Assembly: GCA_973895155.1 (NCBI GenBank)
Contig: OZ316893.1
Location: forward strand, 27,476,210 to 27,540,209
Direction of reading: 5' to 3'
Source: Marsupella aquatica
Taxonomy: Eukaryota > Plantae > Marchantiophyta
Length of the DNA: 64,000 nucleotides
Part shown: positions 1 through 64,000 of the stretch, one piece after another
How the letters are laid out: each line of letters begins with the position of its first letter
How positions within the stretch are numbered: position 1 is the stretch's first letter
Position numbers and translations under genes: made by a program
The notes under the pieces: generated by a model
Seen by the model: only the letters and a program-made list of their open reading frames with translations
Database searches by the model: none
Told to the model about the DNA's origin: nothing

Positions 1-503
1 AAGGTCGAAGCTTCATTCACCCAGTAACTTGTACTCAGACTCAGATCTGGAAGACTGTATATTGATGACTGAGAAGCAATAAAAGCTTGTCACGCTGTGG
101 ATAGTGATTTTCCCAAATCTGCTTGCATTGCTAATCTTCTGAGTCAGAGGTCTGTGACGACTCCTCACTGTGATGACGGGATGAAACAATGTCGCACGAC
201 ATCGCTCTGCCAATGACACCTTTCGCTACCCAGAAAATTAAAATATTAATTAACTTGTTAACTTAAATAAACTATAATCCTGCATAATGACACGTTTGCC
301 TCATCAATAAACTAAAGACTTTTCCAAACTCCAATCCAACTTACATAATCTTGCACATTGGTGACACATTTAAGGACTAGTGAAATAGAGAATCGAAAAC
401 TTCAATCAGATTGATATAAAAACCAACTGGCTGTGTTCTAAAATCATGACATTGTAAGGAGGCGAAAATATCGTGACAGTGTAACGTTGTGTTCTTTCTA
501 GTG
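1..503. mobile_element. Possible right end of a CACTA (En/Spm) element, truncated by the window edge
   Basis: Ends in TTCTTTCTAGTG (reverse complement CACTAGAAAGAA) at 503, preceded by GTCACG/GTGACA/GTCGCA-like subterminal motifs. The other end and the TSD are not visible. Confidence 0.35.
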
Positions 504-933
504 ACAATGTCAAATGTTCGTGTGCATCCCAACTTCCAATTTGGCAAAGATCTTTACCAAAACACAAGAAAGTCAGGAGAGTAAAAAACTGATTTTGTCC
601 TACTTATAACAAAAGTGAAATTTTTGGGTAAAATTTAGAATGCAGTCGCCCATAGGCATGGCTCCTTGCTAATTTACTTGAGTTGAGATTTATAGATCTA
701 GAGCTGTTCAATCTATCGTTGACTGTTTCCTTTCTCTTTCTTTAGTGTTTCACACATTTTCCCTTAAAAAATTAAAAATTGTTACCTTTTTGTGGGATTT
801 TACACCTTTCCCCATAAAATTAAAAAAAATAGAATGCAGATACAATGAATCTGTAAGAAAATGAAAGATTTTGACTAGATACAATGAATCTATACTAGTA
901 TACAAAATTTTGTAAATAAATCTCAGGCTACAC

Positions 934-970
934 ATTTCAATTGTATTTCAATTGTATTTCAATTGTATTT
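934..970. repeat. Short tandem repeat (ATTTCAATTGT)x3
   Basis: An 11-bp unit repeated about 3.3 times, read directly. Confidence 0.8.
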
Positions 971-3900
971 ACTTACAAAGACATAATCAAATAGTTATTT
1001 GATCAATTCGTATGTGGTTATCCCATAAGATAGTGATTAAGACACCTCAGTTGGAGCTCTGGATCTTGAGGTCAAACCTCTATGTGAGAGACCACTTACA
1101 CGATTGGGTGGGTAAATGCATATTTCCCGACCCTTATATGCATTGAAAGATACAAGGCTAGGGAGAAACTATAAAAACACCAAAATGAATGTATATAATA
1201 AACCGAAAGCATTCAAATGAACTCGATCAAAAAATAAACTCCAAAGGATTACCCTGAAAGGGCACATTTGAATTTTACTATTTAAGAGTTAAATGTCCAA
1301 AAGGGAAAACCTCAATTAGGCGCATTTCAAGTTTAATAAGTGTCAAAGAATAGCTATCAATTGGGCAGGTCAAATGATCATAATATTTGAACAGCTATAT
1401 AGTTAGGGATGTACTATGGCAGCATAGAGAATTTTTCACTTTACAGACATACAACCCTTGTTTCCCTGGTTTGGGCTTGATGAGCATATTGGGGGTCTCG
1501 ATCCCGTCAAACCGTCATCCTGTCACCCAGTCCCCACACACCCTGCTGCAACCCCACCCCCACCCGACCCCGCCCCTACCCCGACCCCGCCCGGCTGCAA
1601 CCCCGAACTGGGGGACTGGCTCGCTAGACCGGGGGAGTCCCGGGGGAGTCAAGGGGAAACTCGGGAATGGCCAGGTAATCAGTGGGAATATGCATCAAAT
1701 TGCCTGTTTTGGGCCCATCATTTGACAGTTTTAAGTGCCCGGCAAGGCGTCAAGTTGCCTGTCAGGTTAAGAACAACATTAACTTTGGCAGATCTATTTT
1801 TCTTTGATTCATCAGATGTCAGTCATCAGGCACCTCAGGATAGTAATGCCAAACACAAGGACCTGAATATGTTCCAAACCTGCTATGTCCTACAAACATT
1901 GAATTTGGCCCAAAATATTACATGAAAGAGAGTATTGAAGTGAAATGTTGGGAACATTGGTTGGCAGACAAATTAGATCATGAAATTTCTATCATCATAT
2001 TTTAGTGAAATGTCACAAACATTAGGACCTGATTTCTTTTTGAACCTACTAGTATGCCCTACCTGTCGCTTGTAAATTTCTCTTGAGTATTTAACCATGA
2101 GTAATACCAACTAGCCCCGACTACCTGTTGTTTGAACATGAATAGAAGGGAGGAGGGCAATAAAAATGTCACCAAAAGAATTTTTTTATTCACATTTTTT
2201 GAAGGTTAATGTGTATACATAACAAACCATACACTTTTCTATGCACATCCATCTTTCTATGTACATCTGTTATTTTCGGGCCATAGAGCTAATTTTTTAA
2301 TATAAATAAAATGAATGACAAAAAAATCTATGATTATCATTTGACACCATAGTCATGAGTTTTCACATACACATGATGTGCCATGGAGTTAAGGTCTAGA
2401 GGCTTCACTCTAGAAACCTAGGCCCCAACTCTAGTTTGTAGGTGGTGCTTTATAAATAAGATGTTTGGCAGCACTGTCACAAATGCTGAATGTCACGTTT
2501 ATGATTCTAGAGTAATCAAACTTGCAACATAGGAGTAATTATTTCTAGTTTTCTAGAGTTTTCCCTGATTTCTTCTAGCCAAACACTATATACAATCAGG
2601 GAAAACTTGCACAATATATATTTGATTTAGTCTTAAAATAGAGTTCCCATAAAAGAGTTTTTTTGTAAATACCTGCTGTGGCATTTTGAGGGAATATTCA
2701 CAGGATGCGCCAGGATTGTTGGCATTGACTGTTCTACTCAGAGCCAAAATACAAGGGCCAACAGCCAAAAGGTGCCCATGATATGCCAATTTGATGTAAC
2801 GGGGTAATGTTTATGCACCAGGCAGAACTAATATGCAGATGAAGACAATAATTCACTCACCTGGACTTCTCACAATGAATCTGCCTCACTCCTCTATTTT
2901 AAAGTAGATCACACCCCTTAAAGTGCCACTGTCCTTGAGGCAAAGTTTGGTGGATGAGGTTATTAAAATAAAACCAAAAATGTGCTCAAGAAAGTGAAAA
3001 AGTGCTTTATTTTGACCTCCCCAAACCTAGTGGAACGTGACAGAAGACTCGACCACCATCGCTGGATCCCGTTTGACACAGCAAGTGACATTTGGACAAC
3101 ACCATGCAAGAAATGTTATGTCAGCCCATGTACAATGCCAGCACAGATTTCTCACTTTCATCTGGTATGGCACCCCATGTATTGTGCCTGCTGACGCCAC
3201 TCGCCCCTCATTTTGAGCTAAACTGTAGCCGCTTACTAAACAGAGAGTTTCTGAAAAATTTCGATCTTGACCTGTTTGTATGATTTTTCTGATCCACTGG
3301 CTTCAGTGCTATTTCCTTAGGCTTCTCTGGAAATTACAGGATGCTTGACTTAATACTGTCTGCCATATAACTGGTCTACAATGCATAAAATATTACATTA
3401 TCTTCGTATTGTAATTCAAGAAAAGGAGAAAACTGCAGTTGCAAGTAAATCATCAGTGTGAGAGTCAGCACTCCTCACGCACCTGGGAACTCATCATAGT
3501 ACGGAGGCCTTCCACTGCCTCTACAATATGTGTCTAAGTCTTAGTGCGCTTTGCTTGATCTCCTATTCAACTTTCGAGGAATCGGGTGAGGTTCAATGTC
3601 AGGCTATCACTGAAACCATCACTTACAAAATGTCTGAATTTCAGACCTCTTCGAGAAATCGCACCCGGTTCTTTGTGTACACCTTGTAGTGAGAAACGTT
3701 TATAGTGCAAATGGGTTTGCCAGCATTGGCCACAATATCAGAATCCACACACGAACATGACCATTTCGTAACTAATCGTTCTATTGAATGACATTGATGG
3801 GTTCTCACTTCTGTGGAGAATTTTGGATGCAAGGAGGACAAGTCTGAAAATCCCAAGTTTGGTGCAAACTGCCTCTCTCAAGTTCATTGCATAAGGGTGC

Positions 3901-4232
3901 TGCCAAACTCGGGCATAACGATGCCCTCATTACTCGCGCTCGTTGAAAATCTGTCATTTGATCAACCAAAACAGTCGCCACACCACATAAAGTAGTCAGG
4001 TTGCTTTCTGCAACCTTGACTGCATCACCCCTCTAGTTAACGCAGAGAGAAGGAAACGACCCTGGTTGAAGACTATCACATGAACCACTAAAACTACTGT
4101 GGTGAGTAAAGCACATTGTTTGTTGTAATATGCTAACACACTGAGAAACAAATGGTTTGTATCTTTCATCTCTTGCGAATTATCACGAAGACATCACTTA
4201 CAGCTCGCCATGTTCTATCGCCATCCGCAGAG

Positions 4233-5526
4233 CTACCGTTTGTATTTTGCAACTTCACCGTCGTTGGCAAACATGCCCATCAATCTTCCGGCTGAACATT
4301 GGTAGGCAAACATGAAGCCTCCCATCAACCCAATAATTCCAGCAGTGTACATGGAGGGGCCCCTAATGTGCACGCTCCCACCTGATAACACACAGGTTGT
4401 TCAGGGAGGTCAGAGACTACCCATCGTCCATATGCTAAAGTTTTGGCACAATCAACAAAGCATTCTTTCTACCACATTTTCCGCTCTTGCAAATTTATTT
4501 TCTACACTTCCAGACGTAAAAAAAGGTTTACAAAAGCAGATCCTGTGCCAAGCAAACAATCTAGGGATTGTCTAATACTTACAAACGGAATCATGCCTAC
4601 TTTAGGAAGACCGTCACGGGTTGTAGTAACACAGATCAAAAGCTTGTTCTAAATGACGCTCGTCTATCTGTATCCTGGAAACTATAAACGGAAACTGAGA
4701 AAGTATGTCGAGAATCGACGCTTCTGAGAGCCATAATTCATGTCAATCAAATGAACCAGTCCTTTTCATTTTCTCCTGATATGTTACTCGCTGTGGTAGA
4801 AGGACAGAAGAAAGACTAATAGAAACTCGCAAGTGCAGAGAGCCCTAACGCTGTGTTGAAATAATGGCAGCATTTCCCCAAATAACATGGATTCCAATCG
4901 TCGAGAAAATGTTGACAAGACTCACATTGGACAAAGCCTCAGCAAACTAGGTCAAATTTCACAAGTTTTGTCAGTTCGATGTCTCGCGTATTTGACAAAT
5001 TTGCAGATCTCGCAATTTGGAGGTTTGCTTAATTGAAAGCAGGCTATCTCTTCGAAACGCCTATCTACCTTAAATGTCCTTCCCTAATATCATCCGTATT
5101 TTCCCCAGTTGGGAGCTCAGTAACGACTGCAAGGCGGTCCAGGGACAAACCTCCGTTGCGAAGGAAATTAGGGCTAAAACGGAAGACCCAGGAAAGACAA
5201 CCACAAGATGCCCCGGGCGATGAACTCAGAAAATTAGGGTAAGAAGTGAAGGCAAGGAAAGGCAATTGCTTATTCTTCAGCCATTCGCGGATCTGGTGAA
5301 CGCCCAGACAGACCGACCGAAAACAACAACTTCAGAATCAGTAAGGAGGAGGAGGAGGAGGAGGAGGAGGAGAACAATGACCTGCAAGATAGCCGACTGG
5401 GAGAGAACCGGCAGTGAGGGCAGTGATTTTGAGGTAATCGGAGACGTTGAAGTTGCCGATGGTGGTGCTGACGGAAGGGTTGCGATCGATGACAGGAAAC
5501 TTCGGTTCGTCCAGTAAGATCCCCAT
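4233..5526 (-). CDS. Mitochondrial complex I accessory subunit (NUXM/20.9-kDa, NDUFB1-like; At4g16450 family), 2 exons: 5526-5382 and 4381-4233
   Basis: Exon 1 MGILLDEPKFPVIDRNPSVSTTIGNFNVSDYLKITALTAGSLPVGYLA splices (GCAG|gtcatt ... ttatcag|GT) to exon 2 GGSVHIRGPSMYTAGIIGLMGGFMFAYQCSAGRLMGMFANDGEVAKYKR*. This matches the plant family motifs PVxDRNP and GLMGGFMxAYQxSAGRLMG. Confidence 0.92.
5344..5372. repeat. (AGG)n microsatellite at the 5' end of the intron
   Basis: About 9 AGG units. They account for the poly-R, poly-L and poly-P runs in spurious ORFs. Confidence 0.9.
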
Positions 5527-7194
5527 TTTCTTCTCCTCCTTCTCGGCACGATCACAGCACCGATAAACAACGTCTGCCAATTCTCGTGCTCGCTTTCAAT
5601 CGCTTGCTTGCCCTCTCCCTCACCATACACTCTGTTTCTGTAAAATGCTTCGTTGGTAGATCTCCTACTTCTCCAGTCTCGAGGAGTCTCTTCTCCATGA
5701 TGGTACCACGGTTCCCTTTGCCCTCACCCTCACTTCCACTCACCCTCACTTCCACAGGAGATCTTCATCTCTTGTTCCTTAGTTGGCTTTTGGTTTGGGG
5801 ACCCCTTGGTTTGTTTTTCTTGGGGCCCTTTTTCCTCTTTTCTTCCCTTTCATTGGGTTGCTTTGGCTTTGGGATCCATCATGTCTCCCCGTTAGGCATT
5901 TTCTGCCCTTGGGAGCTGTGATGTTTAGCTCTTGTCACTTTTATCAGTGAAGTTTAATGACCTCGTTGAATCCAAACATCATTTTGGCACTCAGCTTTTT
6001 TTCCCTCGGTGGCTTGCCAGGATAGATGAGTTACACTCACTCGGCTTCCCTCACAGAGTCGTTCCAATTTACACTTGGTGTACCAGTCTCCCTGAGCCCC
6101 CTTTATACCCTCTCAGCGGCCTTGCCCCGTGACATCTACAACTCTCATGTTTGTATTTTCTCTGATTGCCCTTGTTTTCCGTGCGGCTTGGTAATAACTA
6201 ACAGGGTGTTTCAAAGCTTCAAATTTGATGAACCTTAACGTAGTAGTTAAGGTTACTGACAGAAACAGATATGGACTTACAAATTCGTAGTCCATAATTT
6301 TGTCACAAAGATTGGTCGTATGCCATGATCTGTAAAGTACTGAAACAAAAAATTCAAAAACTGTTACTTATCTAATCCTGTAAACAGTTATGACCATCTG
6401 TTTATAGCCAAAGTCATCATCAGCAACTTTGGAGCTTTGAGTCGCCCTAATGTTTCAATATCAATTAACTCCCTCCCATGGATGATCAACGTGTTTCAAG
6501 ATCAAAATGCCCAAGGGCTTGCTAATAAACTAATGTCACATGTCACTTGACAAGGGCCCTGAGCTAGCTGAATTAATTCGCTGGTCCACTCAATCACCTT
6601 CCACTTCAGACATGGGTGAGTTAATTTCTGACATTGACATCAACTAGGCAGGGGGCCTTAAATATCTAAGTGACGTTGACTTAAGGCCCCATAAAGGTCT
6701 TTTACCATATGTCACCCAAAGCTTAGTTTTGGAGTAAAGAATACTTGGTTCTTCAAGGAGGAGAGGAGGAACTAACTCACATGGTATTTTCTGGGTTGAG
6801 CCACACATTCAACACTTACTCAAATTAGCCTGTGATTGGAGTAGTTATTTTCTTGGTTAAGCAACTTCTGGGCACATTAAATGGTTACCCATTTTTAGCT
6901 GCAGTACGTGGTTCCAACCGGGTTGACCCTAAACTGTTATTGGTAATAATATCAACTAAGCTAAAACACATTACAGGAACTCTTATAAGAATAAGGCACA
7001 CAAAAGCAGTAGAGGGATCCTAAGTAGCTAGTTTGTAAAAAAAGTACGGACCATCATGTAAATATGTTTTGGCAGGTTCCCGTCCAGGGCATAATCCCAT
7101 CAAGCATACACCACTCCGTCATCCAATTGAAAATATCCAATCATCTCTCAGGCAGCCAACTTGACTATCTTGCTGCCTCATGTGTGTGAGGGAG

Positions 7195-9300
7195 TGTATG
7201 CACCGACTGTAAGGGTACCCATTTAGTTCTCCAAATTCTTACAACCTTGTTCTTCCTTTCCATGGGCTCCCGAATGACTATTTGAGCTCAAATTTGCTAT
7301 GGCTTATGATTTCAAGAGTGCTTCGTATTGAAGATAGAGTCACTATTATTGAAGATAATTAGAGTCAGAGATCAGTACGTGGTGTTGAAACGTTCTATAC
7401 TCCACCCAAAATGCTGGTTACATTTGGTTATAGGATTAATTAATTTGGTCAACAAACCGGTCCAATTCTTTTATCTTGGTCCAATAGAATTGGAACTATT
7501 TTGGTCCAATTGCACACGAATTGGACCATCTGTGGTAGTAGCATTGCTTTTTCTTAGTGCCGATCTTATCGTCAGCTATATTATCTGCTGACTTATCAGT
7601 ACGTTAGTTCACCCTTAAGTTGTAGTTTGTCATTTTGTTTGCTTACTCCTACTGAATGTCACTGGTCGCTACAATGTTATGGTATCAAAGCCACATCTCA
7701 GGTGCTGCATGGGCAGGCCACCTTTTAAGTGAACTAGCAAAGGAGGTCAATACAATTCAGTAAAGTGCTAGAAATTTCATGCTATCAAAGCCACGTCTCA
7801 GGTGCTGCATGGGCATTCCTCGCGGGACCTAAACACTTCGAGCACTCTGTCAAATGAGGGGTCCGTAACGCACACTGAGCAAAGGACCTACATCGTGCAG
7901 TCTTTGTTTTGGCGATCGATCTTCAACAACAATTTTAGTGGACCTATTCCCTTGAGTTCCGTTAACTAAAATATCAGCAGATCATACGCTCTGATCAGCT
8001 CTCTTTGGTTTCAAATTAACTGCCTCACCCGAGACGTAGTCGATCTCGTCTTTGGGTGTCCTTTCTCTGTTTTTGGCACGACGCAGGACTTGCGATTACA
8101 AAATAAACTCTTTACAAGAGACTTCTCAAGAATCGCAAATTTTTCTGTTCCACGTACTTCTAATGCGCTAGACCTCAGCAACAACAATACCTGATGGAGT
8201 AAGTCAGGAGCCATTTCTCACCCAATGAGTGCTACGCTGGAGAGACTAAATTCTAACCCGGCCTGTGTTGAAGTCTTGGATCGGAGGGAAAAAAGAATCG
8301 GGAACGTTGAAGTCGTGGATCGAAGGGAAAAAAGATTCATGAACGTGTGTTCCTACTGCATGCGTTGCTAATACGTCTCAGATCACCGTTTTGGGGGGAT
8401 ATGTTGGGGCATTTTTCAACAGCTGAGTTTGTCATCCCTTCAGCTTAGCTTTAGAAGATCTCTAATAATGCGATACGCGGACCTGTCCCAAAGGTAGCTA
8501 TACGTATGCTCCATCTCTACAAGTTCTTGCTCTCTCAAACAAAAATTTATCAGGTCTTCCTACTATACCACCAAACACTAGCTTCCTCAATCCAAACATG
8601 ATTTCGTTGGACTTCGTGGTCTTCGATCCCTTAGATCCGTGTCCTGAAGTTTCTGAGCGGGTGTACAATCGTGGGTCTTGTTGGTCATCATTGGAGTCTC
8701 TCTAACAACGGTTATGGGATGTAGTTTCCTGAAGATGGAGGAATGAATTATTTTCGCTTTCCCAATGCGAATCTATACGTAAGCCAAATTTCAAAAGCAT
8801 GTTTCCACCAGAGTATAGAAAGTTGATCACAAAAGTCAGTAGCCACTTAGTAATGAAATCTACTACCAATATGGCCATGAACATGCAACCGAGCATGCAA
8901 CATAGGAAATACGCACTGAATTTAAAATGGAGTTCCAAGGACATGCAAGCTATTTCAAGAAGGCTTGGATACCAGACAAGTGAGTCTATTTTCAAATATA
9001 ATGGGCTCAATTCCACGTTTGAATTGCCACCTCCGAATATCCACAGTTCACTTCTGTTCCTTCCCGCTTACTGGAATCTTTGGAAGAAAGAGCTCTACTC
9101 AAGTCAGTCTTGGCATGATGAGACAAGAACAGCCTTCTATACAAAACATTGGGCTTGCAATTCTAGAAGCTCCTAGTCTACTACTCCAACTGCACCTTGC
9201 CCCGGTGCCCAGTTTGTCAATCATTTTGAAAGGATCGAAGCTACGACTTCTGTGCCAAGGTCGTAGTCAATGCAGCAACCTCGTCCCAAACAACTGACTG
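7195..9300 (+). mobile_element. Degenerate LTR-retrotransposon fragment
   Basis: TGTA...GGTCGCTACA LTR-like segment (about 7195-7673), followed by a Met-type PBS-like TGGTATCAAAGCC at about 7680 and a 33-bp direct repeat (7683/7783). The downstream sequence is broken, and the right boundary is a guess. Confidence 0.4.
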
Positions 9301-9993
9301 AAGTTTTCGGCTGGTCTCCCAGAGCCTCAAAATTAATGCTCCGATTTAGCTCTCAATAAGCCAGATCATACCTGCCGTACCGGGACATGGTTTGGAGAAA
9401 GTGCACTGAACTGAATCCAGAACTCAAACACAACTCAACCTCCAAGAATGCTCTCAAAGCTCAATGTGATGCATGAAAATTTCGGGGAAAGCCTCTACTT
9501 CTCTCCAAATTGGAAAGGTACAGTGCAGTTCAAGTGCTTTCTGCCACCGGTACCTGATGGCTTCGATTTCACTACCGAACCCTTCACTTCGAAGTAGACA
9601 AAATCCGTTGATATGACCAGCCCCTCTGGTCCACCAAGCCACGACAACTAACAATTCATCCTCCACTTCCAAAACGTCAAGCGGCTCGACTATGATCGAG
9701 TCAATTGGTCCCACAGAAGAAAATATGCATGAATGCATATGTGACCATAAATTTTTATCAGCATTGTAGACTTCTATGCGATGGCTCCCCACACCACTCA
9801 TCAGATGGAGTTTTCCGTGTGCCGTGAAAAACAACGGGTTTGGACTTGTCCAGGAACTGATTCTCTCATTCCTCCACTGATCCCTGGTGGGATTGTAAAT
9901 GTCGAAAAATTCCTCGCGATTGGGATCGAGTTGGCCGTAATCATCTTCAGGAACTGGAACCCCTTTCAAGATGTCTCTGGTCATCCAAAACTC

Positions 9994-10253
9994 TGTTAAG
10001 TTTACGACGTTCATCCGGTGTACATACGCCACTTGCTGTTCCTTTGTCTGTTCCCCCTTCGCCTAGGTGTTATCTGGGGGGCCTGTATATGTGTGATTAC
10101 CGTTAGATTTAGGGTTAATCTTACTTACGGTCCGATTAGTATTCACTGTGCGGTGCATTCTCTCGCCGACCACTCTCTTAAGGACCAATTCACTGTTCAT
10201 TCTGTATTCTTGCTGAGTAAAAACAAGGGAAGCTGCGCTCGTCAGTTTCTTCA
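9994..10253 (+). repeat. 5' LTR
   Basis: TGTTAAG...TTCTTCA. I see 3 mismatches against the 3' LTR. Confidence 0.95.
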
Positions 10254-10265
10254 TGGTATCAGAGC
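10254..10265 (+). promoter_or_regulatory. Primer-binding site (initiator tRNA-Met)
   Basis: TGGTATCAGAGC immediately after the 5' LTR. Confidence 0.93.
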
Positions 10266-10326
10266 CCAGACTGCCAGAGCACGATCGTGGTGAGAATCTC
10301 CCAGCGTTACTCGCGTGCTGAGCAGA

Positions 10327-13300
10327 ATGGCTGGCGGCCCACAGCGATCATCACAGAGCAGCGGCTCCCAAGCTGCCTCACCAGGCAGCAGCACACAGCA
10401 AGCATCGCCAAGCACTGGACCTCCTGCAACTCAGAATGTCCACTACGAGTTTGACAAAGGCCTCGTCTATGCAGACAAGGACAAGCTCGATGGCAGTAAG
10501 AATTTCATCGGGTGGTCCTTCAAGGTGGAGCGACAGTTCCGCAAGGATAAAGTGTGGTTCGAGCTGGTCAGTCCAGACCCCACGAAGCCAATGCAACTCA
10601 CGCCAGAGCAAATCGAAGAAAAGAAGGAAAGAGCAATCTACATCTTCTCTCAGACGGTCAAGGATCACATCTTCCCTATCGTGAAGAAGTACATTGACGA
10701 TCCTGCCAAGATATGGCTGCAGCTGAAATCGCGCTTTGAATCCGTGGCCATGGGTAAGCAGCTCATCCTCAGGGATAAACTGCCTAAGATGCACATGTCC
10801 GAAGGGAGCAATGTTGAGGAATACATTCGTGAGATTGACAACTTGGTGATGTAGCTAGGTGACATCAATTTCGTTATAGAAGATAAGGAACTAATCCGCA
10901 CCACTCTCAAAGGATTACCTGCGAGCTGGAAGCCATTTATCATGTCGTTTGGTACCTTGCTGCATCAGTTCCCGACACTGTCATTCTCAGACCTTATTGG
11001 TCACCTTGAGGCCGAAGAAATGCAACGGGCTTTACAGAGCAACGACACCGAAGAAGCACTGATGACTAGCTACAACACCCAACGTGGTGGCCCTTTTCGT
11101 GGACGTGGCAGAGGCAGAAACAACTATCGTGGACGGGGACGAAGCGCACCTTCAGCCAGGAAGACCGAAGCCTGCAATTTCTGTGGGCATACTGGTCACT
11201 GGGAAGGGGAATGCCTCGAGAAGATTGAGAGCCAAATCAAGGGCCTACAAATCAAGCATGCGGACATTAAGAAGGGCATGCACCATGCAAACGTGGCTGA
11301 GACGATGGAACCTGAAGAATGTGAGTCTGACAGCGATCCCAACAGAAGCATCTTAGAAGTTAATCTCACAGAATTCAAAGCTAGTCAAGATTGGCTAGTT
11401 GACTCAGGTGCTAGTACTCATATAACTGGGAACAAGAGTACTCTTAGTCACGTTGTTCCATACGCATCCACCTCCAATGTAACTACTGCCTCTGGTGCAC
11501 GCATTCCAGTTGCTGGAAGAGGCAGCACTAAGTTCAATGGAAATAACGTGGTCAAAAAGGTTTTGTACGTGCCTGGGATGACTCGCAATCTCTTGTCGGT
11601 TGGTCAGTTGGCTGATGAAGGCCACAATGTATTATTTAATTCCCGTCATTGCTACGTGTTGGATAAAGAAGATCCTAATAAGATCTTTCTGAGGGCAACA
11701 AGGGATAGACACAATAGTCTATACCGACTAGACTCGTCTATTCAGGGCAATGCCAAGCTATGCTCTGAAATACACATTTCATTAGTAGATAGCACGGACG
11801 AGCATGCCAGCAGTCCTCCATCCAACACACCTACGAGCAATGCTGACAGTGAGACACAAAGCGATGTGTCACCCCTTGAGATATGGCACCAAAGGCTCAG
11901 TCACGTAAACTTCCGCAGAGTTTACAACATGTCTTCAAACAAGTTGGTTGAAGGTCTGCCCAAGCTGCCATTGGAGGATCATGTCTGTGATACATGCATC
12001 ATGGGGAAACAACATCGAGAGTGCATACCCAAGAAATCTGCCAACAGGTCAAAACCACTGCAATTGGTTCATACGGATCTTTGTGGCCCCTTGGTTGTTT
12101 CATCTCTTTCTAAAGCAAAATATTTGCTTACATTCACGGATGATTTCTCTCGCTACACATGGGTGTATTTCCTGAAAGCCAAAAGTGAAACCTTCTTAAA
12201 GTTCAAAGACTTTAAAGCTATGGTCGAAAATGAATTCGACAGCAAAATTCAATGTGTTCGATCAGATCGAGGAGGTGAATACTTGTCCAACAAATTCTGC
12301 CAATTTTGTGACAGACAGGGGATCAAGAGGCAACTCACAGCGGCTCGCACACCTCAGCAAAATGGAGTAGCAGAAAGGAAAAACCGAACACTACTCGAAG
12401 CAGCACGCAGCGCCCACATTGCAAGTGGAGCTCCCACGTTCCTATGGGATGAGCTCATTCAATCAGCCACATATGTGCTCAACAGGTGGGACACTTCCTC
12501 TTTGACCTCCTCCACACCTTTCCAACAATTATACAATGCCAAGCCTGACCTGTCTAGTCGAAGAATTATTGGATGCCTGGCGTACGTTCATGTTCCTAGT
12601 GAACTGAGACATAAGTTGTCAGCAAAGTCCATTCGGACTGCATTAGTGGGATATGACAAGAAATCGAAAGCATACAGGTGCTATGATCCTATCAAAAGAA
12701 AAATCTACATCAGTCGTGATGTTGTGTTCAATGAGTTAAAGATGTTTGACTTCAACATCAAACCATCTCAAGCCTCTGCAGAATTACCATTGATTTCACC
12801 GGCTCAGTCCATTTATATCTCTCCTGCAACACAGGAACAAAATTCCTACTCTGCATCCGAACCTGCATCTCCCGACTCTGTGCCTGTAGATCCTAGTAAT
12901 AGTACTAACTCCAACTTAGAGCCACTTAGCCAGTCGAATCTTCTCTTGAGGTTGAGCCCGCACCAGCTGACTCTACCCCTACGAGCACATTACCATTGCC
13001 ATCCCCAATTCGCAGGCAGTCATCTCGTGCTAGGGAACTCCCAGTTCGTCTACGCCAAGATTACGTGTTGGATTTTCGACCCAACAACCCTGATGTCTGC
13101 CTAGTCGAGACTACCGACCCTGTGAATGAAAACATCACATTCCAGCAAGCATGTTTGGACCCTCAGTGGAATGCAGCTATGAAAGAAGAATTTGATTCTC
13201 TGATCAAAAATGAGACATGGGTCCTCACTGCACTCCCACCAGGAAAGAGGGCCATCTCTGCTAGGTGGCTGTACAGGGCGAAGCCAGAGGTAAACCCCAC

Positions 13301-15082
13301 TCGCACTCTCGGGGGTTTCACTTCCACAAAAATGGCATATCACGTGCGACGAAGTATAGGGTCATTTTATTGGTTCGAAGGGAAGACTTAAGAATTTTCT
13401 GAGAAGAAAAATATGGTCTTTTAAATCCAATTTTGAGACTTATAAGAACATTAGGGTCCTTATAACCAAATTTTTGGAATATTCCAAGAATATTCCAATT
13501 TTATAGGGGTTGAAAAAATAAAAAAATTTCTTACATTTTAGGGGGTCCGAGGCCTAAAAACGTCACAGGTGATGGGGAGACATCCATATAGTGAGACCCC
13601 CGAGCTCGCACTCGACTGAAAGCTCGCCTGGTGGCTCGTGGTATTGAACAGCGCTTTGGAGTTGATTTTGAGGACACTTTCGCACCGGTTGTCAAGTGGT
13701 CAACCATTAGACTGGTTATTGCACTCGCTGTAGCTCTTGGCTGGTCTATCAGCCAAATGGATGTCATCACGGCTTTCTTGAACGGCAAGCTCAAGGAACT
13801 AATCTACATGGTGCAACCACCAGGATTTGAGGTCCCAGGATCCGAAGACCTTGTGTGCCAGCTAAATCGATCCATCTATGGCTTAAAGCAGTCCTCGCGT
13901 GCATGGTATGAGGAAGTTGATCGGTTCCTTCGCTCAAAAGGGTGGACCCGGAGCACTGCTGATCATAATTTGTACTTCATCAACGAAGGAGGGAAAATTG
14001 TTCTTCTTCTTCTTTTCGTTGATGACCTACTCATCACTAGCAATGACGATGCCAAAATTGATGAGGTCAAAGCACAACTCAGCCAACAGTACAAAATGAA
14101 GGATCTGGGCAAAGTCACCAGGTATTTGGGAATAGATTTTGTAGATGTGGCCGATGGAATGTTCATCCATCAACGTGACTACTGCCAAAGCTTCCTGGAG
14201 GAATTCGAAATGCAAGACTACAAAGGAGGAGCGACTCCTCTACCCGAAGGATTTGATGTATCGGCTGATATGCTATCACCTGGCGTGGATGCCACTCACT
14301 ATTGCAAGTTAGTTGGCAAGTTGATCTACTTAACTAACACCAGACCGGATTTGGCGTATGCGGTGGGGATTCTCAGCAGATTTATGTCATCTCCACAACA
14401 AAAACACATGGATGCTGCAAGGCACGTTCTCAGATACATCAAATCCACCATTGATTTTGGCTTACTCTTCCAGAGAACTGGAACTTTGTCTCTCTCAGGC
14501 TACACTGACTCAGACCATGCTGCGTGCAAAGACACTCGAAGATCCATTGGGGCCTATGTGTTCCAATTTGCTGGGGGCACTGTTACTTGGGCGAGCAAAC
14601 GAGAAGCAACGGTCTCACAGAGTACAACTGAAGCTGAGTACAGAGCCCTATCGGAAGGAGCTCGAGAAGCTGTCTTCCTTAGGCGTCTGCTCTCAGAGTT
14701 GAGCTTCATCCCAGAAATTCGGGTGGCATTGAATTGCCAAAATCAGGAGGTGATTTCAAATCTGTCGGTGGCCAGTCAACCCACCTTGCAAGATGCTCAT
14801 CTAAACTTACATTGCGACAACCAAGGCTCAATTAATTTGGCGAAGAACCCCATCTTCCATGCTCGGACCAAGCACATCGAACTCCAGCACCATTACATCA
14901 GGGAAAGAGTCCTGGAAGGAGAAGTGACGCTTAAGTACATTCCAACTGCAGAGCAACCTGCAGATATCCTTACAAAATCCCTTCCAAGATGGAAGTTTGA
15001 GAAACATCGTGAATTCCTTGGCATGAAGTCCCTACGCGACATTCTACCTACCCTGGGTAACGCAGCTACTCGGGATGCGTAG
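10327..15082 (+). pseudogene. Copia gag-pol polyprotein, disrupted
   Basis: Zn knuckle CNFCGHTGHWEGEC, protease WLVDSGAS, integrase HHCC plus HTD/RSD/AER, RT KARLVA...LLFVDDLL, RNase H GYTDSD/EAEY/CDNQ/ADILTK. Lesions: TAG at 10852-10854, a frameshift before about 12996, and a MITE at 13308-13604. Confidence 0.95.
13308..13604. mobile_element. 297-bp MITE with 14-bp TIRs and an 8-bp TSD
   Basis: CTCGGGGGTTTCAC ... GTGAGACCCCCGAG (1 mismatch). TSD CTCGCACT at 13300-13307 and 13605-13612. Excision restores VNPTRTRLKARLVA. Confidence 0.95.
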
Positions 15083-15644
15083 CATCGTGATATACCTCTA
15101 AGCAGTATTCACATCTATATAGCTGACCACCAAAATTGCCTTGCCCCATGCTTCGAAATCGGTGCCCATGGACTGCATGGTCCCCTGCTCGCTGCAACTT
15201 ATCCTGCAAGTATCGTTTCGCCTCGCTTCTCGTCTTGAATGACTTGTACACCTGACCCTTATACCCCTTTACTTGTGGCTCGCAGTCCTCCCAGGAATCA
15301 TACAATCCTGGAACATATCCCCGCACCACTGCATAGTACTTTCGCCTTGTGGTATGGTCACTGAAGTAGTGGGATGTTGGCACAACTGGCTGTATCGTGT
15401 GCTGTGCACCCTGTACATCAGGCGCTCGGGCGACTTTCACCATTACCTGTTTGCCCTGCTCCCCTATCTGTGGCTCGTCCTCTCTCTCGCCCTGGTGCTC
15501 TTCTACCTCAGTCGCACTCGCATTCAACTTCCATTGTACATACTGGAATTGAGTCTCGACCATATCTCCCAGCACCTTGAGTACCAACCTTATCGTACCC
15601 AACAACACCCAGAGCACTTGCAGGCCCACTCTGCTTACATCCAT
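15066..15644 (-). CDS. Antisense ORF of the copia element encoding an RNase H1 N-terminal hybrid-binding (Cauli_VI-like) domain
   Basis: Open ORF between pol and the PPT containing KYYAVVRGYVPGLYDSWEDCEPQVKGYKGQVYKSFKTRSEAKRYL. It has a hydrophobic N-terminus and a C-terminal H...CEYC. Confidence 0.8.
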   Translation of the reverse strand: MDVSRVGLQVLWVLLGTIRLVLKVLGDMVETQFQYVQWKLNASATEVEEHQGEREDEPQIGEQGKQVMVKVARAPDVQGAQHTIQPVVPTSHYFSDHTTRRKYYAVVRGYVPGLYDSWEDCEPQVKGYKGQVYKSFKTRSEAKRYLQDKLQRAGDHAVHGHRFRSMGQGNFGGQLYRCEYCLEVYHDATHPE

Positions 15645-15679
15645 TCTCCACACTTGCTCTGTGCATTTGATGGATTACC

Positions 15680-15692
15680 GGACGGGAGGGGG
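15680..15692 (+). promoter_or_regulatory. Polypurine tract
   Basis: GGACGGGAGGGGG directly before the 3' LTR. Confidence 0.88.
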
Positions 15693-15952
15693 TGTTAAGT
15701 TTACGACGTTCATCCGGTGTACATACGCCACTTGCTGTTCCTTTGTCTGTTCCCCCTTCGCCTAGGTGTTATCTGGGGGGCCTGTATATGTGTGATTCCC
15801 GTTAGATTTAGGGTTAATCTTACTTACGGTCCGATTAGTATTCACTGTGCGGTACATTCTCTCGCCGACCACTCTCTTAAGGACCAATTCACTGTGCATT
15901 CTGTATTCTTGCTGAGTAAAAACAAGGGAAGCTGCGCTCGTCAGTTTCTTCA
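15693..15952 (+). repeat. 3' LTR
   Basis: 260 bp, near-identical to 9994-10253. Confidence 0.95.
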
Positions 15953-17782
15953 AACTCATCCCCAACAATTTCAACTCGATCTGAAGTACTCCGGGCTGGC
16001 ACAGGACTAATCCGAGACCAAGTATCTTCATTGGGGTCATAAACCTCTGATCCAGCACTACCGCAGAACTCATCATGTCCTCCAAATACGAAAATCTTGC
16101 CGTCCATGACCTTACATGCAAATTCCTCTCTGGGCTCGATCATATCTGCACACTGTTTCCATTGCCCTTGCTCAACGAGGTCCAAAACATACATCTCACT
16201 ACTTATCTCAGTGCGCCGAGAATCATATCCTCCAAAGATATATATTTTTCCCTCCAATGACACGCACTGACAAGTTTGGGAACCATGGAGTTTGAACATC
16301 AGAGATGAGAGGAAGTTGACGATAGGAATTGTCCCTCATCGAATAAAGAGCTAACCGACAACTATCGCTCTCACCATCATGACATCTGATGAGAACAGCC
16401 GTCTCTGTAGAGTGGTGATGCACTCTTAGATTGTAGGCTTGACGACTTCGAATTAGACGGCGCCAAGCAAACGAAACTGCCGATAGGGCATACAGGTCTC
16501 TCCAGTGCAGCTTCGGGATAACCTTGTTCAAAGTTATATCATTAGGGATCCCTGGAAGAAGACCTTGAGAGCTTCGCTCAATTTGGGACGTCATCGGAAC
16601 TTGGATCCAGTTGCCTACAGATACCCTATTGATGCGTGATGGATAGACAGTCCTGAATGTTTGGTGGAGCTATCTTAATTGATTAACAGACTTCTTCCGG
16701 ATGAAGTTCACATTATCTGAAAACATCACAAAGTCCTTAATGAACATGAATACCCAGCGAAACTTTCCTGATTCGTATCCTAAGAATACATCTCATATCC
16801 GGAAATCTCATATCCGAAAGTATCAGCTCAAACAAGTCGTGAAAACTACATTTAAAAACGATATCAAGTGTATCATGCCGCCGTTTTACGCGTTTTCCCC
16901 ACTGGATTGAAATCACCCCTCACGTTACATGAAGTGCTCGGTAGAATGCATACCTGGAGGCAGCTAACTGCGCCGAAGCTAATACATACTGCATAACTTG
17001 GCTGAGTTCGTTGCAAGTTGTAACTGCACATTCGATGATCTGCACAAAGAGAATCATCGCCGATCACTTATATCTCCGCCTGCTGAAATCAGTGAGAGAA
17101 TGTGTAACAAGCTCCCTAAAGCTAAGGACCGAAGATTTTTGAAATCAGCCGAAGTAAGAGGAGTTACTGTGAGTCTTCACGAAATCAAACCCAAGTCGGG
17201 CTTGCTGTCACACTCTTGATGATATCAATTGTACTAGCCGTAAGTCTTGACCAAATCAGACCCCAAGTCGGGCTTGCTGCCAAACCTCGATGATATCAGT
17301 TGTAGGCGGGGCAGCGATTGCAGGAGCCGAAGCCCGATGAGATCTCTCAGACTAATAATTCCGCAGCCGTGAGGTCGAGCTCCACTTTGCGCACTGGCAG
17401 GGCAAGAGATCAAATTCGTAGGGCGACTCTTACATTGTGTCACTCTCCCGACATTGTGTCACTCACAGTAAATCGCTAGCTGAAGGGAAGGCTTGGATCG
17501 ATCGATCGCCTGCTGGATCGTGCGGACGGAGGCACGACACGGAGGTGGGAGCGCGGACGAAAGGCAAGCTGGTGCCATGAGGGTATGGGTACGGACCAGT
17601 GGGTCTTTTTTTAAAATTTCTGCAGGGTGTCACTTAGGGCTTGTTGAGATTCCTCCACGTAGTCTTCCTGGATTTGTATGGTCAAAATATGACCGTTAGA
17701 TATATGCAGTGTGAAAACATGACATTGAAATTAATATTTTGAGAAATTCCTATGGTTCTTGTTACTGCACTCCAATATATTG

Positions 17783-18005
17783 TAATGTTTCAAGACCTTT
17801 CCAACAGTATCAAGATAAACAATTTGGGTTCACTAACAAGAGAGTTATGAAAGGTCAATCCTGACCCAATGGGTAACTACCAAAAACAACCAGCAACTTT
17901 GAGATTCACATCTTCTTTGTTAGTAAGCATCAGTGAGCCATCTTGAGCTTTTTGGAAATGATTTATCATGATGACCTTGCCATTAACACCTATAATGCAA
18001 GGTCC
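17783..18005. repeat. Degenerate fold-back repeat related to the flanks of the 20-33 kb element
   Basis: The left half (AATGTTTCAAGACCTTTC...AGCAACTTTGA) resembles 19948-20073. The right half (TTCACATCTTC..TGTTAGTAAGCATCAGTGAG...CCTTGCCAT) resembles 33037-33115. Confidence 0.6.
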
Positions 18006-18731
18006 GGACTAATTTTGCAGTGGTAGTCTTACAAATTTGTAGTGCCAACTTTCTTGGAGACAAGGAGAGGAGGACAAAATGGAGAGGGAGTAGCAAGGAG
18101 TATTTGTCCCACCTGTGACCTGTCAATGGAAGTTACTTTGCACCAAGTAAACCAAGCCCCAAAAGTCGTCCATCCATGTCAATCCTATTAATTATCCATG
18201 TCAATCCTATTAAGTATCCTGTTTGTCACATTTGCAACAAACTAAACAACTGAAACTTAACACATGTTTTAGAGTTAAGTGGATCAATCTTCCACATTTA
18301 ATTTTTGAAGGTCCAATAGAGCCTCTTATAAGCCTTTACCCATGTGCTTGCCTTTGTTCTCTTTTACGCGAGTCCAATATTTGTTTTTAGATAACAATGT
18401 GTTTTCCTTCATGACATCTTAATTTGTGCAGGCAACAATATCTGACTTTTATGCAACATTTTCAATATTCATATTGCATTTTACGAGCTTGGGCTTTTAG
18501 TTTGTTAGTTCGTAGGGATATCATAATTCAAGAGAGCATGGGTTAAGTTGACCAACTGTGTTAGGGGACTGTGATTTTCTGAGAAGTGTTTGGGGGGTAG
18601 GGGGTTTTTACTGAGGTGAAAATAGTTACTGAAATTTTACTCTTTCAACCCCGGAGGATCCAAAACAGTCAAAACAACTTGATTTGGGCACAAGTGGCCA
18701 GTCTGAATCGGAAACTTGACAGTGTATCTAC

Positions 18732-19064
18732 TGTTGAACTAAGACGTCATTCGCAACGACCATACAACCATGACTCATTCCATGCACACGTAGTCGACAC
18801 AATCTCTACGTGGTTCACCTCTTCTCCAAGGCTACGTCCACACGAACACTCAAGCTTTACTTCAAGAGTAGACGAACACACATCTCTCTCTCTCTTCCTC
18901 CTGTTGCTCTGTTACAATGAGTAAGCACCACCCACCAGCGGCTTACACTAGCCCTAGTATATACAAGGTCACACACGACTAATCTAACCTCAGCTAAGAT
19001 CCTAACTGTGGTTAGCCTAAGTGCCGTAACCTATGAGTCACAAGACTAAGAGCAATCCTTAACA
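18732..19064. mobile_element. Solo LTR (333 bp)
   Basis: TGTTGA...TTAACA with a 5-bp TSD TCTAC on both sides. Same family as 43675-44030, in the opposite orientation. Confidence 0.85.
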
Positions 19065-20783
19065 TCTACTTCAAGAATCCTTCTCAGGCAGAACAGGTTT
19101 ATTGTGGAGTTTTCTGATGTTTGCGTTTCACTACATTAGGATGCAAAAAAGTAGTGGGGAATATGAGTTGTTTTAGCAAACCAAATATACTCCTTGCAAG
19201 AATGGCTTTAGTTAGCATAACAGATTTGGAGATTTTTTCCCTTGATTTGGCGTTTTCAGACAAAAAGTATCCATATTTGGAATCACATATTGGATCAGAA
19301 ATTGGATTATTGTGCTGAATTGAGTTTTTGTAACAACAAAAAATGTGATTTCCATCATTAATTTTTTGCAAAATCAAAAATCAAAAACACACTTCTGGTT
19401 AGCAGGTCATACTTCTGGTTTGGTCAGTCAACATGATTGTTCTTAATATCCTGGCATTAGGATTGCACTTTGTTGCAGCAACTATAATGGAACAAGTAGG
19501 TAGTGTTAATTTTCAAAATCCAGATTGCATTGTTCATAGATGCCTGAGCACACATACAAGTTCTGGCATGGGATACCATGAGGTCAAGAATGCGATTGAG
19601 AGTTATCAATGACCTCCATCATCCAATTCTAAATATGAACATCTTTGGCAGCCAAATGCAACCTAACTTGTCAAGGCTTGCATTTGAGGAATGTGTGCGA
19701 ATTAACTTTGCCTTTGCCCTGCTTACCATTCGATCACTTGATAATGGTGTGCCAGTTATCCTTGGTTACTATATGCTGAAAATGCCTTTACCAGATTCTT
19801 GATAGGGTCCAAATGAGATCTGCAGGATCTGCTCCTCCACTGCAACTGTATACAAGATTCAAAAATGAAATTGAAATCATTTTCAGAAATTTATAATTAT
19901 TTTTCTTGTTAGTCAATGCCAATTGGAAATCTCAAGCTCATTGGAAATAATGTTTCAAGACCTTTCAAACGACATCAAGATCAACATTCTAGTCTAGTAA
20001 CAACAAAGTTATCAAAGGTGATCTTTGCCAAATTAGTCCGCAGCTACAATAAACAATGAACGAGCAACTTTGAAAATATCACCCTATTCATTAAAACTGG
20101 AATTTCTCTAGTCCAGAAGTTGACCTTCAAATTTCTTATTTTACCCCCAAAAGTTCTATAACTTGTTCCCCAAAAGCATACATTTTAGTGGCCAAATATA
20201 CACTTTTTGAGGTCTAAAATTACAATTCTAATGCCCAAATTATTAATTAAATAATTCAGTTATCAATTATTAATACTTATTAATTAAAAGACATTAAAGT
20301 GTTCTTATTATATACAATATAAACAATGAAAAAATAGAATAAGACAATATAATAAATTGAAATGACCATGATAACCAAGTTACACAAAGTAACACGAAAG
20401 GTAAACCGATGATGTATTATAAAAGTAAAAAACCTATTTTTACAGGGTCGAGACCACGTCTGCCCCAATGCAGGCTCTAGATGGTTTTGACCGGTTGTTG
20501 AATGTATATCAATTACTATGTAAAAACTTATGTCAAGATTATCTCGACCCAAATGTAGGGTCCACATAATTTTGACCCGTTGTTGAATCTATATCTCTAG
20601 CTATTCCCTTTGTAGAGGGTCTAGACCCAAATAACCTTTTTCTGAGAACATATCTACAAGTAAATGAGGATCAACAGCATCTAGACTCAAATGGATACTA
20701 CGCATAGCTTCACTCTTTTTTCGAGTAAGAATATGTATATGTACAACTCACATCGTAACTGTTCAGTGTAGGGTCGAGATAAT

Positions 20784-22058
20784 CTAGACCCAAATCTCAT
20801 GCTCCTCCACCCCGCAGAATTCATTTGAGCAAGTAAACCTAGACCTTGACGGGTCATATTTCATATCGCGATTACAGAAATTGAGAGGCTTTCTATTCCA
20901 GAACTTTGTTGTGAGGTCCCTACACCTCAAGACTTCCAAAACAAATCCCCGATGATTGTCTCTGTAGGGTCCTGTGTACTGATATCCAATTAATGTCTTT
21001 GCAAGGTCGTTGATCGCCTCCTCCGTCAATTCCTCCATTGGTGGTAATTGTTGCACTTCATTTTTGATATCCCAGGGAATTTCGTCCGCTGTAACATCCA
21101 AGACTGTATGGATAACATTGGGAACCCATACCATACTACCCCACCTCTCCGACAACAGAGCATAAATGGCAGCCTGTTGATCCCTGTCCGATAAAACATT
21201 GATCATAGACCACTTTGGATGATTGATAAAAAGATAGTGCTGAAGATTGAAGGCATGATACAATTTCCTGAGCAGAGGCCACAGTATTTCTGGAAAGAAT
21301 GTATCATCCGTGGAGTGATGCGAAAATGAGGAAGGAAACAACCCACAATTCTCTGGATTTGCAAACGCCTTCATTGGAGTGTCATCAAGAAGGAGTGTAT
21401 TAGTTTCGTCGTATAATCCACCATAACGTTTCCAAACAACTCTCAAATCCTTCAAAAGAATATTTGCCTTCCCATCGGTAATGTCAGGCCTCTGGATTCT
21501 AGTATCGAATGTATCTTCTTGAGTGAGAATAAACTTGAATTGCTCTCTCTCTTCTTGATTGAAGATCAAATGAATCATTTCATCCGTCCTGGGTTTCCTT
21601 GCACAAGTCCAAATGGCAAGATCAAATAATGAAAAAGCTGCGATTAAGAACTCGTGAAGATGGGGTCGCTCAACATACATAAAGTTAAACCCTCCACGTC
21701 TCCCCCAGTGGACACCATTGACACTTGTCGCACTACGGCGCGGTCCGGAACTTGGCGTTTTGACAGAATCCCAACACATTTTGTTGAGGTCAAGAATCAA
21801 TAGCTTCCGTCTGATTGGACCGTGAAGTGGAGGCAAGGGTCCTGCAAAGTACGAACACCAACGTTAGAATTGTGGGAGATAAAACAAAGGAATGCTCGAG
21901 ACGATCTCGATCATCACAAGTGAATGAACAACAGTCAACATCATACCTGTTGTTTGTGGAAGGTCAGTAGTTGAAGAAATCTCAGGACATCTTCGGAGAT
22001 TATTGTCGACGCACTCCACAATTGGTAAGGGCCCGCCTATTTCTGTGAAGGTAGACAT
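20784..22058 (-). CDS. FCP1/NIF-type HAD phosphatase-like protein (exons about 22058 or 22042 to 21947, and 21841-20784); may be the 3' part of the upstream gene
   Basis: KLLILDLN, ERPHLHEFL, LAIWT, LLKDLRVVW and NTLLLDDTPMKAFANPEN are FCP1-homology motifs of the DxN-type subfamily. A phase-1 intron, ACAG|gtatga ... ctttgcag|GA, joins the exons in frame. Confidence 0.8.
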
Positions 22059-22112
22059 AATAATTTAGACGGCTGAATTTCCGGACAGTTCAAACTAACT
22101 TGGGTTTCAACC

Positions 22113-25100
22113 TCACGTGCTGAAAGACCCAAATTCATCTAGAAGGTTATCTCCTAGTTGGTTTTGGATGTCCAAATTTATCCCTCCGGGAAGGGTCTCA
22201 ACAAGAGCTGGCTCAGACCAAATTGGCACTAATTTGAACTTATCCATCCTATACTTTCTAGATCGAATAATCTTCTTAGACTGCTCTATAGAGACTTGTT
22301 GACCTTTTGACGGTCCATCAGTCCAAACATAATGAGTAGCACTTGCTTTGAGTGATTTGTAACCAGTTCTACCGATTTCAGTCCCCGGTTTCCTAACAAA
22401 AGGGAGAATTACGGGGCTTCCAGTAGAAGAATCTGTGAAAACAAGCTTATTCTCTGAAGTGCAAAACATTTGGTCCAAGGGAGAGGACGATGCACCTGCC
22501 TCGTCCTGAGGGGGAGTATGGAAGCCACTAGCTTTCTTAGTAGAGAAAATCTCATCCAGTTGAGGAGGGCTTGGAATTGGTTGGCTAACTGCATCCTGCA
22601 GGGTGGATTCCCAGCCAACATCCAAGGTTGAAGACTGTTGTTCACGTTGTGCATCCCCAAGGCCACCCGATGAAGGAACACTTGGAACATCGAGATCATC
22701 TCGAGCATCATTTCCAAATTCAGGGAGTATTTCACCCTCCTCTTCCATGTAGCTTGTAATTTTCGGGCCCTCCGTTTTGCGATGCTCTAAATTCTCCGCA
22801 AATACTTCCTCATAAACACTGGCTTCCACTGGAGCTATGTCTGCGGCCGCCTCTTCTATAAGAACGAGGGGACCAGCAGTAATTTCCTCAGATGGTAACG
22901 GCTCCTTGGGTGGCACATATAAAACTTGCTTGTTGTCATGAAGGAGCTGAGCAAAGGCTTCAGTGAATTCCATCTCTTGAGCTGTGTCCGAATACACAAA
23001 ACAATCCCGACCAAGAATGACACAAGCTTTCAATGTCTGTCCTCCAGAGAAGAAATCCAACACTGTATGACCTGGGCACGAGAAATAATCAACAAGACGC
23101 TTTGTCATTCGCAAAGGCTTTGCTCTCGGATTTACAAAGCCACCACGCCGACCGACCATCTCATAAGATGGGGCCATCTTCTCCAAAACTTTGACATCAA
23201 CAGTGGATTCATCGAGCTTCTCTTTCCCCTTTGATTGGTCTTTGTTGTTCCCAGTAGGGGCCTTCAAAGGCAAGACTGTGAAGTCTTTGTCCCACTTCTC
23301 ACTGTAGTTCCAGAACGCATAAAAGTCATCAAAGAAAATTTGGGACCAGTCTGGTTCCTCTTCACAACAAATTCCCCCAAAGATGATTGAGTCCCGAGCT
23401 CCAATGAGAAAATCTCCCTCCTCCTTGGGCACCTGATCACGGTAGTAGCTCCCGTACTCCAGCTTCGTGTGCACTTTCTTCTCACGACGAATCTTTTCAA
23501 AGGCACTCTGAATCTGGCCTATCAATGGGCCTTGACGGACAAAAAAGATTACTAAGACCTCCGTCGAGTTCGCCATCTGCAAGCAATACTCCAGCAAGAC
23601 AAAAATTTCGGCATCTGTCCACTGCCGTTGTCGAATACGACCAAAATTGACAATGGAGAGTCAACAACCTCAGGCTTCATTGTCCTCATCAAATTATCGC
23701 TAAAAAATGTGCGATAAGGAGTATCCTCCATTGAAGGCAATCTGCCAAATACCTTGCAATATATCTGCTCAAGCCTCACAATGAGACTTTGCGGAAATGG
23801 GTCTTTTGGCCTATTTCTTTTTAGGAGGTTGGAAATCCAAACCTCTCCAGCAAGTTGTCTAAGTTTGGGCAACTCACCACGATCCATAAATGCAGGCAAC
23901 AATTGAGTTAGCTCAAACCAAGTGAGTGAATTGGTAAACCGATCCGGATACTTCAAAACGAAGTACTCCACAATTTTTACCCTCAGCTTGGTCATGACTT
24001 TGAAAGTATGAGCCATATCACTCATTGATTGAATATCAGATTTGTTGGTTTGGTCTTTCTTCAATAAAACCTTCTGTTGTTGAACGGCAGTAAAAACTTT
24101 CAGAATGTCGTCATTACTCAGGTCTCCTTCAAAGCATCTAAACAATGCCGGCGTAATCATTTTTGTTGTCCGGGCTTTCCCATTTATTTTTGAACCTAAC
24201 TCCCCTAGACCATCCGGAAGAAGTCCCTTGACCCAATCGATGCACATTTGTCTCCAAGTTCGGAAGAGGTTCTCATCCGAAAACAACAACCAAAAAATAT
24301 TCCTCAGATCGGATTTTCCAATCGTTATTTTGGCAAGGGCCATAAAATCCTGGTCCAAACAGTACAAAACAAATCTGAGGCTCGAGACGATCTCGAGGTA
24401 GAATTAAGGAACTATGATAAAATTTATGGGGAATACATGAAGATAAATCAAATATAGAAACTTGACCTCGAGGCTCGAGACAATCTCGAGCTCGAAGTGG
24501 ATTTGAGTTCAAATATACCTAGAACTTTTGATGATCCGTTAGTCTATTGGACCCAATCACGGGTCTCTCCGGACGGCCACACTCGTCAAACTGTCGACGC
24601 GCATGGACCATAGTATCAAGAAAACAGGACTCATACTCCATTGTCTTATTAACAGCATTTGCCCTTTGTGAGTGTTGAGCAAGTATTGTCCTTGGAGTTC
24701 TGTCCGAAAGAATTCGTGACGTTCGATATTGCAGACTCTTCGCGACCTCCTTCAACTTTGCATCGCTCTTAGCCCAACCTATGATCCAAACAGCTGCTTT
24801 TGCCGAGTGTTGTCCACTGATTGCAAGGAACTGCACCTTCTTATTCTTAACACCCCACTCAAACTCCTTTCGATCCTCAGCAGTATTCTCATAATGGAGC
24901 AACTGCAAACTCTCTCTTGAATACGGAATTAAATCCGCCACAGCTGGTACCATTCCAGGGTTTCTAACCATGGATTTTGCGACCTCCATGGCATGGTCTT
25001 TATTGAACATCCTATAAACCAAAACTGCAGATGGCGAATCTATACTGGTGACAGGAATGTTAAAAGTTTCATTCATGCCAAATGTGTAATACTCCTCAAT

Positions 25101-27012
25101 CTCCTTAAGAACTTCGGCTCCTTCCTTAACGCTCTTTTCTCCCGGAGCATCTCCTGGAGTGCCATCATCATCGGTATGTGCATTCACACCCGAGGAAGAT
25201 GCCGGAATGAGATCTACCTTGGGCGATGCGGAATTTTTTGGCGGATGAGCCTTCTTCGATTTGATTTCGGGTTTGTCAACCCTCTTCCTCTTTTGAGACA
25301 CCTTCGCTTCATTTTTGTCCGAACCGGAGGTCTTGTCTCCTGCAGCTACGGATTTCACTTTACCTGTTTGTCTCCGATGAGACAACACCCACTTTTTACA
25401 AGCATCTTGGTCAAATTCTTCGGCTCCAAACACAAAATCAGAGGATATAGATTCAAACTCCCCCAATTTGGATTCCAACATTAGTCTCAAAACCTTCCAC
25501 GTGAAAGGAGTCGTGAATGCATCATCGCGATCAAGCCCATACTTCCGACAATAAAGGAATCCAAAAATTATGTCCGCTCCAGATATAGGAGTATCTTCTA
25601 GCAAATTACTTGTAGTGAAACCCTCGGGGAAGAAACCCATTGATATCACGCTCAGTTGTTTCCTGGCTGCACGTTCAATGTTAAGATCGCAAGAGTAGTT
25701 TTTGGCGTGAAGTCTAATTAGAGCCCACTTCCCTGTTTCGTGGTTCTCCACCGTCAAAACCATGTCCTTACCGTTACTCGTCACAATAGAAACAACAGGC
25801 CCTAGAAGGCTGCACACCAGAGGATCGACTGATGGAGACCTCGTCTTCACACAAATAATAGTTCCTTCCATGTCTTCAGTTTCAGCAAGCTCAATGGCCC
25901 AACAGAATCCAAATAAACTCTGTCCAGGGCAGGAAATCTCAATTGCATGTTCATCTTCGACTACCAGATTAGGCGATCCCAATTTCGCACCTGTACAGCA
26001 AAAATATAGCAATTGTCAGGAACATGTACTACAAAACCAAGAAACAAATAGGTGGCTCGAGATGATCTCGATCTTCAGTTTACTATTCAGACATGTTCCA
26101 ATGTCATTTCATCCGTGGAATTTAAAAAGAGATTTCAAACCCAAGAATCCCAGGAAACACAATAGGCTCGAGATGATCTCGAGCCACCATCTGTTTAAAA
26201 GAAAAAGATAAGGGCTCGAGATGATCTAGATCCACATATATATCAGTTGAGGCTTTATTCCAACTAGTCCAAAAGGCAAGTTTGGATCACATTGAAAAGG
26301 ATATTAGTAATTGAAGTAGACAACAAGGAGTCCTTCCAACTGGAAGAAATTGGCCAAGGGAGACGAATGAACATAAGGGAAGACGGTGTGGGATATATTC
26401 GGCTCGAGACGATCTCGAGCCTAACATATCAAATGAGTGATCTGAATATCATATTCAACAATTAACATCATATTCAATCAACGATAAAAAATCCACTTTC
26501 TCCATTAACTTCGGATACCCACAAACCCGTTCGGATGTCAATGATCAGAACGAGTTGGAGGGCACAGAAGTCCCTGGAGGAAGGAAATTTTAGATATTTT
26601 GGATATAATGTTCAATTTTGAAGGGTAAGGGTTTCCAACTTGAAGAAATCTCACTAGGTCACATGCAGGAATTGCATATTGGCTCGAGACGATCTCGAGC
26701 CTCATGCCACTTACATCAAATGCAAAATCAATTAATAGATCACAACTTTTGAAACAAAGTATTGGAGAAAACATCAATAGGCTCGAGATCATCTCGAGCC
26801 TCAACGGCATCCAAGGAATCCAAAAACAAGTGGACCAATTGAAGCTCGAGACGATCTCGAGTTAAACCTGAACAGAACAAAGATGAAGAATTACGTTTAA
26901 TCGTGCGATGGATCTGATGTGCTGAGTCTAGATGGGTCTGGAGCTCTTCGCCAACGGTTGCAAGGTTGTACTCAGCGAAGTCCTCCTTGGAGAAATCTAC
27001 AACAGTCGACAT
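22113..27012 (-). pseudogene. Multi-exon gene: ParB/Srx-like domain plus N4/N6 DNA-methylase-like fold
   Basis: Exon 25990-24519 (acceptor tgtacag|) has IPVTSID...R.FNKDH...FLAISGQHSAKA. Intron 24518-24350 is preceded by TAG at the junction. The exon from 24349 has a frameshift at about 23590 and then NPRAKPLRMTKRLVDYFSCPGHTVLDFFSGGQTLKACVILGR. Upstream exons from ATG 27012 are tentative. Confidence 0.7.
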
Positions 27013-28165
27013 GGCTGGTGATGAGAGGAACGTACTACGGGCTGAGAACTTAAAACAAATCTCGACCCTAAAAAGAAAATCTCGACCCTATCGAAGCTCG
27101 AGCCTAAACACAAAATCTTGACCCTATAAAATCTCGAGGAAAAAACCTAATCTCGATCCTCTGCAATCTCGAGGCTAATAGAAGGATCTCGAGGCAAGAG
27201 CGCGAAACGATCTAGAGGCAAGGAGGCAAGGGATGCGAGGAGGCGAAGAGGCAAAGAGGCGAGGAGGCAAATGTGAAAATGGGGAGTTCAAAACCCCTGA
27301 AGCCACTATAAGCCCCTCGGGGGTCGGCCTTGGCCGTGCCAAGCGTGCCAGGGCTCGTGCAGGCTCAGGCAGGCTGCCACGCAACCTACTGAGTGCGTAC
27401 AGTCATTATTACGGTCACACGTGTTGTCATTATTGTTATCCATACTTCAGCCCTGCCGCAAGTTTAGCCGTGACACAAGTTCAACCATTCCGTCTTATTG
27501 CCCTTTTTGTCTGTCAGGGTTTTATATATTGCTTCTCCTTGCTCTTCAGCGGGTCATTCTTCTCATTTCGTTTCACCGCTCGCTCGTTTCTTCCTCTGCC
27601 TCTCTGCTCTCTCTCCCTCTCCCTCTCCCTCTTTCTGGCTCTAGATTTGTGCTCTGATCTCTTTCTGTTGTTCTTTTCAAGGATTTTGGAGTCTACGTTT
27701 GTGTTTAGGATATTTCAAGAAATTGTCATTTTAAGCCCCGAAGGAGGTCTAAAATAATTGAGCTCCTATCTTTTAGAAAACCGAACCTTTTCAGCTTATA
27801 CTAATGTCGGTCAAAATCCATTTGGAAGCCTTTTCCCTCTATTTGATGGCCTTTTAGAAGCTTTTTCTCAGTGTCTGGAAGTAAACTGGGAGCCTACTTT
27901 CTTAATTGCACCAAATCATTCCTCTAGATCATCTAGAGCCATTTATATGTTCTTATTTTGGGTGGCTTATTATTCCTAATAGTTTCTTTGTCAAATACAA
28001 TGTCCTTTTTGGCTCGAGATCATCTCGAGTCATAAGTTTGGTCCTCAAACTTATTCACTTTCCCCTTCTTTCTAATGGTGCATTTGGTTTTCCTTCTTAT
28101 AATAAATGTTTTTAGAGTGTCGGAGGTATAGAATCTTAGTTCGATATTCAGTGAGATTCATATTT

Positions 28166-28394
28166 TACCTCGAGATCGTCTCGAGCTAAATACTTCTGAA
28201 TTTTTACATATTGGTGTTTTTGGTCCCTTTTCTACCTCGAGATCGTCTCGAGCTAAATACTTCTGAATTTTTACATATTGGTTGTTTTGGTCCCTCTTCT
28301 ACCTCGAGATCGTCTCGAGCTAAATACTTCTGAATTTTGACGTATTGGTGTTTTTGTCCCTCTTCTACCTCGAGATCGTCTCGAGGTAGAAGAG
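28166..28394. repeat. 67-bp tandem repeat (about 3.3 units), each unit carrying the palindrome
   Basis: Unit TACCTCGAGATCGTCTCGAGCTAAATACTTCTGAATTTT..., with a period of 67/67/66 bp. Confidence 0.92.
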
Positions 28395-28517
28395 CTTCTT
28401 ATTTTCTCTATCACACAATTTTGTGGGATAAACTTCTACACTTGGGTTTTTGTAGTCACTTTACCTCGAGATCATCTCGAGGTAACTACATCCAACGGTT
28501 TGGGCCACGTTTTCAAA

Positions 28518-31500
28518 ATGGGGAGTTTCTCTCGAGGGGACAAGGTGTGCCTCGTAATCGACGGAGTGGAAGTTGCTTGCGGGACGGTCCTCAAGGTTGA
28601 CCCGGGTGACTCAGTGCGTAATGTTGATTTGGGAAGTAATCGTATAGGAGTTCTCATTGAGAAGTGCTATGAGGGATCACGGGAAATTCCTTACCCTTTG
28701 CCGCCGATCAGGACCCTGTTTGATGCTGTCGACTCTTGCATTATTTGGGATGCCCCTTTTGCATATTTGAAGTCACAGTCAACTCCAGCGACAACGAAAA
28801 TGGATGCCTCCTGTTCTACAAAGGATACGGTTCCGGGTTTTGTACCAGAGAAATCGTCGGTGGAAAGTTTTGGAGACTCGATTGTATCTGGCGATGAAGT
28901 CGAGGTCTGGATCGGCAATCAGATTGTGGCTCGTGGATTTGTGTTCAAGACGAATCCCGATGAGACATGTCACAATGAAAGACTTGGCACTTCTAGGATT
29001 AGTGTGAAAATATGTGAAGTTTTTCAAGGAAGGGAGAGGTTACCCTTTCCTCACAATGGAGCCGATACCGTTCAGGAAGCATTGGATACTTTTGTATTGT
29101 GGAATTTAAAGGATGTTACTCGGAGGAGTTCTTCCCGGGATATGCTAAACAACCTGTCCAGACAGGATGTTTTTCAAATTATAATTTCAAGGATTATAGT
29201 TTGCGTTCTAATTGGATGACCGAGGAGGTGGAATTGTATGCTGAGGATAATCGGACCAAAGTGGGGGTTGGCATCATCACAGTTCCTTTCGAGTCAGGTG
29301 CAATTGATGATGATGTTCTTGGACCAGATCACGTTGGGGTTGCTGTCACACGCGTGATTGACCCTCTATTTTTCCCAAATATCTCCCCGGGAGTGCCTGG
29401 TCTTGTTAGGTGGGCCGTCCGTTCACTTTTGCTGATATCAAGGGGTATTTTTCTTCTGGATCTCATTGAAGAGATTTCTCCGAAACCAATTATTGATGGT
29501 CGAGATCATCTAGAGGTAGATATGAAAGGTGACACTGAGTTTTTGAAGCGCCCGTATAATTTCATCAAGAGAACAAAGGTCAACCCAGATGAAAAAAGGA
29601 AGAAGCACTTGGAGTCTCGGGCGATACTGAAAATCACAGAGGAGGAAATCGACTCCATCCAAAGAGAAGGTTGTTGTAAGTTGAAGTGTTGCCTCAGCAT
29701 GCCGAGAGAAGACCTACAGGCGATAAGGAGGGAATACCATGGGATGTCAAGCGACAACAAAACTAGTCACATTCTCACTTTTTTTGGCTGTAGGGAGAAG
29801 GAAGTGGAGACAAGGATATTTTGTTGTAAGAAGTAGACTTGTTTGCAAGGGTGCATTTATTAAAATGCATGGATTCAGCACTGCCAAGTATTATGATTAC
29901 AAAAATCAATATGAAGCAGGTTGCACTGTTGGATTCCACGGAAACAAGGGTTCACACAAGACACGGGGAAGCACCTTGCATGCTCGTGCTTTGTTGGAGT
30001 CCATTCTAACCCAAAACGAAGAACCCATGCCGCATCTTCCCTATGGAGGGTCTCACGGGACTGACACGGTTGAGTACAGACTTCCATCTTGTTTCACGAA
30101 GAAAGAGATTTTTGAGGAGGTATACTCAAAAATGGAATTAGATGGCTACGTGAAGGTGAGTGAAAACACTATGTATAAACTCTGGAGTGAGTCCTTCATG
30201 AATTTTGACTTTCACAAGGGAAGTGCATTTGCAAAGTGTACACTTTGCACTGAGTTCAAAGATCAGTTGATGCGGGAGAAGAGAAAGAAAGAGCGTTTAG
30301 AGATTGAGGAAAGAAGAGCTCGCCATCTTCGTGAGCAAATGTCTAGGAGATATGTTTACTATGCTCATAGGGTTCTTGCGAAGAAGGATCTTGAGAACTA
30401 TCTTTGCATTATACATGACAAGATGGACCAGGCCAAGACATGGATCCCTAGGTTGGTCCCCACTCCTAAATCATTGTCTGGTAGTGGTCAACCGCTCCCC
30501 ATTGCGCTCACTGGGATGTTGACCCATGGAAGGGATCCCGGAGTGTATGCTCACTTCAGTTTTACTGGGCTTTGGCCAGGAGATGCAGACTTCACAGTGA
30601 CATCATTGGCCAAGTGCCTTAGAGATCTGGAGGATTACAAGGGGGACAAATCTGGAGACCTCCTTTAAGGATTATATTGGGCTACAACGAGGCCAATTTT
30701 TCAATCTCTTTTGGACTTTGAAGCATTTCTCGCAGGTTACTTAGAACCCAAAAAAGTCTCAATTGCTAGATTTCAAGGAGCTGAAGATGACCAAGACGAC
30801 TTTGGTGTTGATCCCAAGGCTACGTCTACCTCTTTCAAACCATTGCCAAGGCACCTGACCTTGCAAATGGATAATTCAGGGAAAGATAACAAAAACCAGT
30901 ACGTGATGGCATTTTGCAGTGAGCTTGTTAGTAGAGGGGTTTTTGAAACAGTGCAGATGTCGTTTCTCATGGTTGGTCACACCCATGAGGATGTCGATGC
31001 ATTGTTTTCAAAAGTATCCAACCAAGTGAAGTACAAGGAGGTTTCTACCCTCTTGGGGTTGATGGCTGAGGTTTGGGAGTGTGAAAGCATTCATCCTGTG
31101 CCACGGTTGATCCAAGAGGTTGCAGCTTACAAAGAGTTTTTGAAAACTTTCAAGGTAAAAGACATAGAGGGTCACTCAAAACCAGTGGCATTTCTTTTCT
31201 CTATGAGAGATAATGTTCCAATATATCAATACAAAGCACATGTGAAACAACCTTGGTACCCTCCAACCGGAAGGTCCATTTGGAGAACTGATTCCAGCAC
31301 CAATGCTCTCATTTTACCAGAAGGTCAACCGTTTGCAAAACCCATCTCCGGGGATGTACGAGGCAAGGTTGAAGAAATCATCTCATTCCTTAATCGTTAC
31401 ATTGAGTTTTTGAAGAAGAGCTGTAAGGATGAGACCTCTACAGCATATCGTGAGCGGTTTCCTTTGGTAAAATATTGGGAGATGGTGGTGCAAGTATTAT

Positions 31501-32204
31501 CTGGGGAGCTTACAATTGAAGGGGAGGCAGAAATATAGTTAGCATTGACATATGAATTCTGGCCAAAAACCAACCACGGAACTGGTTACAAGGTTAATAG
31601 TACAGGAACCTCTGAACCATTGGGGGAGCCTAGTAGTAGTACACAGAATCCACAAATGGTGGAGCTTAAGAATGAGTACCTGGAAGAGATGGAGGATCAA
31701 GCTGCAACATTTGTTGGTGCTCGACACGAGCGAGAACTTGCACGTTGGATTCCTCTGCAGGACATTCAAGAGGGTCACTTTGTATTTCTCCGTCCAGAGG
31801 ATGAATGGGAAAAGAAGAATGGGAAAGAACGTTTCTGGTTGGTGAGAGCTTTGGGTGTTGTGGACCCAAACCATGAGGTTCCTTCAGAAGACTTGCAATG
31901 CAATGAGAATTCTCCTACTAGTACACGGTATGCTCCTATGTTCCAAGTGCAATGGTGGAGGCCTAAACATGGTAAGCATGATGCACCGGATCATGTGCGA
32001 TATTCACGTTGTTTTCAGACCACTAAGACTTGGGAGGTGGATCCTGGGTTTGACAGTGCCACTGAACGTTGGCAATTTGCTAATTCTGCTATGTATGGAT
32101 TCAAGTCACGCTCTAGAGAAGAAAATATAATTGATAGAGGTTTGACCATTCCCAAGAATGTTTTGAAAACACTCAAAACCTACATGGAAGGGATTGTTGA
32201 GTAA
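28518..32204 (+). pseudogene. Transposase, Sola1/DUF7869-like RNase H fold, with three N-terminal Tnp1/En-Spm-like repeats
   Basis: Motifs CTLC, CIIHDKMDQ, LQMDNSGKDNKN and FLMVGHTHEDVD. Five ORFs join into about 1230 codons through two frameshifts (about 29150 and 29800) and two in-frame stops (30666 TAA, 31536 TAG). Confidence 0.8.
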
Positions 32205-33121
32205 GTCAAATGTTTTTTAGTAGTCACTCTGTCAGAGTGAGGGAGTCTAGTATGTCAATTAGTTTGGAATTAGACATGTCAGAGTGAGGGAGTCTATGTC
32301 AATTAGTTTGGAATCAGACATGTCTTTAGTACTTACTGAGTGTTGGTTAGTACTAAGTACTAGTATATCTATTTAAGGAACTAATTATTATAATATTTTG
32401 GGATACTAGTTTGAATAGGTGGAGGTAATTGGACTTGGATACCTTTATAATTGCTTCAATTAATTATTATATCAATACAGACTATATATTACATGAAGTC
32501 TTAATATCCATGATAGGATGTGAGTGCCTCTTAGTACTGTCTAGTAAACCTTAGTTTCAACTCGAGTTGCTTAGAATGTACTAACAAATTACTTGTTTGA
32601 ATGGATATTTAAACTAAACCCTAAGTAGAAGGTTAATTTAGCTAGCTAAGGGTAGAGATCATATTGAAGCTTTACTAGTTATATGGGTAGAGATCATATT
32701 ATTTGAAGTTTTACTAGTTATATGGGTAGAGATCATATTGAAGCTTTACTAGACACTTATATTCTATTAGTCAAATTGAATCAATGTAAGTAAATTCTAC
32801 TTCTTATCCAACATATTTTACATTATTATCACCCAAATGTTTTTCTTTAGAATCCAAATTAATATTTCATTTTCTCCTATGTACAATCTTGATCCCCCAA
32901 ATGTACAACATCTGGTGCCCAAATGTACAACTCCCACTGCCCAAATGTACAATTCTTGTGCCCAAATATTTTTTTTTTGGTGCCTAAATGTCCAAAGATC
33001 AAAGAATTTTCCAGTTTTAATGAATAGACTGATAAATTCACATCTTCCTTGTTAGTAAGCATCAGTGAGTGCTCTTGAGCTTGAACTTTAAAAGGATTTT
33101 TCAATACCTTGCCATCACTAC

Positions 33122-33400
33122 CCCGGGGTCCTCATTTTTTTCTCCCAACCAATCACGCTTGAATAAGGTTTTTGGGTTGAAGATTTCAAAAAATTGATGA
33201 AGAGCATTGGAGGTAATTCCATTGAATTTTGGGAATTATCAGAATTATAGATATCTTTAATACCAATTTTGGAATATTCTTGGAGTATTTCATAAATAGG
33301 GGGAAAATAGGAAAAAACAACTTTAGTTTTCTTATGTTTTAAGGTGATTATTTACACAACAACTTTGCGCGTGATGTTCCCTTGGAGTGAAGCCCCTGAG
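33122..33400. mobile_element. Older MITE of the same family as 13308-13604
   Basis: Right end GTGAAGCCCCTGAG, degenerate left end CCCGGGGTCCTCAT, TSD ATCACTAC/ATCACAAC (7 of 8 match), and a shared internal TTTTGGAATATTC motif. Confidence 0.65.
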
Positions 33401-36400
33401 ATCACAACTATGATCAAGTTTTTTAGTAAGTTTAGTAGGCTTTAAAAAGGGAGATATTGCTAGTTCAGAAGGAAAGAGCTGACAATTGAAGTATTTTCAT
33501 GTCTTTCTTAGTGTACATGTTCACCTGACCATTTGGTACTGGCATTAAAGAAACTAGCCTCATGCTCACCCTTGGGATGTCAATTCATTCCCACCAGCAT
33601 TGAGCTCACCAACTCTTTTTCACCTTGAACTGCCAATTGCAAGCTCTAGAATGTGTTTGCATTTGTCAAAATACCAATTGATAGTGGATAAAGTGCCTGG
33701 GGGCAGGGCTTTATGTATGATTCTGCACTTCCACGAAATCAGGAGTGCTTTTAGTACATATATAACTTCAAAGGAACCAAAACACCAAACAGGGAGACAT
33801 GGTCCCAAAGGCCAAAAAACCCAACAAAGGTGGAAACAAATGAGAAAATTGGAAACACGCAAAAGCCAAAAAGCTGGCGTCCAAGTCTCCAGGGTCTCTT
33901 CCCAGCATCTCCCAATTTGATGTGAGACTTTATGGGAGTGCTCAATCCTATACTTCTTACCACAGTCAAATGCCACTTGCACACAAGGTAAAGGGGATGT
34001 ACCATTTAACCAGAGTGAGACATGACTCCCACAACATGACCACACAACTTGGGAGGTTAATTTAGTACATGCTCCAGATATGAAGTGAGAATGATCTTGA
34101 CTTTATGAAATTAGTGTATTTTATAGAGAGTATTAAAATTATCCAAAAAATGAAAGTGAAGCCCAGACTAGTTTGTTTTGCCCATCCCCATGGACTGTGA
34201 CACTTCACTTTTGAATGATGCCCTGAGTAGCTTTTTTTAGGTGTCTCAATGAACTACAAAATGTCAGTTTTTAGCAAAATTGTGCATGTAAAAGAACTTT
34301 TCATTGGTCCAGGATCTCTCGTGCAGCCAAAATTTCCCAGCATGTTCCCTATTGTCCAATCCTGACAAGGTTTCATTTTTTTCTAAAACCCTTTGGTCTA
34401 TGCCTGTGATGTGATGTGCAAAGATGGTCAAATGTTACAAACTAGTAGCGAACTGATGTTTCACTTTTGTGAAGAATGTTCTAAAACCCTTTGGTCTATG
34501 CCTGTGATGTGCAAAGATGGTCAAATATTACAACCTAATAGCCCTCAGTATTTGGCATGACCACCATCTTACCACTTTGGGAAAGGATGCTTCACTTTTA
34601 TAAATTTTGCCCTGAGTAGTTTGAGTGAGCCATGACTTATATATAGGTCACATATGAGTCAAAACTGTAAAGAGTATTATTCAAGCAAATTTTGATGTTC
34701 TAAGTCAATGTCTCAGCTTCGGAAATCCATGGGGGCTTCACAAGAAACCCCTCGTCCATCCAGGCTTTATTTTCTCCAAAACAAATTGAATGATACATAT
34801 TTTTTAAATTAAAATATAAAACATTTGTCATTTGTGAAAAATATATAACTTAACATTTTACACAATTTTATTAAATAGTATATAAAAACTAGTTTATATC
34901 ACAGGTGCTCCCAGCACACTATATTCTTTTTAATGAACGAGCAAACGCCACGCAATAATGGACAACTAGTATTTTTTGTGATTGAGCACTCAGACCCCAC
35001 ACAATAATGTCCAACTATTTCTTGTAATTGACGAGGCAGACGCCACACAATAATGAGTGAGACAGAACGAGTGAGAGAGATGAGAGATGGGTCCACTTCA
35101 GTCACTTCGGTGCACAGAGAGAATGATTTGATGATTTTGATCGCTTTGCACAGTAATGAGTTAGAGAGGGAGAGATGAGAGATGGGTCCACTCGTGAGTG
35201 AGTGCAATAGAGAGTGATTTGCTCACGATGGTGTTACAATCGTGAAGGATTGCTGATGACAGAAAAGTGGAGGGTTCTCTCGATGTGATAGTGGCTTGCT
35301 ATTGAAGCTAGAGCTTTTCGTGAGTTGTCTGGTCGTTTCTGTCAGCAGCAGCGATCTACAGTTCAAGGTACAATCGGAGCGCTGGAGACTATTTGCACGG
35401 TTTTTGTCTATTCGAGGTTTGGGGGTTGTTGAGTTTCTCTTGATTGGCATGTGCGGAGGAGGAATTGTTCTTCAAGGCACTGCTCTCTATACCTACTGAT
35501 GATTGGTGATGATCTGCTAAGGGTGTTGTGTTTTTGATCATTGGAGATCCGTTGTGTAGAACAAATTGTCGGGTGATTTAATGTAGTTGTCGACATTAGC
35601 TGCCTCGTTCGGCCATTTTCGAGCCTAGTCGATTCACTTGCATGTCGCTGTTGGTTGTCGTTATCTTTCACATCTGGAGTTCTAGTGACTGACTGTGGGC
35701 GAGGTGTGAGATGCTGTTGAGAGTAATCTCCGAGGATCGCTGCTGAAGGGAATGTGATGTTGTCCTTTGCGGGCTGCAGACACAGATTTTTCGTCATGAT
35801 CAATCGGATGACTCAGGTGCGGAATCCCGACTACGATATTGAAGCGTTCATTGCTACCAGAGATTTGCTCCCGGTGAATTGCACTAGATAGCTTGAGTTC
35901 CACCTATACGACTGGTGTTGCTTTCAAAGGTGGATCGACAGTGTTACCACCGTTGTGGTTATGGGCCTTACTTAAACGGATTCCTCTGGATGAGTTGCCA
36001 TTAGTTTGGTTGTACTATAGAAGCAACTCGAGATTTAGGGTTGGTGTGGTACTTTGTGTAGTTCCCCATCTATATTTCCTGGAAGTTCGCTCTCTATCGT
36101 CACCATCGGGAAAGTATATCCATGGAGAGGAAGAACGATGGCGTGAGGAGGAAATTCTTCGTTGCCTTGTGAACTGGTTTCTGCACATTGTACGGTGGGA
36201 TTTTGTAGAAAGGCTGAAGGGGGGTACAAGTAGTACTAAGAGTCGATGAAAGAGTCTCCTGCAATGGGGTCTTCGGATTTTGGGCATTCGTAAAGTATTT
36301 GTGAGAAATGAAAACACCCCGTAAGTCGAGGTACGTCAACTTGGGACGGCACGTATATAATGCCTCAATTACTGGGAAGGAAAAAGACACAAATGGACAA

Positions 36401-36491
36401 GAATGTTCTTTGGTTAAGCTTCATCGTTGACCAACAAAGTGCTCTATAGAGTTGAGGGTTCTGGTCCCTAAGTTGGTAAGGAGAGAGAGAG

Positions 36492-37259
36492 ATGGCTGTG
36501 CAGAAGTTATTTGATGTTTGCAAAGCAGTGTTTCCAATGGCCGCCAATTTTGCACCTCCATCTGCGGAGTCTCTGCACCGAGTGCGTACAGTTCTGGATG
36601 GTATCAAGGCCGCAGATGTTGGGCTCGAGGAGAACTCTGTCGAGCAGGAGCGAGGGTTTGGCATGTTTGGGAGGAATGGTATGAGAGGGCGGCACTCCAT
36701 CTCCGCCCGGTGGGCTCCTCCGATTTCATACCTCCATTTGTACGAGTGTGAGAGCTTCTCCATGGGCATATTTTGCCTCCCAACATCAGCTGTGATTCCC
36801 CTCCACAACCATCCCGGCATGACGGTTTTGAGCAAGATGCTATATGGATCCATGCATGTCAAAGCATACGACTGGGTCTCCTCTCATGATGAAAGGCTGA
36901 ACGGGAATGCGTCAAGGCCAAGGATTGCGGAACTGGTGCTAGACAAAATCTTGACTGCTCCTTGCGAAACCGCCATTCTGCATCCCACAAGCGGAGGAAA
37001 CATCCATGCGTTCACTGCGGTGACCCCTTGTGCTGTACTCGATGTTCTGGCTCCTCCATACTCTGCAATAAATGGCAGGCATTGCACATACTACAGGGAG
37101 TACTTAACTGGCCTTCTTCCTGGGGTTGAAGCAGGGATACTAAAAGATGAGGGCACGGATGAGAATGATCAAGGTTACAGTTGGTTAGAGGAATTCCAAC
37201 CTCCTGATGATTTTGTAGTGCACAGGGGCGTATATAGGGGTCCCAAGATTGTGCCGTGA
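36492..37259 (+). CDS. PCO: Plant cysteine oxidase (PCO/ADO family), coding region without introns
   Basis: VQKLFDVCK, YLHLYEC, PLHNHPGMTVLSK, GGNIHAFTAVTPCAVLDVLAPPY, GRHCTYY and YRGPKI. The His triad HNH...H is present. Confidence 0.95.
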   Translation: MAVQKLFDVCKAVFPMAANFAPPSAESLHRVRTVLDGIKAADVGLEENSVEQERGFGMFGRNGMRGRHSISARWAPPISYLHLYECESFSMGIFCLPTSAVIPLHNHPGMTVLSKMLYGSMHVKAYDWVSSHDERLNGNASRPRIAELVLDKILTAPCETAILHPTSGGNIHAFTAVTPCAVLDVLAPPYSAINGRHCTYYREYLTGLLPGVEAGILKDEGTDENDQGYSWLEEFQPPDDFVVHRGVYRGPKIVP

Positions 37260-39129
37260 CAATGCCTCTCCTTGATGTAAGCCTTTTCTGTCGCTGGCCG
37301 CACCCCTCAAACCAATCTTTGCACATCTAGAGGAGAAAGCCTGCTTGGAGACGATTATCTGTGCAATCCAGAAGTGGTGCCAACATGTAAGGTTCAGACC
37401 CGCTGGAACTGTATTAGTTTTTAGGGGTCCTACATTTCGATAGTTTCGGTGACAATCAAGCCGCCTTCAGACAGACAACCTGAATTTGGGCGATGCCCAA
37501 CTGTATTTGTAGATATTTATACCCAGATAGCCATCTTCTGGAAAGTAGCAGAAAAAGTATCGTAGCAGTTTATTAGTGCCGACATGTCCAAGATTGGACT
37601 AGCGCAATAGTCCAGCAGTCAAGTCGACAATGCTTCCCTGAACTTGGAAGTAATTCCGTTTCCAAGTGATTGTGCAAAAGGTTTGAATCCGTCCTCCTAT
37701 GTGCGAAGGGCATTTCTGCTGAACCGTCCACTTCTGTGATGATTTTAATCCGTGACTCACAGAAATAAGAGTGTTGATCTGTAAAGACAAAGTAGTTTTC
37801 TAAGGGACATTCATTTTTTTGCATTGCTAGTAAAATGGTGGTTTCTCTCTCTTTATTGTTTCCTATTCTCCTGATGAGGTCCACTGGTCCAGCCCTTGAG
37901 CAAGAGGGCCGATTAGCCCTATTTGATCTCTGTAGGTAGGATGGAAGAGTTCGATTGGAAATGTACTTCAGATATTATACACATTCCCAGATATCAGTTT
38001 ACACAAGGGAAGTTTTCTCCAATTTGAAAGCTATTGACAAAAAGCTTCTGCCAGAAAAGATCAGTTCATTCACTAGTGTGTAACAGTCTGTCACCTTCAT
38101 GGATATATTCTTCTTAAACGGCTCTGTTAGACTGCGATGCTCCTCGTGAAGTTCTCAATAAGCTTGAACCTTTTTACAGTTGTTTGTAGACTTCGTATCA
38201 TTCCTCAATTTCTTGTAAGCAGTTTATGGAGACTGCAAAGTGAGATAAATGGGTTGAGCTACATAAGGCTGTGATGGGCTGGTTGAAATTTTGTTCCATT
38301 GCTCTCTGGTGCTTATCCACAGCAGCAAACAAATCCACAATATCCGCTTTCAGGGGCGCCATTTACTAGGGATGGGATCTGTTAATCATCGTCTGCATTT
38401 GACTGATCAAACTGTACTTTCTGCCGCCTGTGCTCTGTATTCAATTCCAATTCATCTGGATTCTTCCATCATTAAATTGCTGTATAGGATGCTGAGTTAA
38501 AGCTCAAGAAGGTCGTGTTCAAGGTTTACATCTTATTCCGCTTTCCGCACACTTGGGTATGTCCTACCTGATTGCCACTGGACTTTTTGAGGTGTCAACA
38601 GTTCGATTAGTCTACTAGTGGGTAGGAATCGTCACGGTGCATTTCGGTCATTTGTAATGCTGTACATTAGTTAGAAATGATGAAAATTTTATAAATTTTA
38701 AACTTTTTCTAACTCAAGGTACAATCTAGTTACCTTTTGTAGCAATTTAGATCAACTGAACACTTTACTTAACGTTATGCTTCATTGGAGGCTATTGCCT
38801 CTATTGGATAAGGATCGACAATATAAATCATTGCTCTTTACATGCTACCAAGAAAGAAGATTGGACATCATTGGAGAAGCAATGCAGGCTAGAAGATTCA
38901 AGAACCGGCCTCCAAAACATTTCTTCAACAAGAATGAGCTCTGTATACAATTATCACAATCAGCCGATCTCTGCTATTTTAGTTAAATAGCTATCATGGT
39001 CAGAAAAGTCTCATACTTTTTCAGGAGGTAGTAGTTGCGTAGTAGAATCATCCCTGCAAGTTTCATCTCAAACCGACATGTGGTTTGAAAGTTAAAATTA
39101 ATTTAGTTTTACTGTTTTTCATATAACCG

Positions 39130-39765
39130 TGACTTCGCCGACGCTTTCTGAAGCGTTCCTTGTATTTTTGGACGCTTTGAAAAGCGTCCACCCAAGACCA
39201 CAACGCTTTCTGAAGCGTCCACCACCCAACCAGTTGTACTCCGACGCTCTGCAATCCACATGAGGAGCGACGCCCACAGAAGCGTCTGCTACCCCGAAGG
39301 CGACATCGACACTACGACGCCCACTGAAGCGTCCCGCCCGGAGCCCAGAAAATGGACGCTGTGACCAAAACCTCGAAATTCAGCCGACGCTTTCTGAAGC
39401 GTCCATAAAAGTACTTTGTAGTTTTGGACGCTTTCTGAAGCGTCCACTATGTTCCCGACACTTAGAAAAATTTTCAGTTTTCGCACTTTTATAACACTGC
39501 GCCGCTTTTACCGATTTATTTGAGGCACTTAGAGATCTCAGAAAAGTCCGAAACTTTGTCAGCATAGAGATTATATGTAGTAGAGTACCCTAGAAAAGTT
39601 TCAACTCATTCCGACTCTTAGTTTAGAAGTTAAAATTAGATTAAAATCACTATTTATTAGTTTTACCGCAAACACCGACGCTTTGCAAAGCGTCCGCTCA
39701 AACCTCGACGCTTTGAGAAGCGTCCCCTGCATTTTTGACACTTTCAGCAGTGTCCATTCACTTTT
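39130..39765. repeat. Non-autonomous DNA-transposon-like segment with about 10 palindromes GACGCTT-nnnn-AAGCGTC
   Basis: Copies near 39140, 39171, 39202, 39269, 39316, 39386, 39427, 39677, 39707 and 39737, flanking a GAAACTTTG...AAAGTTTC core. Confidence 0.7.
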
Positions 39766-42084
39766 CAAGGATGACCGTCATTAAGTTTATTCAAGACCCT
39801 TTAGATATGAAAGGGCATGTCCTTTCTGTATCTCAGTCTCCTTGCGTTCCTGCTAGCCTATATGAAGTAGAATTTGTGTCATTCTCGAGTGTGAAGAAAT
39901 AAAGTAGTGCCTGTGGCATGTGCTGCAACACTGGAATCACCTTTGCAAAGCTTTCGAGTGTTTTCGTATGGAATGGAGCTTGCAAATGCAAAAGAATTCT
40001 TCTCCCTTCCTTGGTCTGAATGATTGAGAGTTTAGATCATTGAAGTAAAATTACTTGTATGAAGTTGAATCTCAGAAGTATGAGGGAATAGATTCCTTAA
40101 GTGGTGACAACCCATCTTCTTGAGTTCTTGATGCATAGTTTTTGGCATGACATTGCTTGTGCACGGATGCAAAGATTGTTACTCACCAATTACCTGTGAC
40201 TTCAATTTGATCATGATGGTGTTTATTATTCGTGACTCAGAATACCGACTGGATATCGAAGTGATTGATTACTAGTTTCTTCTGAGTACCTTTGGAAGGA
40301 AAAGTTGAGACGTGTTGATGACATTTTAGTAATCATCCTAGTACAGTAATCCATTCCAGAAATGTTCTTACAGATTTACCACCCAAATCACATCAAATGA
40401 AGTATTGATGAGAAGTTACCTTGGTGTTTTCCAGACTCCCTCATTATACCTCAAGATTTCATTGTGTTTTGTTATTTGTTTCCATTTTATTAATTGTATT
40501 TACAATGTTAAGCAAACATTCAAATCTATACCTTGCTGAGCAATCATAGTAAAAGGCTCAAATCTGTGTTTTTGTTACCTTAGTCATTCATAAGTGTTAA
40601 ATGATAGAAAATCATTCCTTTCTTGTTCTTCCATGGGATCGAATACCGAGTTTTGGACATTAAATGCTGATTTATGTCCTTAGTGCAATACTACATCATT
40701 AATTCTCGAGATTTCTGTGAGACAACAACTAGGAGAAGATGACTACTTGACTTGCAAACAGTCATTGTTGCAATGCAGCCTCCTTGATTGGATTAGGAAA
40801 ACCTGCAGTGCATCTTCCTGTTAAATTTCATGTTGATTTCAGAAATCTAAGTACAACAGCTACTCAAAATATAAGGTCATTGTACATTAATATTGAAACA
40901 ACATACCTAGTCCAAGATCAGGTCATCAAATTGAAGCACTACCTAAAGTTGTTACGAGTCTAACTCCTGACAATCCTTCTACAGTCGTCTCCCTCGGTTT
41001 TCAGTTCACAACTCAACTTTGAGGCAACTCTTTCAATAACACTGTTGCATGAAGCGCTTGCTTGTTCCGGTAATCAAGAGACCCATCATGTCCACATTAC
41101 CTCATATATTTGAGAAACTGTTCTCCCAATCACTTCTACTAGCTACCATCTCTTGTGGACCAATCTGATCGACCCTGGCAAGCAAACTTTCAAGACTTTT
41201 TACCTTTTCATGAGCAAATGTGAGGCACATTTGAGCAAGTGCTGTGAAATCTGTGTTAATTCAAGTGACATGTCCTTGTTGTCAAGAGAACACCGTTCTG
41301 CCCATGATTCTAGCTATCACGTCTCTGACCATTTCGAAAGAATATGCAAGCCAACAGTCAAGAATTTACGTTTGACGAGCAATGAGGGGCAAATTGCGAG
41401 TTGGGATCGGTACGTGCTGTAAATTCTGTGGCATTCAAGTCGGTGAATATCTCTCATGTGCTATACGAGCTGATGGACCTCAAAACCTCTTGAATTAAGC
41501 TTGATCCGCATTGTCCAAGGCTTGTATTCCATTCGTACTGAAACAGCTTAAAACCCGGTTGCAGGTATTCTAATTCATTCAAAAGGTTTAAGTGCGCAGC
41601 TTTCATTTACTCCTCTGGTCTCGTTCCTAGGGATATGTTGGTTACTGTACACGCAAGGAAGTGCCTCCGAGAACCGAGATCATTCTGTCTCACATTCCCA
41701 TTGCATGAGCTGAAACAGGAAGGGCGGTGACGTCCTCAGAAGATCCAGTACCTTCCAATTAGGCGATCAATCCGCCCACTTTTCTTCGTTTCATTTGCTT
41801 TGGAGTGGAATCAAAGAAATCGGCAACAGTTGAAGATGCTGAAGATTGCCGACAAACTTGTGCCTTAAGATCCAAACATGGCGGTGCTGAAAACTTCGAC
41901 TCATCGGAGAGAAACTAACTTGGGTGAAGTCCCCGACCTGGGCGTGGTGATGAGAGGCTGATCTCATGCGTACTTCTTGTAGGGTCCAGGTCGAGATTGG
42001 GTTATGACATTATCCACAGATGCACACTTGTCGAGAGGAGCTTGACCAGTGTTTTCTTTTTCTCAAAGTTTTATCGGTATTGGT

Positions 42085-42212
42085 CCCTTTTCCATCTGTT
42101 TATCAGTACTCTACTAAATTGTCTGTAGTAACAATACTGCCACATTTTCCCTTTTCCATCTGTTTATCAGTACGCTACTAAATTGTCTGTAGTAACAATA
42201 CTGCCACATTTT
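42085..42212. repeat. 64-bp tandem duplication
   Basis: CCCTTTTCCATCTGTTTATCAGTAC...GCCACATTTT twice, with 1 mismatch. Confidence 0.9.
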
Positions 42213-43674
42213 CTTTTCTAGCGACAAATCTATCATGGTTATATATATGGTTTATCGAACCTGGGTTGATCTGTGTGACATGCAATGCTCCGATCAATAG
42301 ATGCAAATTCCTCAACTCAAGTGTGAGAGTTTAAATCACTTGAATATTTCACTTCAATCACTAGTATTTCATTTAATTCCGGTAGTCTAAATTTTGTCTA
42401 GGATTTAGACTTTTTGAAATCTATACTAGTGAGCATCTGTGCAAAGAAAGGTGTAATCCAAGTAACTTGTTATATCCCAAAATAGTTATGTCGGTTTTGG
42501 TGGCCCGTTGGAGCATCTGGTCAATGTTGCAGTGTGTGGAAACTTTGGTTTCAAGATTTGGCTTGCAATTTATGCAAAGAAGAAAAGTAAGTTGGAAAAG
42601 TTGGACTACATGTGGTTTGAGCTCGAGGTCACTAAATGTGATGAGTGGTGTACAATAAACCTCTGCCTTACTGCTTACCCCAATGTAAAGGGATTAATCA
42701 TCTCATTTTTTTGGACTTGCTTTGGAATGTGTAAAGTTGTTCTAACTTGAACCAATATGATGCTACAATACAAAGGAATATGAACTTTAATACAACCTTT
42801 GGTTGCAATTTGTTTTTGGTACTTGATTTGTTTAGAAAACCTCTTGAAAATGAAACAGCACAGCTGCAAGGCGCTGTTTCGGACTCTAGGGTACAGGGAG
42901 TTGAAGCAAGTTGTTACTTAAAATGCTCAGAAAACCTACTGAGAAATTGAATCGTACGGTTGTATGGGTTGTGTCCCTCAGCTCTGAGTAGTAGGTAGTT
43001 TGAGGCAGCAAGTTGAAAAATTGGCAGAATAAATGGTTCAGGCTATGATGGTCCATAGCTAGAGGGGTAAAGTCAATGGCAGAACTCTAGAGTCCTCACT
43101 ACAATATTGTTGTCAACAGAGTCATCATGAGGAGTCTAAGCCAGTTGAAAAAATTATTTCAGGGAATGAGTTGAAGTTGAAAAGGCAACAATCCACAGGT
43201 GAATTTACACATTTTGCCAAATGAAACACCAGCAGTGTCAGTGGTATTATCAATCTGTTGACACTATTATTGTTGCGAGCACTCTGGAGTTTTCATGGAA
43301 CTCTAACCCTCTAGCTATGACTGTCATAAACAAGGCATTCATGCCTTTCAAGAGGAGAATACACAACTGCTTGATTAAAGTACAGAACTACATAATTGCA
43401 GCATGTACAAGTGCATTCCCTGGTTAAGTGCCCGGTTAAGTGCAGGCTGACATGTAGTTGTCTTCTAATATTAGAGTATTTTTCTTTGTAAATGCACCAA
43501 AAAATGCAAGTTGCATAGGTCTAGGTAGAAGATCACTATCTGACAAGTGTATTTCCTTCCATAAGATGTACACATGCATTTTTAGGTACTGCAACATATA
43601 TAGGAAGGATTTTCATCAGAGCAGCAAATATTACATAAAATAGTTTCACGCACTTATCTAGTTGAGTCCAATGT

Positions 43675-44030
43675 TGTTAAATATTGCTCTAGTCTTGTGA
43701 CTCATGAGCTAACCATAGTTAGTTTAACTTGGGTTAGGACCGAGGTTAGGACTTAGCTAATGTTAACGGTAGTGCTGTTGTGAGTATAGCCAGGGCTGAT
43801 GCCAGACCCTGGTGAAACTTAGGCTCATTGTTACGGAGCTAGTTGAGAGATAGAGAGAGCTTGTGCTGTGGATGCTTGGTATGGCCAGTCGACCTAGAGT
43901 GCAGTAAAGTTCTTGTGTGTTCCCGTGGACGTAACCTCATGTGGAGGTGAAACACGTATCTCTTTGTGTCGACTCTTGTGCGTTGGATGGTTCATGGGCT
44001 TGCAATTGCGAATGTCGTCTATGCTCAACA
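43675..44030. mobile_element. Solo LTR (356 bp)
   Basis: TGTTAA...TCAACA with TSD AATGT. Its start TGTTAAATATTGCTCTAGTCTTGTGACTCAT matches the reverse complement of the end of 18732-19064. Confidence 0.85.
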
Positions 44031-44713
44031 AATGTGTGGGGGACTTGACAACACTCAATACCCTTCATGGTTTTTCTCTTTACAATTTTTTGGGGCATTA
44101 TGGGAGAAGAATGCACACTCAAGATTGTATCAATTCATTAACTAAGAAATTCTCATCTACTTTCACTAAAATTAGGCAACAGAAACTTCTCTTAGGCCTT
44201 TAATTATATTAATTTCTTACCAAAGCATCATGGACAATAATAGCCCTCAAAACTCAAGCTCTTGTTTTTAAGGGCATTATACATCTTTGCCCTATAAACA
44301 GGATTGCCCTATAAACAGGACTTGACTGCATATATACTAGCCTGACGCTCATGCATAGCACCAAAGAAGTTGAGACAAGGCAAGATGCAGAGGCGAGGCA
44401 TAAGCATATCCCATGCCCTTATTTGGTATTGCAAAAAGTGCACAGATGGATGAGGGCATAAATGATATTCTATGCTTGGGGGGTGCAGGCTTGGGGAGCA
44501 CTGAAGACGTTTTGGAGTGTAAAGCCATCGACAAGGGGGACCCCCACCGAACGAAGGAAGGACGAGAATTTGTTGGTTTCGTCGTGGCAAAGGAAAGTGG
44601 GAGTAAACTACTGAAAGCCTACGGCTCTCGTGTCGGTCTGCTAAGCCCAGCTTTGCTCTGCGGCCGGGGGCGGGCGTGGTTCGAGATTGGATTGGGAGCA
44701 GCACCATTCATCG

Positions 44714-47958
<3,245 letters not shown>

Positions 47959-50900
47959 AGATGGCAGTCAAGAAAGATGGACGATAATTTAGTCTAGAAT
48001 TCAATCTGCACGCAAGGGCAAGGGTAATGATCGTTCACAAGACCGGACAGTCTAGGAGAGGAAGTAGTATGAAGTAGTTTTTATCTCTTCATGAATTCAT
48101 GCGGAAAGCATGCATGTCACTTTGCTGAGAGCTCTGATCACTTGCTTTGAGTAGAGATTGAAGAAGATCAGAGGAGCAGTGAGTGCCTTCCTGTCTATAT
48201 GTCGGTGCGCATAGTCCCTGGAGGAGCAAGGGGCACACCCATCCTTGCAGGCAAGGCGGCATATTAATAAGAAATTAAATACTTCTTTTGAGACCTTCAG
48301 TCTTGACGGGTATGCAGTGGACAGAAGTCGGTGGTTGGTTCAGTAGAAAACTTTACTAGTGCGAATGACTGACTATCTGGAAAAGAAAATCTGGCTTGCA
48401 CACTCCCGAATGAGGAATTGGAAAGCAATCATGTTTACAGAGACTTGAGACCGGTCGGATGAATGAGTCCAAATAAGAGAGCTGCAAGAGCAACCCCGCG
48501 GCCGGACTGGCCCATTCTGCTTCGAGAAGGAAAGGTTGGGATTTCCTTCTAGAACATTGAATCAGAGATTTAAGTACGCCTTGGCTTCTGTATAAAGCGG
48601 CCTGTCCCTGTCATGCTGCAGATTTCCTCATCCTGCAAGTCCGGAGCTCGGATTTCTTGCCATGTCTCCAAGCTATTTGAATTCTCCAACCTGCCACTCA
48701 ATGCTTCCCGCATCCCTGTGCAGCATATGCAAGCTTAAAATAGGAATTGATTGAGTTAAAGTTCAGGCTACAATTTAAGTCTACAAGAGAAATCCTTCAT
48801 CCATGAGGACAAATGCTAGCAACCCAAGGTAATTGCCATGTGAGGACACAAATGGCAGAAAAAATCTGTGAGACCACCTGAACCTAGATTCTTTGAGTAA
48901 CAAGCTGAAACTCCGATCAGTTGTGCGAATCAACATCAGACTGTACTACAAAACGTCTCGAGTGGTCTCAAGCGGAGCATCTTTTGTGCAACACGAGCGT
49001 GAGGAAATGATCCACCTGGAAGAAGTGTTTCTCAGCATAGCAACGCACAAGATAGTATAGCATCTCTTAGGGACGAAAAGCAAAGTGAAACGTCTGTCTC
49101 GGCAAGAGGTGATTAAGGACAGTGTTCCATGTGCAACTCAAAGCTCCATTTGCAACTCAAAGCGCCACCTTTGACTGATAAACCCCAAAAACTGATTCAC
49201 GAGTGAAGGTAAAAGAAAAGAAAAGACCTATCGCCCGTGGTGAAGGAAGTGGGCCACTGATTGGTGAGAGGACGCAGTGGAAATAACACCAGTTTCCTGT
49301 GATTACGAACCAGCTCCAGCAAAGCTCGCTATGAGTAAAGTACCCATGATGAACCCGTCACAAAAGCATTTTGACTCCAGCTCCACCAGGCATTGCTCTG
49401 TCAAGACTCGGAGCAATTACCTGCACTGACAGATACCAATTATCTTTCCAAACATGAGTGTGACCCGGTGGGACAAGATCCCAAAGGCAGGAGACCGAAT
49501 AAAGAGGAGAAAACACGAGAAAACACACTGGCAGGTTGTTCACTAAGAAACTCGGTTTCCCATTTTTTAAATGAACATTGTGCTGTGGCAGCGGCAATGC
49601 TTCCTTTGCATGGGCGATTAAAAATCTGCACAGCGTATCGAGTTATGTCAGTCTCAACTCTCTGTCTTCAACCAGGTCTTACTGGTCAGGGGTGACGTCC
49701 CAATCATGAAACCTCAGGTTCAATTCCTGCGCAGAGAGTTCTACACTAGATTTCTGCTCCGGCATCTTATTGGGTTTTGTGCCAAATCGATTTGGGCTTA
49801 TAAAATATGTTATGCGCTACAGGCACTTGGGAGTTGTACAACAAACAATGTAAACCAAGGGTTGTCCCTACCTTGTAAACTAGTTGCAGAGCTTGTTCAA
49901 AGGCAGTCTCACCGTTACAAAGAATTAGTCCCAAGATTGATTCGAATCACAACCTTCAGGTCATCATGGGTGGAGGAAGATTGAAAGTGCAGAAGGGGCA
50001 ACTCTAACAGAACTGTCATGCGTTTGTGGGGTGGAGGAGAAAGATGGAAAGAAAAAAGGGAAAAACTAACACCTATTTGACACTCCATGCTCTCCTCCTC
50101 TCCAATAACATCACTTTTGTAATAATAAAAAATCAACAATAACTTTTTTGCATACTTACCCAATCAAAACGAAACAATCTTACAACCACACACATGATTG
50201 CAGAGATAAAGCACTTGGAATGGCAGCAATCACACAGTCTCAATGACAACCTACTTAGTTGAAAGGACAATTGACTTCCACTATCACGGGTCTCGGTAAT
50301 TGCACATCAAAATATGACATTTACGATGTATGACACCCTTACATACCGTGATAACCCTAGTTTTTTTCTTTCAATCAGTGAATGCAGCCACATTTTGATG
50401 TGTGATTACCAACAGGGCACTATCACAACACAAGTACACTGACAACTTGATCACAAGGATATCAGAGTCACAACCATTGGACTCAAAAGTTTACTTTCAG
50501 GGTCTCAATGACTTTGTTGTGTCAAAGACACACCCTTGCATCAATGTAGCTAAGCTTCTGAACAGTTTATGTCTAACATAGACATTTTTTACATTGACAA
50601 GATGGCCTCATGTACAATCATGTCACACATTGAACTAGTTTAGACTATGAATAATAATGAGCTGTAAGTCTGGTACAAAGAACCTTTCCCATGCATACGT
50701 GTAGAGTAGGTTATCTTGTGTTCGTGCTAGTCTTATTTATTGATACTGTACTATACTCGAGCTTTACTGCCATGGCATTCAATGATTGAAATATGAACAT
50801 TACTGTACTCAGCTGAGCTGCTCAGCACATTCCCAAAGGCTGGTTGATTCGGCCAAAGTGCAGCCACGCCTCGTCACTTCTCCCTCGCTATATCCAGTCT

Positions 50901-52155
50901 ACAAGACAGTACTTCACCCTTCCCAATTTTGTTACAGTCCAGTCTATGTTGTAGGCCCAATTTGTTCCAAATGGATGCCATGGATATAATTATCGGGTCA
51001 AGTTCATTTCCTGCCTAGGATATTCGAATAAGGCCATGGCGTTGTGTTAGGGGGAAAATGGTAGTTATACAGAAAGTTTCTCTTTGTAATTTTATGGAGA
51101 AGGGGAATTATGAGACTGCTCTGTCATTTACCAGAAATGATTATAAAATATAATTGTCCTAGGCTTTTAAGTGTATTTTTGATGCCAGTTCATTATGGAC
51201 AGTAAACGACAATGTTCCGTGACCAGGAGTTACCATATACTTTCTCCTTGCCCTGGGCACAAATTGAGTTTTTGTCTCCCAGCTTAAGCCGCATGATAGG
51301 AGACTACGAGTGCTATTTTTTCAATCAAAAAGGAGACTACGAGTGCTATTTCACTTCTTTCTCTTGCTTTTTTTTTTCCTTTTTTTTTCTTTTTCACTAT
51401 TAAGTGCTATTTCACTTTATTGAAAACACTGTATACTGTTTTGTGATCCTTGACTCTCTCCCCTCTCGTGGTGATGCCACTTGTTTCCTCTTTGGGTCCT
51501 GTGTGTGTTTGCTTCAAGAATCCTACTCAAGAGCAAGACTCCAACTTGGAGCAAAATCCTCTAGATTCGTTCTCGAATCCAGAAGTATCATGTTTACTAC
51601 TTGAACCGTTCCTGTCTATTCTGGAGACTATTCTCAATTTCATCCATCCAACTTTGGGAGCCTTTTAAATGTAGGCTCCACAACCGTTGACCGGGAGGAA
51701 CGGTCCCACAGCAATGAATGAAGTGTGGGATTGTAGAGGGTAAAGATAAACGACCACTTTAATGTATCCTTTCCGGCTTTCCCGCTATCGTCGTGCGCAA
51801 AGTAAATCTCGGTGATCTCATGGATTTCACATGAACTCAAAGGGGGAGCTAATTTAAAAAATATATTATTCATTGTATTTATAAAGTTAGAGTAGGGGTC
51901 TACACTGTAGGTTTCTAAAGTGAAATCTCAAAAAAATAACTCTATTACCCAACATGTGAAAAGAAAACTCATTGAAGTTGGGGTCTAGAGTGAAATATTA
52001 AAAAGATAACTTTATTGCCTAGCATGGGAAAAGGAAGACTCATCAGTATGATATATGTCAGATGATCATACATTATTTCTATCATGGTTTCTATTTACAA
52101 TCAAGAAATGTACAATTAGGCTCATGTACCCTAAGGGTGACTAGGTTAACACTTG

Positions 52156-52588
52156 CACTATAAAAAAAGGTGTTTTTATTCCAAATTATAGTCCAATGCT
52201 ATAATAGTTGCCTTTTCTCCAAAACAAAGAAGTAAAGACTGATTAATCAATGCTTTATGTCATAATAATTAGACTATCCCCACAATCTCGAGTGGAAAAG
52301 TTTTTACACCTAAAATTTTGTTCCAAGGATTCCGAGTAAAATTTTGTCTCAAGGACTCTACTTTCCAATAATTAATTCTGTTCTGCGGGAACCATTGCGG
52401 TAACCATTGCGTAACCGATCGTCTGTAAGGTAATTTAATTCTTTGCGCGAACCTGTTCGTCTCTACCATAAATCGTCTCACAGCAAATTGACGGGAATAT
52501 CCGTGGTTTTAGTCTTCCTGTCATTCCGGAAGTTGGTTGCTGATGGGGAGGGCAAAGTTCGGTACGACTACCTGAGTTTTTTCTAGTG
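52156..52588. mobile_element. Possible small non-autonomous CACTA element
   Basis: CACTATAAAAAA ... TTTTTTCTAGTG termini, but the 3-bp flanks do not match. Confidence 0.3.
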
Positions 52589-55101
52589 GCAAAAATTGGC
52601 CAAATCACACCTCCGCAAAAATCTTTCGCCACTTTTAGCAAACATTCGCTACTAGTTTTCTGTGTCATTAGCCAATGTTCCACCTAATCACAGGCCCCTT
52701 TAACCAGAATCTAACTGTCAGCCTTGCCTTAAATCTAGGGAAATCTCACGTTCCGAGATATAATTGAATAATGAATCTTTTGAGTATCACACACACATTC
52801 GCCACTGTGGCGAAAAAGTAAAATCCTTAAAAAATACGCTGACGACTACGTCATCGTTTTTGCCATTCATTCGATTTGCTACAGAGCTCTCCGTCTCTCT
52901 ATGTCGCTCGCCGTCTTCTTCTCGCTCGCTCGCTCATCTTCGTTCGTGATTTCGTGGAGGACGCTGAACAAGGTTTGTTCTCTTGGTGCGCATGTCGCGG
53001 TTCTCTGTCTATTTTGATCCGCTGGTCTAGTCTAATTCTCTCTCTCTCTCTCGGAGCTTCTTCGTGATTGATCGTCAATTTGATTCTATATACTTTTATG
53101 TGTTTCTGTTCGGGCTCTCTGGCTGCTTCCTCTCCATGCTAGAGTCCGAGATTGCCCTGTTTCGTCCTCGTTTCCGCTCTTTTCGCCTCTCCCCTGTGTG
53201 GCATTTTTCTATTCTTCCGGCTCGTGACTTCCTCAGCACTCGCGCTTTCTCCTTTGTGCACAATTTCTGCGGTTTCCTGTTTTGCCGGCTCGTGACCCTC
53301 CTACAACTTGCTGCTACAGTTTAGGACTTTTCTCTCCTATTGCTCTAGTTCGTTGTAGTACTTGCGGTGTTCCTATGGTCCTGTAGTCTGAGGGTCTCTG
53401 CGGAATTCTGCGTATCCTGTTTTTCTTGTGGAAAGCGTCTCCATCATCTCAACATTGCGGTGACAATAATATATCTGCTTTTCTTCCTCTGATTGTGGGC
53501 TGGGAGTTTGGGAACTTCTTCTGTCGTTATCCGTGAATAGTAGATTGCCGACACTTCGGTTGGGGAACGAGGGGCGGAGGCAGAGTCTGCATACGTGCCC
53601 GGAGACTCTTCAGTCGTCGGCGTCGTCCCTCTTCTTCCCGTTCTCTGCCTTGCCTACTGTTCCGTGTCCTGCGTCGTCTCCTTTCCCTGATTCCCTCAGT
53701 TCTCGTTGCGTAATTGGCTCACGTTGTCTCATTCACGACCTCCCATTCTTTAGTGCTTCTCTGGAATCATTCCGTTCTCTCCTCGTCGAAATCTTTTGGG
53801 AACTTTGCTTCTTCTTTCGTTTCGGAGCGAGACGGACAGCTTCATTTACAACTATCTTAACTCTCAGGGCGCAGAGAGACTTGCTGAGCGGTAGCCGTGG
53901 GAGTGCGTGGGAGTGCGGGAGAGCGGGCAAGCTCGTCTTCATCTTTTGGCGTCCGAAGGCTTCCGCTTTCGTGCTTCGGTATGGTTTCTAACCCTTGTCC
54001 TCAGCACTTTGTGTCAACTCGTTCCTCAGGCCTGGAGGTCCCAGTATGTCCTCGGACTAACAGGGAACCAGTGGCAGATCATACTTCTCGCTTGGAGTGT
54101 GCTCTTTTAGTGGTGAATGGGAATGTCGGGTAATGTGCGAGAACGTTCGAGGTACTGGAGTAGTCATTGTGCTCAAACGGTTGCATGTCCCCGTGGATTA
54201 CTTCTCCTCCCACATTACATGTATTGTCGGGTTCTGGTGGGATTATTCCCCTTCATTAAACGCGAATTAGAAGAAAGAAGAAAATCGGGTTTCAGTTGCG
54301 TGGATAGACTGGGGTTCTACTCTACTTCTGGTGTGCATGGAGGACGAATAGGGTGTACATGCGCGTTCTTCTTGTGTTGTACGTGCCGAGTTCACGGACC
54401 ACTTTTTTGGTTCACCTAGGCAAATGTTGTTCACCCTCTACACCCTGCAATGCTTGTAGAGCCTACTGGGCAGCATGGCCTTTAGTATGGGTCCCTCAAC
54501 GTTATAGATAATCCCGCAACGAGATGTTCGAGCAGAGGTTTCATTAAGAGAGGTTTTCGGGCCGGCGCGGTAAGCACTCTTGCTCCACGCTCGGCCTGAG
54601 GAGTGTTGGGTGAAAACTCAGTGCGGTCATGGCTAGAGAGAGATTTACATGCTCGCACTCAATTTCGTTTTCCAGGAGTAGAAACCGAGCGTAGCAGAGG
54701 TCCCACAGAGATTGTGCCGTTAAAACATTCACGTCCAGTTCGGGACCAGATTGCCTCTTTGCTATAGTAGTCAGTCGAAAATGTACATCCCAGGTTGGTC
54801 CAATCCGGTATTAGACGTCGAGGATGGCAGATTCGTAACCTTGAAGTCCGTGGCTACTCTTTCCTTCTATGGGTGCTACTTGCATTCTACAGTGTCTTGA
54901 GAAACTTTTGCCATGCAGATTTCTACCGACTCGCACTCCCCTGATAGCTGATCCTTCCTCTTGCAAACTTTCGTTAGGTGGCACATTCGACTGGTTGAAT
55001 TCCCTCTTGTAAGCCATATAGAAGTTGCGAATGCCGTTCACTTATTCTCAAGCCTTCTTTTTTCTCACACAGGTCGGTGAGGGGTGGAACGCGCGGGCAG
55101 A

Positions 55102-55542
55102 ATGGAGCTGGAGTATCGATCTTCACCGGCGGACACGAACGTCATCTACCTTGCGAGCTATCTTGGCCTGGGGGAACCTGCCGGCCACAGATGTGACCGC
55201 CTGTGTAATGTAGAGCATGTTTGGGCCAACCTCTACCGGTGTAAGTCGTCTAACGTGACACATGTGTGTGATAAGAACTGTAACCAAATGATTTTGTATG
55301 ATAACCATACAAGCGTCTGCAGAGTGAGTCGCCGGTTTTGTCCTCTGACCTCGGCAGAACAGGAAGCCGTCAGGGGAGTGAGGAGGAAGCGGGAAACAGT
55401 GTGCCACACAGAGAGCTGTGGATACAAGCGACGACACGAACTGAGGCCAAGTGCTTCAGATTTCCAGTTATCCTTCAAGATGGTGGTTCCACCGGTCTCT
55501 GGCCGGTATAACTCAGGAGCGAGCCCCATGGATATGAACTGA
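55102..55542 (+). CDS. Small conserved plant Cys/His-rich protein (UL92/SKIP31 C-terminal-like putative Zn-binding domain); probable 5'UTR intron 52973-55072
   Basis: HRCDRLC...YRCKSSNVTHVCDKNCNQMILYDNHTSVCRVS...AEQEAVRGVRRK...MDMN. Donor AAG|gtttg and acceptor ctcacacag|G lie upstream. Confidence 0.8.
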   Translation: MELEYRSSPADTNVIYLASYLGLGEPAGHRCDRLCNVEHVWANLYRCKSSNVTHVCDKNCNQMILYDNHTSVCRVSRRFCPLTSAEQEAVRGVRRKRETVCHTESCGYKRRHELRPSASDFQLSFKMVVPPVSGRYNSGASPMDMN

Positions 55543-58500
55543 CGAGGCGAGGCCTCGTGTCTCACTGCAGAAGTCGTAGCGAGCTTGTTGTACTATAGAA
55601 CCATAGGAAGACCGACAGCCCAGTAGGAGTAGAGTTACAAAATATCTCTAGAGACACTTTCAGAGATTCCTGGACGAGTTCATTATCCAAAGGGACTTGA
55701 AGTAACCCTGTAAAGAGAAATTACGATTTTCGGGTTGCTACTTCTCAGAACTGCCTGCAGAGCAGCTCCTACCGTTGCAAGTGAAAGTGATAGGAGAGTG
55801 ACATTTCTCGAACTGATGCAAATTTTAACTTGAGAGGATAATTTCATGACATTCTTAAAGTGTGTCTTACAGGCGTTTAGGTTCCGAACTAGGGATTACG
55901 TGGTGGAGAAATGTCCGCCCGCCCCTGGGAAGACTCTATGTCGCTTCGAATTTTAAGAAGCCGTCCTGATGATGCTCATTTTTGCTCCTGTCGGGGTACA
56001 AGTATTTTCACTCTCTGGTCCGGTGTGTGTTATTGCCAGTGAACAGGACGACACCCGTAATCATCACTTTCATGTCATATCGTGACCAGAACCCTCAGGA
56101 ATTGCTTGATAAGCTTCACGAAGTTCACCCAATGGATGGAACTCACATGCAGCACTTTGACCTGAACAGGTTATGCTTGAAGTAACTTGCCAAACTTGCT
56201 GCTTGGATGGAACTATGTTTATCATGTTCTTGCGGAAGAGATTTACCATTAAACACTGCAATTTGCGGTCTTGCGTATTGCCTTTACCTGAGTTGTTGGG
56301 AATGTAAGGGAAATTCTCTCGCACAAACTCAATGCTGAATATCGCAGCAAGGGTTTCCTTTTCCCCTGCAAGTTTGGACACGCACAAGGACTTTGGACTT
56401 GCACTCATTGAGCGTTGCAAATGCTGGTTCTTCTTCGTTACTTGCAGTTTCGCCACGCTTGTAGTGCTTTTCTGTTAGGTTTTTTCAATTTCTTAATAGA
56501 GACAAGATCATGTCAGCTGACTCTGGAGTTTTGAAGTCTATGCAGGATTAGTTACTAGAGACCCGTTGCAAGATAACTTTCGGCTTTGTTTTTTAATTCC
56601 CTGGAATGAATGGTGCAATTCAAGTTTCGTGTGTTACTTGTTTTGGAATGAATGCTGCAATTCAATTTTCGTTAGTAGAAATTTCTGTGCTGCAATATTC
56701 TGTTGACAATCTGGGATGTCCTTGAGCTGTTCAGGTAACACAGCCTATGCAGTGAAAGGAATGGATGACTGAGGAAGATTGGAGTTGGGTTTGCTTTCGA
56801 AACTCGATCTGGAGTTGGGTTTGCTTTTGTGGCTTTGACCACACTGACCCAAATTTGATTTTCGAAACAGTTATGTACCTCGTTGAGTTCCTGAACATCT
56901 GTGTTGTGGATCTCGCCTGACAGATGTAGAGTGGGTATGACTAAGGCATCTGTTGGACAACCGGCCTCGGAATTCGTCGCAAGCATGTGGTGAATGCAGG
57001 CTCAATATCGAAAGTGAGTGGTATTCTGGACCTCCTTTTCGGAGGGAAGTGCCGGTCCTCAACTTGGTTTGTATTTTGCACTTGAGTTCAAAAAGTACTC
57101 TTGGAGGTTGACCATGTTTACAGGACATCGCGTTCCGCTCTCGAGGAAATCAATGGTGGGCATAGAATGGTGTGGGTTCGTTTTGAGGTGCATTCCTCAG
57201 AAAACGCGAAGGTCAATGCGTCGCCAGCAGTTTCACAGGTGAGCATCACAGAAGCCTAACATCACACAGGACTGACCGGGACAAGCTCGACGACGGGATT
57301 CAACTTACGTACAAGTCCCTTCTTGGTGAGGAGTTTGTGTTCATTGATTGCATTCTCTAGATGAATGATTTTCTCGTCGACAAATTTTGTCTAGCGTGCA
57401 GCCACTGCTAACTTTTCGCTGTAGTTTTCTTCCAGTTTGTGTGCAGAGGCTTGATTCAAGGCGAGTCCTTTACATAGTTCTCAACTTAGATTTGGCTCGT
57501 CTTAGGTTCATTAAGGTAAAGGCAGTTAACATGGTTCACATATATAGTACGCACTCGAAGCGAAGTGGTAGAGACGCCTTTTAGGGGGCTTGTCTGGGAT
57601 TAGCAGATAAGCACCACAGATTGAGAGCCAGGATATATAGGTAATACCCATTTCCTTATTCATGGCACACCACGTGAAGATGTTCGAGAGGTTATTTGCT
57701 TCCGTGTTCTCTAGAGCATGTTTATCATGTAGTTCGTAGCTTCTCACAATGTTACAGTGAGAGGAAACTGCAAATAGCAGTCTGCTTCTACAGAACTGAT
57801 GTTGTCTTCAATGAGCTTCTAGGGATAGAGGAGGTATTCAACTTAGTTTGTATTGGTCTCAGTGGTAGAGAGTATACTTTGCCACACCCTGCGGAGTCAA
57901 GTCAAGAAAGGCTGTACAGTAGGAGGTGGAACTTGAGAGAAGAATTGTAGTGCAGGAAGGGAAGACCCAGAGGTCTCGTGAGAGTCGGATGAACGCATTG
58001 ATATCAGAAGATAAACGACTGGATCTCAACTATGTATCGCCATCAAATATTCTGGGGCTCAATAAATACAAAATTTTCTCTCTATGCGAGGGTTTTGTGT
58101 CTGTTTTCTTTAGGTTTTTTAAAGTTTTCCATCGGGTGACTAACTTACATGATCAGTAGGAGGGATTCTTCTTAGGCATCCTCGTCTCAAGCTGTGTGGA
58201 TGTGACGTTTGCTTGTGAGGTGACTGACTACTGCTCTCTAATATGTTTTACGATGGGGTGCACCTGCTTTTCATCCCAATGTTTTTTGGGTTGCCGCATT
58301 TGGTTGTGTCGGCTGAATTCGTAATATAAATTCATGCCCACGGAATTTTCAGTGAGGCAAATGCGGTTTCCCCAATGCTAGTCCGTATGGACCTATCAGA
58401 TCGTGTCTTAATTTGAAAATGTCTATTGTAGACACTGATGTCTTCAGGCCTCAATTTATTTCCACTGTCGCTTGGGCTCACCTGGAATTGTGTATTGACG

Positions 58501-59071
58501 ATTATGTTCCAGACTATTGTATCGATTACAGTCGGGTTACTCTAAACCCTACACCTTCCAAGTTTTGTTGTGCAATGGAGAGTTCCCGACACATTTTGTT
58601 AGTCTGGGATTTTCTCATTGCGGTTGTCCTGGATTCCTGGAGTTAATTGCAGCATGAGGAGCATGAATAGTAAAAGCCTTGTCGGATTTCTGCAATTATC
58701 GATGTAGCTATGCGAGATTTGTTGAATGAAGGAGTCCGTGAGAAATACTGAACGCATTTTCATGGAGTAAAGTTCGGTAAGTGCGAAATCCGAAGTCTGC
58801 AGGCTCAGGAAGTGAGAATAGTTTCTTCGAGTATCTTTTGCTGGTCTGCATGTGTATGTCCTGGAAGTTTTCAGTAAAGCTGGAACTGCCAACTTTTCCA
58901 GGCGACACTGATCTCGATTTCGAGTTCACTACACATTTGACCGCGCAAAGTCTGGAGAGCAGCGCTTCCTTTAAGCTTGAGGGAATAACAGCCTCTCCTG
59001 AGCAACTCTGCGGGCTCCACCTCACTTGCAAATGTACTAATAGTGAAAAAGGGCGACGGGAAATCGTACAA

Positions 59072-59142
59072 GCACTGCTGGTCTAGTGGTAGAATAGTAC
59101 CCTGCCACGGTACAGACCCGGGTTCGATTCCCGGGCAGTGCA
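59072..59142 (+). tRNA. trnG-GCC: tRNA-Gly (GCC)
   Basis: Cloverleaf with a GCACTGC/GCAGTGC acceptor stem, A box TGGTCTAGTGG, anticodon loop CTGCCAC and B box GGTTCGATTCC. Upstream CAA and downstream TTTT. Confidence 0.96.
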
Positions 59143-59523
59143 CGTTTTGCTATCCTCGTGTTATCGTGCGGGTTGAGTCTTATTTATACTCAGTTTCGTT
59201 TTGTGCCTACTACAAACGCTGCAGTTGAACGACAGAGGTTTTGCATATGTGGGGCTTTTCCTTTTGTGCCCTCAAGCAAGGTCGGCAAATCAGGTGGCAG
59301 ACCATGTGGTTTTTTCATATTGTGAATTAGGGCAAGGGGACAAAGAGAACCTTGTGGTTTTTCCAAGTGGAGTGGCGGCAACCTGTTAGCATCTTTTCGG
59401 TCTAAGTAGAAAATACAAGGTCAAATATATAGACAAATGACACCCAAGAAAGCTTACTTTCGATGGGCAACTTTGAAGACTGTCTCTGTGATACAAGTGC
59501 ACAAGCATATCAGATAACTACAA

Positions 59524-61270
59524 TGAAGCTGCTATATATGGTGAGTCCACTTTCCAGATTTTGTCTTATTAATAATTTTTGTGTCATCTATTTTTATTTC
59601 AATGTGCCTTATCAAGGGGCAGCTTTTGTATCATGTACATTTTAATTAGTTTTTAGACCCCTTTAATTTTAGGTATTCTGGAATATCTTGAGTTTATTTT
59701 GGCAGCCCCTTTATGACTTTTAAAGTATGTGATCTTTTAGAGATGAAACCAATGGGCTCCACCACTTGAACAAAACATTCTCATGAGTGAAAGAAACTAT
59801 TCTGAATACAAAGTTGCTTCACTTTTTAGAGTGGTCATCATTCAAATTTGCAGGGCACAAAAATTAAAAAACCTGACCAAGAGAAAGAATAAAACAAAAT
59901 TAAATTATATTTAGTGTGAAATAAAGAGTGACACTTTTTCCAAGAAGTGAAGGGGAATGTTAGGGAATGTCAATGCACAATAATCAAGTACTTTATGGAC
60001 CATGTAAGTATAGTACTATCCATGCATCCAATGCCCCATGCATAGAAATAGTACTATCCATGCATCCAATGCCCCATGCATAGAAATAGTACTCTCCATG
60101 CCTAGACATTCATATCAAGTATCCCATGATAATCTATGTACTAGGAGGAGTTTAATTGATTACAAATATTACATAATGTAATAAAAAAATCAAACCAAAA
60201 AAAAGTACAAAAGGCCTAAAAAAGAGGGGGGGGTGGGCAGGGAAGGTTTGCAAGGAATTAAAAAATGAAAAATATAAAGACAAAAATCATTTTTAATTGG
60301 TGATACTTTGTGGTTGTTGTTACTCATTTTTTGCACCACATTTTTTACTTAAGAACATTTTGGGTGACACCACATCATTTTTGCTTAACGGCATCTTGGG
60401 TGATACAACATCATTTTTCTAAAATAACAACATCTTGGGCAACACAACATCTGTTTTTCTTAATGACACCTTGCATGACATGACATCGTTTTTCTTAATA
60501 ACATCTTGGGCAACATGACATTTTTTTTTCTTAACGACATCTTGAGGGGCATGACATTTTTTTCTTCACGACATCTTTTGTGCAATGCACGGGTATTTTC
60601 TTCACGGCATCTTTTGTTCTCAACAACTTCTTGGCCGACATGACATATTTTGTCTCACCGACATCTTGGCTGACACAACATCTTCCTTCTCAACGACCTC
60701 TTGGTCGACACAATTAACATCTTTTGTTCTCAACGATGTCTTGGCTGACATGACATCTTTTGTTATCATCGGTTATCTTGGCCAACACAACATCTTTTGT
60801 TCTCACATCTTGGGCGACATGACATCTTTCTTCTCAGCGACCTCTTGGCTGACACAACATCTTTCTTTTCAACAACCTCTTGGCCGGCATGACATATTTA
60901 TTCTGGACAACCTCTTGGCCGACATGACCTCTTTTGTTCTCAACGACATCGGGAAATCTTGGTCATCGGGAAACCTAGGAAAGAAAAACATGAGGAGAAC
61001 TTAAGAGGCTATGCATTCATGTTCTTCAACATCATTTCTCTCACTCATGGTGGTGGAGCCTTTGGTTTCATCTCTAAGAAAACACACACCGTGAAAGGGG
61101 GCTGCCAAAATAAGTTCAAAACACTCTAGAATACCTAAAACTAAAGGGGTCTAAAAATTAATTAAAAATGTATAGAATACAAAGACTGCCTCAGATTGAA
61201 ATGAAAATACATGACACAAAAATCTGAATAAGACAAAATCTGAAATGTGCCTCATCATATAGCACCTTCA
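59524..61270. mobile_element. Fold-back/MULE-like non-autonomous element with TIRs of about 250 bp
   Basis: 59524-59800 is the imperfect reverse complement of 61035-61270 (e.g. TTTTTAGACCCCTTTA vs TAAAGGGGTCTAAAAA; ATTTTGGCAGCCCC vs GGGGCTGCCAAAAT). No clear TSD. Confidence 0.8.
60345..60950. repeat. Degenerate minisatellite of about 36-39 bp
   Basis: Consensus approximately CAACGACATCTTGGCCGACATGACATCTTTTGTTCT, roughly 15-16 units. Confidence 0.85.
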
Positions 61271-62891
61271 AAAAGGTCTACGTGGATTAGAGCAGTCTGT
61301 TTATGTTAAAGTTGATCTAAGTAAAAACTCTGTTTTTTGCCTTGCCTTCCCCTTTCCACACTTTATTACAACTCTTCCGTTTGCAATCCTATCTCCTGGA
61401 TCCTTATCTCCTGCTTTGGCGCATTTTTGGTCTTTTGATAGGATCAAACTTTGTTTTTTGCCTTGTGGAATATAACCCCACAAGAAGATTCCTAACCAAA
61501 AACATACCACAGATGAGGTATTTCCTCCTCCTGTGCTGGTCAAAAAGCCATTCTTTATTCCTCCAGTACCAAGTTTGATACCAGGTCCTCCCATGCTCGA
61601 CGAAGCTAATCTCAACCCGTCCACAACTGAGTTTGACGCGGGGCCCCGTACTGGATGAAGCTAATCTCTACTCCACAGGTAAATTTGAAACCAGGTCCTC
61701 CAGAGGTGGATGAAACTGTTCTCTACTTCCCACAGCTACGTTAGCTGTGGAGGAGTAGTGAATAACTTCCTCCAGCACAGGAGGAAGTACTTCACTTGTC
61801 ATGAAGCTTAGCTATGGAGGGAGAACAGCTTCAAAATTCTCGGAGGATTTAGTGTCGAGTAAAGATAAGCTCCGTCGGTAGAGAACAACTTCCCACAGCG
61901 AGCTTTGTCCCATTCTGAACTCTGGGTGATTTAGGGGACCAACTTCCGGAGGTCTAGGACCCAAGTATTGAACACCCATCTCATGATATCCATGTCACAG
62001 AGTAACTCACCTCGGGAGGGCTGGACCCAAGTATTGAACACCCGATTCTTCATATCCATGTGAAAGAGTAACTCACTTTGAACTTCGAATCCACGATCTA
62101 GTAGACTCACCTCGTTTCACCCACTACTAATAACTCTTTAGTACATTTAAATTTTCAAAAGCATATGTCCATGTAAACCATGCCGTCAAGATCGATAAAG
62201 CTCCAGCGTTCGACAAAAGGACGAACAAACTCGTTGCTAGGATAAATTTTCATTTGAATTTCAATACTCTCCTCGACGAGTTTACCCAATACAGAGGAAA
62301 AAGAAATTCGAGGTCAAACATTCGAAGATGTCCTGACTCACGACCTCCTTTCTACGAAGTAATGGAGACTTCGGTTGCCAGACCAGGCTCACAATCATCT
62401 TTGCAAATGCGCCTTGCACATAAATCTTTCTGTAGAATCGGGAATCGATTTCTCCACACTAGACGAGTGCTTACTAAGATTGGATGCCTTGAAGCATGCA
62501 TCAATCGGTAGAGAATTGTGGTTCTAGGAACTAGCCCTCAGTGAATTTTTGTTTAGCTCCTCTGCACATCATATCCGTCGTCTGGATTTGACCTCCCCAA
62601 ATGCGGACGTAGATGACGGATCTAGATTGAGCACATGATTATTCATGAGCGGAAGCTTGATTGACGCTCTTCTTCCGCGCTCTACTTTAGGGTCTTCGCT
62701 GTTCTCCTAAGCGAGCAGCTGACTAGTCGATGGTGATGTAGTTCTTGGTGGGACACAATTGATTCCTCGGGATCTCATGGATCGATTGTTGGACAGCTCA
62801 TCGGCAAGCTGCAGCAGCTCTCTGATCGACAATTCTGTCAGTTTAAGATCCCTCCACTCTGTTTGTGGGGAGTACCAACACTGTCCCCTTG

Positions 62892-63863
62892 TCATCGGTC
62901 GAACGTGTACAAGATATCAGACCGCATGGTGAACTTTGTCCCTTCTATCACGTCGTCCCCCGAATGCAACAGCCCCGCATGCTGGAAGACGAGAACCCTG
63001 CCCGCCACCGGATCAATGTTCAGTCGGTGCTCCATGTCGCGGCTGTGGAAGGTTGTTGCGCCACCGGTGCAGGTTTGGAACGTGGAGGAGGATGAACGTT
63101 CGGGCTGGACCGCAGCGAGGTCGGTCGCTTCCGAGTTTTTCTTCGCCTGCACAGAATCGTTAAGGTACAAATGCAATGTATAGAACGTTCTTTCCTCTTG
63201 ACCTGGCGTCTTGTAGAAGCCGTCGCAATGTGGCCTAAAAAACTGGCCTCTGCCATAGCGAAGAAACCGTAAGCGCTGGTTCAGCCCGGTAGGTTTCCAT
63301 CTATGGCCCAAGCTCACTGCAGTGCGCCCAAGAATGCTCTCTTTCTCCTTTCCTTCGATGACTGCTAAATCCTGACGGAGCTGTGGCGCGAGCAGGCAGC
63401 GTGACCAGATGCGGTTCGCGACATCGGCCGAGTCCCAGATGATCCGGTCGCTGTTTCGGTAGTCTGGCATGCTGTACTCCAACCCTGCGCGGCCAGAATT
63501 CACGAGGGCGGGCTTCCAGCCGTCGAATACTTTCTCTCCTTTCCCTCCTTTCTTTGGTTCCCTTCCTTCAGAGTGCGGTGCAACAGTACCAGTGTGCCCT
63601 CCGGCGCTGAGCTCTGCGAGGTAGATGAGCTCTTGGCATTCTGAGGGGCTTAGCACGTTGTCGAGCACGACGGCGTAGTGAGCTCGGTACTCGGGGATAG
63701 CGGAGGTGTTGAAGTCAATTTTGGTGTATGTTACCCGTGGTTGTGTGGACGGTGGTTGGCTGGAGAGGAAGTCTGTAGGGATGGAGACAGGGCGGGAGAT
63801 GTAGCTTGTTTCGACAAGTTCGCGTCCGCTGGTCTTGGCTCGGGCCTTTTTGAAGAACACCAT
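62892..63863 (-). CDS. 2OG-Fe(II) dioxygenase (prolyl-4-hydroxylase-alpha-like), intronless
   Basis: LNQRLRFLRY...F.PHCDG (HxD), TLHLYLND, GGATTF, GRVLVFQH...LLHSG (distal His) and KFTMRSD. Open 323-codon ORF. Confidence 0.9.
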   Translation of the reverse strand: MVFFKKARAKTSGRELVETSYISRPVSIPTDFLSSQPPSTQPRVTYTKIDFNTSAIPEYRAHYAVVLDNVLSPSECQELIYLAELSAGGHTGTVAPHSEGREPKKGGKGEKVFDGWKPALVNSGRAGLEYSMPDYRNSDRIIWDSADVANRIWSRCLLAPQLRQDLAVIEGKEKESILGRTAVSLGHRWKPTGLNQRLRFLRYGRGQFFRPHCDGFYKTPGQEERTFYTLHLYLNDSVQAKKNSEATDLAAVQPERSSSSTFQTCTGGATTFHSRDMEHRLNIDPVAGRVLVFQHAGLLHSGDDVIEGTKFTMRSDILYTFDR

Positions 63864-64000
63864 CGCTAATAGATTTGGCCGGTGGGAGAGGTTTCCAAGT
63901 GGTAACGAGGCTGATGTGCGTCACAACTAGTTGTCACAATCGGGTCAGAGGTTGCCTCAATCTGTATCCGGCGGCGTCAAATTCATGCAATGCTGGCGAA

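Follow-up and report, generated by a model that had tools for sequence, protein, structure and literature searches.

Antisense open reading frames (ORFs) in the 3′ part of plant LTR retrotransposons are known mainly from Ty3/gypsy elements of the Tat group, and the available text of the reports assigns them no known function (PMC7264820, PMC11963269, PMC4408406). The Tat frames, called aORF-3R or eORF-3′R and exemplified by Grande gene23, RIRE2, Retand TRP28 and Ogre PMD, are separate genes located between pol and the 3′ LTR, and they are described in the sections available as conserved across subfamilies (PMC7264820, PMC11963269). In copia elements they are rare: the available part of Additional file 5 of the REXdb survey gives 3′ antisense ORFs for 1% of SIRE elements and for none in most copia lineages (two of its rows are ambiguous as to column), which agrees with the premise of an earlier sequence-only reading of the locus studied here that extra ORFs in copia elements are usually sense. 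The domain table for extra ORFs in the same survey, which counted solely ORFs of at least 250 codons, holds no PF01693 in the portion available. The env-like ORF of SIRE (eORF-3′F) is likewise an extra copia ORF between pol and the 3′ LTR with a hydrophobic segment, but it is sense and has no hybrid-binding domain reported in that portion of the REXdb table.

Captured nucleic-acid-acting domains have been reported from other classes of element, including AlkB of an orchid Ty3/gypsy element (PMC12786077) and the bdelloid ORF3s (PMC5408684), and capE of a Pleurotus Helitron carries pfam01693 itself, reported in one Helitron copy (PMC4289320); as far as the available text of these papers goes, none of them is an antisense copia gene. 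A nuclease-less protein with the same domain is P6/TAV (viroplasmin) of caulimoviruses, which is also a retroelement accessory protein but is encoded by a separate sense gene of a pararetrovirus, whereas the gene described below lies in an integrase-bearing LTR element. We found no published description of an antisense copia gene with this domain in the literature outside subscription papers, and a conserved, domain-bearing antisense accessory ORF in copia is apparently undescribed so far.

The window, a 64,000-nt stretch of contig OZ316893.1 of the liverwort Marsupella aquatica, contains a young copia LTR retrotransposon at 9994–15952, in which a long minus-strand ORF is situated between pol and the polypurine tract (PPT), antisense to gag-pol (Table 1). 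By position and orientation this ORF is an antisense additional ORF (aORF-3R), but its host element, unlike those of the Tat ORFs, is Ty1/copia, and its product, hereafter P0001, has a domain of known biochemistry. An intact minus-strand frame of about 192 codons overlapping the pol stop by 17 bp had been described in the sequence-only reading, and the frame was confirmed from ATG to stop, with the 17-bp overlap reaching the end of the RT/RNase H ORF (15082). The start context of the ATG, which is 35 nt from the PPT, is strong (A at −3, G at +4), and the other five frames over 15066–15674 contain 3–9 stops each. The antisense transcript presumably originates in the 3′ LTR. Between the end of this LTR and the ORF start there are five upstream ATGs, and the 565 nt that follow the ORF stop on the minus strand were found to lack a polyadenylation hexamer; neither observation is decisive.

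Table 1. Coordinates in the window of the copia element, its antisense ORF and the interrupted host gene.
Feature	Position	Strand	Basis or remark
Interrupted Kelch gene, likely 3′ part	9454..9993	-	Kelch_1 only E 0.09
5′ TSD AACTC	9989..9993	.	duplication flanking the element
5′ LTR, 260 nt, TG...CA	9994..10253	+	3 differences from 3′ LTR
PBS TGGTATCAGAGC	10254..10265	+	directly after 5′ LTR
gag 5′ part (PF14223), ending at premature stop	10327..10854	+	ORF and Pfam
gag 3′ part, protease (PF22936), GAG-pre-integrase, integrase (PF00665), SH3-like	10855..13104	+	ORF and Pfam
MITE-like insertion in RT, 297 bp, 15-nt TIRs, 8-bp TSD CTCGCACT	13308..13604	.	
RT (PF07727) and RNase H ORF, stop 15080-15082	13595..15082	+	ORF and Pfam
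Antisense accessory ORF, 192 aa (P0001)	15066..15644	-	ATG 15644, stop 15066-15068
C-terminal tail H156-x4-H161-x16-C178-x2-C181	15087..15179	-	predicted three-stranded, putative zinc ribbon
RNase H1 hybrid-binding domain, residues 102-145 (PF01693)	15210..15341	-	Pfam
Predicted long N-terminal helix, residues 3-50	15495..15638	-	hydropathy and model
PPT	15680..15692	+	purine tract preceding 3′ LTR
3′ LTR	15693..15952	+	direct repeat, 260 nt
3′ TSD AACTC	15953..15957	.	duplication flanking the element
Interrupted host Kelch-repeat gene, 5′ part	15953..16669	-	Kelch_1 E 8e-19; F-box-like only E 0.043

The element shows the hallmarks of Ty1/copia, namely two TG...CA LTRs (different at 3 of 260 nt), a 5-bp target-site duplication, a primer-binding site (PBS) and a PPT, and its Pfam matches are arranged as PF14223, PF22936, PF13976, PF00665 and PF07727, which is the copia order Gag-PR-INT-RT-RH. 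The three lesions that had been counted in gag-pol are real: a stop at 10852–10854, a frame change near 12930–13104, where the gag-protease-integrase ORF changes towards the frame at 12930–13391, and the 297-bp insertion at 13308–13604, which we take to be hAT-like from the length of its TSD. That the antisense ORF is unbroken while gag-pol is broken had been pointed out in the sequence-only reading, and we rejected this contrast as a sign of selection because three lesions in about 4.75 kb correspond to about 0.37 expected in 579 bp, so that an ORF of this length would be unbroken about 69% of the time. The PBS presumably belongs to the full initiator tRNA-Met type. Elements of the Bryco lineage differ in this respect, having a half tRNA-Met PBS in the part of REXdb available.

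The element is inserted within a minus-strand Kelch-repeat gene (9454–16669) that is probably of the F-box/Kelch type, judged from its domain matches. The antisense ORF is on the same strand as this gene, so the host promoter reads in its direction, and this copy could be read from that promoter. Such an arrangement would also suit a host gene family or a passenger, that is, a captured fragment of no benefit to the element, which we regard as improbable for reasons given with the homologs below.

Other features were seen elsewhere in the window. A large block at 20784–32204 resembles a multi-gene DNA transposon; on the minus strand its ORFs include a NIF-type phosphatase domain (PF03031, E 1e-16) together with a stretch resembling N6/N4 methylases (PF01555, E 2e-6), and its plus strand holds an ORF chain that is broken by stops and frame changes and contains DUF7869 (E 1e-39). 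A 47-nt direct repeat is present at 17904 and 33036. At 59640–61167, 73-nt inverted repeats flank an array of 35–36-nt repeats, perhaps a non-autonomous DNA transposon, and a tRNA-Gly gene is located at 59072–59143. A long open minus-strand frame at 62892–63920, in a stretch of higher GC, has a 2OG-Fe(II) oxygenase domain (E 4e-10).

PF01693 is the sole Pfam family found in P0001. The hybrid-binding (Cauli_VI) domain proposed from the sequence scored 68.2 bits over the whole model, the cut-off being 21 (E 7.1e-19); Atlas feature scores of 0.81 and 0.76 were taken as leads only. A first structural model of P0001 (pLDDT 60) gave no fold match, and a model made from 12 aligned sequences reached pLDDT 78, with the helix at residues 3–50 followed by a disordered linker, the domain, a helix to residue 159 and three strands. 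This model fits human hybrid-bound 3bsu to 0.7 Å over 46 residues (E 2.7e-3, probability 1.0), and a wide structure search with P0001 returned only generic long helices (Z ≤5.4). The full Pfam match is common to P0001 and the RNase H1 hybrid-binding domains compared (human 3bsu, yeast 1qhk and the bacterial-type P0007 and P0008).

Residues W118, Y133, K134 and S135 of P0001 align with human W43, F58, K59 and K60. In human RNase H1, W43A abolishes and K59A/K60A reduces hybrid binding, according to the available text of the report (PMC6846478). The W43 and K59 equivalents are kept, and the K60 position is Ser in 12/12 aligned sequences, as it is in the RNases H P0007 and P0008. The predicted fold and the kept W43 and K59 equivalents suggest that P0001 is likely to bind duplex nucleic acid. 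P0001 nevertheless differs from RNase H1 in that it lacks the catalytic domain (PF00075 matched 0/12 family members), has Ser at K60 and joins the hybrid-binding domain to a hydrophobic helix and a tail of the H/CxxC type.

The domain of P0001 shares 62–64% identity with those of P0007 and P0008 and 17–42% with P6 models, and this higher identity identifies no donor. Most of the matched P6 models have 420–530 aa, and their TM-scores by query were ≤0.30. The analogy with P6 drawn in the sequence-only reading is thus weakened, and so is the P6-like silencing suppression derived from it. A suppressor would bind dsRNA, such as sense:antisense duplexes of the element, and hide it from Dicer; in vitro, dsRNA as well as hybrids are bound by the P6 motif (PMC5902531, available text), anchoring to a membrane would agree with a role in the cytoplasm, and genomic RNA would be a pairing partner for the antisense RNA itself. 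We nevertheless consider suppression unlikely, since the P6 domain (dsR) is reported in the same text to be tied to TOR activation and not to be required for suppressing RNAi, the rest of P6 is missing from the ORF, matches to P6 models are weak, and the top structural match is the hybrid-bound domain. P6 was therefore rejected as a direct model for the suppression of silencing. The TOR-binding and TOR-activating property of dsR (PMC5902531, available text) suggests another use of the domain, as a protein-binding surface for TOR or ribosomal partners, with the helix building a membrane-tied replication body or aiding movement, and the helix-linker-domain layout of the predicted model would accommodate it; this is quite improbable, because the most conserved residues are the nucleic-acid-binding ones and the domain is nearer to RNase H domains than to P6.

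Outside the domain, both the hydrophobic N-terminus (Kyte-Doolittle 19-residue maximum, 1.79) and the H/CxxC tail anticipated from the sequence are present. The predicted helix is hydrophobic in its first half and amphipathic in its second, and the 19-residue maximum at the N-terminus is 1.65–2.61 in 7/8 family proteins, a pattern in keeping with either a signal anchor or a buried helix. All matches of the tail to zinc-finger and ribbon families were weak (E 0.1–2), and the complete H-x4-H-x16-CxxC pattern was found solely in P0001 and 11 near-clade records among 160 collected proteins. A zinc-ribbon-like tail would also suit self-regulation, in which the protein or the antisense RNA binds LTR R-loops or the hybrid at the PPT and adjusts or restrains transcription or reverse transcription as a copy-number control. 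Grande and Retand antisense ORF products are nuclear or predicted DNA binders and have been proposed as regulators in the available text (PMC7264820, PMC11963269), and the antisense transcript would run through both the PPT and the pol stop; however, the hydrophobic helix suits a membrane or scaffold better than chromatin, and we hold self-regulation to be distinctly unlikely.

Homologs were collected by three word-indexed searches and one exhaustive profile search followed by cluster look-ups. Eleven clusters at 90% were obtained, with 23–57% identity to P0001: a near clade (clade 1) of eight clusters (43–57%) and a far clade (clade 2) of three (23–30%). Two near-clade members are partial, P0029 ending before the tail and P0024 beginning inside the domain. 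All homologs are Logan records except P0016, annotated in the liverwort Calypogeia fissa (CAM6111292.1), which is short and changed at conserved positions; this member suggests a liverwort range for the family. The profile search gave 8,217 matches, of which the best 150 were taken and 31 of those scanned against Pfam; most of the 31 were RNases H1, tandem-domain proteins or helicases that had the domain alone in common with P0001, and no intact donor combining helix, domain, tail and nuclease was seen among the best 150. Viral contigs yielded 17 domain-only loci with 0 family and 0 pol loci, metagenomes yielded one locus, a bacterial RNase H, and prokaryote genomes two, with no family member among them; none of these 20 loci had an RT or integrase like that of the window's element.

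Conservation along the protein is uneven. Within the domain, the seven clade-1 homologs covering it match P0001 at 30–36 of 45 positions (P0024, 16/22) and the three clade-2 homologs at 21–23 of 45, and the linker of about 40 residues gives 3–13 matches. W118 is kept in 11/11 aligned sequences covering the position and K134 in 11/12, while H161, C178 and C181 are kept in 11/11 sequences reaching the tail and H156 in clade 1 only. A further His, at the position of P0001 residue 26 in the N-terminal helix (H-x-x-x-E), is kept in 7/7 covering homologs, and P0001 has Gly there; it is speculation that this His serves as a fourth metal ligand in clade 2, which lacks H156.

A kept domain and tail joined by a variable linker is the pattern expected from selection on a protein, and we infer that the ORF product is very probably a selected accessory protein. 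The accessory factor of the sequence-only reading therefore stands as an accessory gene, conserved across the 11 homolog clusters, and its capture does not appear to be a one-off event. The same observations weigh against a host gene or passenger, as frame and motifs are kept down to 23–30% identity in two clades and the matches scanned contain no intact donor.

Whether the layout recurs was seen at the DNA level by aligning contigs of four public runs to window positions 14700–16000. A 775-nt contig of run X2, whose organism label differs from that of X1 and X4, is gap-free from the pol end through the ORF and the PPT to the LTR start and shows 14 differences. A subfamily about 84% identical spans the same features with one 1-nt insertion, placed in X2 at 15661, outside the ORF and upstream of the ATG. 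Record 4 of X1, which belongs to this second subfamily, differs at 67 of 446 nt and at 31 of 185 nt, the two parts being separated by a diverged 98-nt stretch of equal length, and run X5 contributed one 265-nt low-depth piece within the ORF. In sister contigs of X1 and X4, about 82% identical in RNase H, position 15044 is joined to 15667, or 15014 to 15670; these junctions skip 622–655 nt and place the RNase H end directly next to the PPT region. These runs contain related elements that have the gene as well as others that lack it. The antisense ORF is thus present in two subfamilies and under two organism labels and absent from sister elements, and the gene is accordingly dispensable.

The sister elements are in keeping with a passenger, as are the substitutions. 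In-ORF differences (26 among 40 of 173, a biased sample) comprised 11 synonymous, 15 non-synonymous and 0 stop changes, giving P 0.014 without transition bias and 0.07–0.10 with it, so that purifying selection at the DNA level is not significant. The recurrence of the layout in a diverged subfamily argues in the other direction, and the same is probably true of P0006, a homolog with a long tail. When this tail was placed on the window's Gag-Pol in about 4,000 ways, the best placement was antisense over RNase H from residue 461 onward, in the window's own phase and 129 nt from the CxxC (138 nt in the window), and 1/300 and 1–2/60 shuffles were as good. In five short-tailed homologs 14–235 of 300 shuffles were as good, and the same test also missed the known short overlap of P0001. 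From the P0006 alignment it seems probable that the same antisense layout recurs in its element, and a location of the homologs at the same place in other copia elements is supported indirectly.

With these results we return to the role of the selected accessory protein. We tentatively propose, as a possible role, that this nuclease-less hybrid binder protects RNA:cDNA intermediates of its own element against the host's RNase H. An antisense transcript starting in the 3′ LTR would encode the protein, which would bind these intermediates and cover them against the host enzyme; host RNase H1, which finds its substrate through the same type of domain, would face it as a competitor. The N-terminal helix may anchor the protein to a membrane or oligomerise and so keep replication intermediates at one cytoplasmic site, and the tail may bind zinc. 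Sister elements without the ORF would be served in trans or would simply do without. Hybrids form inside particles, which a separately made and possibly membrane-bound protein may not reach. By analogy, the dsRNA binding of the P6 version of the domain would also count against a hybrid-specific shielding role. Yeast cells that lack host RNase H have more Ty1 RNA:cDNA hybrids and higher Ty1 mobility, as stated in the available text of two reports (PMC4214602, PMC7524711), and a hybrid-covering decoy would accordingly pay. The fuller statement, that a liverwort copia lineage has fixed a membrane-tied, nuclease-less RNase H1 decoy as an antisense counter-defence gene and swaps or loses it as a module, appears somewhat doubtful.

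The available text of two reviews (PMC7264820, PMC11963269) gives no known function for the extra antisense ORFs of plant LTR retrotransposons, and this function has stayed obscure largely because their products resemble nothing of known activity. P0001 has a domain with a solved structure and known binding residues, so that its role is directly testable with a small protein. The locus also shows that an antisense accessory ORF occurs in copia, shorter than the 250 codons that the reference survey required, and suggests RNA:DNA hybrids as an arena of conflict between plants and the elements they host. If the shielding role is true, this RNase H1 decoy would be the first antagonist of host RNase H restriction to be encoded by a retrotransposon.

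Follow-up and report, generated by a model that had tools for sequence, protein, structure and literature searches.

A 64,000-nucleotide stretch of the Marsupella aquatica genome (the window) contains a transposase gene, oppositely oriented cargo with ParB-like and methylase-like motifs, and many copies of a short palindrome. It raises two questions: whether these parts belong to one mobile element, and what the cargo and the palindromes do for that element.

Ends, insertion and kinship of the element

A single Sola-like element reaching from 19940 to 33120 had been proposed in the earlier note. Its ends are here corrected to 20078 and 33033, giving a complete but broken copy of 12,956 bp, delimited by the following features.

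20074..20077, unstranded: left target-site duplication AAAT; the identical four bases follow the right end
20078..20102, + strand: left terminal inverted repeat, 25 bp, matching the right one at 23/25 positions
33009..33033, - strand: right terminal inverted repeat, pairing with the left 25-bp repeat
33034..33037, unstranded: right target-site duplication AAAT
17779..17990, + strand: natural empty site, an uninterrupted paralogue of the older repeat that was hit by the element
28518..32204, + strand: Sola1-like DDD/E transposase whose N-terminal module is in tandem; Pfam DUF7869 (PF25273), E 1.2e-39

The terminal repeats, the target-site duplication and the empty site uphold the single element, with transposase and cargo inside common termini. 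The joined flanks align continuously with the paralogue at 17779–17990, about 2 kb from the element. In the public assembly of run X2, a contig of flank depth stops at 20104 and another starts at 33007. Contig depths in this run are 15–24 for the flanks, 320, 377 and 305 for the cargo, and 439 and 426 for the transposase side; transposase and cargo thus share a similar raised depth, about 16–23 times that of the flanks (run X2, public assemblies). Among the run X2 contigs, none joins cargo and transposase in another copy.

In the transposase, three motifs, at 30414, 30864 and 30975, are candidates for the catalytic site, and the N-terminal module is duplicated, with a score that none of 1000 shuffles attained. 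The reading frame changes near 29120–29215, loses 2 nt at 29811 and is interrupted by stop codons at 30666 and 31536. Two frameshifts of this copy are not present in relatives, and the stops, frameshifts and a 22-nt deletion in its genes bear out the earlier view that the copy is dead. The DUF7869 match and the three acidic motifs suggest Sola1 character. The transposase motifs DKMDQ, DNSGKDNKN and GHTHEDVD were compared by eye with DFKEN, D.A.HFKS and YHGKS of Sola2_DFa-2 and Sola2_PPa-1; they did not match. An AWWT target is a hallmark of Sola1 (PMC3845634), and is also used by some Sola2 elements. The Marsupella element has a 4-bp duplication of this type, with AAAT on both sides and the empty site representing a single insertion, together with the 25-bp terminal inverted repeats. 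The locus at 20078–33033 represents one member, now dead, of a multi-copy family of Sola1-like cut-and-paste transposons.

Two probable cargo genes and their domains

The cargo, described previously as a single spliced unit, most likely consists of two genes, A and B, on the strand opposite to the transposase.

22113..27012, - strand: gene A, with inferred exons 27012-26868, 25990-24519 and 24349-22113
25991..26867, - strand: gene A intron 1, containing seven palindromes
24350..24518, - strand: gene A intron 2, containing two palindromes
24522..25160, - strand: ParB-like domain, from an alignment of 12 proteins, with invariant ISGQHS at 24821
22902..23740, - strand: beta-class N4/N6 methylase-like fold; PF01555, E 2.3e-6, with motif I DFFSGG at 23057
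20784..22058, - strand: gene B, a NIF/FCP1-type HAD phosphatase-like protein; PF03031, E 1.4e-16

Gene A would encode, in order, an unknown N-terminal domain, the ParB-like domain, a helical region, a degenerate methylase fold, an acidic linker and a conserved C-terminal domain. The donor of exon 1 is one of two candidates, and gene A is interrupted by a stop codon where exon 2 ends and by the 22-nt deletion, at 23657. Domain order and intron position are conserved in homologues of 30–57% identity, and gene models from Calypogeia have the exon 2–exon 3 junction at the identical place. That genes A and B form one fused gene is unlikely and was rejected, because the splice phases are unsuitable and six homologues end near a common terminal motif (P0012, P0013, P0022, P0038 and P0061 soon after it, and P0018 slightly later). 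A tblastn search with P0061 against phage and plasmid records gave no match, none of 1257 candidates was a relative of 857–2445 amino acids, and scans of metagenome contigs and viral contigs for related loci found nothing. Single-sequence folds were poor (pLDDT 44 and 35) and neither was used as evidence; Foldseek on the pLDDT-44 model gave no match at E 0.001.

A ParB-like fold in gene A is supported by the predicted structure of one homologue, the liverwort protein P0008. Its Atlas model (pTM 0.67) shows the fold of ParB N-termini and, after it, a helical domain, with TM scores of 0.46–0.64 to ParB/Spo0J, DndB and DUF3723 clusters (0.46–0.59 over 207–263 residues to ParB_N/DndB clusters); these comparisons are between predicted models on both sides, and every named match is below the family-naming bar of the tool. 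By Atlas features, the ParB-like region is closest to DUF3723 of the Starships (0.96, 188 shared features, TM 0.56). Pfam gave no match on the ParB-like part in the window itself and, on 12 members of the gene A family, only DndB at E 0.031 in two; a profile search of solved structures did not find ParB. Of the motifs named in the earlier note, the methylase and FCP1-like ones are backed as folds by Pfam and the ParB one through the homologue's predicted structure, with no direct Pfam match to ParB. Neither of two refuting conditions set in the earlier note, separate transposase and cargo without common termini and folds that searches fail to recover, was borne out. In ParB CTPase clamps the nucleotide motif bears an arginine. 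The ISGQHS motif, invariant in all 12 aligned proteins, has no such arginine, which makes a CTP clamp doubtful.

The methylase-like fold scores 28.1 bits against a PF01555 cut-off of 26.7, and matches M.RsrI at E 0.001. Its motif X–I–II region lies at the C-terminus, and hhalign aligned motif X–I to bacterial beta-class methylases with 94% probability. DFFSGG, which has a one-residue gap relative to the bacterial motif, is present in 22 of the 50 tallied rows. Near 23648, where motif IV is presumed to lie, the PP-aromatic sequence is absent; [DNS]PP[YFW] was found in 2 of the 50 tallied proteins, both bacterial-type, and in no family homologue found. Twelve of 47 search hits have D-F/L-x-R at this position, most of the others being fragments without the region; D-F-x-R was matched to motif IV by eye, the profile alignment spanning just the C-terminal 49 columns, and the Riccia homologues P0047 and P0050 gave no alignment there. 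A DTPY sequence was rejected as motif IV, as it aligns to an upstream 'EPF/EPY' position. Because DPPY/SPPY is missing from all family homologues found, the fold is probably a pseudo-enzyme, which weakens the earlier suggestion of self-marking by methylation. The excess of synonymous changes in this region (20 of 39 listed variants, versus 21% expected) indicates purifying selection.

Gene B, judged from its sequence, encodes a plant NIF/FCP1-type phosphatase-like protein with a helical, Cys-rich C-terminal part. Its exons (22058-21947 and 21841-20784) and start codon are inferred, the splice sites having been read from the DNA, and four close homologues have 40–61% identity. FCP1/SCP CTD phosphatases carry a DxDx(T/V) motif. 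This motif is absent from gene B, which reads DLNK, as does P0065; host-type relatives read DVNG or DLNG. The first Asp, Thr/Ser, Lys and DD positions of the NIF/HAD family are present, and phosphatase activity is putative.

Palindromes and a proposed role of protein A

The 17-bp palindrome has the consensus CTCGAGA-YNR-TCTCGAG. The earlier count of about 20 copies in the promoter and introns, with no similar cluster elsewhere in the window, agrees with ours: 13 sites are exact and 16, 19 and 22 are found at 1, 2 and 3 mismatches, all within the element, and the remainder of the 64-kb window contains none at up to 3 mismatches. In 100 simulations of the region under an order-1 Markov model, sites with no more than 2 mismatches averaged 0. 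Of the 19 sites at this threshold, 17 are non-coding and two lie in coding DNA. Besides those in the gene A introns, one is in the intron of gene B and seven lie upstream of the transposase ATG; four of these seven are not independent, because they lie inside one 67-bp tandem repeat. Within 3.5 kb of the right end of the element there is no full site. When viral contigs were scanned for the palindrome, 15 loci were recovered (14 with one site and one with three at up to 2 mismatches), none having a translated match to the element. Two further regions contain sites.

27013..28517, unstranded: divergent intergenic region, the presumed shared promoter and 5' leaders, with half-sites at 27059-27217 and seven palindromes at 27922-28481
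20445..20791, unstranded: variant palindromes and half-sites, clustered on the 3' side of gene B

In the arms of the 19 sites, 34 of 38 CpGs are intact and none reads TG or CA, with a bias toward intact arms because the sites were selected by similarity to the consensus; 10 of the 19 spacers read TGA, TCA or CAA. CpG retention is lower the farther a window lies from the sites (rho -0.50, p 0.009, 26 windows that are not mutually independent). The NCG share falls from 0.52 to 0.05 along the transposase and is 0.32–0.46 in the cargo exons; a nearby Copia element without palindromes has similar values (0.23–0.36). The gradient is a weak, indirect sign of anti-silencing, and may also reflect promoter distance or the age of the cargo.

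We propose, with a probability of roughly one half, that protein A binds the palindromes of its own element and keeps the divergent genes expressible without methylating DNA. Its ParB-like part would grip the palindromes as a dimer, and the protein might load or spread in the manner of ParB or VirB, locally protecting the element from host silencing. The two divergent genes would then stay expressible, and without DNA methylation, since the methylase fold is likely dead. Gene B may have a helper role, and the proteins would come in trans from intact copies at other loci. A broader proposal, tentative and rather doubtful, is that giant eukaryotic transposons have repurposed a bacterial ParB/parS-type module as a portable anti-silencing clamp: protein A would load at intronic palindromes and spread like VirB, its dead methylase fold would read DNA or a methylated base, the element would be shielded from 5mC, and Starship DUF3723 would be the fungal form.

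As has been proposed for Sola1-1_Ec32 of Ectocarpus, protein A might instead be catalytically active: an unusual methylase of N4-cytosine or N6-adenine that is guided to its element by the ParB-like part and then marks it. The PF01555 score above cut-off, the motif X–I alignment, an aspartate retained at the presumed motif IV position and purifying selection agree with this, but no family member has the PP-aromatic motif, the DFFSGG rows carry the one-residue gap, and the active enzymes of Marchantia have TSPPY (bioRxiv 10.1101/2021.02.12.428880); we consider such activity unlikely. In another reading, the transposase binds the palindromes, perhaps via the tandem module at its N-terminus, or the palindromes are used in transposition, and the cargo acts elsewhere; this would suit the duplicated module and the variant sites clustered 370–710 bp from the left end. 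However, the right-end 3.5 kb has no full site, the majority of sites are central and intronic, and the arrays in Bostrychia adjoin a ParB gene in an element of a different transposase superfamily (bioRxiv 10.1101/2025.02.11.637652), and we consider this reading unlikely.

The position of the sites, on either side of the divergent promoter and throughout the first intron, would also be expected if protein A were a repressor or autoregulator limiting both genes, and ParB-family repressors such as KorB exist. Further sites lie 3–7 kb from the promoter, and the CpG gradient weakly suits protection better; repression is, in our judgement, improbable. A reading of the cargo genes and palindromes as passive passengers, of no use to the element, is very improbable: the copy is dead and four sites derive from one tandem repeat, but the synonymous excess, the domain order and intron position kept at 30–57% identity, and 19 dispersed sites with unrelated flanks all speak against it. 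Binding by protein A without methylation remains our preferred reading.

Comparison with known systems

The element is not the new system that the earlier note had supposed, because elements of the same design were published in 2025 for two seaweeds, Sola1-1_Ec32 of Ectocarpus (PMC12477816) and Plavaka elements of Bostrychia (bioRxiv 10.1101/2025.02.11.637652). As described in PMC12477816, Sola1-1_Ec32 is likewise a giant Sola1 element with a 4-bp duplication and a gene fusing ParB-like and N4/N6 methylase domains opposite the transposase, and the accessory protein has been suggested to bind the sequence of its own element and to modify it. The Marsupella element differs in its land-plant host, its length (13 versus 21.5 kb), its terminal inverted repeats (25 versus 282 bp), its second, NIF gene and its mapped palindromes; the word 'palindrome' is absent from the main text of the Ectocarpus paper. 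Gene A is without the canonical catalytic motif, a comparison that covers the Marsupella side alone.

According to the account of the Bostrychia elements PAG2 and PAG3, these Plavaka (EnSpm) elements are also giant DNA transposons with a ParB-domain gene, adjacent inverted-repeat arrays and a PF01555 gene (bioRxiv 10.1101/2025.02.11.637652). They belong to a different superfamily, their ParB is joined to a 2OG oxygenase and their methylase to SET, and their arrays are tandem, whereas the Marsupella sites are spread over introns. In the same preprint, Petroll et al. state that no transposon but VANDAL is known to bind its own sequence and modify it. The VANC proteins of Arabidopsis VANDAL elements, which bind motifs in their own non-coding DNA, may serve as a functional model by analogy; VANC activity is described as shown and that of protein A is inferred, and homology is not suggested (PMC10398659).

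With bacterial ParB/parS and with VirB of Shigella, a ParB protein turned anti-silencer, the Marsupella element shares a predicted fold and palindromic sites (PMC10245682); unlike bacterial ParB/parS, it has no ParA partner and an altered nucleotide motif. Marchantia MpDN4MT1, described as an active host enzyme with TSPPY, likewise has a prokaryotic-type beta-class methylase fold in a liverwort, with no direct relationship indicated (bioRxiv 10.1101/2021.02.12.428880). DUF3723 is a conserved accessory gene, of unknown function, of the giant Starships, which are fungal and use a tyrosine recombinase (bioRxiv 10.1101/2021.12.13.472469, 10.1101/2025.02.28.640899); its likeness to the ParB-like region is structural, from predicted models, without a sequence-level alignment.

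What the Marsupella element adds to these systems is a land-plant lineage, a degenerate methylase, a second gene in the cargo, intronic sites whose arm CpGs have not decayed, and the link to DUF3723. The algal elements with ParB cargo are proposals, and the Marsupella element offers exact ends and a 17-bp site with natural variants, in a young, multi-copy family with homologues in liverworts. Because the catalytic motif is lost family-wide, binding may matter more than methylation in this lineage, which would alter the algal model, and the likeness to DUF3723 provides a hypothesis for the Starship gene.

Boundaries, class and copies of the element

The element is real and well delimited. Its two ends (20078-20102 and 33009-33033) pair as a terminal inverted repeat with 23 of 25 positions matching, the target duplication AAAT is present on both sides, and its length is 12,956 bp. 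An older repeat at 17779-17990 is a natural empty site: in a self-comparison within the window, the flanks minus the element and one AAAT align with it unbroken. The earlier note had placed the element at 19940..33120; the element stands, but its ends were redrawn to 20078 and 33033 from the inverted repeat and AAAT, and transposase and cargo do share these termini and this duplication. The features of the element are as follows.

20784-22058, minus: gene B, NIF/FCP1-type
22113-27012, minus: gene A (inferred exon 2, 25990-24519; inferred exon 3, 24349-22113)
22116-22481, minus: conserved C-terminal domain of gene A, no Pfam match
25302-25988, minus: conserved N-terminal domain of gene A, no Pfam match
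28518-32204, plus: transposase gene
28518-29117: tandem array of two, perhaps three, 76-residue modules at the N-terminus of the transposase, no Pfam match
32830-32970: short repeat CCCAAAT, present five times close to the right end; related words also occur by the left end; candidate subterminal repeats for transposase binding

The tandem modules presumably recall CACTA accessory-protein domains. Pfam found DUF7869 in the plus-strand transposase gene. AWWT targets are described as a hallmark of Sola1 (PMC3845634) and are likewise used by some Sola2 elements (PMC3627910); Sola2 motifs were absent from the transposase in a by-eye comparison with the supplementary sequences of PMC3627910. The element is tentatively filed as Sola1-like.

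The stretch was found in five public sequencing runs from three studies, under three organism labels; the best-matching run may derive from the source of the window itself. Flank contigs of run X2 have a depth of 15-24, and one ends at 20104 and another begins at 33007, which is where the element termini should break contigs built from 31-letter words. Five longer X2 contigs inside the element, across cargo and transposase alike, have depths of 305-439, around 16-23 times those of the flanks, although such depths give no more than a rough guide; no contig spanned both cargo and transposase of a different copy. Run X5, which is more distant, also covers both, at lower identity. Contigs of relatives hold two extra bases at 29811 (transposase) and 22 at 23657 (gene A), so these frameshifts are private to this copy; with a stop at the exon 2-exon 3 junction of gene A, where two Calypogeia gene models with the same junction have glutamine, they bear out the view that the copy is dead. 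Contig joints leaving out 4-5 kb of cargo indicate that deletion derivatives exist.

Other features of the window are listed below. Interruption of the Kelch gene by Copia is only a guess, because the ORF on the other side of Copia has no Pfam match.

9994-15952: Copia retrotransposon, 260-bp LTRs 98.8% identical, pol frames broken
15066-15674: ORF antisense in Copia, RNase H1 N-terminal domain (PF01693, E 7e-19)
15889-16669 and 9454-10062 (minus): fragments of a Kelch-repeat gene adjoining a Copia LTR
18534-19100: repeat with very high depth in all four runs compared, similar to 43675-44030 on the opposite strand
36480-37259: plant cysteine oxidase, single open frame (PF07847, E 1.6e-70)
60326-60950: degenerate tandem repeat array
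62892-63920, minus: 342-aa 2OG-Fe(II) oxygenase ORF (PF13640), in DNA of 56% GC, above the rest of the window

Cargo genes

The cargo had been described as one spliced unit. Its minus-strand position holds, but it probably comprises two genes: gene B, 55 bases beyond the gene A stop, is probably separate because gene A homologues terminate at the same terminal motif. Pfam confirmed PF03031 on the minus strand; by sequence comparison gene B is closer to the plant DxNG type than to FCP1 proper, and has an added Cys-rich tail. The search for its homologues yielded four close ones (40-61%) and two host-type NIF proteins.

Of 6941 candidates, 11 proved homologous to exon 2 of gene A, and four of these carry the name Calypogeia fissa. 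A query with the methylase region returned 47 matches from 1.84 billion representatives, and the 20 looked up include four from Riccia sorocarpa and one from Calypogeia. In one homologue, P0061, a single frame joins the ParB-like, helical, methylase-like and C-terminal regions. The Atlas model of another, P0008, gave TM values of 0.46-0.64 with ParB/Spo0J, DndB and DUF3723 models, every row below the family-naming bar, and DUF3723 was its best feature match (0.96). For the window's own domain the best scores were 0.95 (DUF3723 cluster) and 0.91 (ParB_N cluster), recognition being below the tool's threshold. The ParB-like claim is favored by the predicted P0008 model, but Pfam and a profile search of PDB add almost nothing to it.

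The N4/N6 methylase-like fold was confirmed: Pfam found PF01555 on the minus strand, PHROGs DNA methyltransferase families match the same 45 residues, and the C-terminal motifs align with bacterial beta-class enzymes. In a tally of 50 proteins (the 47 matches plus three cluster mates), [DNS]PP[YFW] occurs in only two, both bacterial-type, and DFFSGG was read in 22. D-F/L-x-R follows a hydrophobic strand in 12 of the 47, presumably at the motif IV position, where it was placed by eye; a thirteenth match, in P0035, was dropped as off position, and two Riccia proteins fail to align there. Selection acts on the methylase region: among the 39 variants listed (one at the deletion was dropped, and five more lie outside the listing), 20 are synonymous, against 21% expected. 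The simplest reading would be a conserved pseudo-enzyme; inactive methylase domains on transposons have a precedent in DIRS1 elements (PMC4738411).

Palindromic sites and their possible role

The earlier note had counted about 20 copies of a 17-bp palindrome, with no such cluster elsewhere in the window, and this holds: against the consensus CTCGAGA-YNR-TCTCGAG, 13 are exact and 19 have up to two mismatches, all within 21895-29515, and the element contains three more at three mismatches. The remaining 51 kb of the window has none, and at up to two mismatches simulations produced none either. Seventeen of the 19 are non-coding, though about two thirds of the element is coding. None of the 38 CpGs in the 7-bp arms reads TG or CA, whereas 10 of the 19 central 3-base spacers read TGA, TCA or CAA. 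This contrast is compatible with selection on the arms, though the sites were chosen for their similarity. Outside the sites, CpG becomes scarcer farther away from them; at equal distance, the 3' half of the transposase gene is poorer in CpG than the cargo exons (p 0.002). As a sign of protection this gradient is a weak hint only, because the nearby Copia element, without sites, has intermediate values.

Our preferred reading, given about an even chance (roughly 0.5), is that protein A would bind the palindromes of its own element without catalysis and keep the element expressible; the established part is the anatomy alone. A less likely rival, in which protein A actively self-methylates the element, has to be weighed with the methylase-like fold on one side and the rarity of [DNS]PP[YFW] on the other. 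With similarly lower probability, protein A may instead repress, or the transposase may be what binds the palindromes.

Comparison with known systems

Literature covering few subscription journals, and not Repbase, yielded no such element described for a land plant and no paper combining DUF3723 and ParB; one of two Starship papers (bioRxiv 10.1101/2021.12.13.472469 and 10.1101/2025.02.28.640899) links DUF3723 to bacterial segregation genes via another profile. The earlier note's suggestion of a candidate new system is not supported, the design having been described in 2025. The Ectocarpus element Sola1-1_Ec32 shares the gene layout of this element, and the same proposal is made for it (PMC12477816); it is best matched by the transposase of the moss element Sola1-1_PPa. 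Bostrychia Plavaka elements pair a ParB gene with inverted repeats (bioRxiv 10.1101/2025.02.11.637652), and both papers refer to Iyer et al. 2011. This kind of system is therefore already described, and the land-plant case is a variant of it.

What the first reader, a model, noticed from the sequence alone, without database searches (positions are those of the whole stretch)
20445..29515. parS-like 17-bp palindrome CTCGAGA-nnn-TCTCGAG concentrated in introns and the divergent promoter
Seen: about 17 of the 19 well-matching copies fall outside the confidently called coding exons, including inside the 105-bp intron (21895) and the 169-bp intron (24381, 24474). The spacer is always 3 bp. The copy at 27922 has symmetric transversions (CTCTAGA-TCA-TCTAGAG). 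The copy at 28369 extends to a perfect 16-bp stem. A 67-bp tandem array amplifies the motif just upstream of the transposase ATG. The CpG-rich arms are mostly intact although the ORFs are decayed. Inference: binding sites for a dimeric element-encoded protein (the ParB-like cargo or the transposase), maintained by selection and possibly protected from CpG decay.
Basis: partly seen in the sequence, partly recalled or inferred. Interest (0 to 1): 0.8.

Follow-up and report, generated by a model that had tools for sequence, protein, structure and literature searches.

The report
Plant transposon's self-recognition palindromes
A 13-kb jumping gene, likely from a land plant, carries 19 copies of one 17-letter mirror-image DNA word, mostly outside its predicted coding exons, and these likely serve as docking sites for the element's own helper protein, which has a probable ParB-like domain and a probably inactive DNA-methylase domain.

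Summary
There are 19 copies with up to 2 mismatches (0.16 expected), all inside one 12,956-bp DNA transposon (20078-33033; 25-bp TIRs, AAAT TSD, DUF7869 transposase, Sola1-like). Seventeen of 19 are non-coding under my exon model.

- Seven copies lie in a predicted 904-nt first intron of the cargo gene and seven in the transposase leader; the core divergent promoter has none.
- The spacer is not free: it reads YGA in 18 of 19.
- The cargo also has a beta-class amino-methyltransferase fold that lacks the catalytic DPPY/SPPY motif in all 14 relatives matched there.

The 38 arms show no CpG transition but four C-to-A changes. This favours sequence reading on double-stranded DNA over a hairpin. 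Neighbouring intron CpGs are depleted as usual, so chemical protection is not shown. The element ends lack sites, which argues against the transposase.

Best reading: operator-like sites for the cargo protein, working like VANDAL/VANC. Binding and function are untested. ParB-methylase cargo and this idea are already published for algal transposons; the land-plant case, defined site and pseudo-enzyme were not found in my searches.

The parts
20074..20077 (.). Left target-site duplication AAAT
   Evidence: Identical to 33034-33037; a similar repeat at about 17783-17983 looks like the empty site
20078..20102 (+). Left terminal inverted repeat, 25 bp, 23 of 25 matching the right one
   Evidence: low-depth flank contigs end at 20104 (table 8)
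20445..20792 (.). Degenerate variant sites (GTCGAGA..TCT(C/A)GAC) at 20532 and 20773, plus half-sites, downstream of the NIF gene
   Evidence: other copies read G at 20535
20784..22058 (-). Predicted NIF/FCP1-like phosphatase gene, 105-bp intron 21842-21946 holding the site at 21895
   Evidence: Pfam NIF E=1.4e-16; splice ends and ATG
22113..24349 (-). Cargo exon 3: helical domain, beta-class amino-methyltransferase fold without DPPY, disordered tail holding the in-frame site at 22689; frameshifted near 23640-23690 in this copy
   Evidence: Pfam N6_N4_Mtase 28.1 bits over cut-off 26.7; 22-24 gap letters in contigs of three runs
24350..24518 (-). 169-bp cargo intron with sites at 24381 and 24474
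   Evidence: relative L001 has an intron at the matching place
24519..25990 (-). Cargo exon 2: N-terminal region, basic linker, ParB-like domain (about 24600-25100); in-frame stop at its last codon in this copy
   Evidence: Atlas features 0.91-0.94, DUF3723 31% and ParB_N 35% of cluster members; 34-37% identical to P0053 and P0058; stop at 24521
25991..26894 (-). Predicted 904-nt first intron of the cargo gene with seven sites (26056, 26167, 26215, 26403, 26683, 26782, 26845)
   Evidence: Phase-1 donor and acceptor match; four diverged contigs stop aligning at 25993 (table 8)
26895..27012 (-). Predicted cargo exon 1 (39 codons from ATG)
   Evidence: no transcript evidence
27057..27217 (.). 36-bp tandem array of half-sites (TCTCGAC/TCTCGAG) in the predicted cargo leader
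27220..27640 (.). Inferred core bidirectional promoter, purine-rich and pyrimidine-rich ends, no full site; site orientation flips across it
   Evidence: sequence; 16 of 18 orientable sites follow transcript direction
27922..28481 (+). Transposase leader with seven sites, four of them in the 67-bp tandem array 28166-28385
28518..32204 (+). DUF7869 (Sola1-like) transposase gene, broken in this copy by frameshifts and stops; in-frame site at 29499
   Evidence: Pfam DUF7869 E=1.2e-39; breaks
33009..33033 (-). Right terminal inverted repeat
   Evidence: low-depth flank contig begins at 33007
33034..33037 (.). Right target-site duplication AAAT

Best explanation
The 17-bp word CTCGAGA-YGA-TCTCGAG occurs 19 times in one 13-kb DNA transposon, and it is likely the recognition site of the element's own cargo protein, which is predicted to carry a ParB-like domain, a helical domain and a probably inactive methyltransferase fold, would bind it as a dimer on double-stranded DNA, and would most likely keep the element's two divergent genes from being silenced. 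Shown: the sites, their invariant arms, the element boundaries, the methyltransferase fold of a relative and the missing catalytic motif. Inferred from splice signals and homology: exon structure and non-coding placement. Inferred only: that sites spread by local duplication and are kept by selection in active copies; that the cargo is the binder; that the outcome is anti-silencing as for VANC rather than autorepression. Rough odds: element-encoded binder 0.8, cargo as binder 0.6, anti-silencing as the outcome 0.35.
For: 19 sites against 0.16 expected, all in the element and none in the other 51 kb. 17 of 19 non-coding, p=5e-7. In 38 half-sites TCT.GA is invariant, with 0 CpG transitions, 4 C-to-A and 5 outer-base changes, while CpG o/e of the same introns and leader is 0.37-0.54 and flanks are unrelated. 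As an RNA hairpin the absent C-to-U change costs 2.1 kcal and the observed C-to-A costs 6.0, so sequence and not pairing is conserved. The in-ORF copies fall in a disordered tail or linker. No full site lies within 1.8 kb or 3.5 kb of the ends. The cargo has Atlas features of ParB_N/DUF3723 clusters and a CcrM/RsrI-type fold (Z 16.9, rmsd 3.9, 221 aligned, on relative P0053). Placement matches VANC21 motifs in introns, intergenic regions and tandem repeats (PMC5735166, passages). Red-algal Plavaka elements have inverted-repeat arrays beside a ParB-like gene (10.1101/2025.02.11.637652, section 8).
Against: No binding, expression or methylation data. ParB homology is weak: no hit in Pfam, PHROGs, NCBIfam or PDB, low model confidence there, and the motif reads SGQHS without the arginine recalled for ParB. 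Conservation across copies was not shown: no listed difference falls in the 19 sites (0 of 40 shown out of 1,567; 0 of 6), but only about one was expected in each. Co-variation of site and protein could not be tested: the one relative with DNA (L001, 1.8 kb) has no site and one short intron. Some contigs match only a site plus about 15 flanking bases and then diverge, so the word may also occur outside this family. Intron CpGs next to sites are not spared.
Confidence: 0.55

Rival explanations
1. The sites bind the transposase, as subterminal motifs do in hAT and CACTA elements (recalled), for end synapsis or promoter control.
For: Seven sites and the tandem array lie just upstream of the transposase ATG and one lies in its ORF. 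A 2026 preprint abstract says transposases can activate their own copies (10.64898/2026.08.24.746577, search listing only).
Against: No full site within 1.8 kb of the left end or 3.5 kb of the right end; the TIR does not contain the word; 11 of 19 sites lie on the cargo and NIF side.
Confidence: 0.13
2. The cargo is an active N4-cytosine or N6-adenine methylase with an unusual active site, and the word is its target; the position that varies only between C and A is the methylated amino base.
For: Beta-class fold. The Asp at the end of the motif-IV strand and DFFSGG are kept in relatives. Half-site position 4 is C 34 times, A 4 times, never T or G. GATC is present in 18 of 19 sites. N4-cytosine methylases exist in Marchantia (10.1101/2021.02.12.428880, passages).
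Against: (D/S/N)PP(Y/F/W) is found in only 2 of 52 proteins scanned, both conventional methylases; 14 family members read LAIVDFSR-like there, the rest are mostly fragments. Motif I is one residue shorter than in M.RsrI.
Confidence: 0.1
3. The sites were recruited for a host transcription or chromatin factor, or are a neutral by-product of local duplication.
For: Local duplication is evident (67-bp and 36-bp arrays) and explains the orientation bias. The word occurs in other contexts in the laid contigs.
Against: Neutral copies should lose arm CpGs as the flanks did (0 of 38). No match in 51 kb of other window sequence, which includes host genes and other elements.
Confidence: 0.12
4. The copies act as stem-loops in pre-mRNA or as DNA cruciforms.
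For: Symmetric transversions at 27922; stems extend to 9-16 bp; orientation follows transcription in 16 of 18; most copies lie in predicted transcribed leaders and introns.
Against: Wobble-compatible transitions are absent, while pair-breaking C-to-A changes are uncompensated at 26215, 29499 and 20773 and outer-pair mismatches occur in 5 copies. One sequence is used throughout.
Confidence: 0.07

Closest known systems
Sola1-1_Ec32 of Ectocarpus (PMC12477816; passages and supplement rows)
   Same: Giant Sola1 element with 4-bp TSD; accessory gene on the strand opposite to the transposase, encoding ParB-like plus N4/N6 methylase domains; authors propose it binds and modifies its own element.
   Different: Brown alga, 21.5 kb, 282-bp TIR; no palindrome is mentioned in the main text (0 hits for 'palindrom'); methylase predicted active. 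Its consensus FASTA could not be read, so sites and catalytic motif there are unchecked.
Plavaka PAG2/PAG3 cassette of Bostrychia (10.1101/2025.02.11.637652; section 8 and passages)
   Same: ParB-like accessory gene with adjacent inverted-repeat units, an N6_N4 methylase gene, and self-binding proposed but untested.
   Different: EnSpm transposase; ParB is fused to a 2OG oxygenase and the methylase to SET; repeats are tandem arrays next to PAG3, not spread through introns and leaders. Supplements closed.
VANDAL21/VANC21 anti-silencing system of Arabidopsis (PMC5735166; passages)
   Same: Short motif accumulated in introns, intergenic regions and tandem repeats of a cargo-bearing plant DNA transposon; the best functional analogue.
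   Different: Mutator-type transposase (per one search's and one search's context and recall), 8-9-bp non-palindromic motifs, no ParB or methylase fold; hypomethylation is shown there and untested here.
Bacterial ParB/parS and KorB/OB; phage ParB-methylase fusions (PMC4738411 passages; mechanism recalled)
   Same: Dispersed palindromes, one inside the protein's own gene; ParB-like N-terminal domain; ParB fused to a beta-class methylase, as in phage record G001.
   Different: Eukaryotic transposon, no ParA gene seen, no recognisable HTH, no arginine patch, no DPPY; a profile comparison with the phage ParB domain gave nothing.

Membership tests
Sola1 DNA transposons | 4-bp AWWT target-site duplication | tested here: met
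   AAAT on both sides; AWWT called a Sola1 hallmark in PMC3845634, but also seen for Sola2 in PMC3627910
Sola1 DNA transposons | Terminal inverted repeats | tested here: met
   25 bp, 23 matching
Sola1 DNA transposons | Transposase groups with Repbase Sola1 proteins | not testable with these tools
   Pfam DUF7869 E=1.2e-39; the link of DUF7869 and the GHTH motif to Sola1 is recalled; Bao 2009 not held
ParB/parS | ParB N-terminal (CTP-binding) domain | tested here: inconclusive
   Atlas 0.91 with ParB_N cluster (35% of members, 122 shared features) and 0.94 with DUF3723 cluster (31%, 176); no profile hit; model pLDDT under 50 there
ParB/parS | Arginine-rich GxxR motif (recalled) | tested here: not met
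   Window, P0041, P0053 and P0058 read SGQHS
ParB/parS | Central helix-turn-helix DNA-binding domain | tested here: inconclusive
   Helical domain models well (pLDDT 82); fold searches gave no clear match
ParB/parS | Multiple palindromic sites near or in the gene | tested here: met
   19 sites, 10 within the predicted cargo gene
ParB/parS | Partner ParA ATPase gene | tested here: not met
   The element's long ORFs give only NIF, N6_N4_Mtase and DUF7869 at cut-off
Beta-class N4C/N6A DNA methyltransferases | Fold and motif order (IV before I) | tested here: met
   M.RsrI E=1.2e-8; CcrM Z 16.9, rmsd 3.9, 221 aligned on relative P0053
Beta-class N4C/N6A DNA methyltransferases | Catalytic (D/S/N)PP(Y/F/W) | tested here: not met
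   Absent in the window copy and in all 14 family members matched at that strand; present in 2 of 52 proteins, both conventional methylases
Beta-class N4C/N6A DNA methyltransferases | SAM-binding FxGxG | tested here: inconclusive
   Conserved DFFSGG, one residue shorter than M.RsrI
VANDAL/VANC | Motif enriched in non-coding parts and tandem repeats | tested here: met
   against PMC5735166
VANDAL/VANC | Mutator-type transposase and VANC protein (recalled) | tested here: not met
   Transposase is DUF7869; cargo is N6_N4_Mtase-like
VANDAL/VANC | Sequence-specific loss of DNA methylation caused by the cargo | not testable with these tools
   No methylation data; CpG o/e proxy is mixed

The most novel reading that the evidence does not exclude
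Land-plant transposons carry a prokaryote-derived ParB-pseudomethylase clamp that loads at parS-like palindromes in the element's introns, spreads along the element, and uses its dead methylase fold to cap CpG cytosines (reading the amino group shared by C and A) and so shut out host silencing. It would be a second, independently evolved anti-silencing system, and part of a portable ParB-plus-palindrome cassette used by unrelated transposase superfamilies.
Probability: 0.2. Interest if true: 0.9.

Novelty: new variant of a known kind. Interest (0 to 1): 0.6.

Why it matters
Only VANDAL/VANC is described as a transposon that binds and modifies its own sequence through an accessory protein (statement in the Bostrychia preprint). 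ParB-methylase accessory genes of algal transposons were proposed to do the same, with no defined target. This element supplies an exact candidate site with a usable tolerance pattern (C or A, never T, at the CpG cytosine), a family-wide loss of the catalytic motif, and a probable land-plant host. That makes the idea testable by one binding assay and one methylome.

Tried and rejected
Genome-wide motif scan: no genome is held for this window. Word-based homologue searches for the methylase region found nothing; the HMMER search found 50 proteins. Metagenome scan gave one 1.8-kb relative without the site. Viral scans with cargo and transposase gave nothing. The pattern scan of viral contigs gave 26 loci, 24 with a single copy. 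One phage record (G001) had 8 matches at up to 2 mismatches against 2.45 simulated and encodes a ParB-methylase. I rejected it as support: it was picked by the pattern, holds 539 TCGA words, and its two perfect copies lie in longer paralogous stretches that look like coding repeats. Fold searches with the helical domain gave no clear match (best Z 4.8; none at E<=0.001; Atlas 0.78). Profile comparison of the ParB-like region with the phage ParB failed. No RNA holder listed. The homodimer prediction was never run. Across-copy conservation of sites was underpowered. The spacer-versus-arm CpG contrast (10 of 19 against 0 of 38, Fisher p=2e-6) is not used as proof of protection, because the spacer changes are 9 TGA to 1 CAA (p=0.02) and so look selected. 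Literature searches returned no land-plant ParB-methylase transposon with a defined site; the library lacks most subscription journals and Repbase.
Full report
OBSERVATION. The pattern CTCGAGA-N3-TCTCGAG has 19 matches at up to 2 mismatches, all in 21895-29515; 0.16 were expected and no shuffle of 100 gave more than 1. Only the 3-base spacer is enriched. The 67-bp array, the symmetric transversions at 27922 and the 16-bp stem at 28369 are as described. Degenerate copies with G..C outer bases lie at 20532 and 20773, and half-sites form a 36-bp array at 27057-27178.

THE ELEMENT. The sites lie in one DNA transposon, 20078-33033 (12,956 bp), with 25-bp TIRs (23 matching) and AAAT on both sides. 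A similar repeat at about 17783-17983 runs across the insertion point and looks like an empty site. In contigs of four public runs from three studies, summed depth over the element is mostly tens to more than a thousand times that of the flanks (for example X2 309-2,503 against 20-35; lower in parts of X5), and low-depth flank contigs stop at 20104 and start at 33007. Summed depth is not a copy number, but the element is clearly a multi-copy family; the best holder may be the window's own source. The transposase is DUF7869. The TSD fits Sola1 (PMC3845634, passages); the assignment of the enzyme to Sola1 is recalled, not tested. The host is probably a land plant: Copia element and PCO gene nearby, and the only named cargo relatives among the ten looked up are from the liverwort Riccia sorocarpa. 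This copy is broken by frameshifts and stops in both main genes.

THE CARGO. The minus strand carries a three-exon cargo gene and a separate NIF phosphatase gene. The cargo ends at 22113, where relatives also end. A predicted first exon (27012-26895) joins exon 2 in phase across a 904-nt intron; four diverged contigs stop aligning at 25993. There is no transcript evidence. Relatives P0053 and P0058 show the same order: ParB-like region, helical region, methylase fold, disordered tail. The methylase fold is secure. The catalytic motif is missing: 14 family members read LAIVDFSR-like at that strand, and (D/S/N)PP(Y/F/W) occurs in only 2 of 52 proteins scanned, both conventional methylases. The ParB label is a lead: Atlas scores 0.91-0.94, no profile or PDB hit, SGQHS in place of the recalled arginine motif. 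The helical region models well and is the candidate reader by position only.

WHERE THE SITES ARE. One is in the NIF intron, two in cargo intron 2, seven in cargo intron 1, seven in the transposase leader, and two are in frame in a disordered tail or linker. Non-coding DNA is 33% of the element and holds 17 of 19 (p=5e-7; 14 of 16 with the array collapsed, p=1e-5). The core promoter and both subterminal regions have no full site; the nearest are 1.8 kb and 3.5 kb from the ends. Orientation flips across the promoter: 16 of the 18 sites with a central C or G follow transcript direction. Local duplication from two seeds could explain that.

WHAT IS CONSERVED. Oriented consensus: CTCGAGA-Y-G-A-TCTCGAG. 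In 38 half-sites TCT.GA is invariant. The CpG cytosine is C 34 times and A 4 times, never T; the outer base varies 5 times; a further A four bases beyond the S flank is seen in 26 of 38, though copies are not independent. Flanks are unrelated outside the array (median identity 0.31). A hairpin would tolerate C-to-U (2.1 kcal lost) better than C-to-A (6.0 lost), the opposite of what is seen. C and A both present a major-groove amino group (established chemistry), so direct read-out of double-stranded DNA is the simplest inference. With four events, a mutational cause is not excluded.

CpG PROTECTION. Not shown. Outside the motifs, CpG o/e is 0.37 in intron 1, 0.42 in the leader and 0.54 in intron 2. 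In favour of regional sparing, exons beside the clusters have 0.79, while the site-free 3' part of the transposase has 0.41 and the right end 0.05; promoter proximity explains this equally well. The degenerate site at 20532 has lost an arm CpG in this copy only: other copies read G at 20535 in all depth of three runs and 90% of the fourth. Across copies, none of the 40 listed differences (of 1,567) and none of 6 in a 281-bp stretch with three sites falls in the 19 sites, but about one was expected in each. Several contigs share only a site and short flanks, so the word exists in other contexts, either diverged relatives or elsewhere.

MECHANISM. Most likely the cargo binds the site as a dimer, and active copies are selected to keep and multiply sites wherever coding allows. 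The pattern matches VANC motifs (PMC5735166, passages), so anti-silencing is my first choice for the outcome, with autoregulation next. Binder, dimer state and outcome are all inferred.

COMPARISON. Ectocarpus Sola1-1_Ec32 has the same layout and domain pair, and its authors propose self-binding (PMC12477816, passages and supplement rows). Bostrychia Plavaka elements pair a ParB-like gene with inverted-repeat arrays (section 8). Their sequence supplements could not be read and may already show such sites. Earlier notes of this scan describe similar pairings on fungal hAT, protist and other elements and on phages. These are unchecked AI notes, used only as a lead that the cargo is the common factor. 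Other papers seen as passages: PMC4738411, 10.1101/2021.02.12.428880, PMC3627910, PMC4455052, PMC11162782.

VERDICT. A real, non-random feature and a new variant of a proposed but untested kind of system. Interest 0.6.

Noticed in passing
window 39140-39754: A second, unrelated spaced palindrome GACGCTT-N4-AAGCGTC in 10 copies (up to 3 mismatches) within 600 bp; the copy at 39737 has symmetric CpG transitions. No homology to the cargo or transposase nearby. Possibly the remnant or end of another element.
   Followed up: partly
window 32650-32752: 39-bp tandem array near the right end whose unit starts GGGTAGAGATCAT, resembling a variant half-site.
   Followed up: no
window 22058-22113: The NIF gene's predicted ATG is only about 55 nt after the cargo stop, suggesting a bicistronic or read-through arrangement.
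   Followed up: no
window 26770-26799: In run X3 summed depth at this site is about 33,000 against about 3,000 nearby, as if this site with its flank is amplified separately.
   Followed up: no
window 20166-24950: Contigs of two runs join these places: an internally deleted derivative of the element.
   Followed up: no
window 9994-15952: Copia element with 99% identical 260-bp LTRs, a recent insertion.
   Followed up: no
window 59548-61249: Element with long inverted ends around 35-bp tandem arrays.
   Followed up: no
window 36492-37259 and 62892-63920: Intron-free plant cysteine oxidase gene and a 2OG-Fe(II) oxygenase ORF.
   Followed up: no
G001 (L028, L030 19765-19994): Phage with a ParB_N plus N6_N4 methylase gene (DPPY present) and, about 2 kb upstream, an array of CGAAACGTCGGAGCAG repeats.
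   Followed up: no

Follow-up and report, generated by a model that had tools for sequence, protein, structure and literature searches.

A liverwort DNA transposon carries a gene joining predicted ParB-like and beta-class methyltransferase folds, with altered catalytic motifs and internal palindromes

The window analysed here, a stretch of 64,000 nucleotides of Marsupella aquatica (contig OZ316893.1), contains a DNA transposon whose genes and repeats are listed in Table 1. Its 25-bp terminal inverted repeats differ from one another by two mismatches. The surrounding host segment is duplicated (17700-17990 versus 19870-20077 and 33034-33120): the second copy holds the transposon, and the first, which aligns with the left flank and has 47 bases in common with the right flank, is the empty site. 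When the element's 5.2-kb gene was compared with four public runs, each returned between 468 and 2,684 contigs at 85-100% identity, numbers that fit a multi-copy family, depth not being a measure of copy number. No RNA data set appeared among the runs listed for the gene, which carries no information on its expression. Terminal inverted repeats, a target duplication, a transposase gene, an empty site and multiple copies together identify a TIR DNA transposon.

Table 1. Features of the transposon and its cargo gene (positions in the window).
Feature	Position	Strand	Remarks
DNA transposon, 12,956 bp	20078..33033	.	25-bp TIRs, AAAT flanks, paralogous empty site at 17893
Left terminal inverted repeat	20078..20102	+	AAAT at 20074-20077
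FCP1/NIF-like gene	20784..22061	-	PF03031 E 1.4e-16; behind the ParB-methylase cargo gene
19 palindromes, CTCGAGA-N3-TCTCGAG	21895..29515	.	19 versus 0.16 expected
Cargo gene: acidic disordered linker and small conserved C-terminal domain	22113..22929	-	C-terminal domain ~22460-22116
Cargo gene: predicted beta-class amino-methyltransferase-fold domain	22930..23719	-	motif IV site 23660-23637; motifs X-I from 23132
Cargo gene: 22-bp deletion site (frameshift)	23658..23668	-	just before motif IV; from longer contigs of other copies
Cargo gene: conserved all-helical middle domain	23720..24349	-	homologue matches and model
Cargo gene: GT-AG intron, 169 nt, phase 0	24350..24518	-	two palindromes; comparison of homologous gene calls
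Cargo gene: exon 2 (N-terminal region, basic linker, ParB-like domain)	24519..25990	-	in-frame TAG at its end, 24521-24519
Cargo gene: predicted ParB/sulfiredoxin-fold domain, box II SGQHS	24639..25097	-	model pLDDT 84, Foldseek, VIA Z 8.2 with PadC
Cargo gene: predicted first intron, 904 nt	26894-25991	-	GT/AG splice signals and phase only
Cargo gene: predicted exon 1, 118 nt, phase 1	26895..27012	-	GT/AG ends and matching phase only
DUF7869 transposase-like gene	28341..32204	+	PF25273 E 1.2e-39; divergent from cargo gene
Right terminal inverted repeat	33009..33033	-	AAAT at 33034-33037

The DUF7869 transposase-like gene, of a type that we take to be linked to Sola, is broken by frame changes and by in-frame stops at 30666 and 31536. 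In its 5' region (28341-29836, plus strand), a small beta-rich unit, V..G.V....P...C.N..LG..R+.V.+...+.G....P.P, is repeated about three times; Pfam gave no match to it above the cut-off. The AAAT on both sides of this single insertion agrees with the AWWT target site, a hallmark of Sola1 according to the available text of PMC3845634. The FCP1/NIF-like gene probably has a short, inferred first exon followed by an intron. At the site where we presume that a phosphatase motif DxDx(T/V) should stand, it reads LILDLNK, and its Riccia relatives read LILDVEG; judged from these residues, the protein may be a second altered enzyme of the element. A NIF domain follows the methylase within one annotated chain in 4 of 26 homologues (alignment A3, Riccia annotations), which shows this gene order to be old.

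The cargo gene had been predicted to contain introns, and one indeed falls within 22990..25070 (24518-24350). The TAG of exon 2 directly precedes the GT donor at 24518, and exon 3 begins at 24349 behind a T-rich acceptor. Nine homologous contig gene calls stop shortly past this boundary, seven of them reading F/Y, Q/E, V there, and the models of P0056, P0062, P0005 and Riccia continue straight across the site; calls that end in the intron and models that read across it together indicate that the intron is real. P0056 and P0062 could represent either intron-less copies or spliced transcripts. The TAG itself is most likely a nonsense change, the homologous calls having mostly Q or E at this codon. 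A second lesion lies downstream, where long contigs of other copies hold 22 more bases in three runs (706 versus 684, 481 versus 459 and 382 versus 360), ruling out an intron at ~23750-23620 as the source of the frame change. With a stop before the intron and a 22-bp deletion, the present copy of the ParB-methylase gene is a pseudogene.

This deletion also corrects the original prediction at one point. The SILVVFDNGS segment, proposed there to occupy the place of motif IV, is present in the DNA but is read in the wrong frame; the correct frame gives LSIVNFGR. Among the best-supported variant rows (55 coding differences, a biased list), four of the seven located at 23555-23660 are silent in the downstream frame, as against one of seven in the SILVVFDNGS frame, and at position 23648 most of the depth of other copies encodes D in place of N. 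The same biased list contains 16 amino-acid-changing variants out of 24 in the helical domain, and 8 silent variants out of 13 in the methylase domain.

Relatives without these lesions allow the architecture of the protein to be followed. In P0056 (1,009 aa), matches to exon 2, to the helical and methylase parts and to the C-terminal domain follow one another in this order, and P0062 matches exon 2 and the helical and methylase parts and aligns at the C-terminal domain. By these sequence matches, the ParB-like and methylase parts are joined in single database chains, in line with the fusion proposed originally. The small C-terminal domain, HYxWxxGPxKG ... LG..DE(Y/F)GSF, follows the acidic linker in many homologues; it reaches a pLDDT of up to ~90 across ~40 residues and has no family name. 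All homologues with a named organism are from liverworts: in the search with the ParB region, 21 of 31 matches come from Riccia sorocarpa and one from Calypogeia fissa, further homologues from both species were obtained in other searches, and many of the Riccia gene models are partial.

The stretches that had been compared by eye with a ParB block, FLAISGQHSAKA (24830-24795), IPVTSID and FNKDH, lie on the minus strand as described. For this block, the proposed fold was recovered by structure prediction, and Pfam, PHROG and the other sequence profiles applied gave no match. Folded with 26 sequences, the region of the window gave a model of mean pLDDT 84, for which the first 26 of the 32 Foldseek rows listed are ParB, Noc, PadC, KorB, sulfiredoxin and SbnI (best E 1.5e-3); viral ParB-like proteins match the model with E down to 3.8e-4. 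VIA aligns model residues 10-162 with PadC (Z 8.2, rmsd 3.5, 100 aligned), followed by KorB (Z 7.9) and SerK (Z 7.3) over a background of 4.4. The predicted structure, the sole support for this assignment, thus points to a ParB/Srx superfamily fold. In language-model features, the ParB-like part (P0056 residues 60-260) resembles fungal DUF3723 clusters (0.95) and a ParB_N cluster (0.91), and the Pfam DUF3723 profile does not match the region; DUF3723 may itself contain a ParB-like fold.

By position, Arg38 (kept in 18 of 20 rows) and Asn156 and Asn159 (24 of 26 each) match ParB boxes I and III, features that the family has in common with the ParB, Noc and KorB clamps, together with the N-terminal fold and nearby palindromes. 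The box II arginine of these clamps is absent, however: box II reads SGQHS, with Ser at the position of the GxxR arginine in 26 of 26 rows. This arginine is required for nucleotide binding in ParB, as far as the available portion of PMC12704722 describes it, and its replacement throughout the family makes canonical CTP switching doubtful. No ParA partner was found among the open reading frames of the element. The start of the helical middle domain resembles the helix-turn-helix of ParB by eye only, and hhalign of the helical region against two ParB proteins only was not significant (probability 0.13%). The helical domain, modelled as part of a longer chain, gave no clear fold match, the best Z being 5.4 to designed helical proteins.

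The methylase part could be placed both by profile and by predicted structure. The block of motifs X-I (NPRAKP...ILGR, minus strand), recognized earlier by its likeness to N6/N4 methylases, matches PF01555 above chance (E 2.3e-6) and four PHROG methylase families (E 5.5e-8 to 4e-5). The fold was modelled on P0003, an intact relative 40% identical, with 61 sequences. Residues 197-471 of this model match CcrM (Foldseek E 7.4e-8; VIA Z 18.3, rmsd 3.4, 219 aligned), followed by M.BceJIV (Z 16.2), MboIIA (15.9), RsrI (15.8), PvuII (15.7) and N4CMT (14.6). Beyond the 20 best rows, Z drops to 5.4. The family profile matches RsrI (E 5.6e-12), and with an E cut-off of 10 it did not hit the N4CMT structures. 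An atlas search with the methylase region found unnamed clusters at 0.92-0.94 and N6_N4_Mtase clusters at 0.86-0.88. The predicted structure, with an hhalign probability of 98%, shows the permuted beta-class arrangement in which motif IV precedes motif I. D231 of P0003 ends the strand 227-231 and is aligned, at the same probability, with the Asp of DPPY in phage and metagenome methylases.

The catalytic motif itself is altered across the family. The available sections of PMC10406627 describe how, in CcrM and N4CMT, the first residue of motif IV and a proline bind the amine while the tyrosine stacks on the base, and those of PMC8885841 report that changing SPPY to APPA abolishes N4CMT activity. 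None of the 30 aligned rows has [DNS]PP[YFW] at this site, so that the non-canonical motif IV suspected in the present copy extends to the whole family, with no DPPY or SPPY in any of these rows. The forms are DFSR (7), DVTH (4), DLTH (4), DFGR (3), DFTR (2), DLAR (2) and eight single forms, counts in which ten rows are Riccia paralogues and therefore not independent, and which come from an alignment (A4) that includes P0047, not a member of the family. The Asp is found in 26 of 30 rows, the exceptions being the present copy (N), P0041 (E), P0085 (G) and P0045 (S, probably misaligned), and an Arg, His or Lys stands three residues later in all 30. In counts that omit P0047, DFFSGG, one residue shorter than DPFxGSG, is the commonest motif I (32 of 49 rows), with F in 47 and G in 44 of the 49, and 49 of 50 rows have the Lys of motif X. 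In place of the motif II acid stands Ala, Ser or Val, and motif III is partial, the Riccia proteins showing a weak form of it. Alignment A2, which misplaced the exon-2 proteins, was kept out of the folds and counts. The ParB-like and methylase domains thus appear to keep their folds and part of the pocket and to have lost the textbook catalytic residues, which does not prove inactivity.

A captured passenger gene in plain decay would account for the stop, the frameshift and the broken transposase of the present copy, and the many partial Riccia models could be read in the same way. We nevertheless regard this as very improbable. The same replacement motifs recur in proteins that are only 20-45% identical, which argues for a conserved change rather than decay; whole domains are modelled with confidence, and the Riccia annotations preserve the order of the genes with NIF.

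Another reading, somewhat unlikely in our estimation, is that of an active amino-methyltransferase whose motif IV is a variant one and which places 4mC or 6mA on the palindromes, so that the element marks itself. The Asp would then grip the exocyclic amine, with Phe or Arg/His standing in for the Tyr stack. The complete predicted fold over ~220 residues, the Asp at the strand end, the basic residue three positions later, the common DFFSGG and the silent majority of listed methylase-domain variants are all consistent with such an enzyme, and unusual strand-4 variants occur in other eukaryotic clades according to the accessible text of PMC4738411. Against it, both prolines and the stacking aromatic residue are gone in every row, motif II lacks its acid and the Riccia proteins have a weak motif III; the same accessible text judges the adenine methylases carried by DIRS elements inactive on similar grounds.

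The candidate target is a palindrome that occurs repeatedly inside the element (Table 1) and is absent from the other 51 kb of the window. Thirteen of the 19 sites are perfect, and the rest have at most two mismatches; all contain TCGA, and most also GATC. Seventeen are non-coding: ten are intronic (seven in the predicted first intron, one in the inferred NIF intron and two in the 169-nt intron) and seven lie between the divergent genes, the remaining two being imperfect sites in coding DNA. Three of them form a 67-bp tandem array. In the 169-nt intron, diverged copies still match across the palindrome while the sequence on either side of it has drifted apart (loose ends at 24372-24373, 24403 and 24414). 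The sites are internal rather than subterminal: with up to two mismatches allowed, the outermost 1.8 kb of the element on the left and 3.5 kb on the right contain none.

Repeated motifs within an element are commonly bound by its transposase, and here seven of the sites immediately precede the transposase gene. It is conceivable, if unlikely, that the transposase or a host factor reads the palindromes, the ParB-methylase protein serving as a transposition helper or scaffold directed at another target, be it chromatin, the ends of the DNA or the NIF-like protein. ParB proteins and beta-class methylases are, on the other hand, natural palindrome-binding dimers, and the long site-free stretches at both ends also argue against the transposase. 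A point in favour of the helper is the resemblance of the ParB-like part to DUF3723, described in the available part of bioRxiv 2021.12.13.472469 as a conserved cargo of Starship elements.

Based on the above data, we tentatively propose, at somewhat below even chances, that the cargo protein is an element-specific DNA-binding regulator, VANC-like and built from prokaryotic parts, that acts without canonical N4/N6 methylation. In this proposal, the ParB-methylase protein, rather than the transposase, would read the internal palindromes of its own element, binding as a dimer through the helical domain. The methylase domain would serve as a SAM-binding or base-reading scaffold, and binding would regulate the chromatin or expression of the element, the effect being anti-silencing as with Arabidopsis VANC. 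This regulator is supported by the motif changes, by the internal, non-coding position of the palindromes, by their VANC21-like layout and by the match of diverged copies across the palindrome of the 169-nt intron. Three points speak against it: the helix-turn-helix is seen by eye only; the Asp, the motif I loop and the motif X Lys are strongly kept, which would also fit an active enzyme; and most of the listed helical-domain variants, from the biased list above, change the amino acid. On their defining motifs, the domains fall outside the catalytic N4/N6 methylases and the ParB CTPases, while apparently sharing both folds.

A bolder version, which we hold to be improbable though worth stating, is that a phage-type ParB-methylase has been rebuilt in liverwort transposons for ParB/parS-like self-recognition. 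The protein would load at the palindromes, spread, and either shield the element from host silencing or use a new catalytic motif to write a 4mC/6mA mark private to the element. The DUF3723 proteins of fungal Starships may represent a parallel recruitment of the ParB fold.

The comparison with VANC is one of arrangement. In the available text of PMC5735166, the VANC proteins of Arabidopsis VANDAL elements are likewise accessory proteins of DNA transposons, with motifs in introns, intergenic DNA and tandem repeats, and it is only in this layout that the VANC21 motifs of VANDAL21 match our palindromes. VANC motifs are 8-9-bp direct repeats with demonstrated binding, whereas those of the liverwort element are 17-bp palindromes with binding inferred only. 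Pfam scans gave no VANC-like sequence match.

In domain order, the closest parallel is found in the ParB-N6_N4_Mtase fusions of phage and prophage ParB-terminase loci, which have the ParB fold followed by a beta-class methylase and are common in phages according to the accessible part of PMC12704722; three phage examples were confirmed by Pfam. The phage proteins, of ~410 aa, carry GxH(Q/T)(R/L) and DPPY, whereas the liverwort protein, of ~1,250 aa, carries SGQHS and DFxR and has in addition a 200-aa helical insert, a C-terminal domain and an intron. Because the folds and the domain order are common to both, we infer a prokaryotic origin for the ParB-methylase gene, with no donor found. A tree places twenty family rows on one side of a branch, as a separate clade, and 15 other methylases on the other (support 100/99); its outgroup, a small convenience sample, names no donor. 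P0047, a metagenome methylase fragment with a canonical motif I, lies between the family and the prokaryotic set and is a possible lead to relatives. Insensitive pattern scans of prokaryote genomes and viral contigs returned no relative and, in the viral contigs, no paired palindrome; tblastn against phages matched only the X-I block (E 0.2-1), and a protein search of candidates of 903-2575 aa found no relatives. One locus from the metagenome scan proved spurious, tblastn with every protein of the element being empty at E up to 0.1.

Other eukaryotic methylases differ from the family in class or setting. Marchantia MpDN4MT1a/b and rotifer N4CMT likewise have the beta-class fold in a eukaryote, but they keep SPPY and are active host genes, whereas the transposon-borne family lacks SPPY; the available portions of their descriptions give MpDN4MT1 without extra domains and describe neither MpDN4MT1 nor N4CMT as transposon cargo or as fused to ParB. 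Methylases are also carried by retroelements: the Dam-like enzyme of DIRS is inactive (PMC4738411) and the DNMTs of Symbiodinium retrotransposons are active C5 enzymes (PMC5890265), as far as the accessible text of each source goes. Those of DIRS, Symbiodinium and Klebsormidium belong to other methylase classes, sit in retroelements instead of a TIR element and lack a ParB fold. The literature searched, in main texts and with most subscription papers outside its reach, contained no description of the family and no paper pairing DUF7869 with transpos-, and none of the literature matches listed pairs DUF3723 with ParB.

Few systems are known in detail by which transposons evade host silencing. 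Here, a prokaryote-type ParB-methylase protein has been retained by a family of plant DNA transposons alongside a candidate target site, a pair that is directly testable. Liverworts already depend on a bacterial-type 4mC methylase that is essential. A further beta-class family, this one mobile, is relevant to the routes by which such enzymes come into plants and to the reading of 4mC/6mA signals in liverwort genomes. If the protein did prove to be an active enzyme without DPPY or SPPY, the catalytic rules of the beta class would be widened.

The flanks of the transposon within the window hold a copia element, kelch-repeat pieces and a PCO/ADO gene. The copia-type LTR retrotransposon (9994-15952) has 260-bp LTRs that are 99% identical, and its antisense open reading frame at 15069-15674 encodes an RNase H1 N-terminal domain (E 7e-19). 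An intron-less open reading frame for a 2OG-Fe(II) oxygenase (62895-63920, minus strand, 342 aa, E 4e-10) lies in a GC-richer stretch; we take it to be of fungal type, possibly through gene transfer. A 1.7-kb element at 59548-61249, with long inverted ends and internal 35-bp repeats, is probably a non-autonomous transposon. A small repeat-rich element at 39058-39655 has GACGCTTT units and 60-bp direct repeats.
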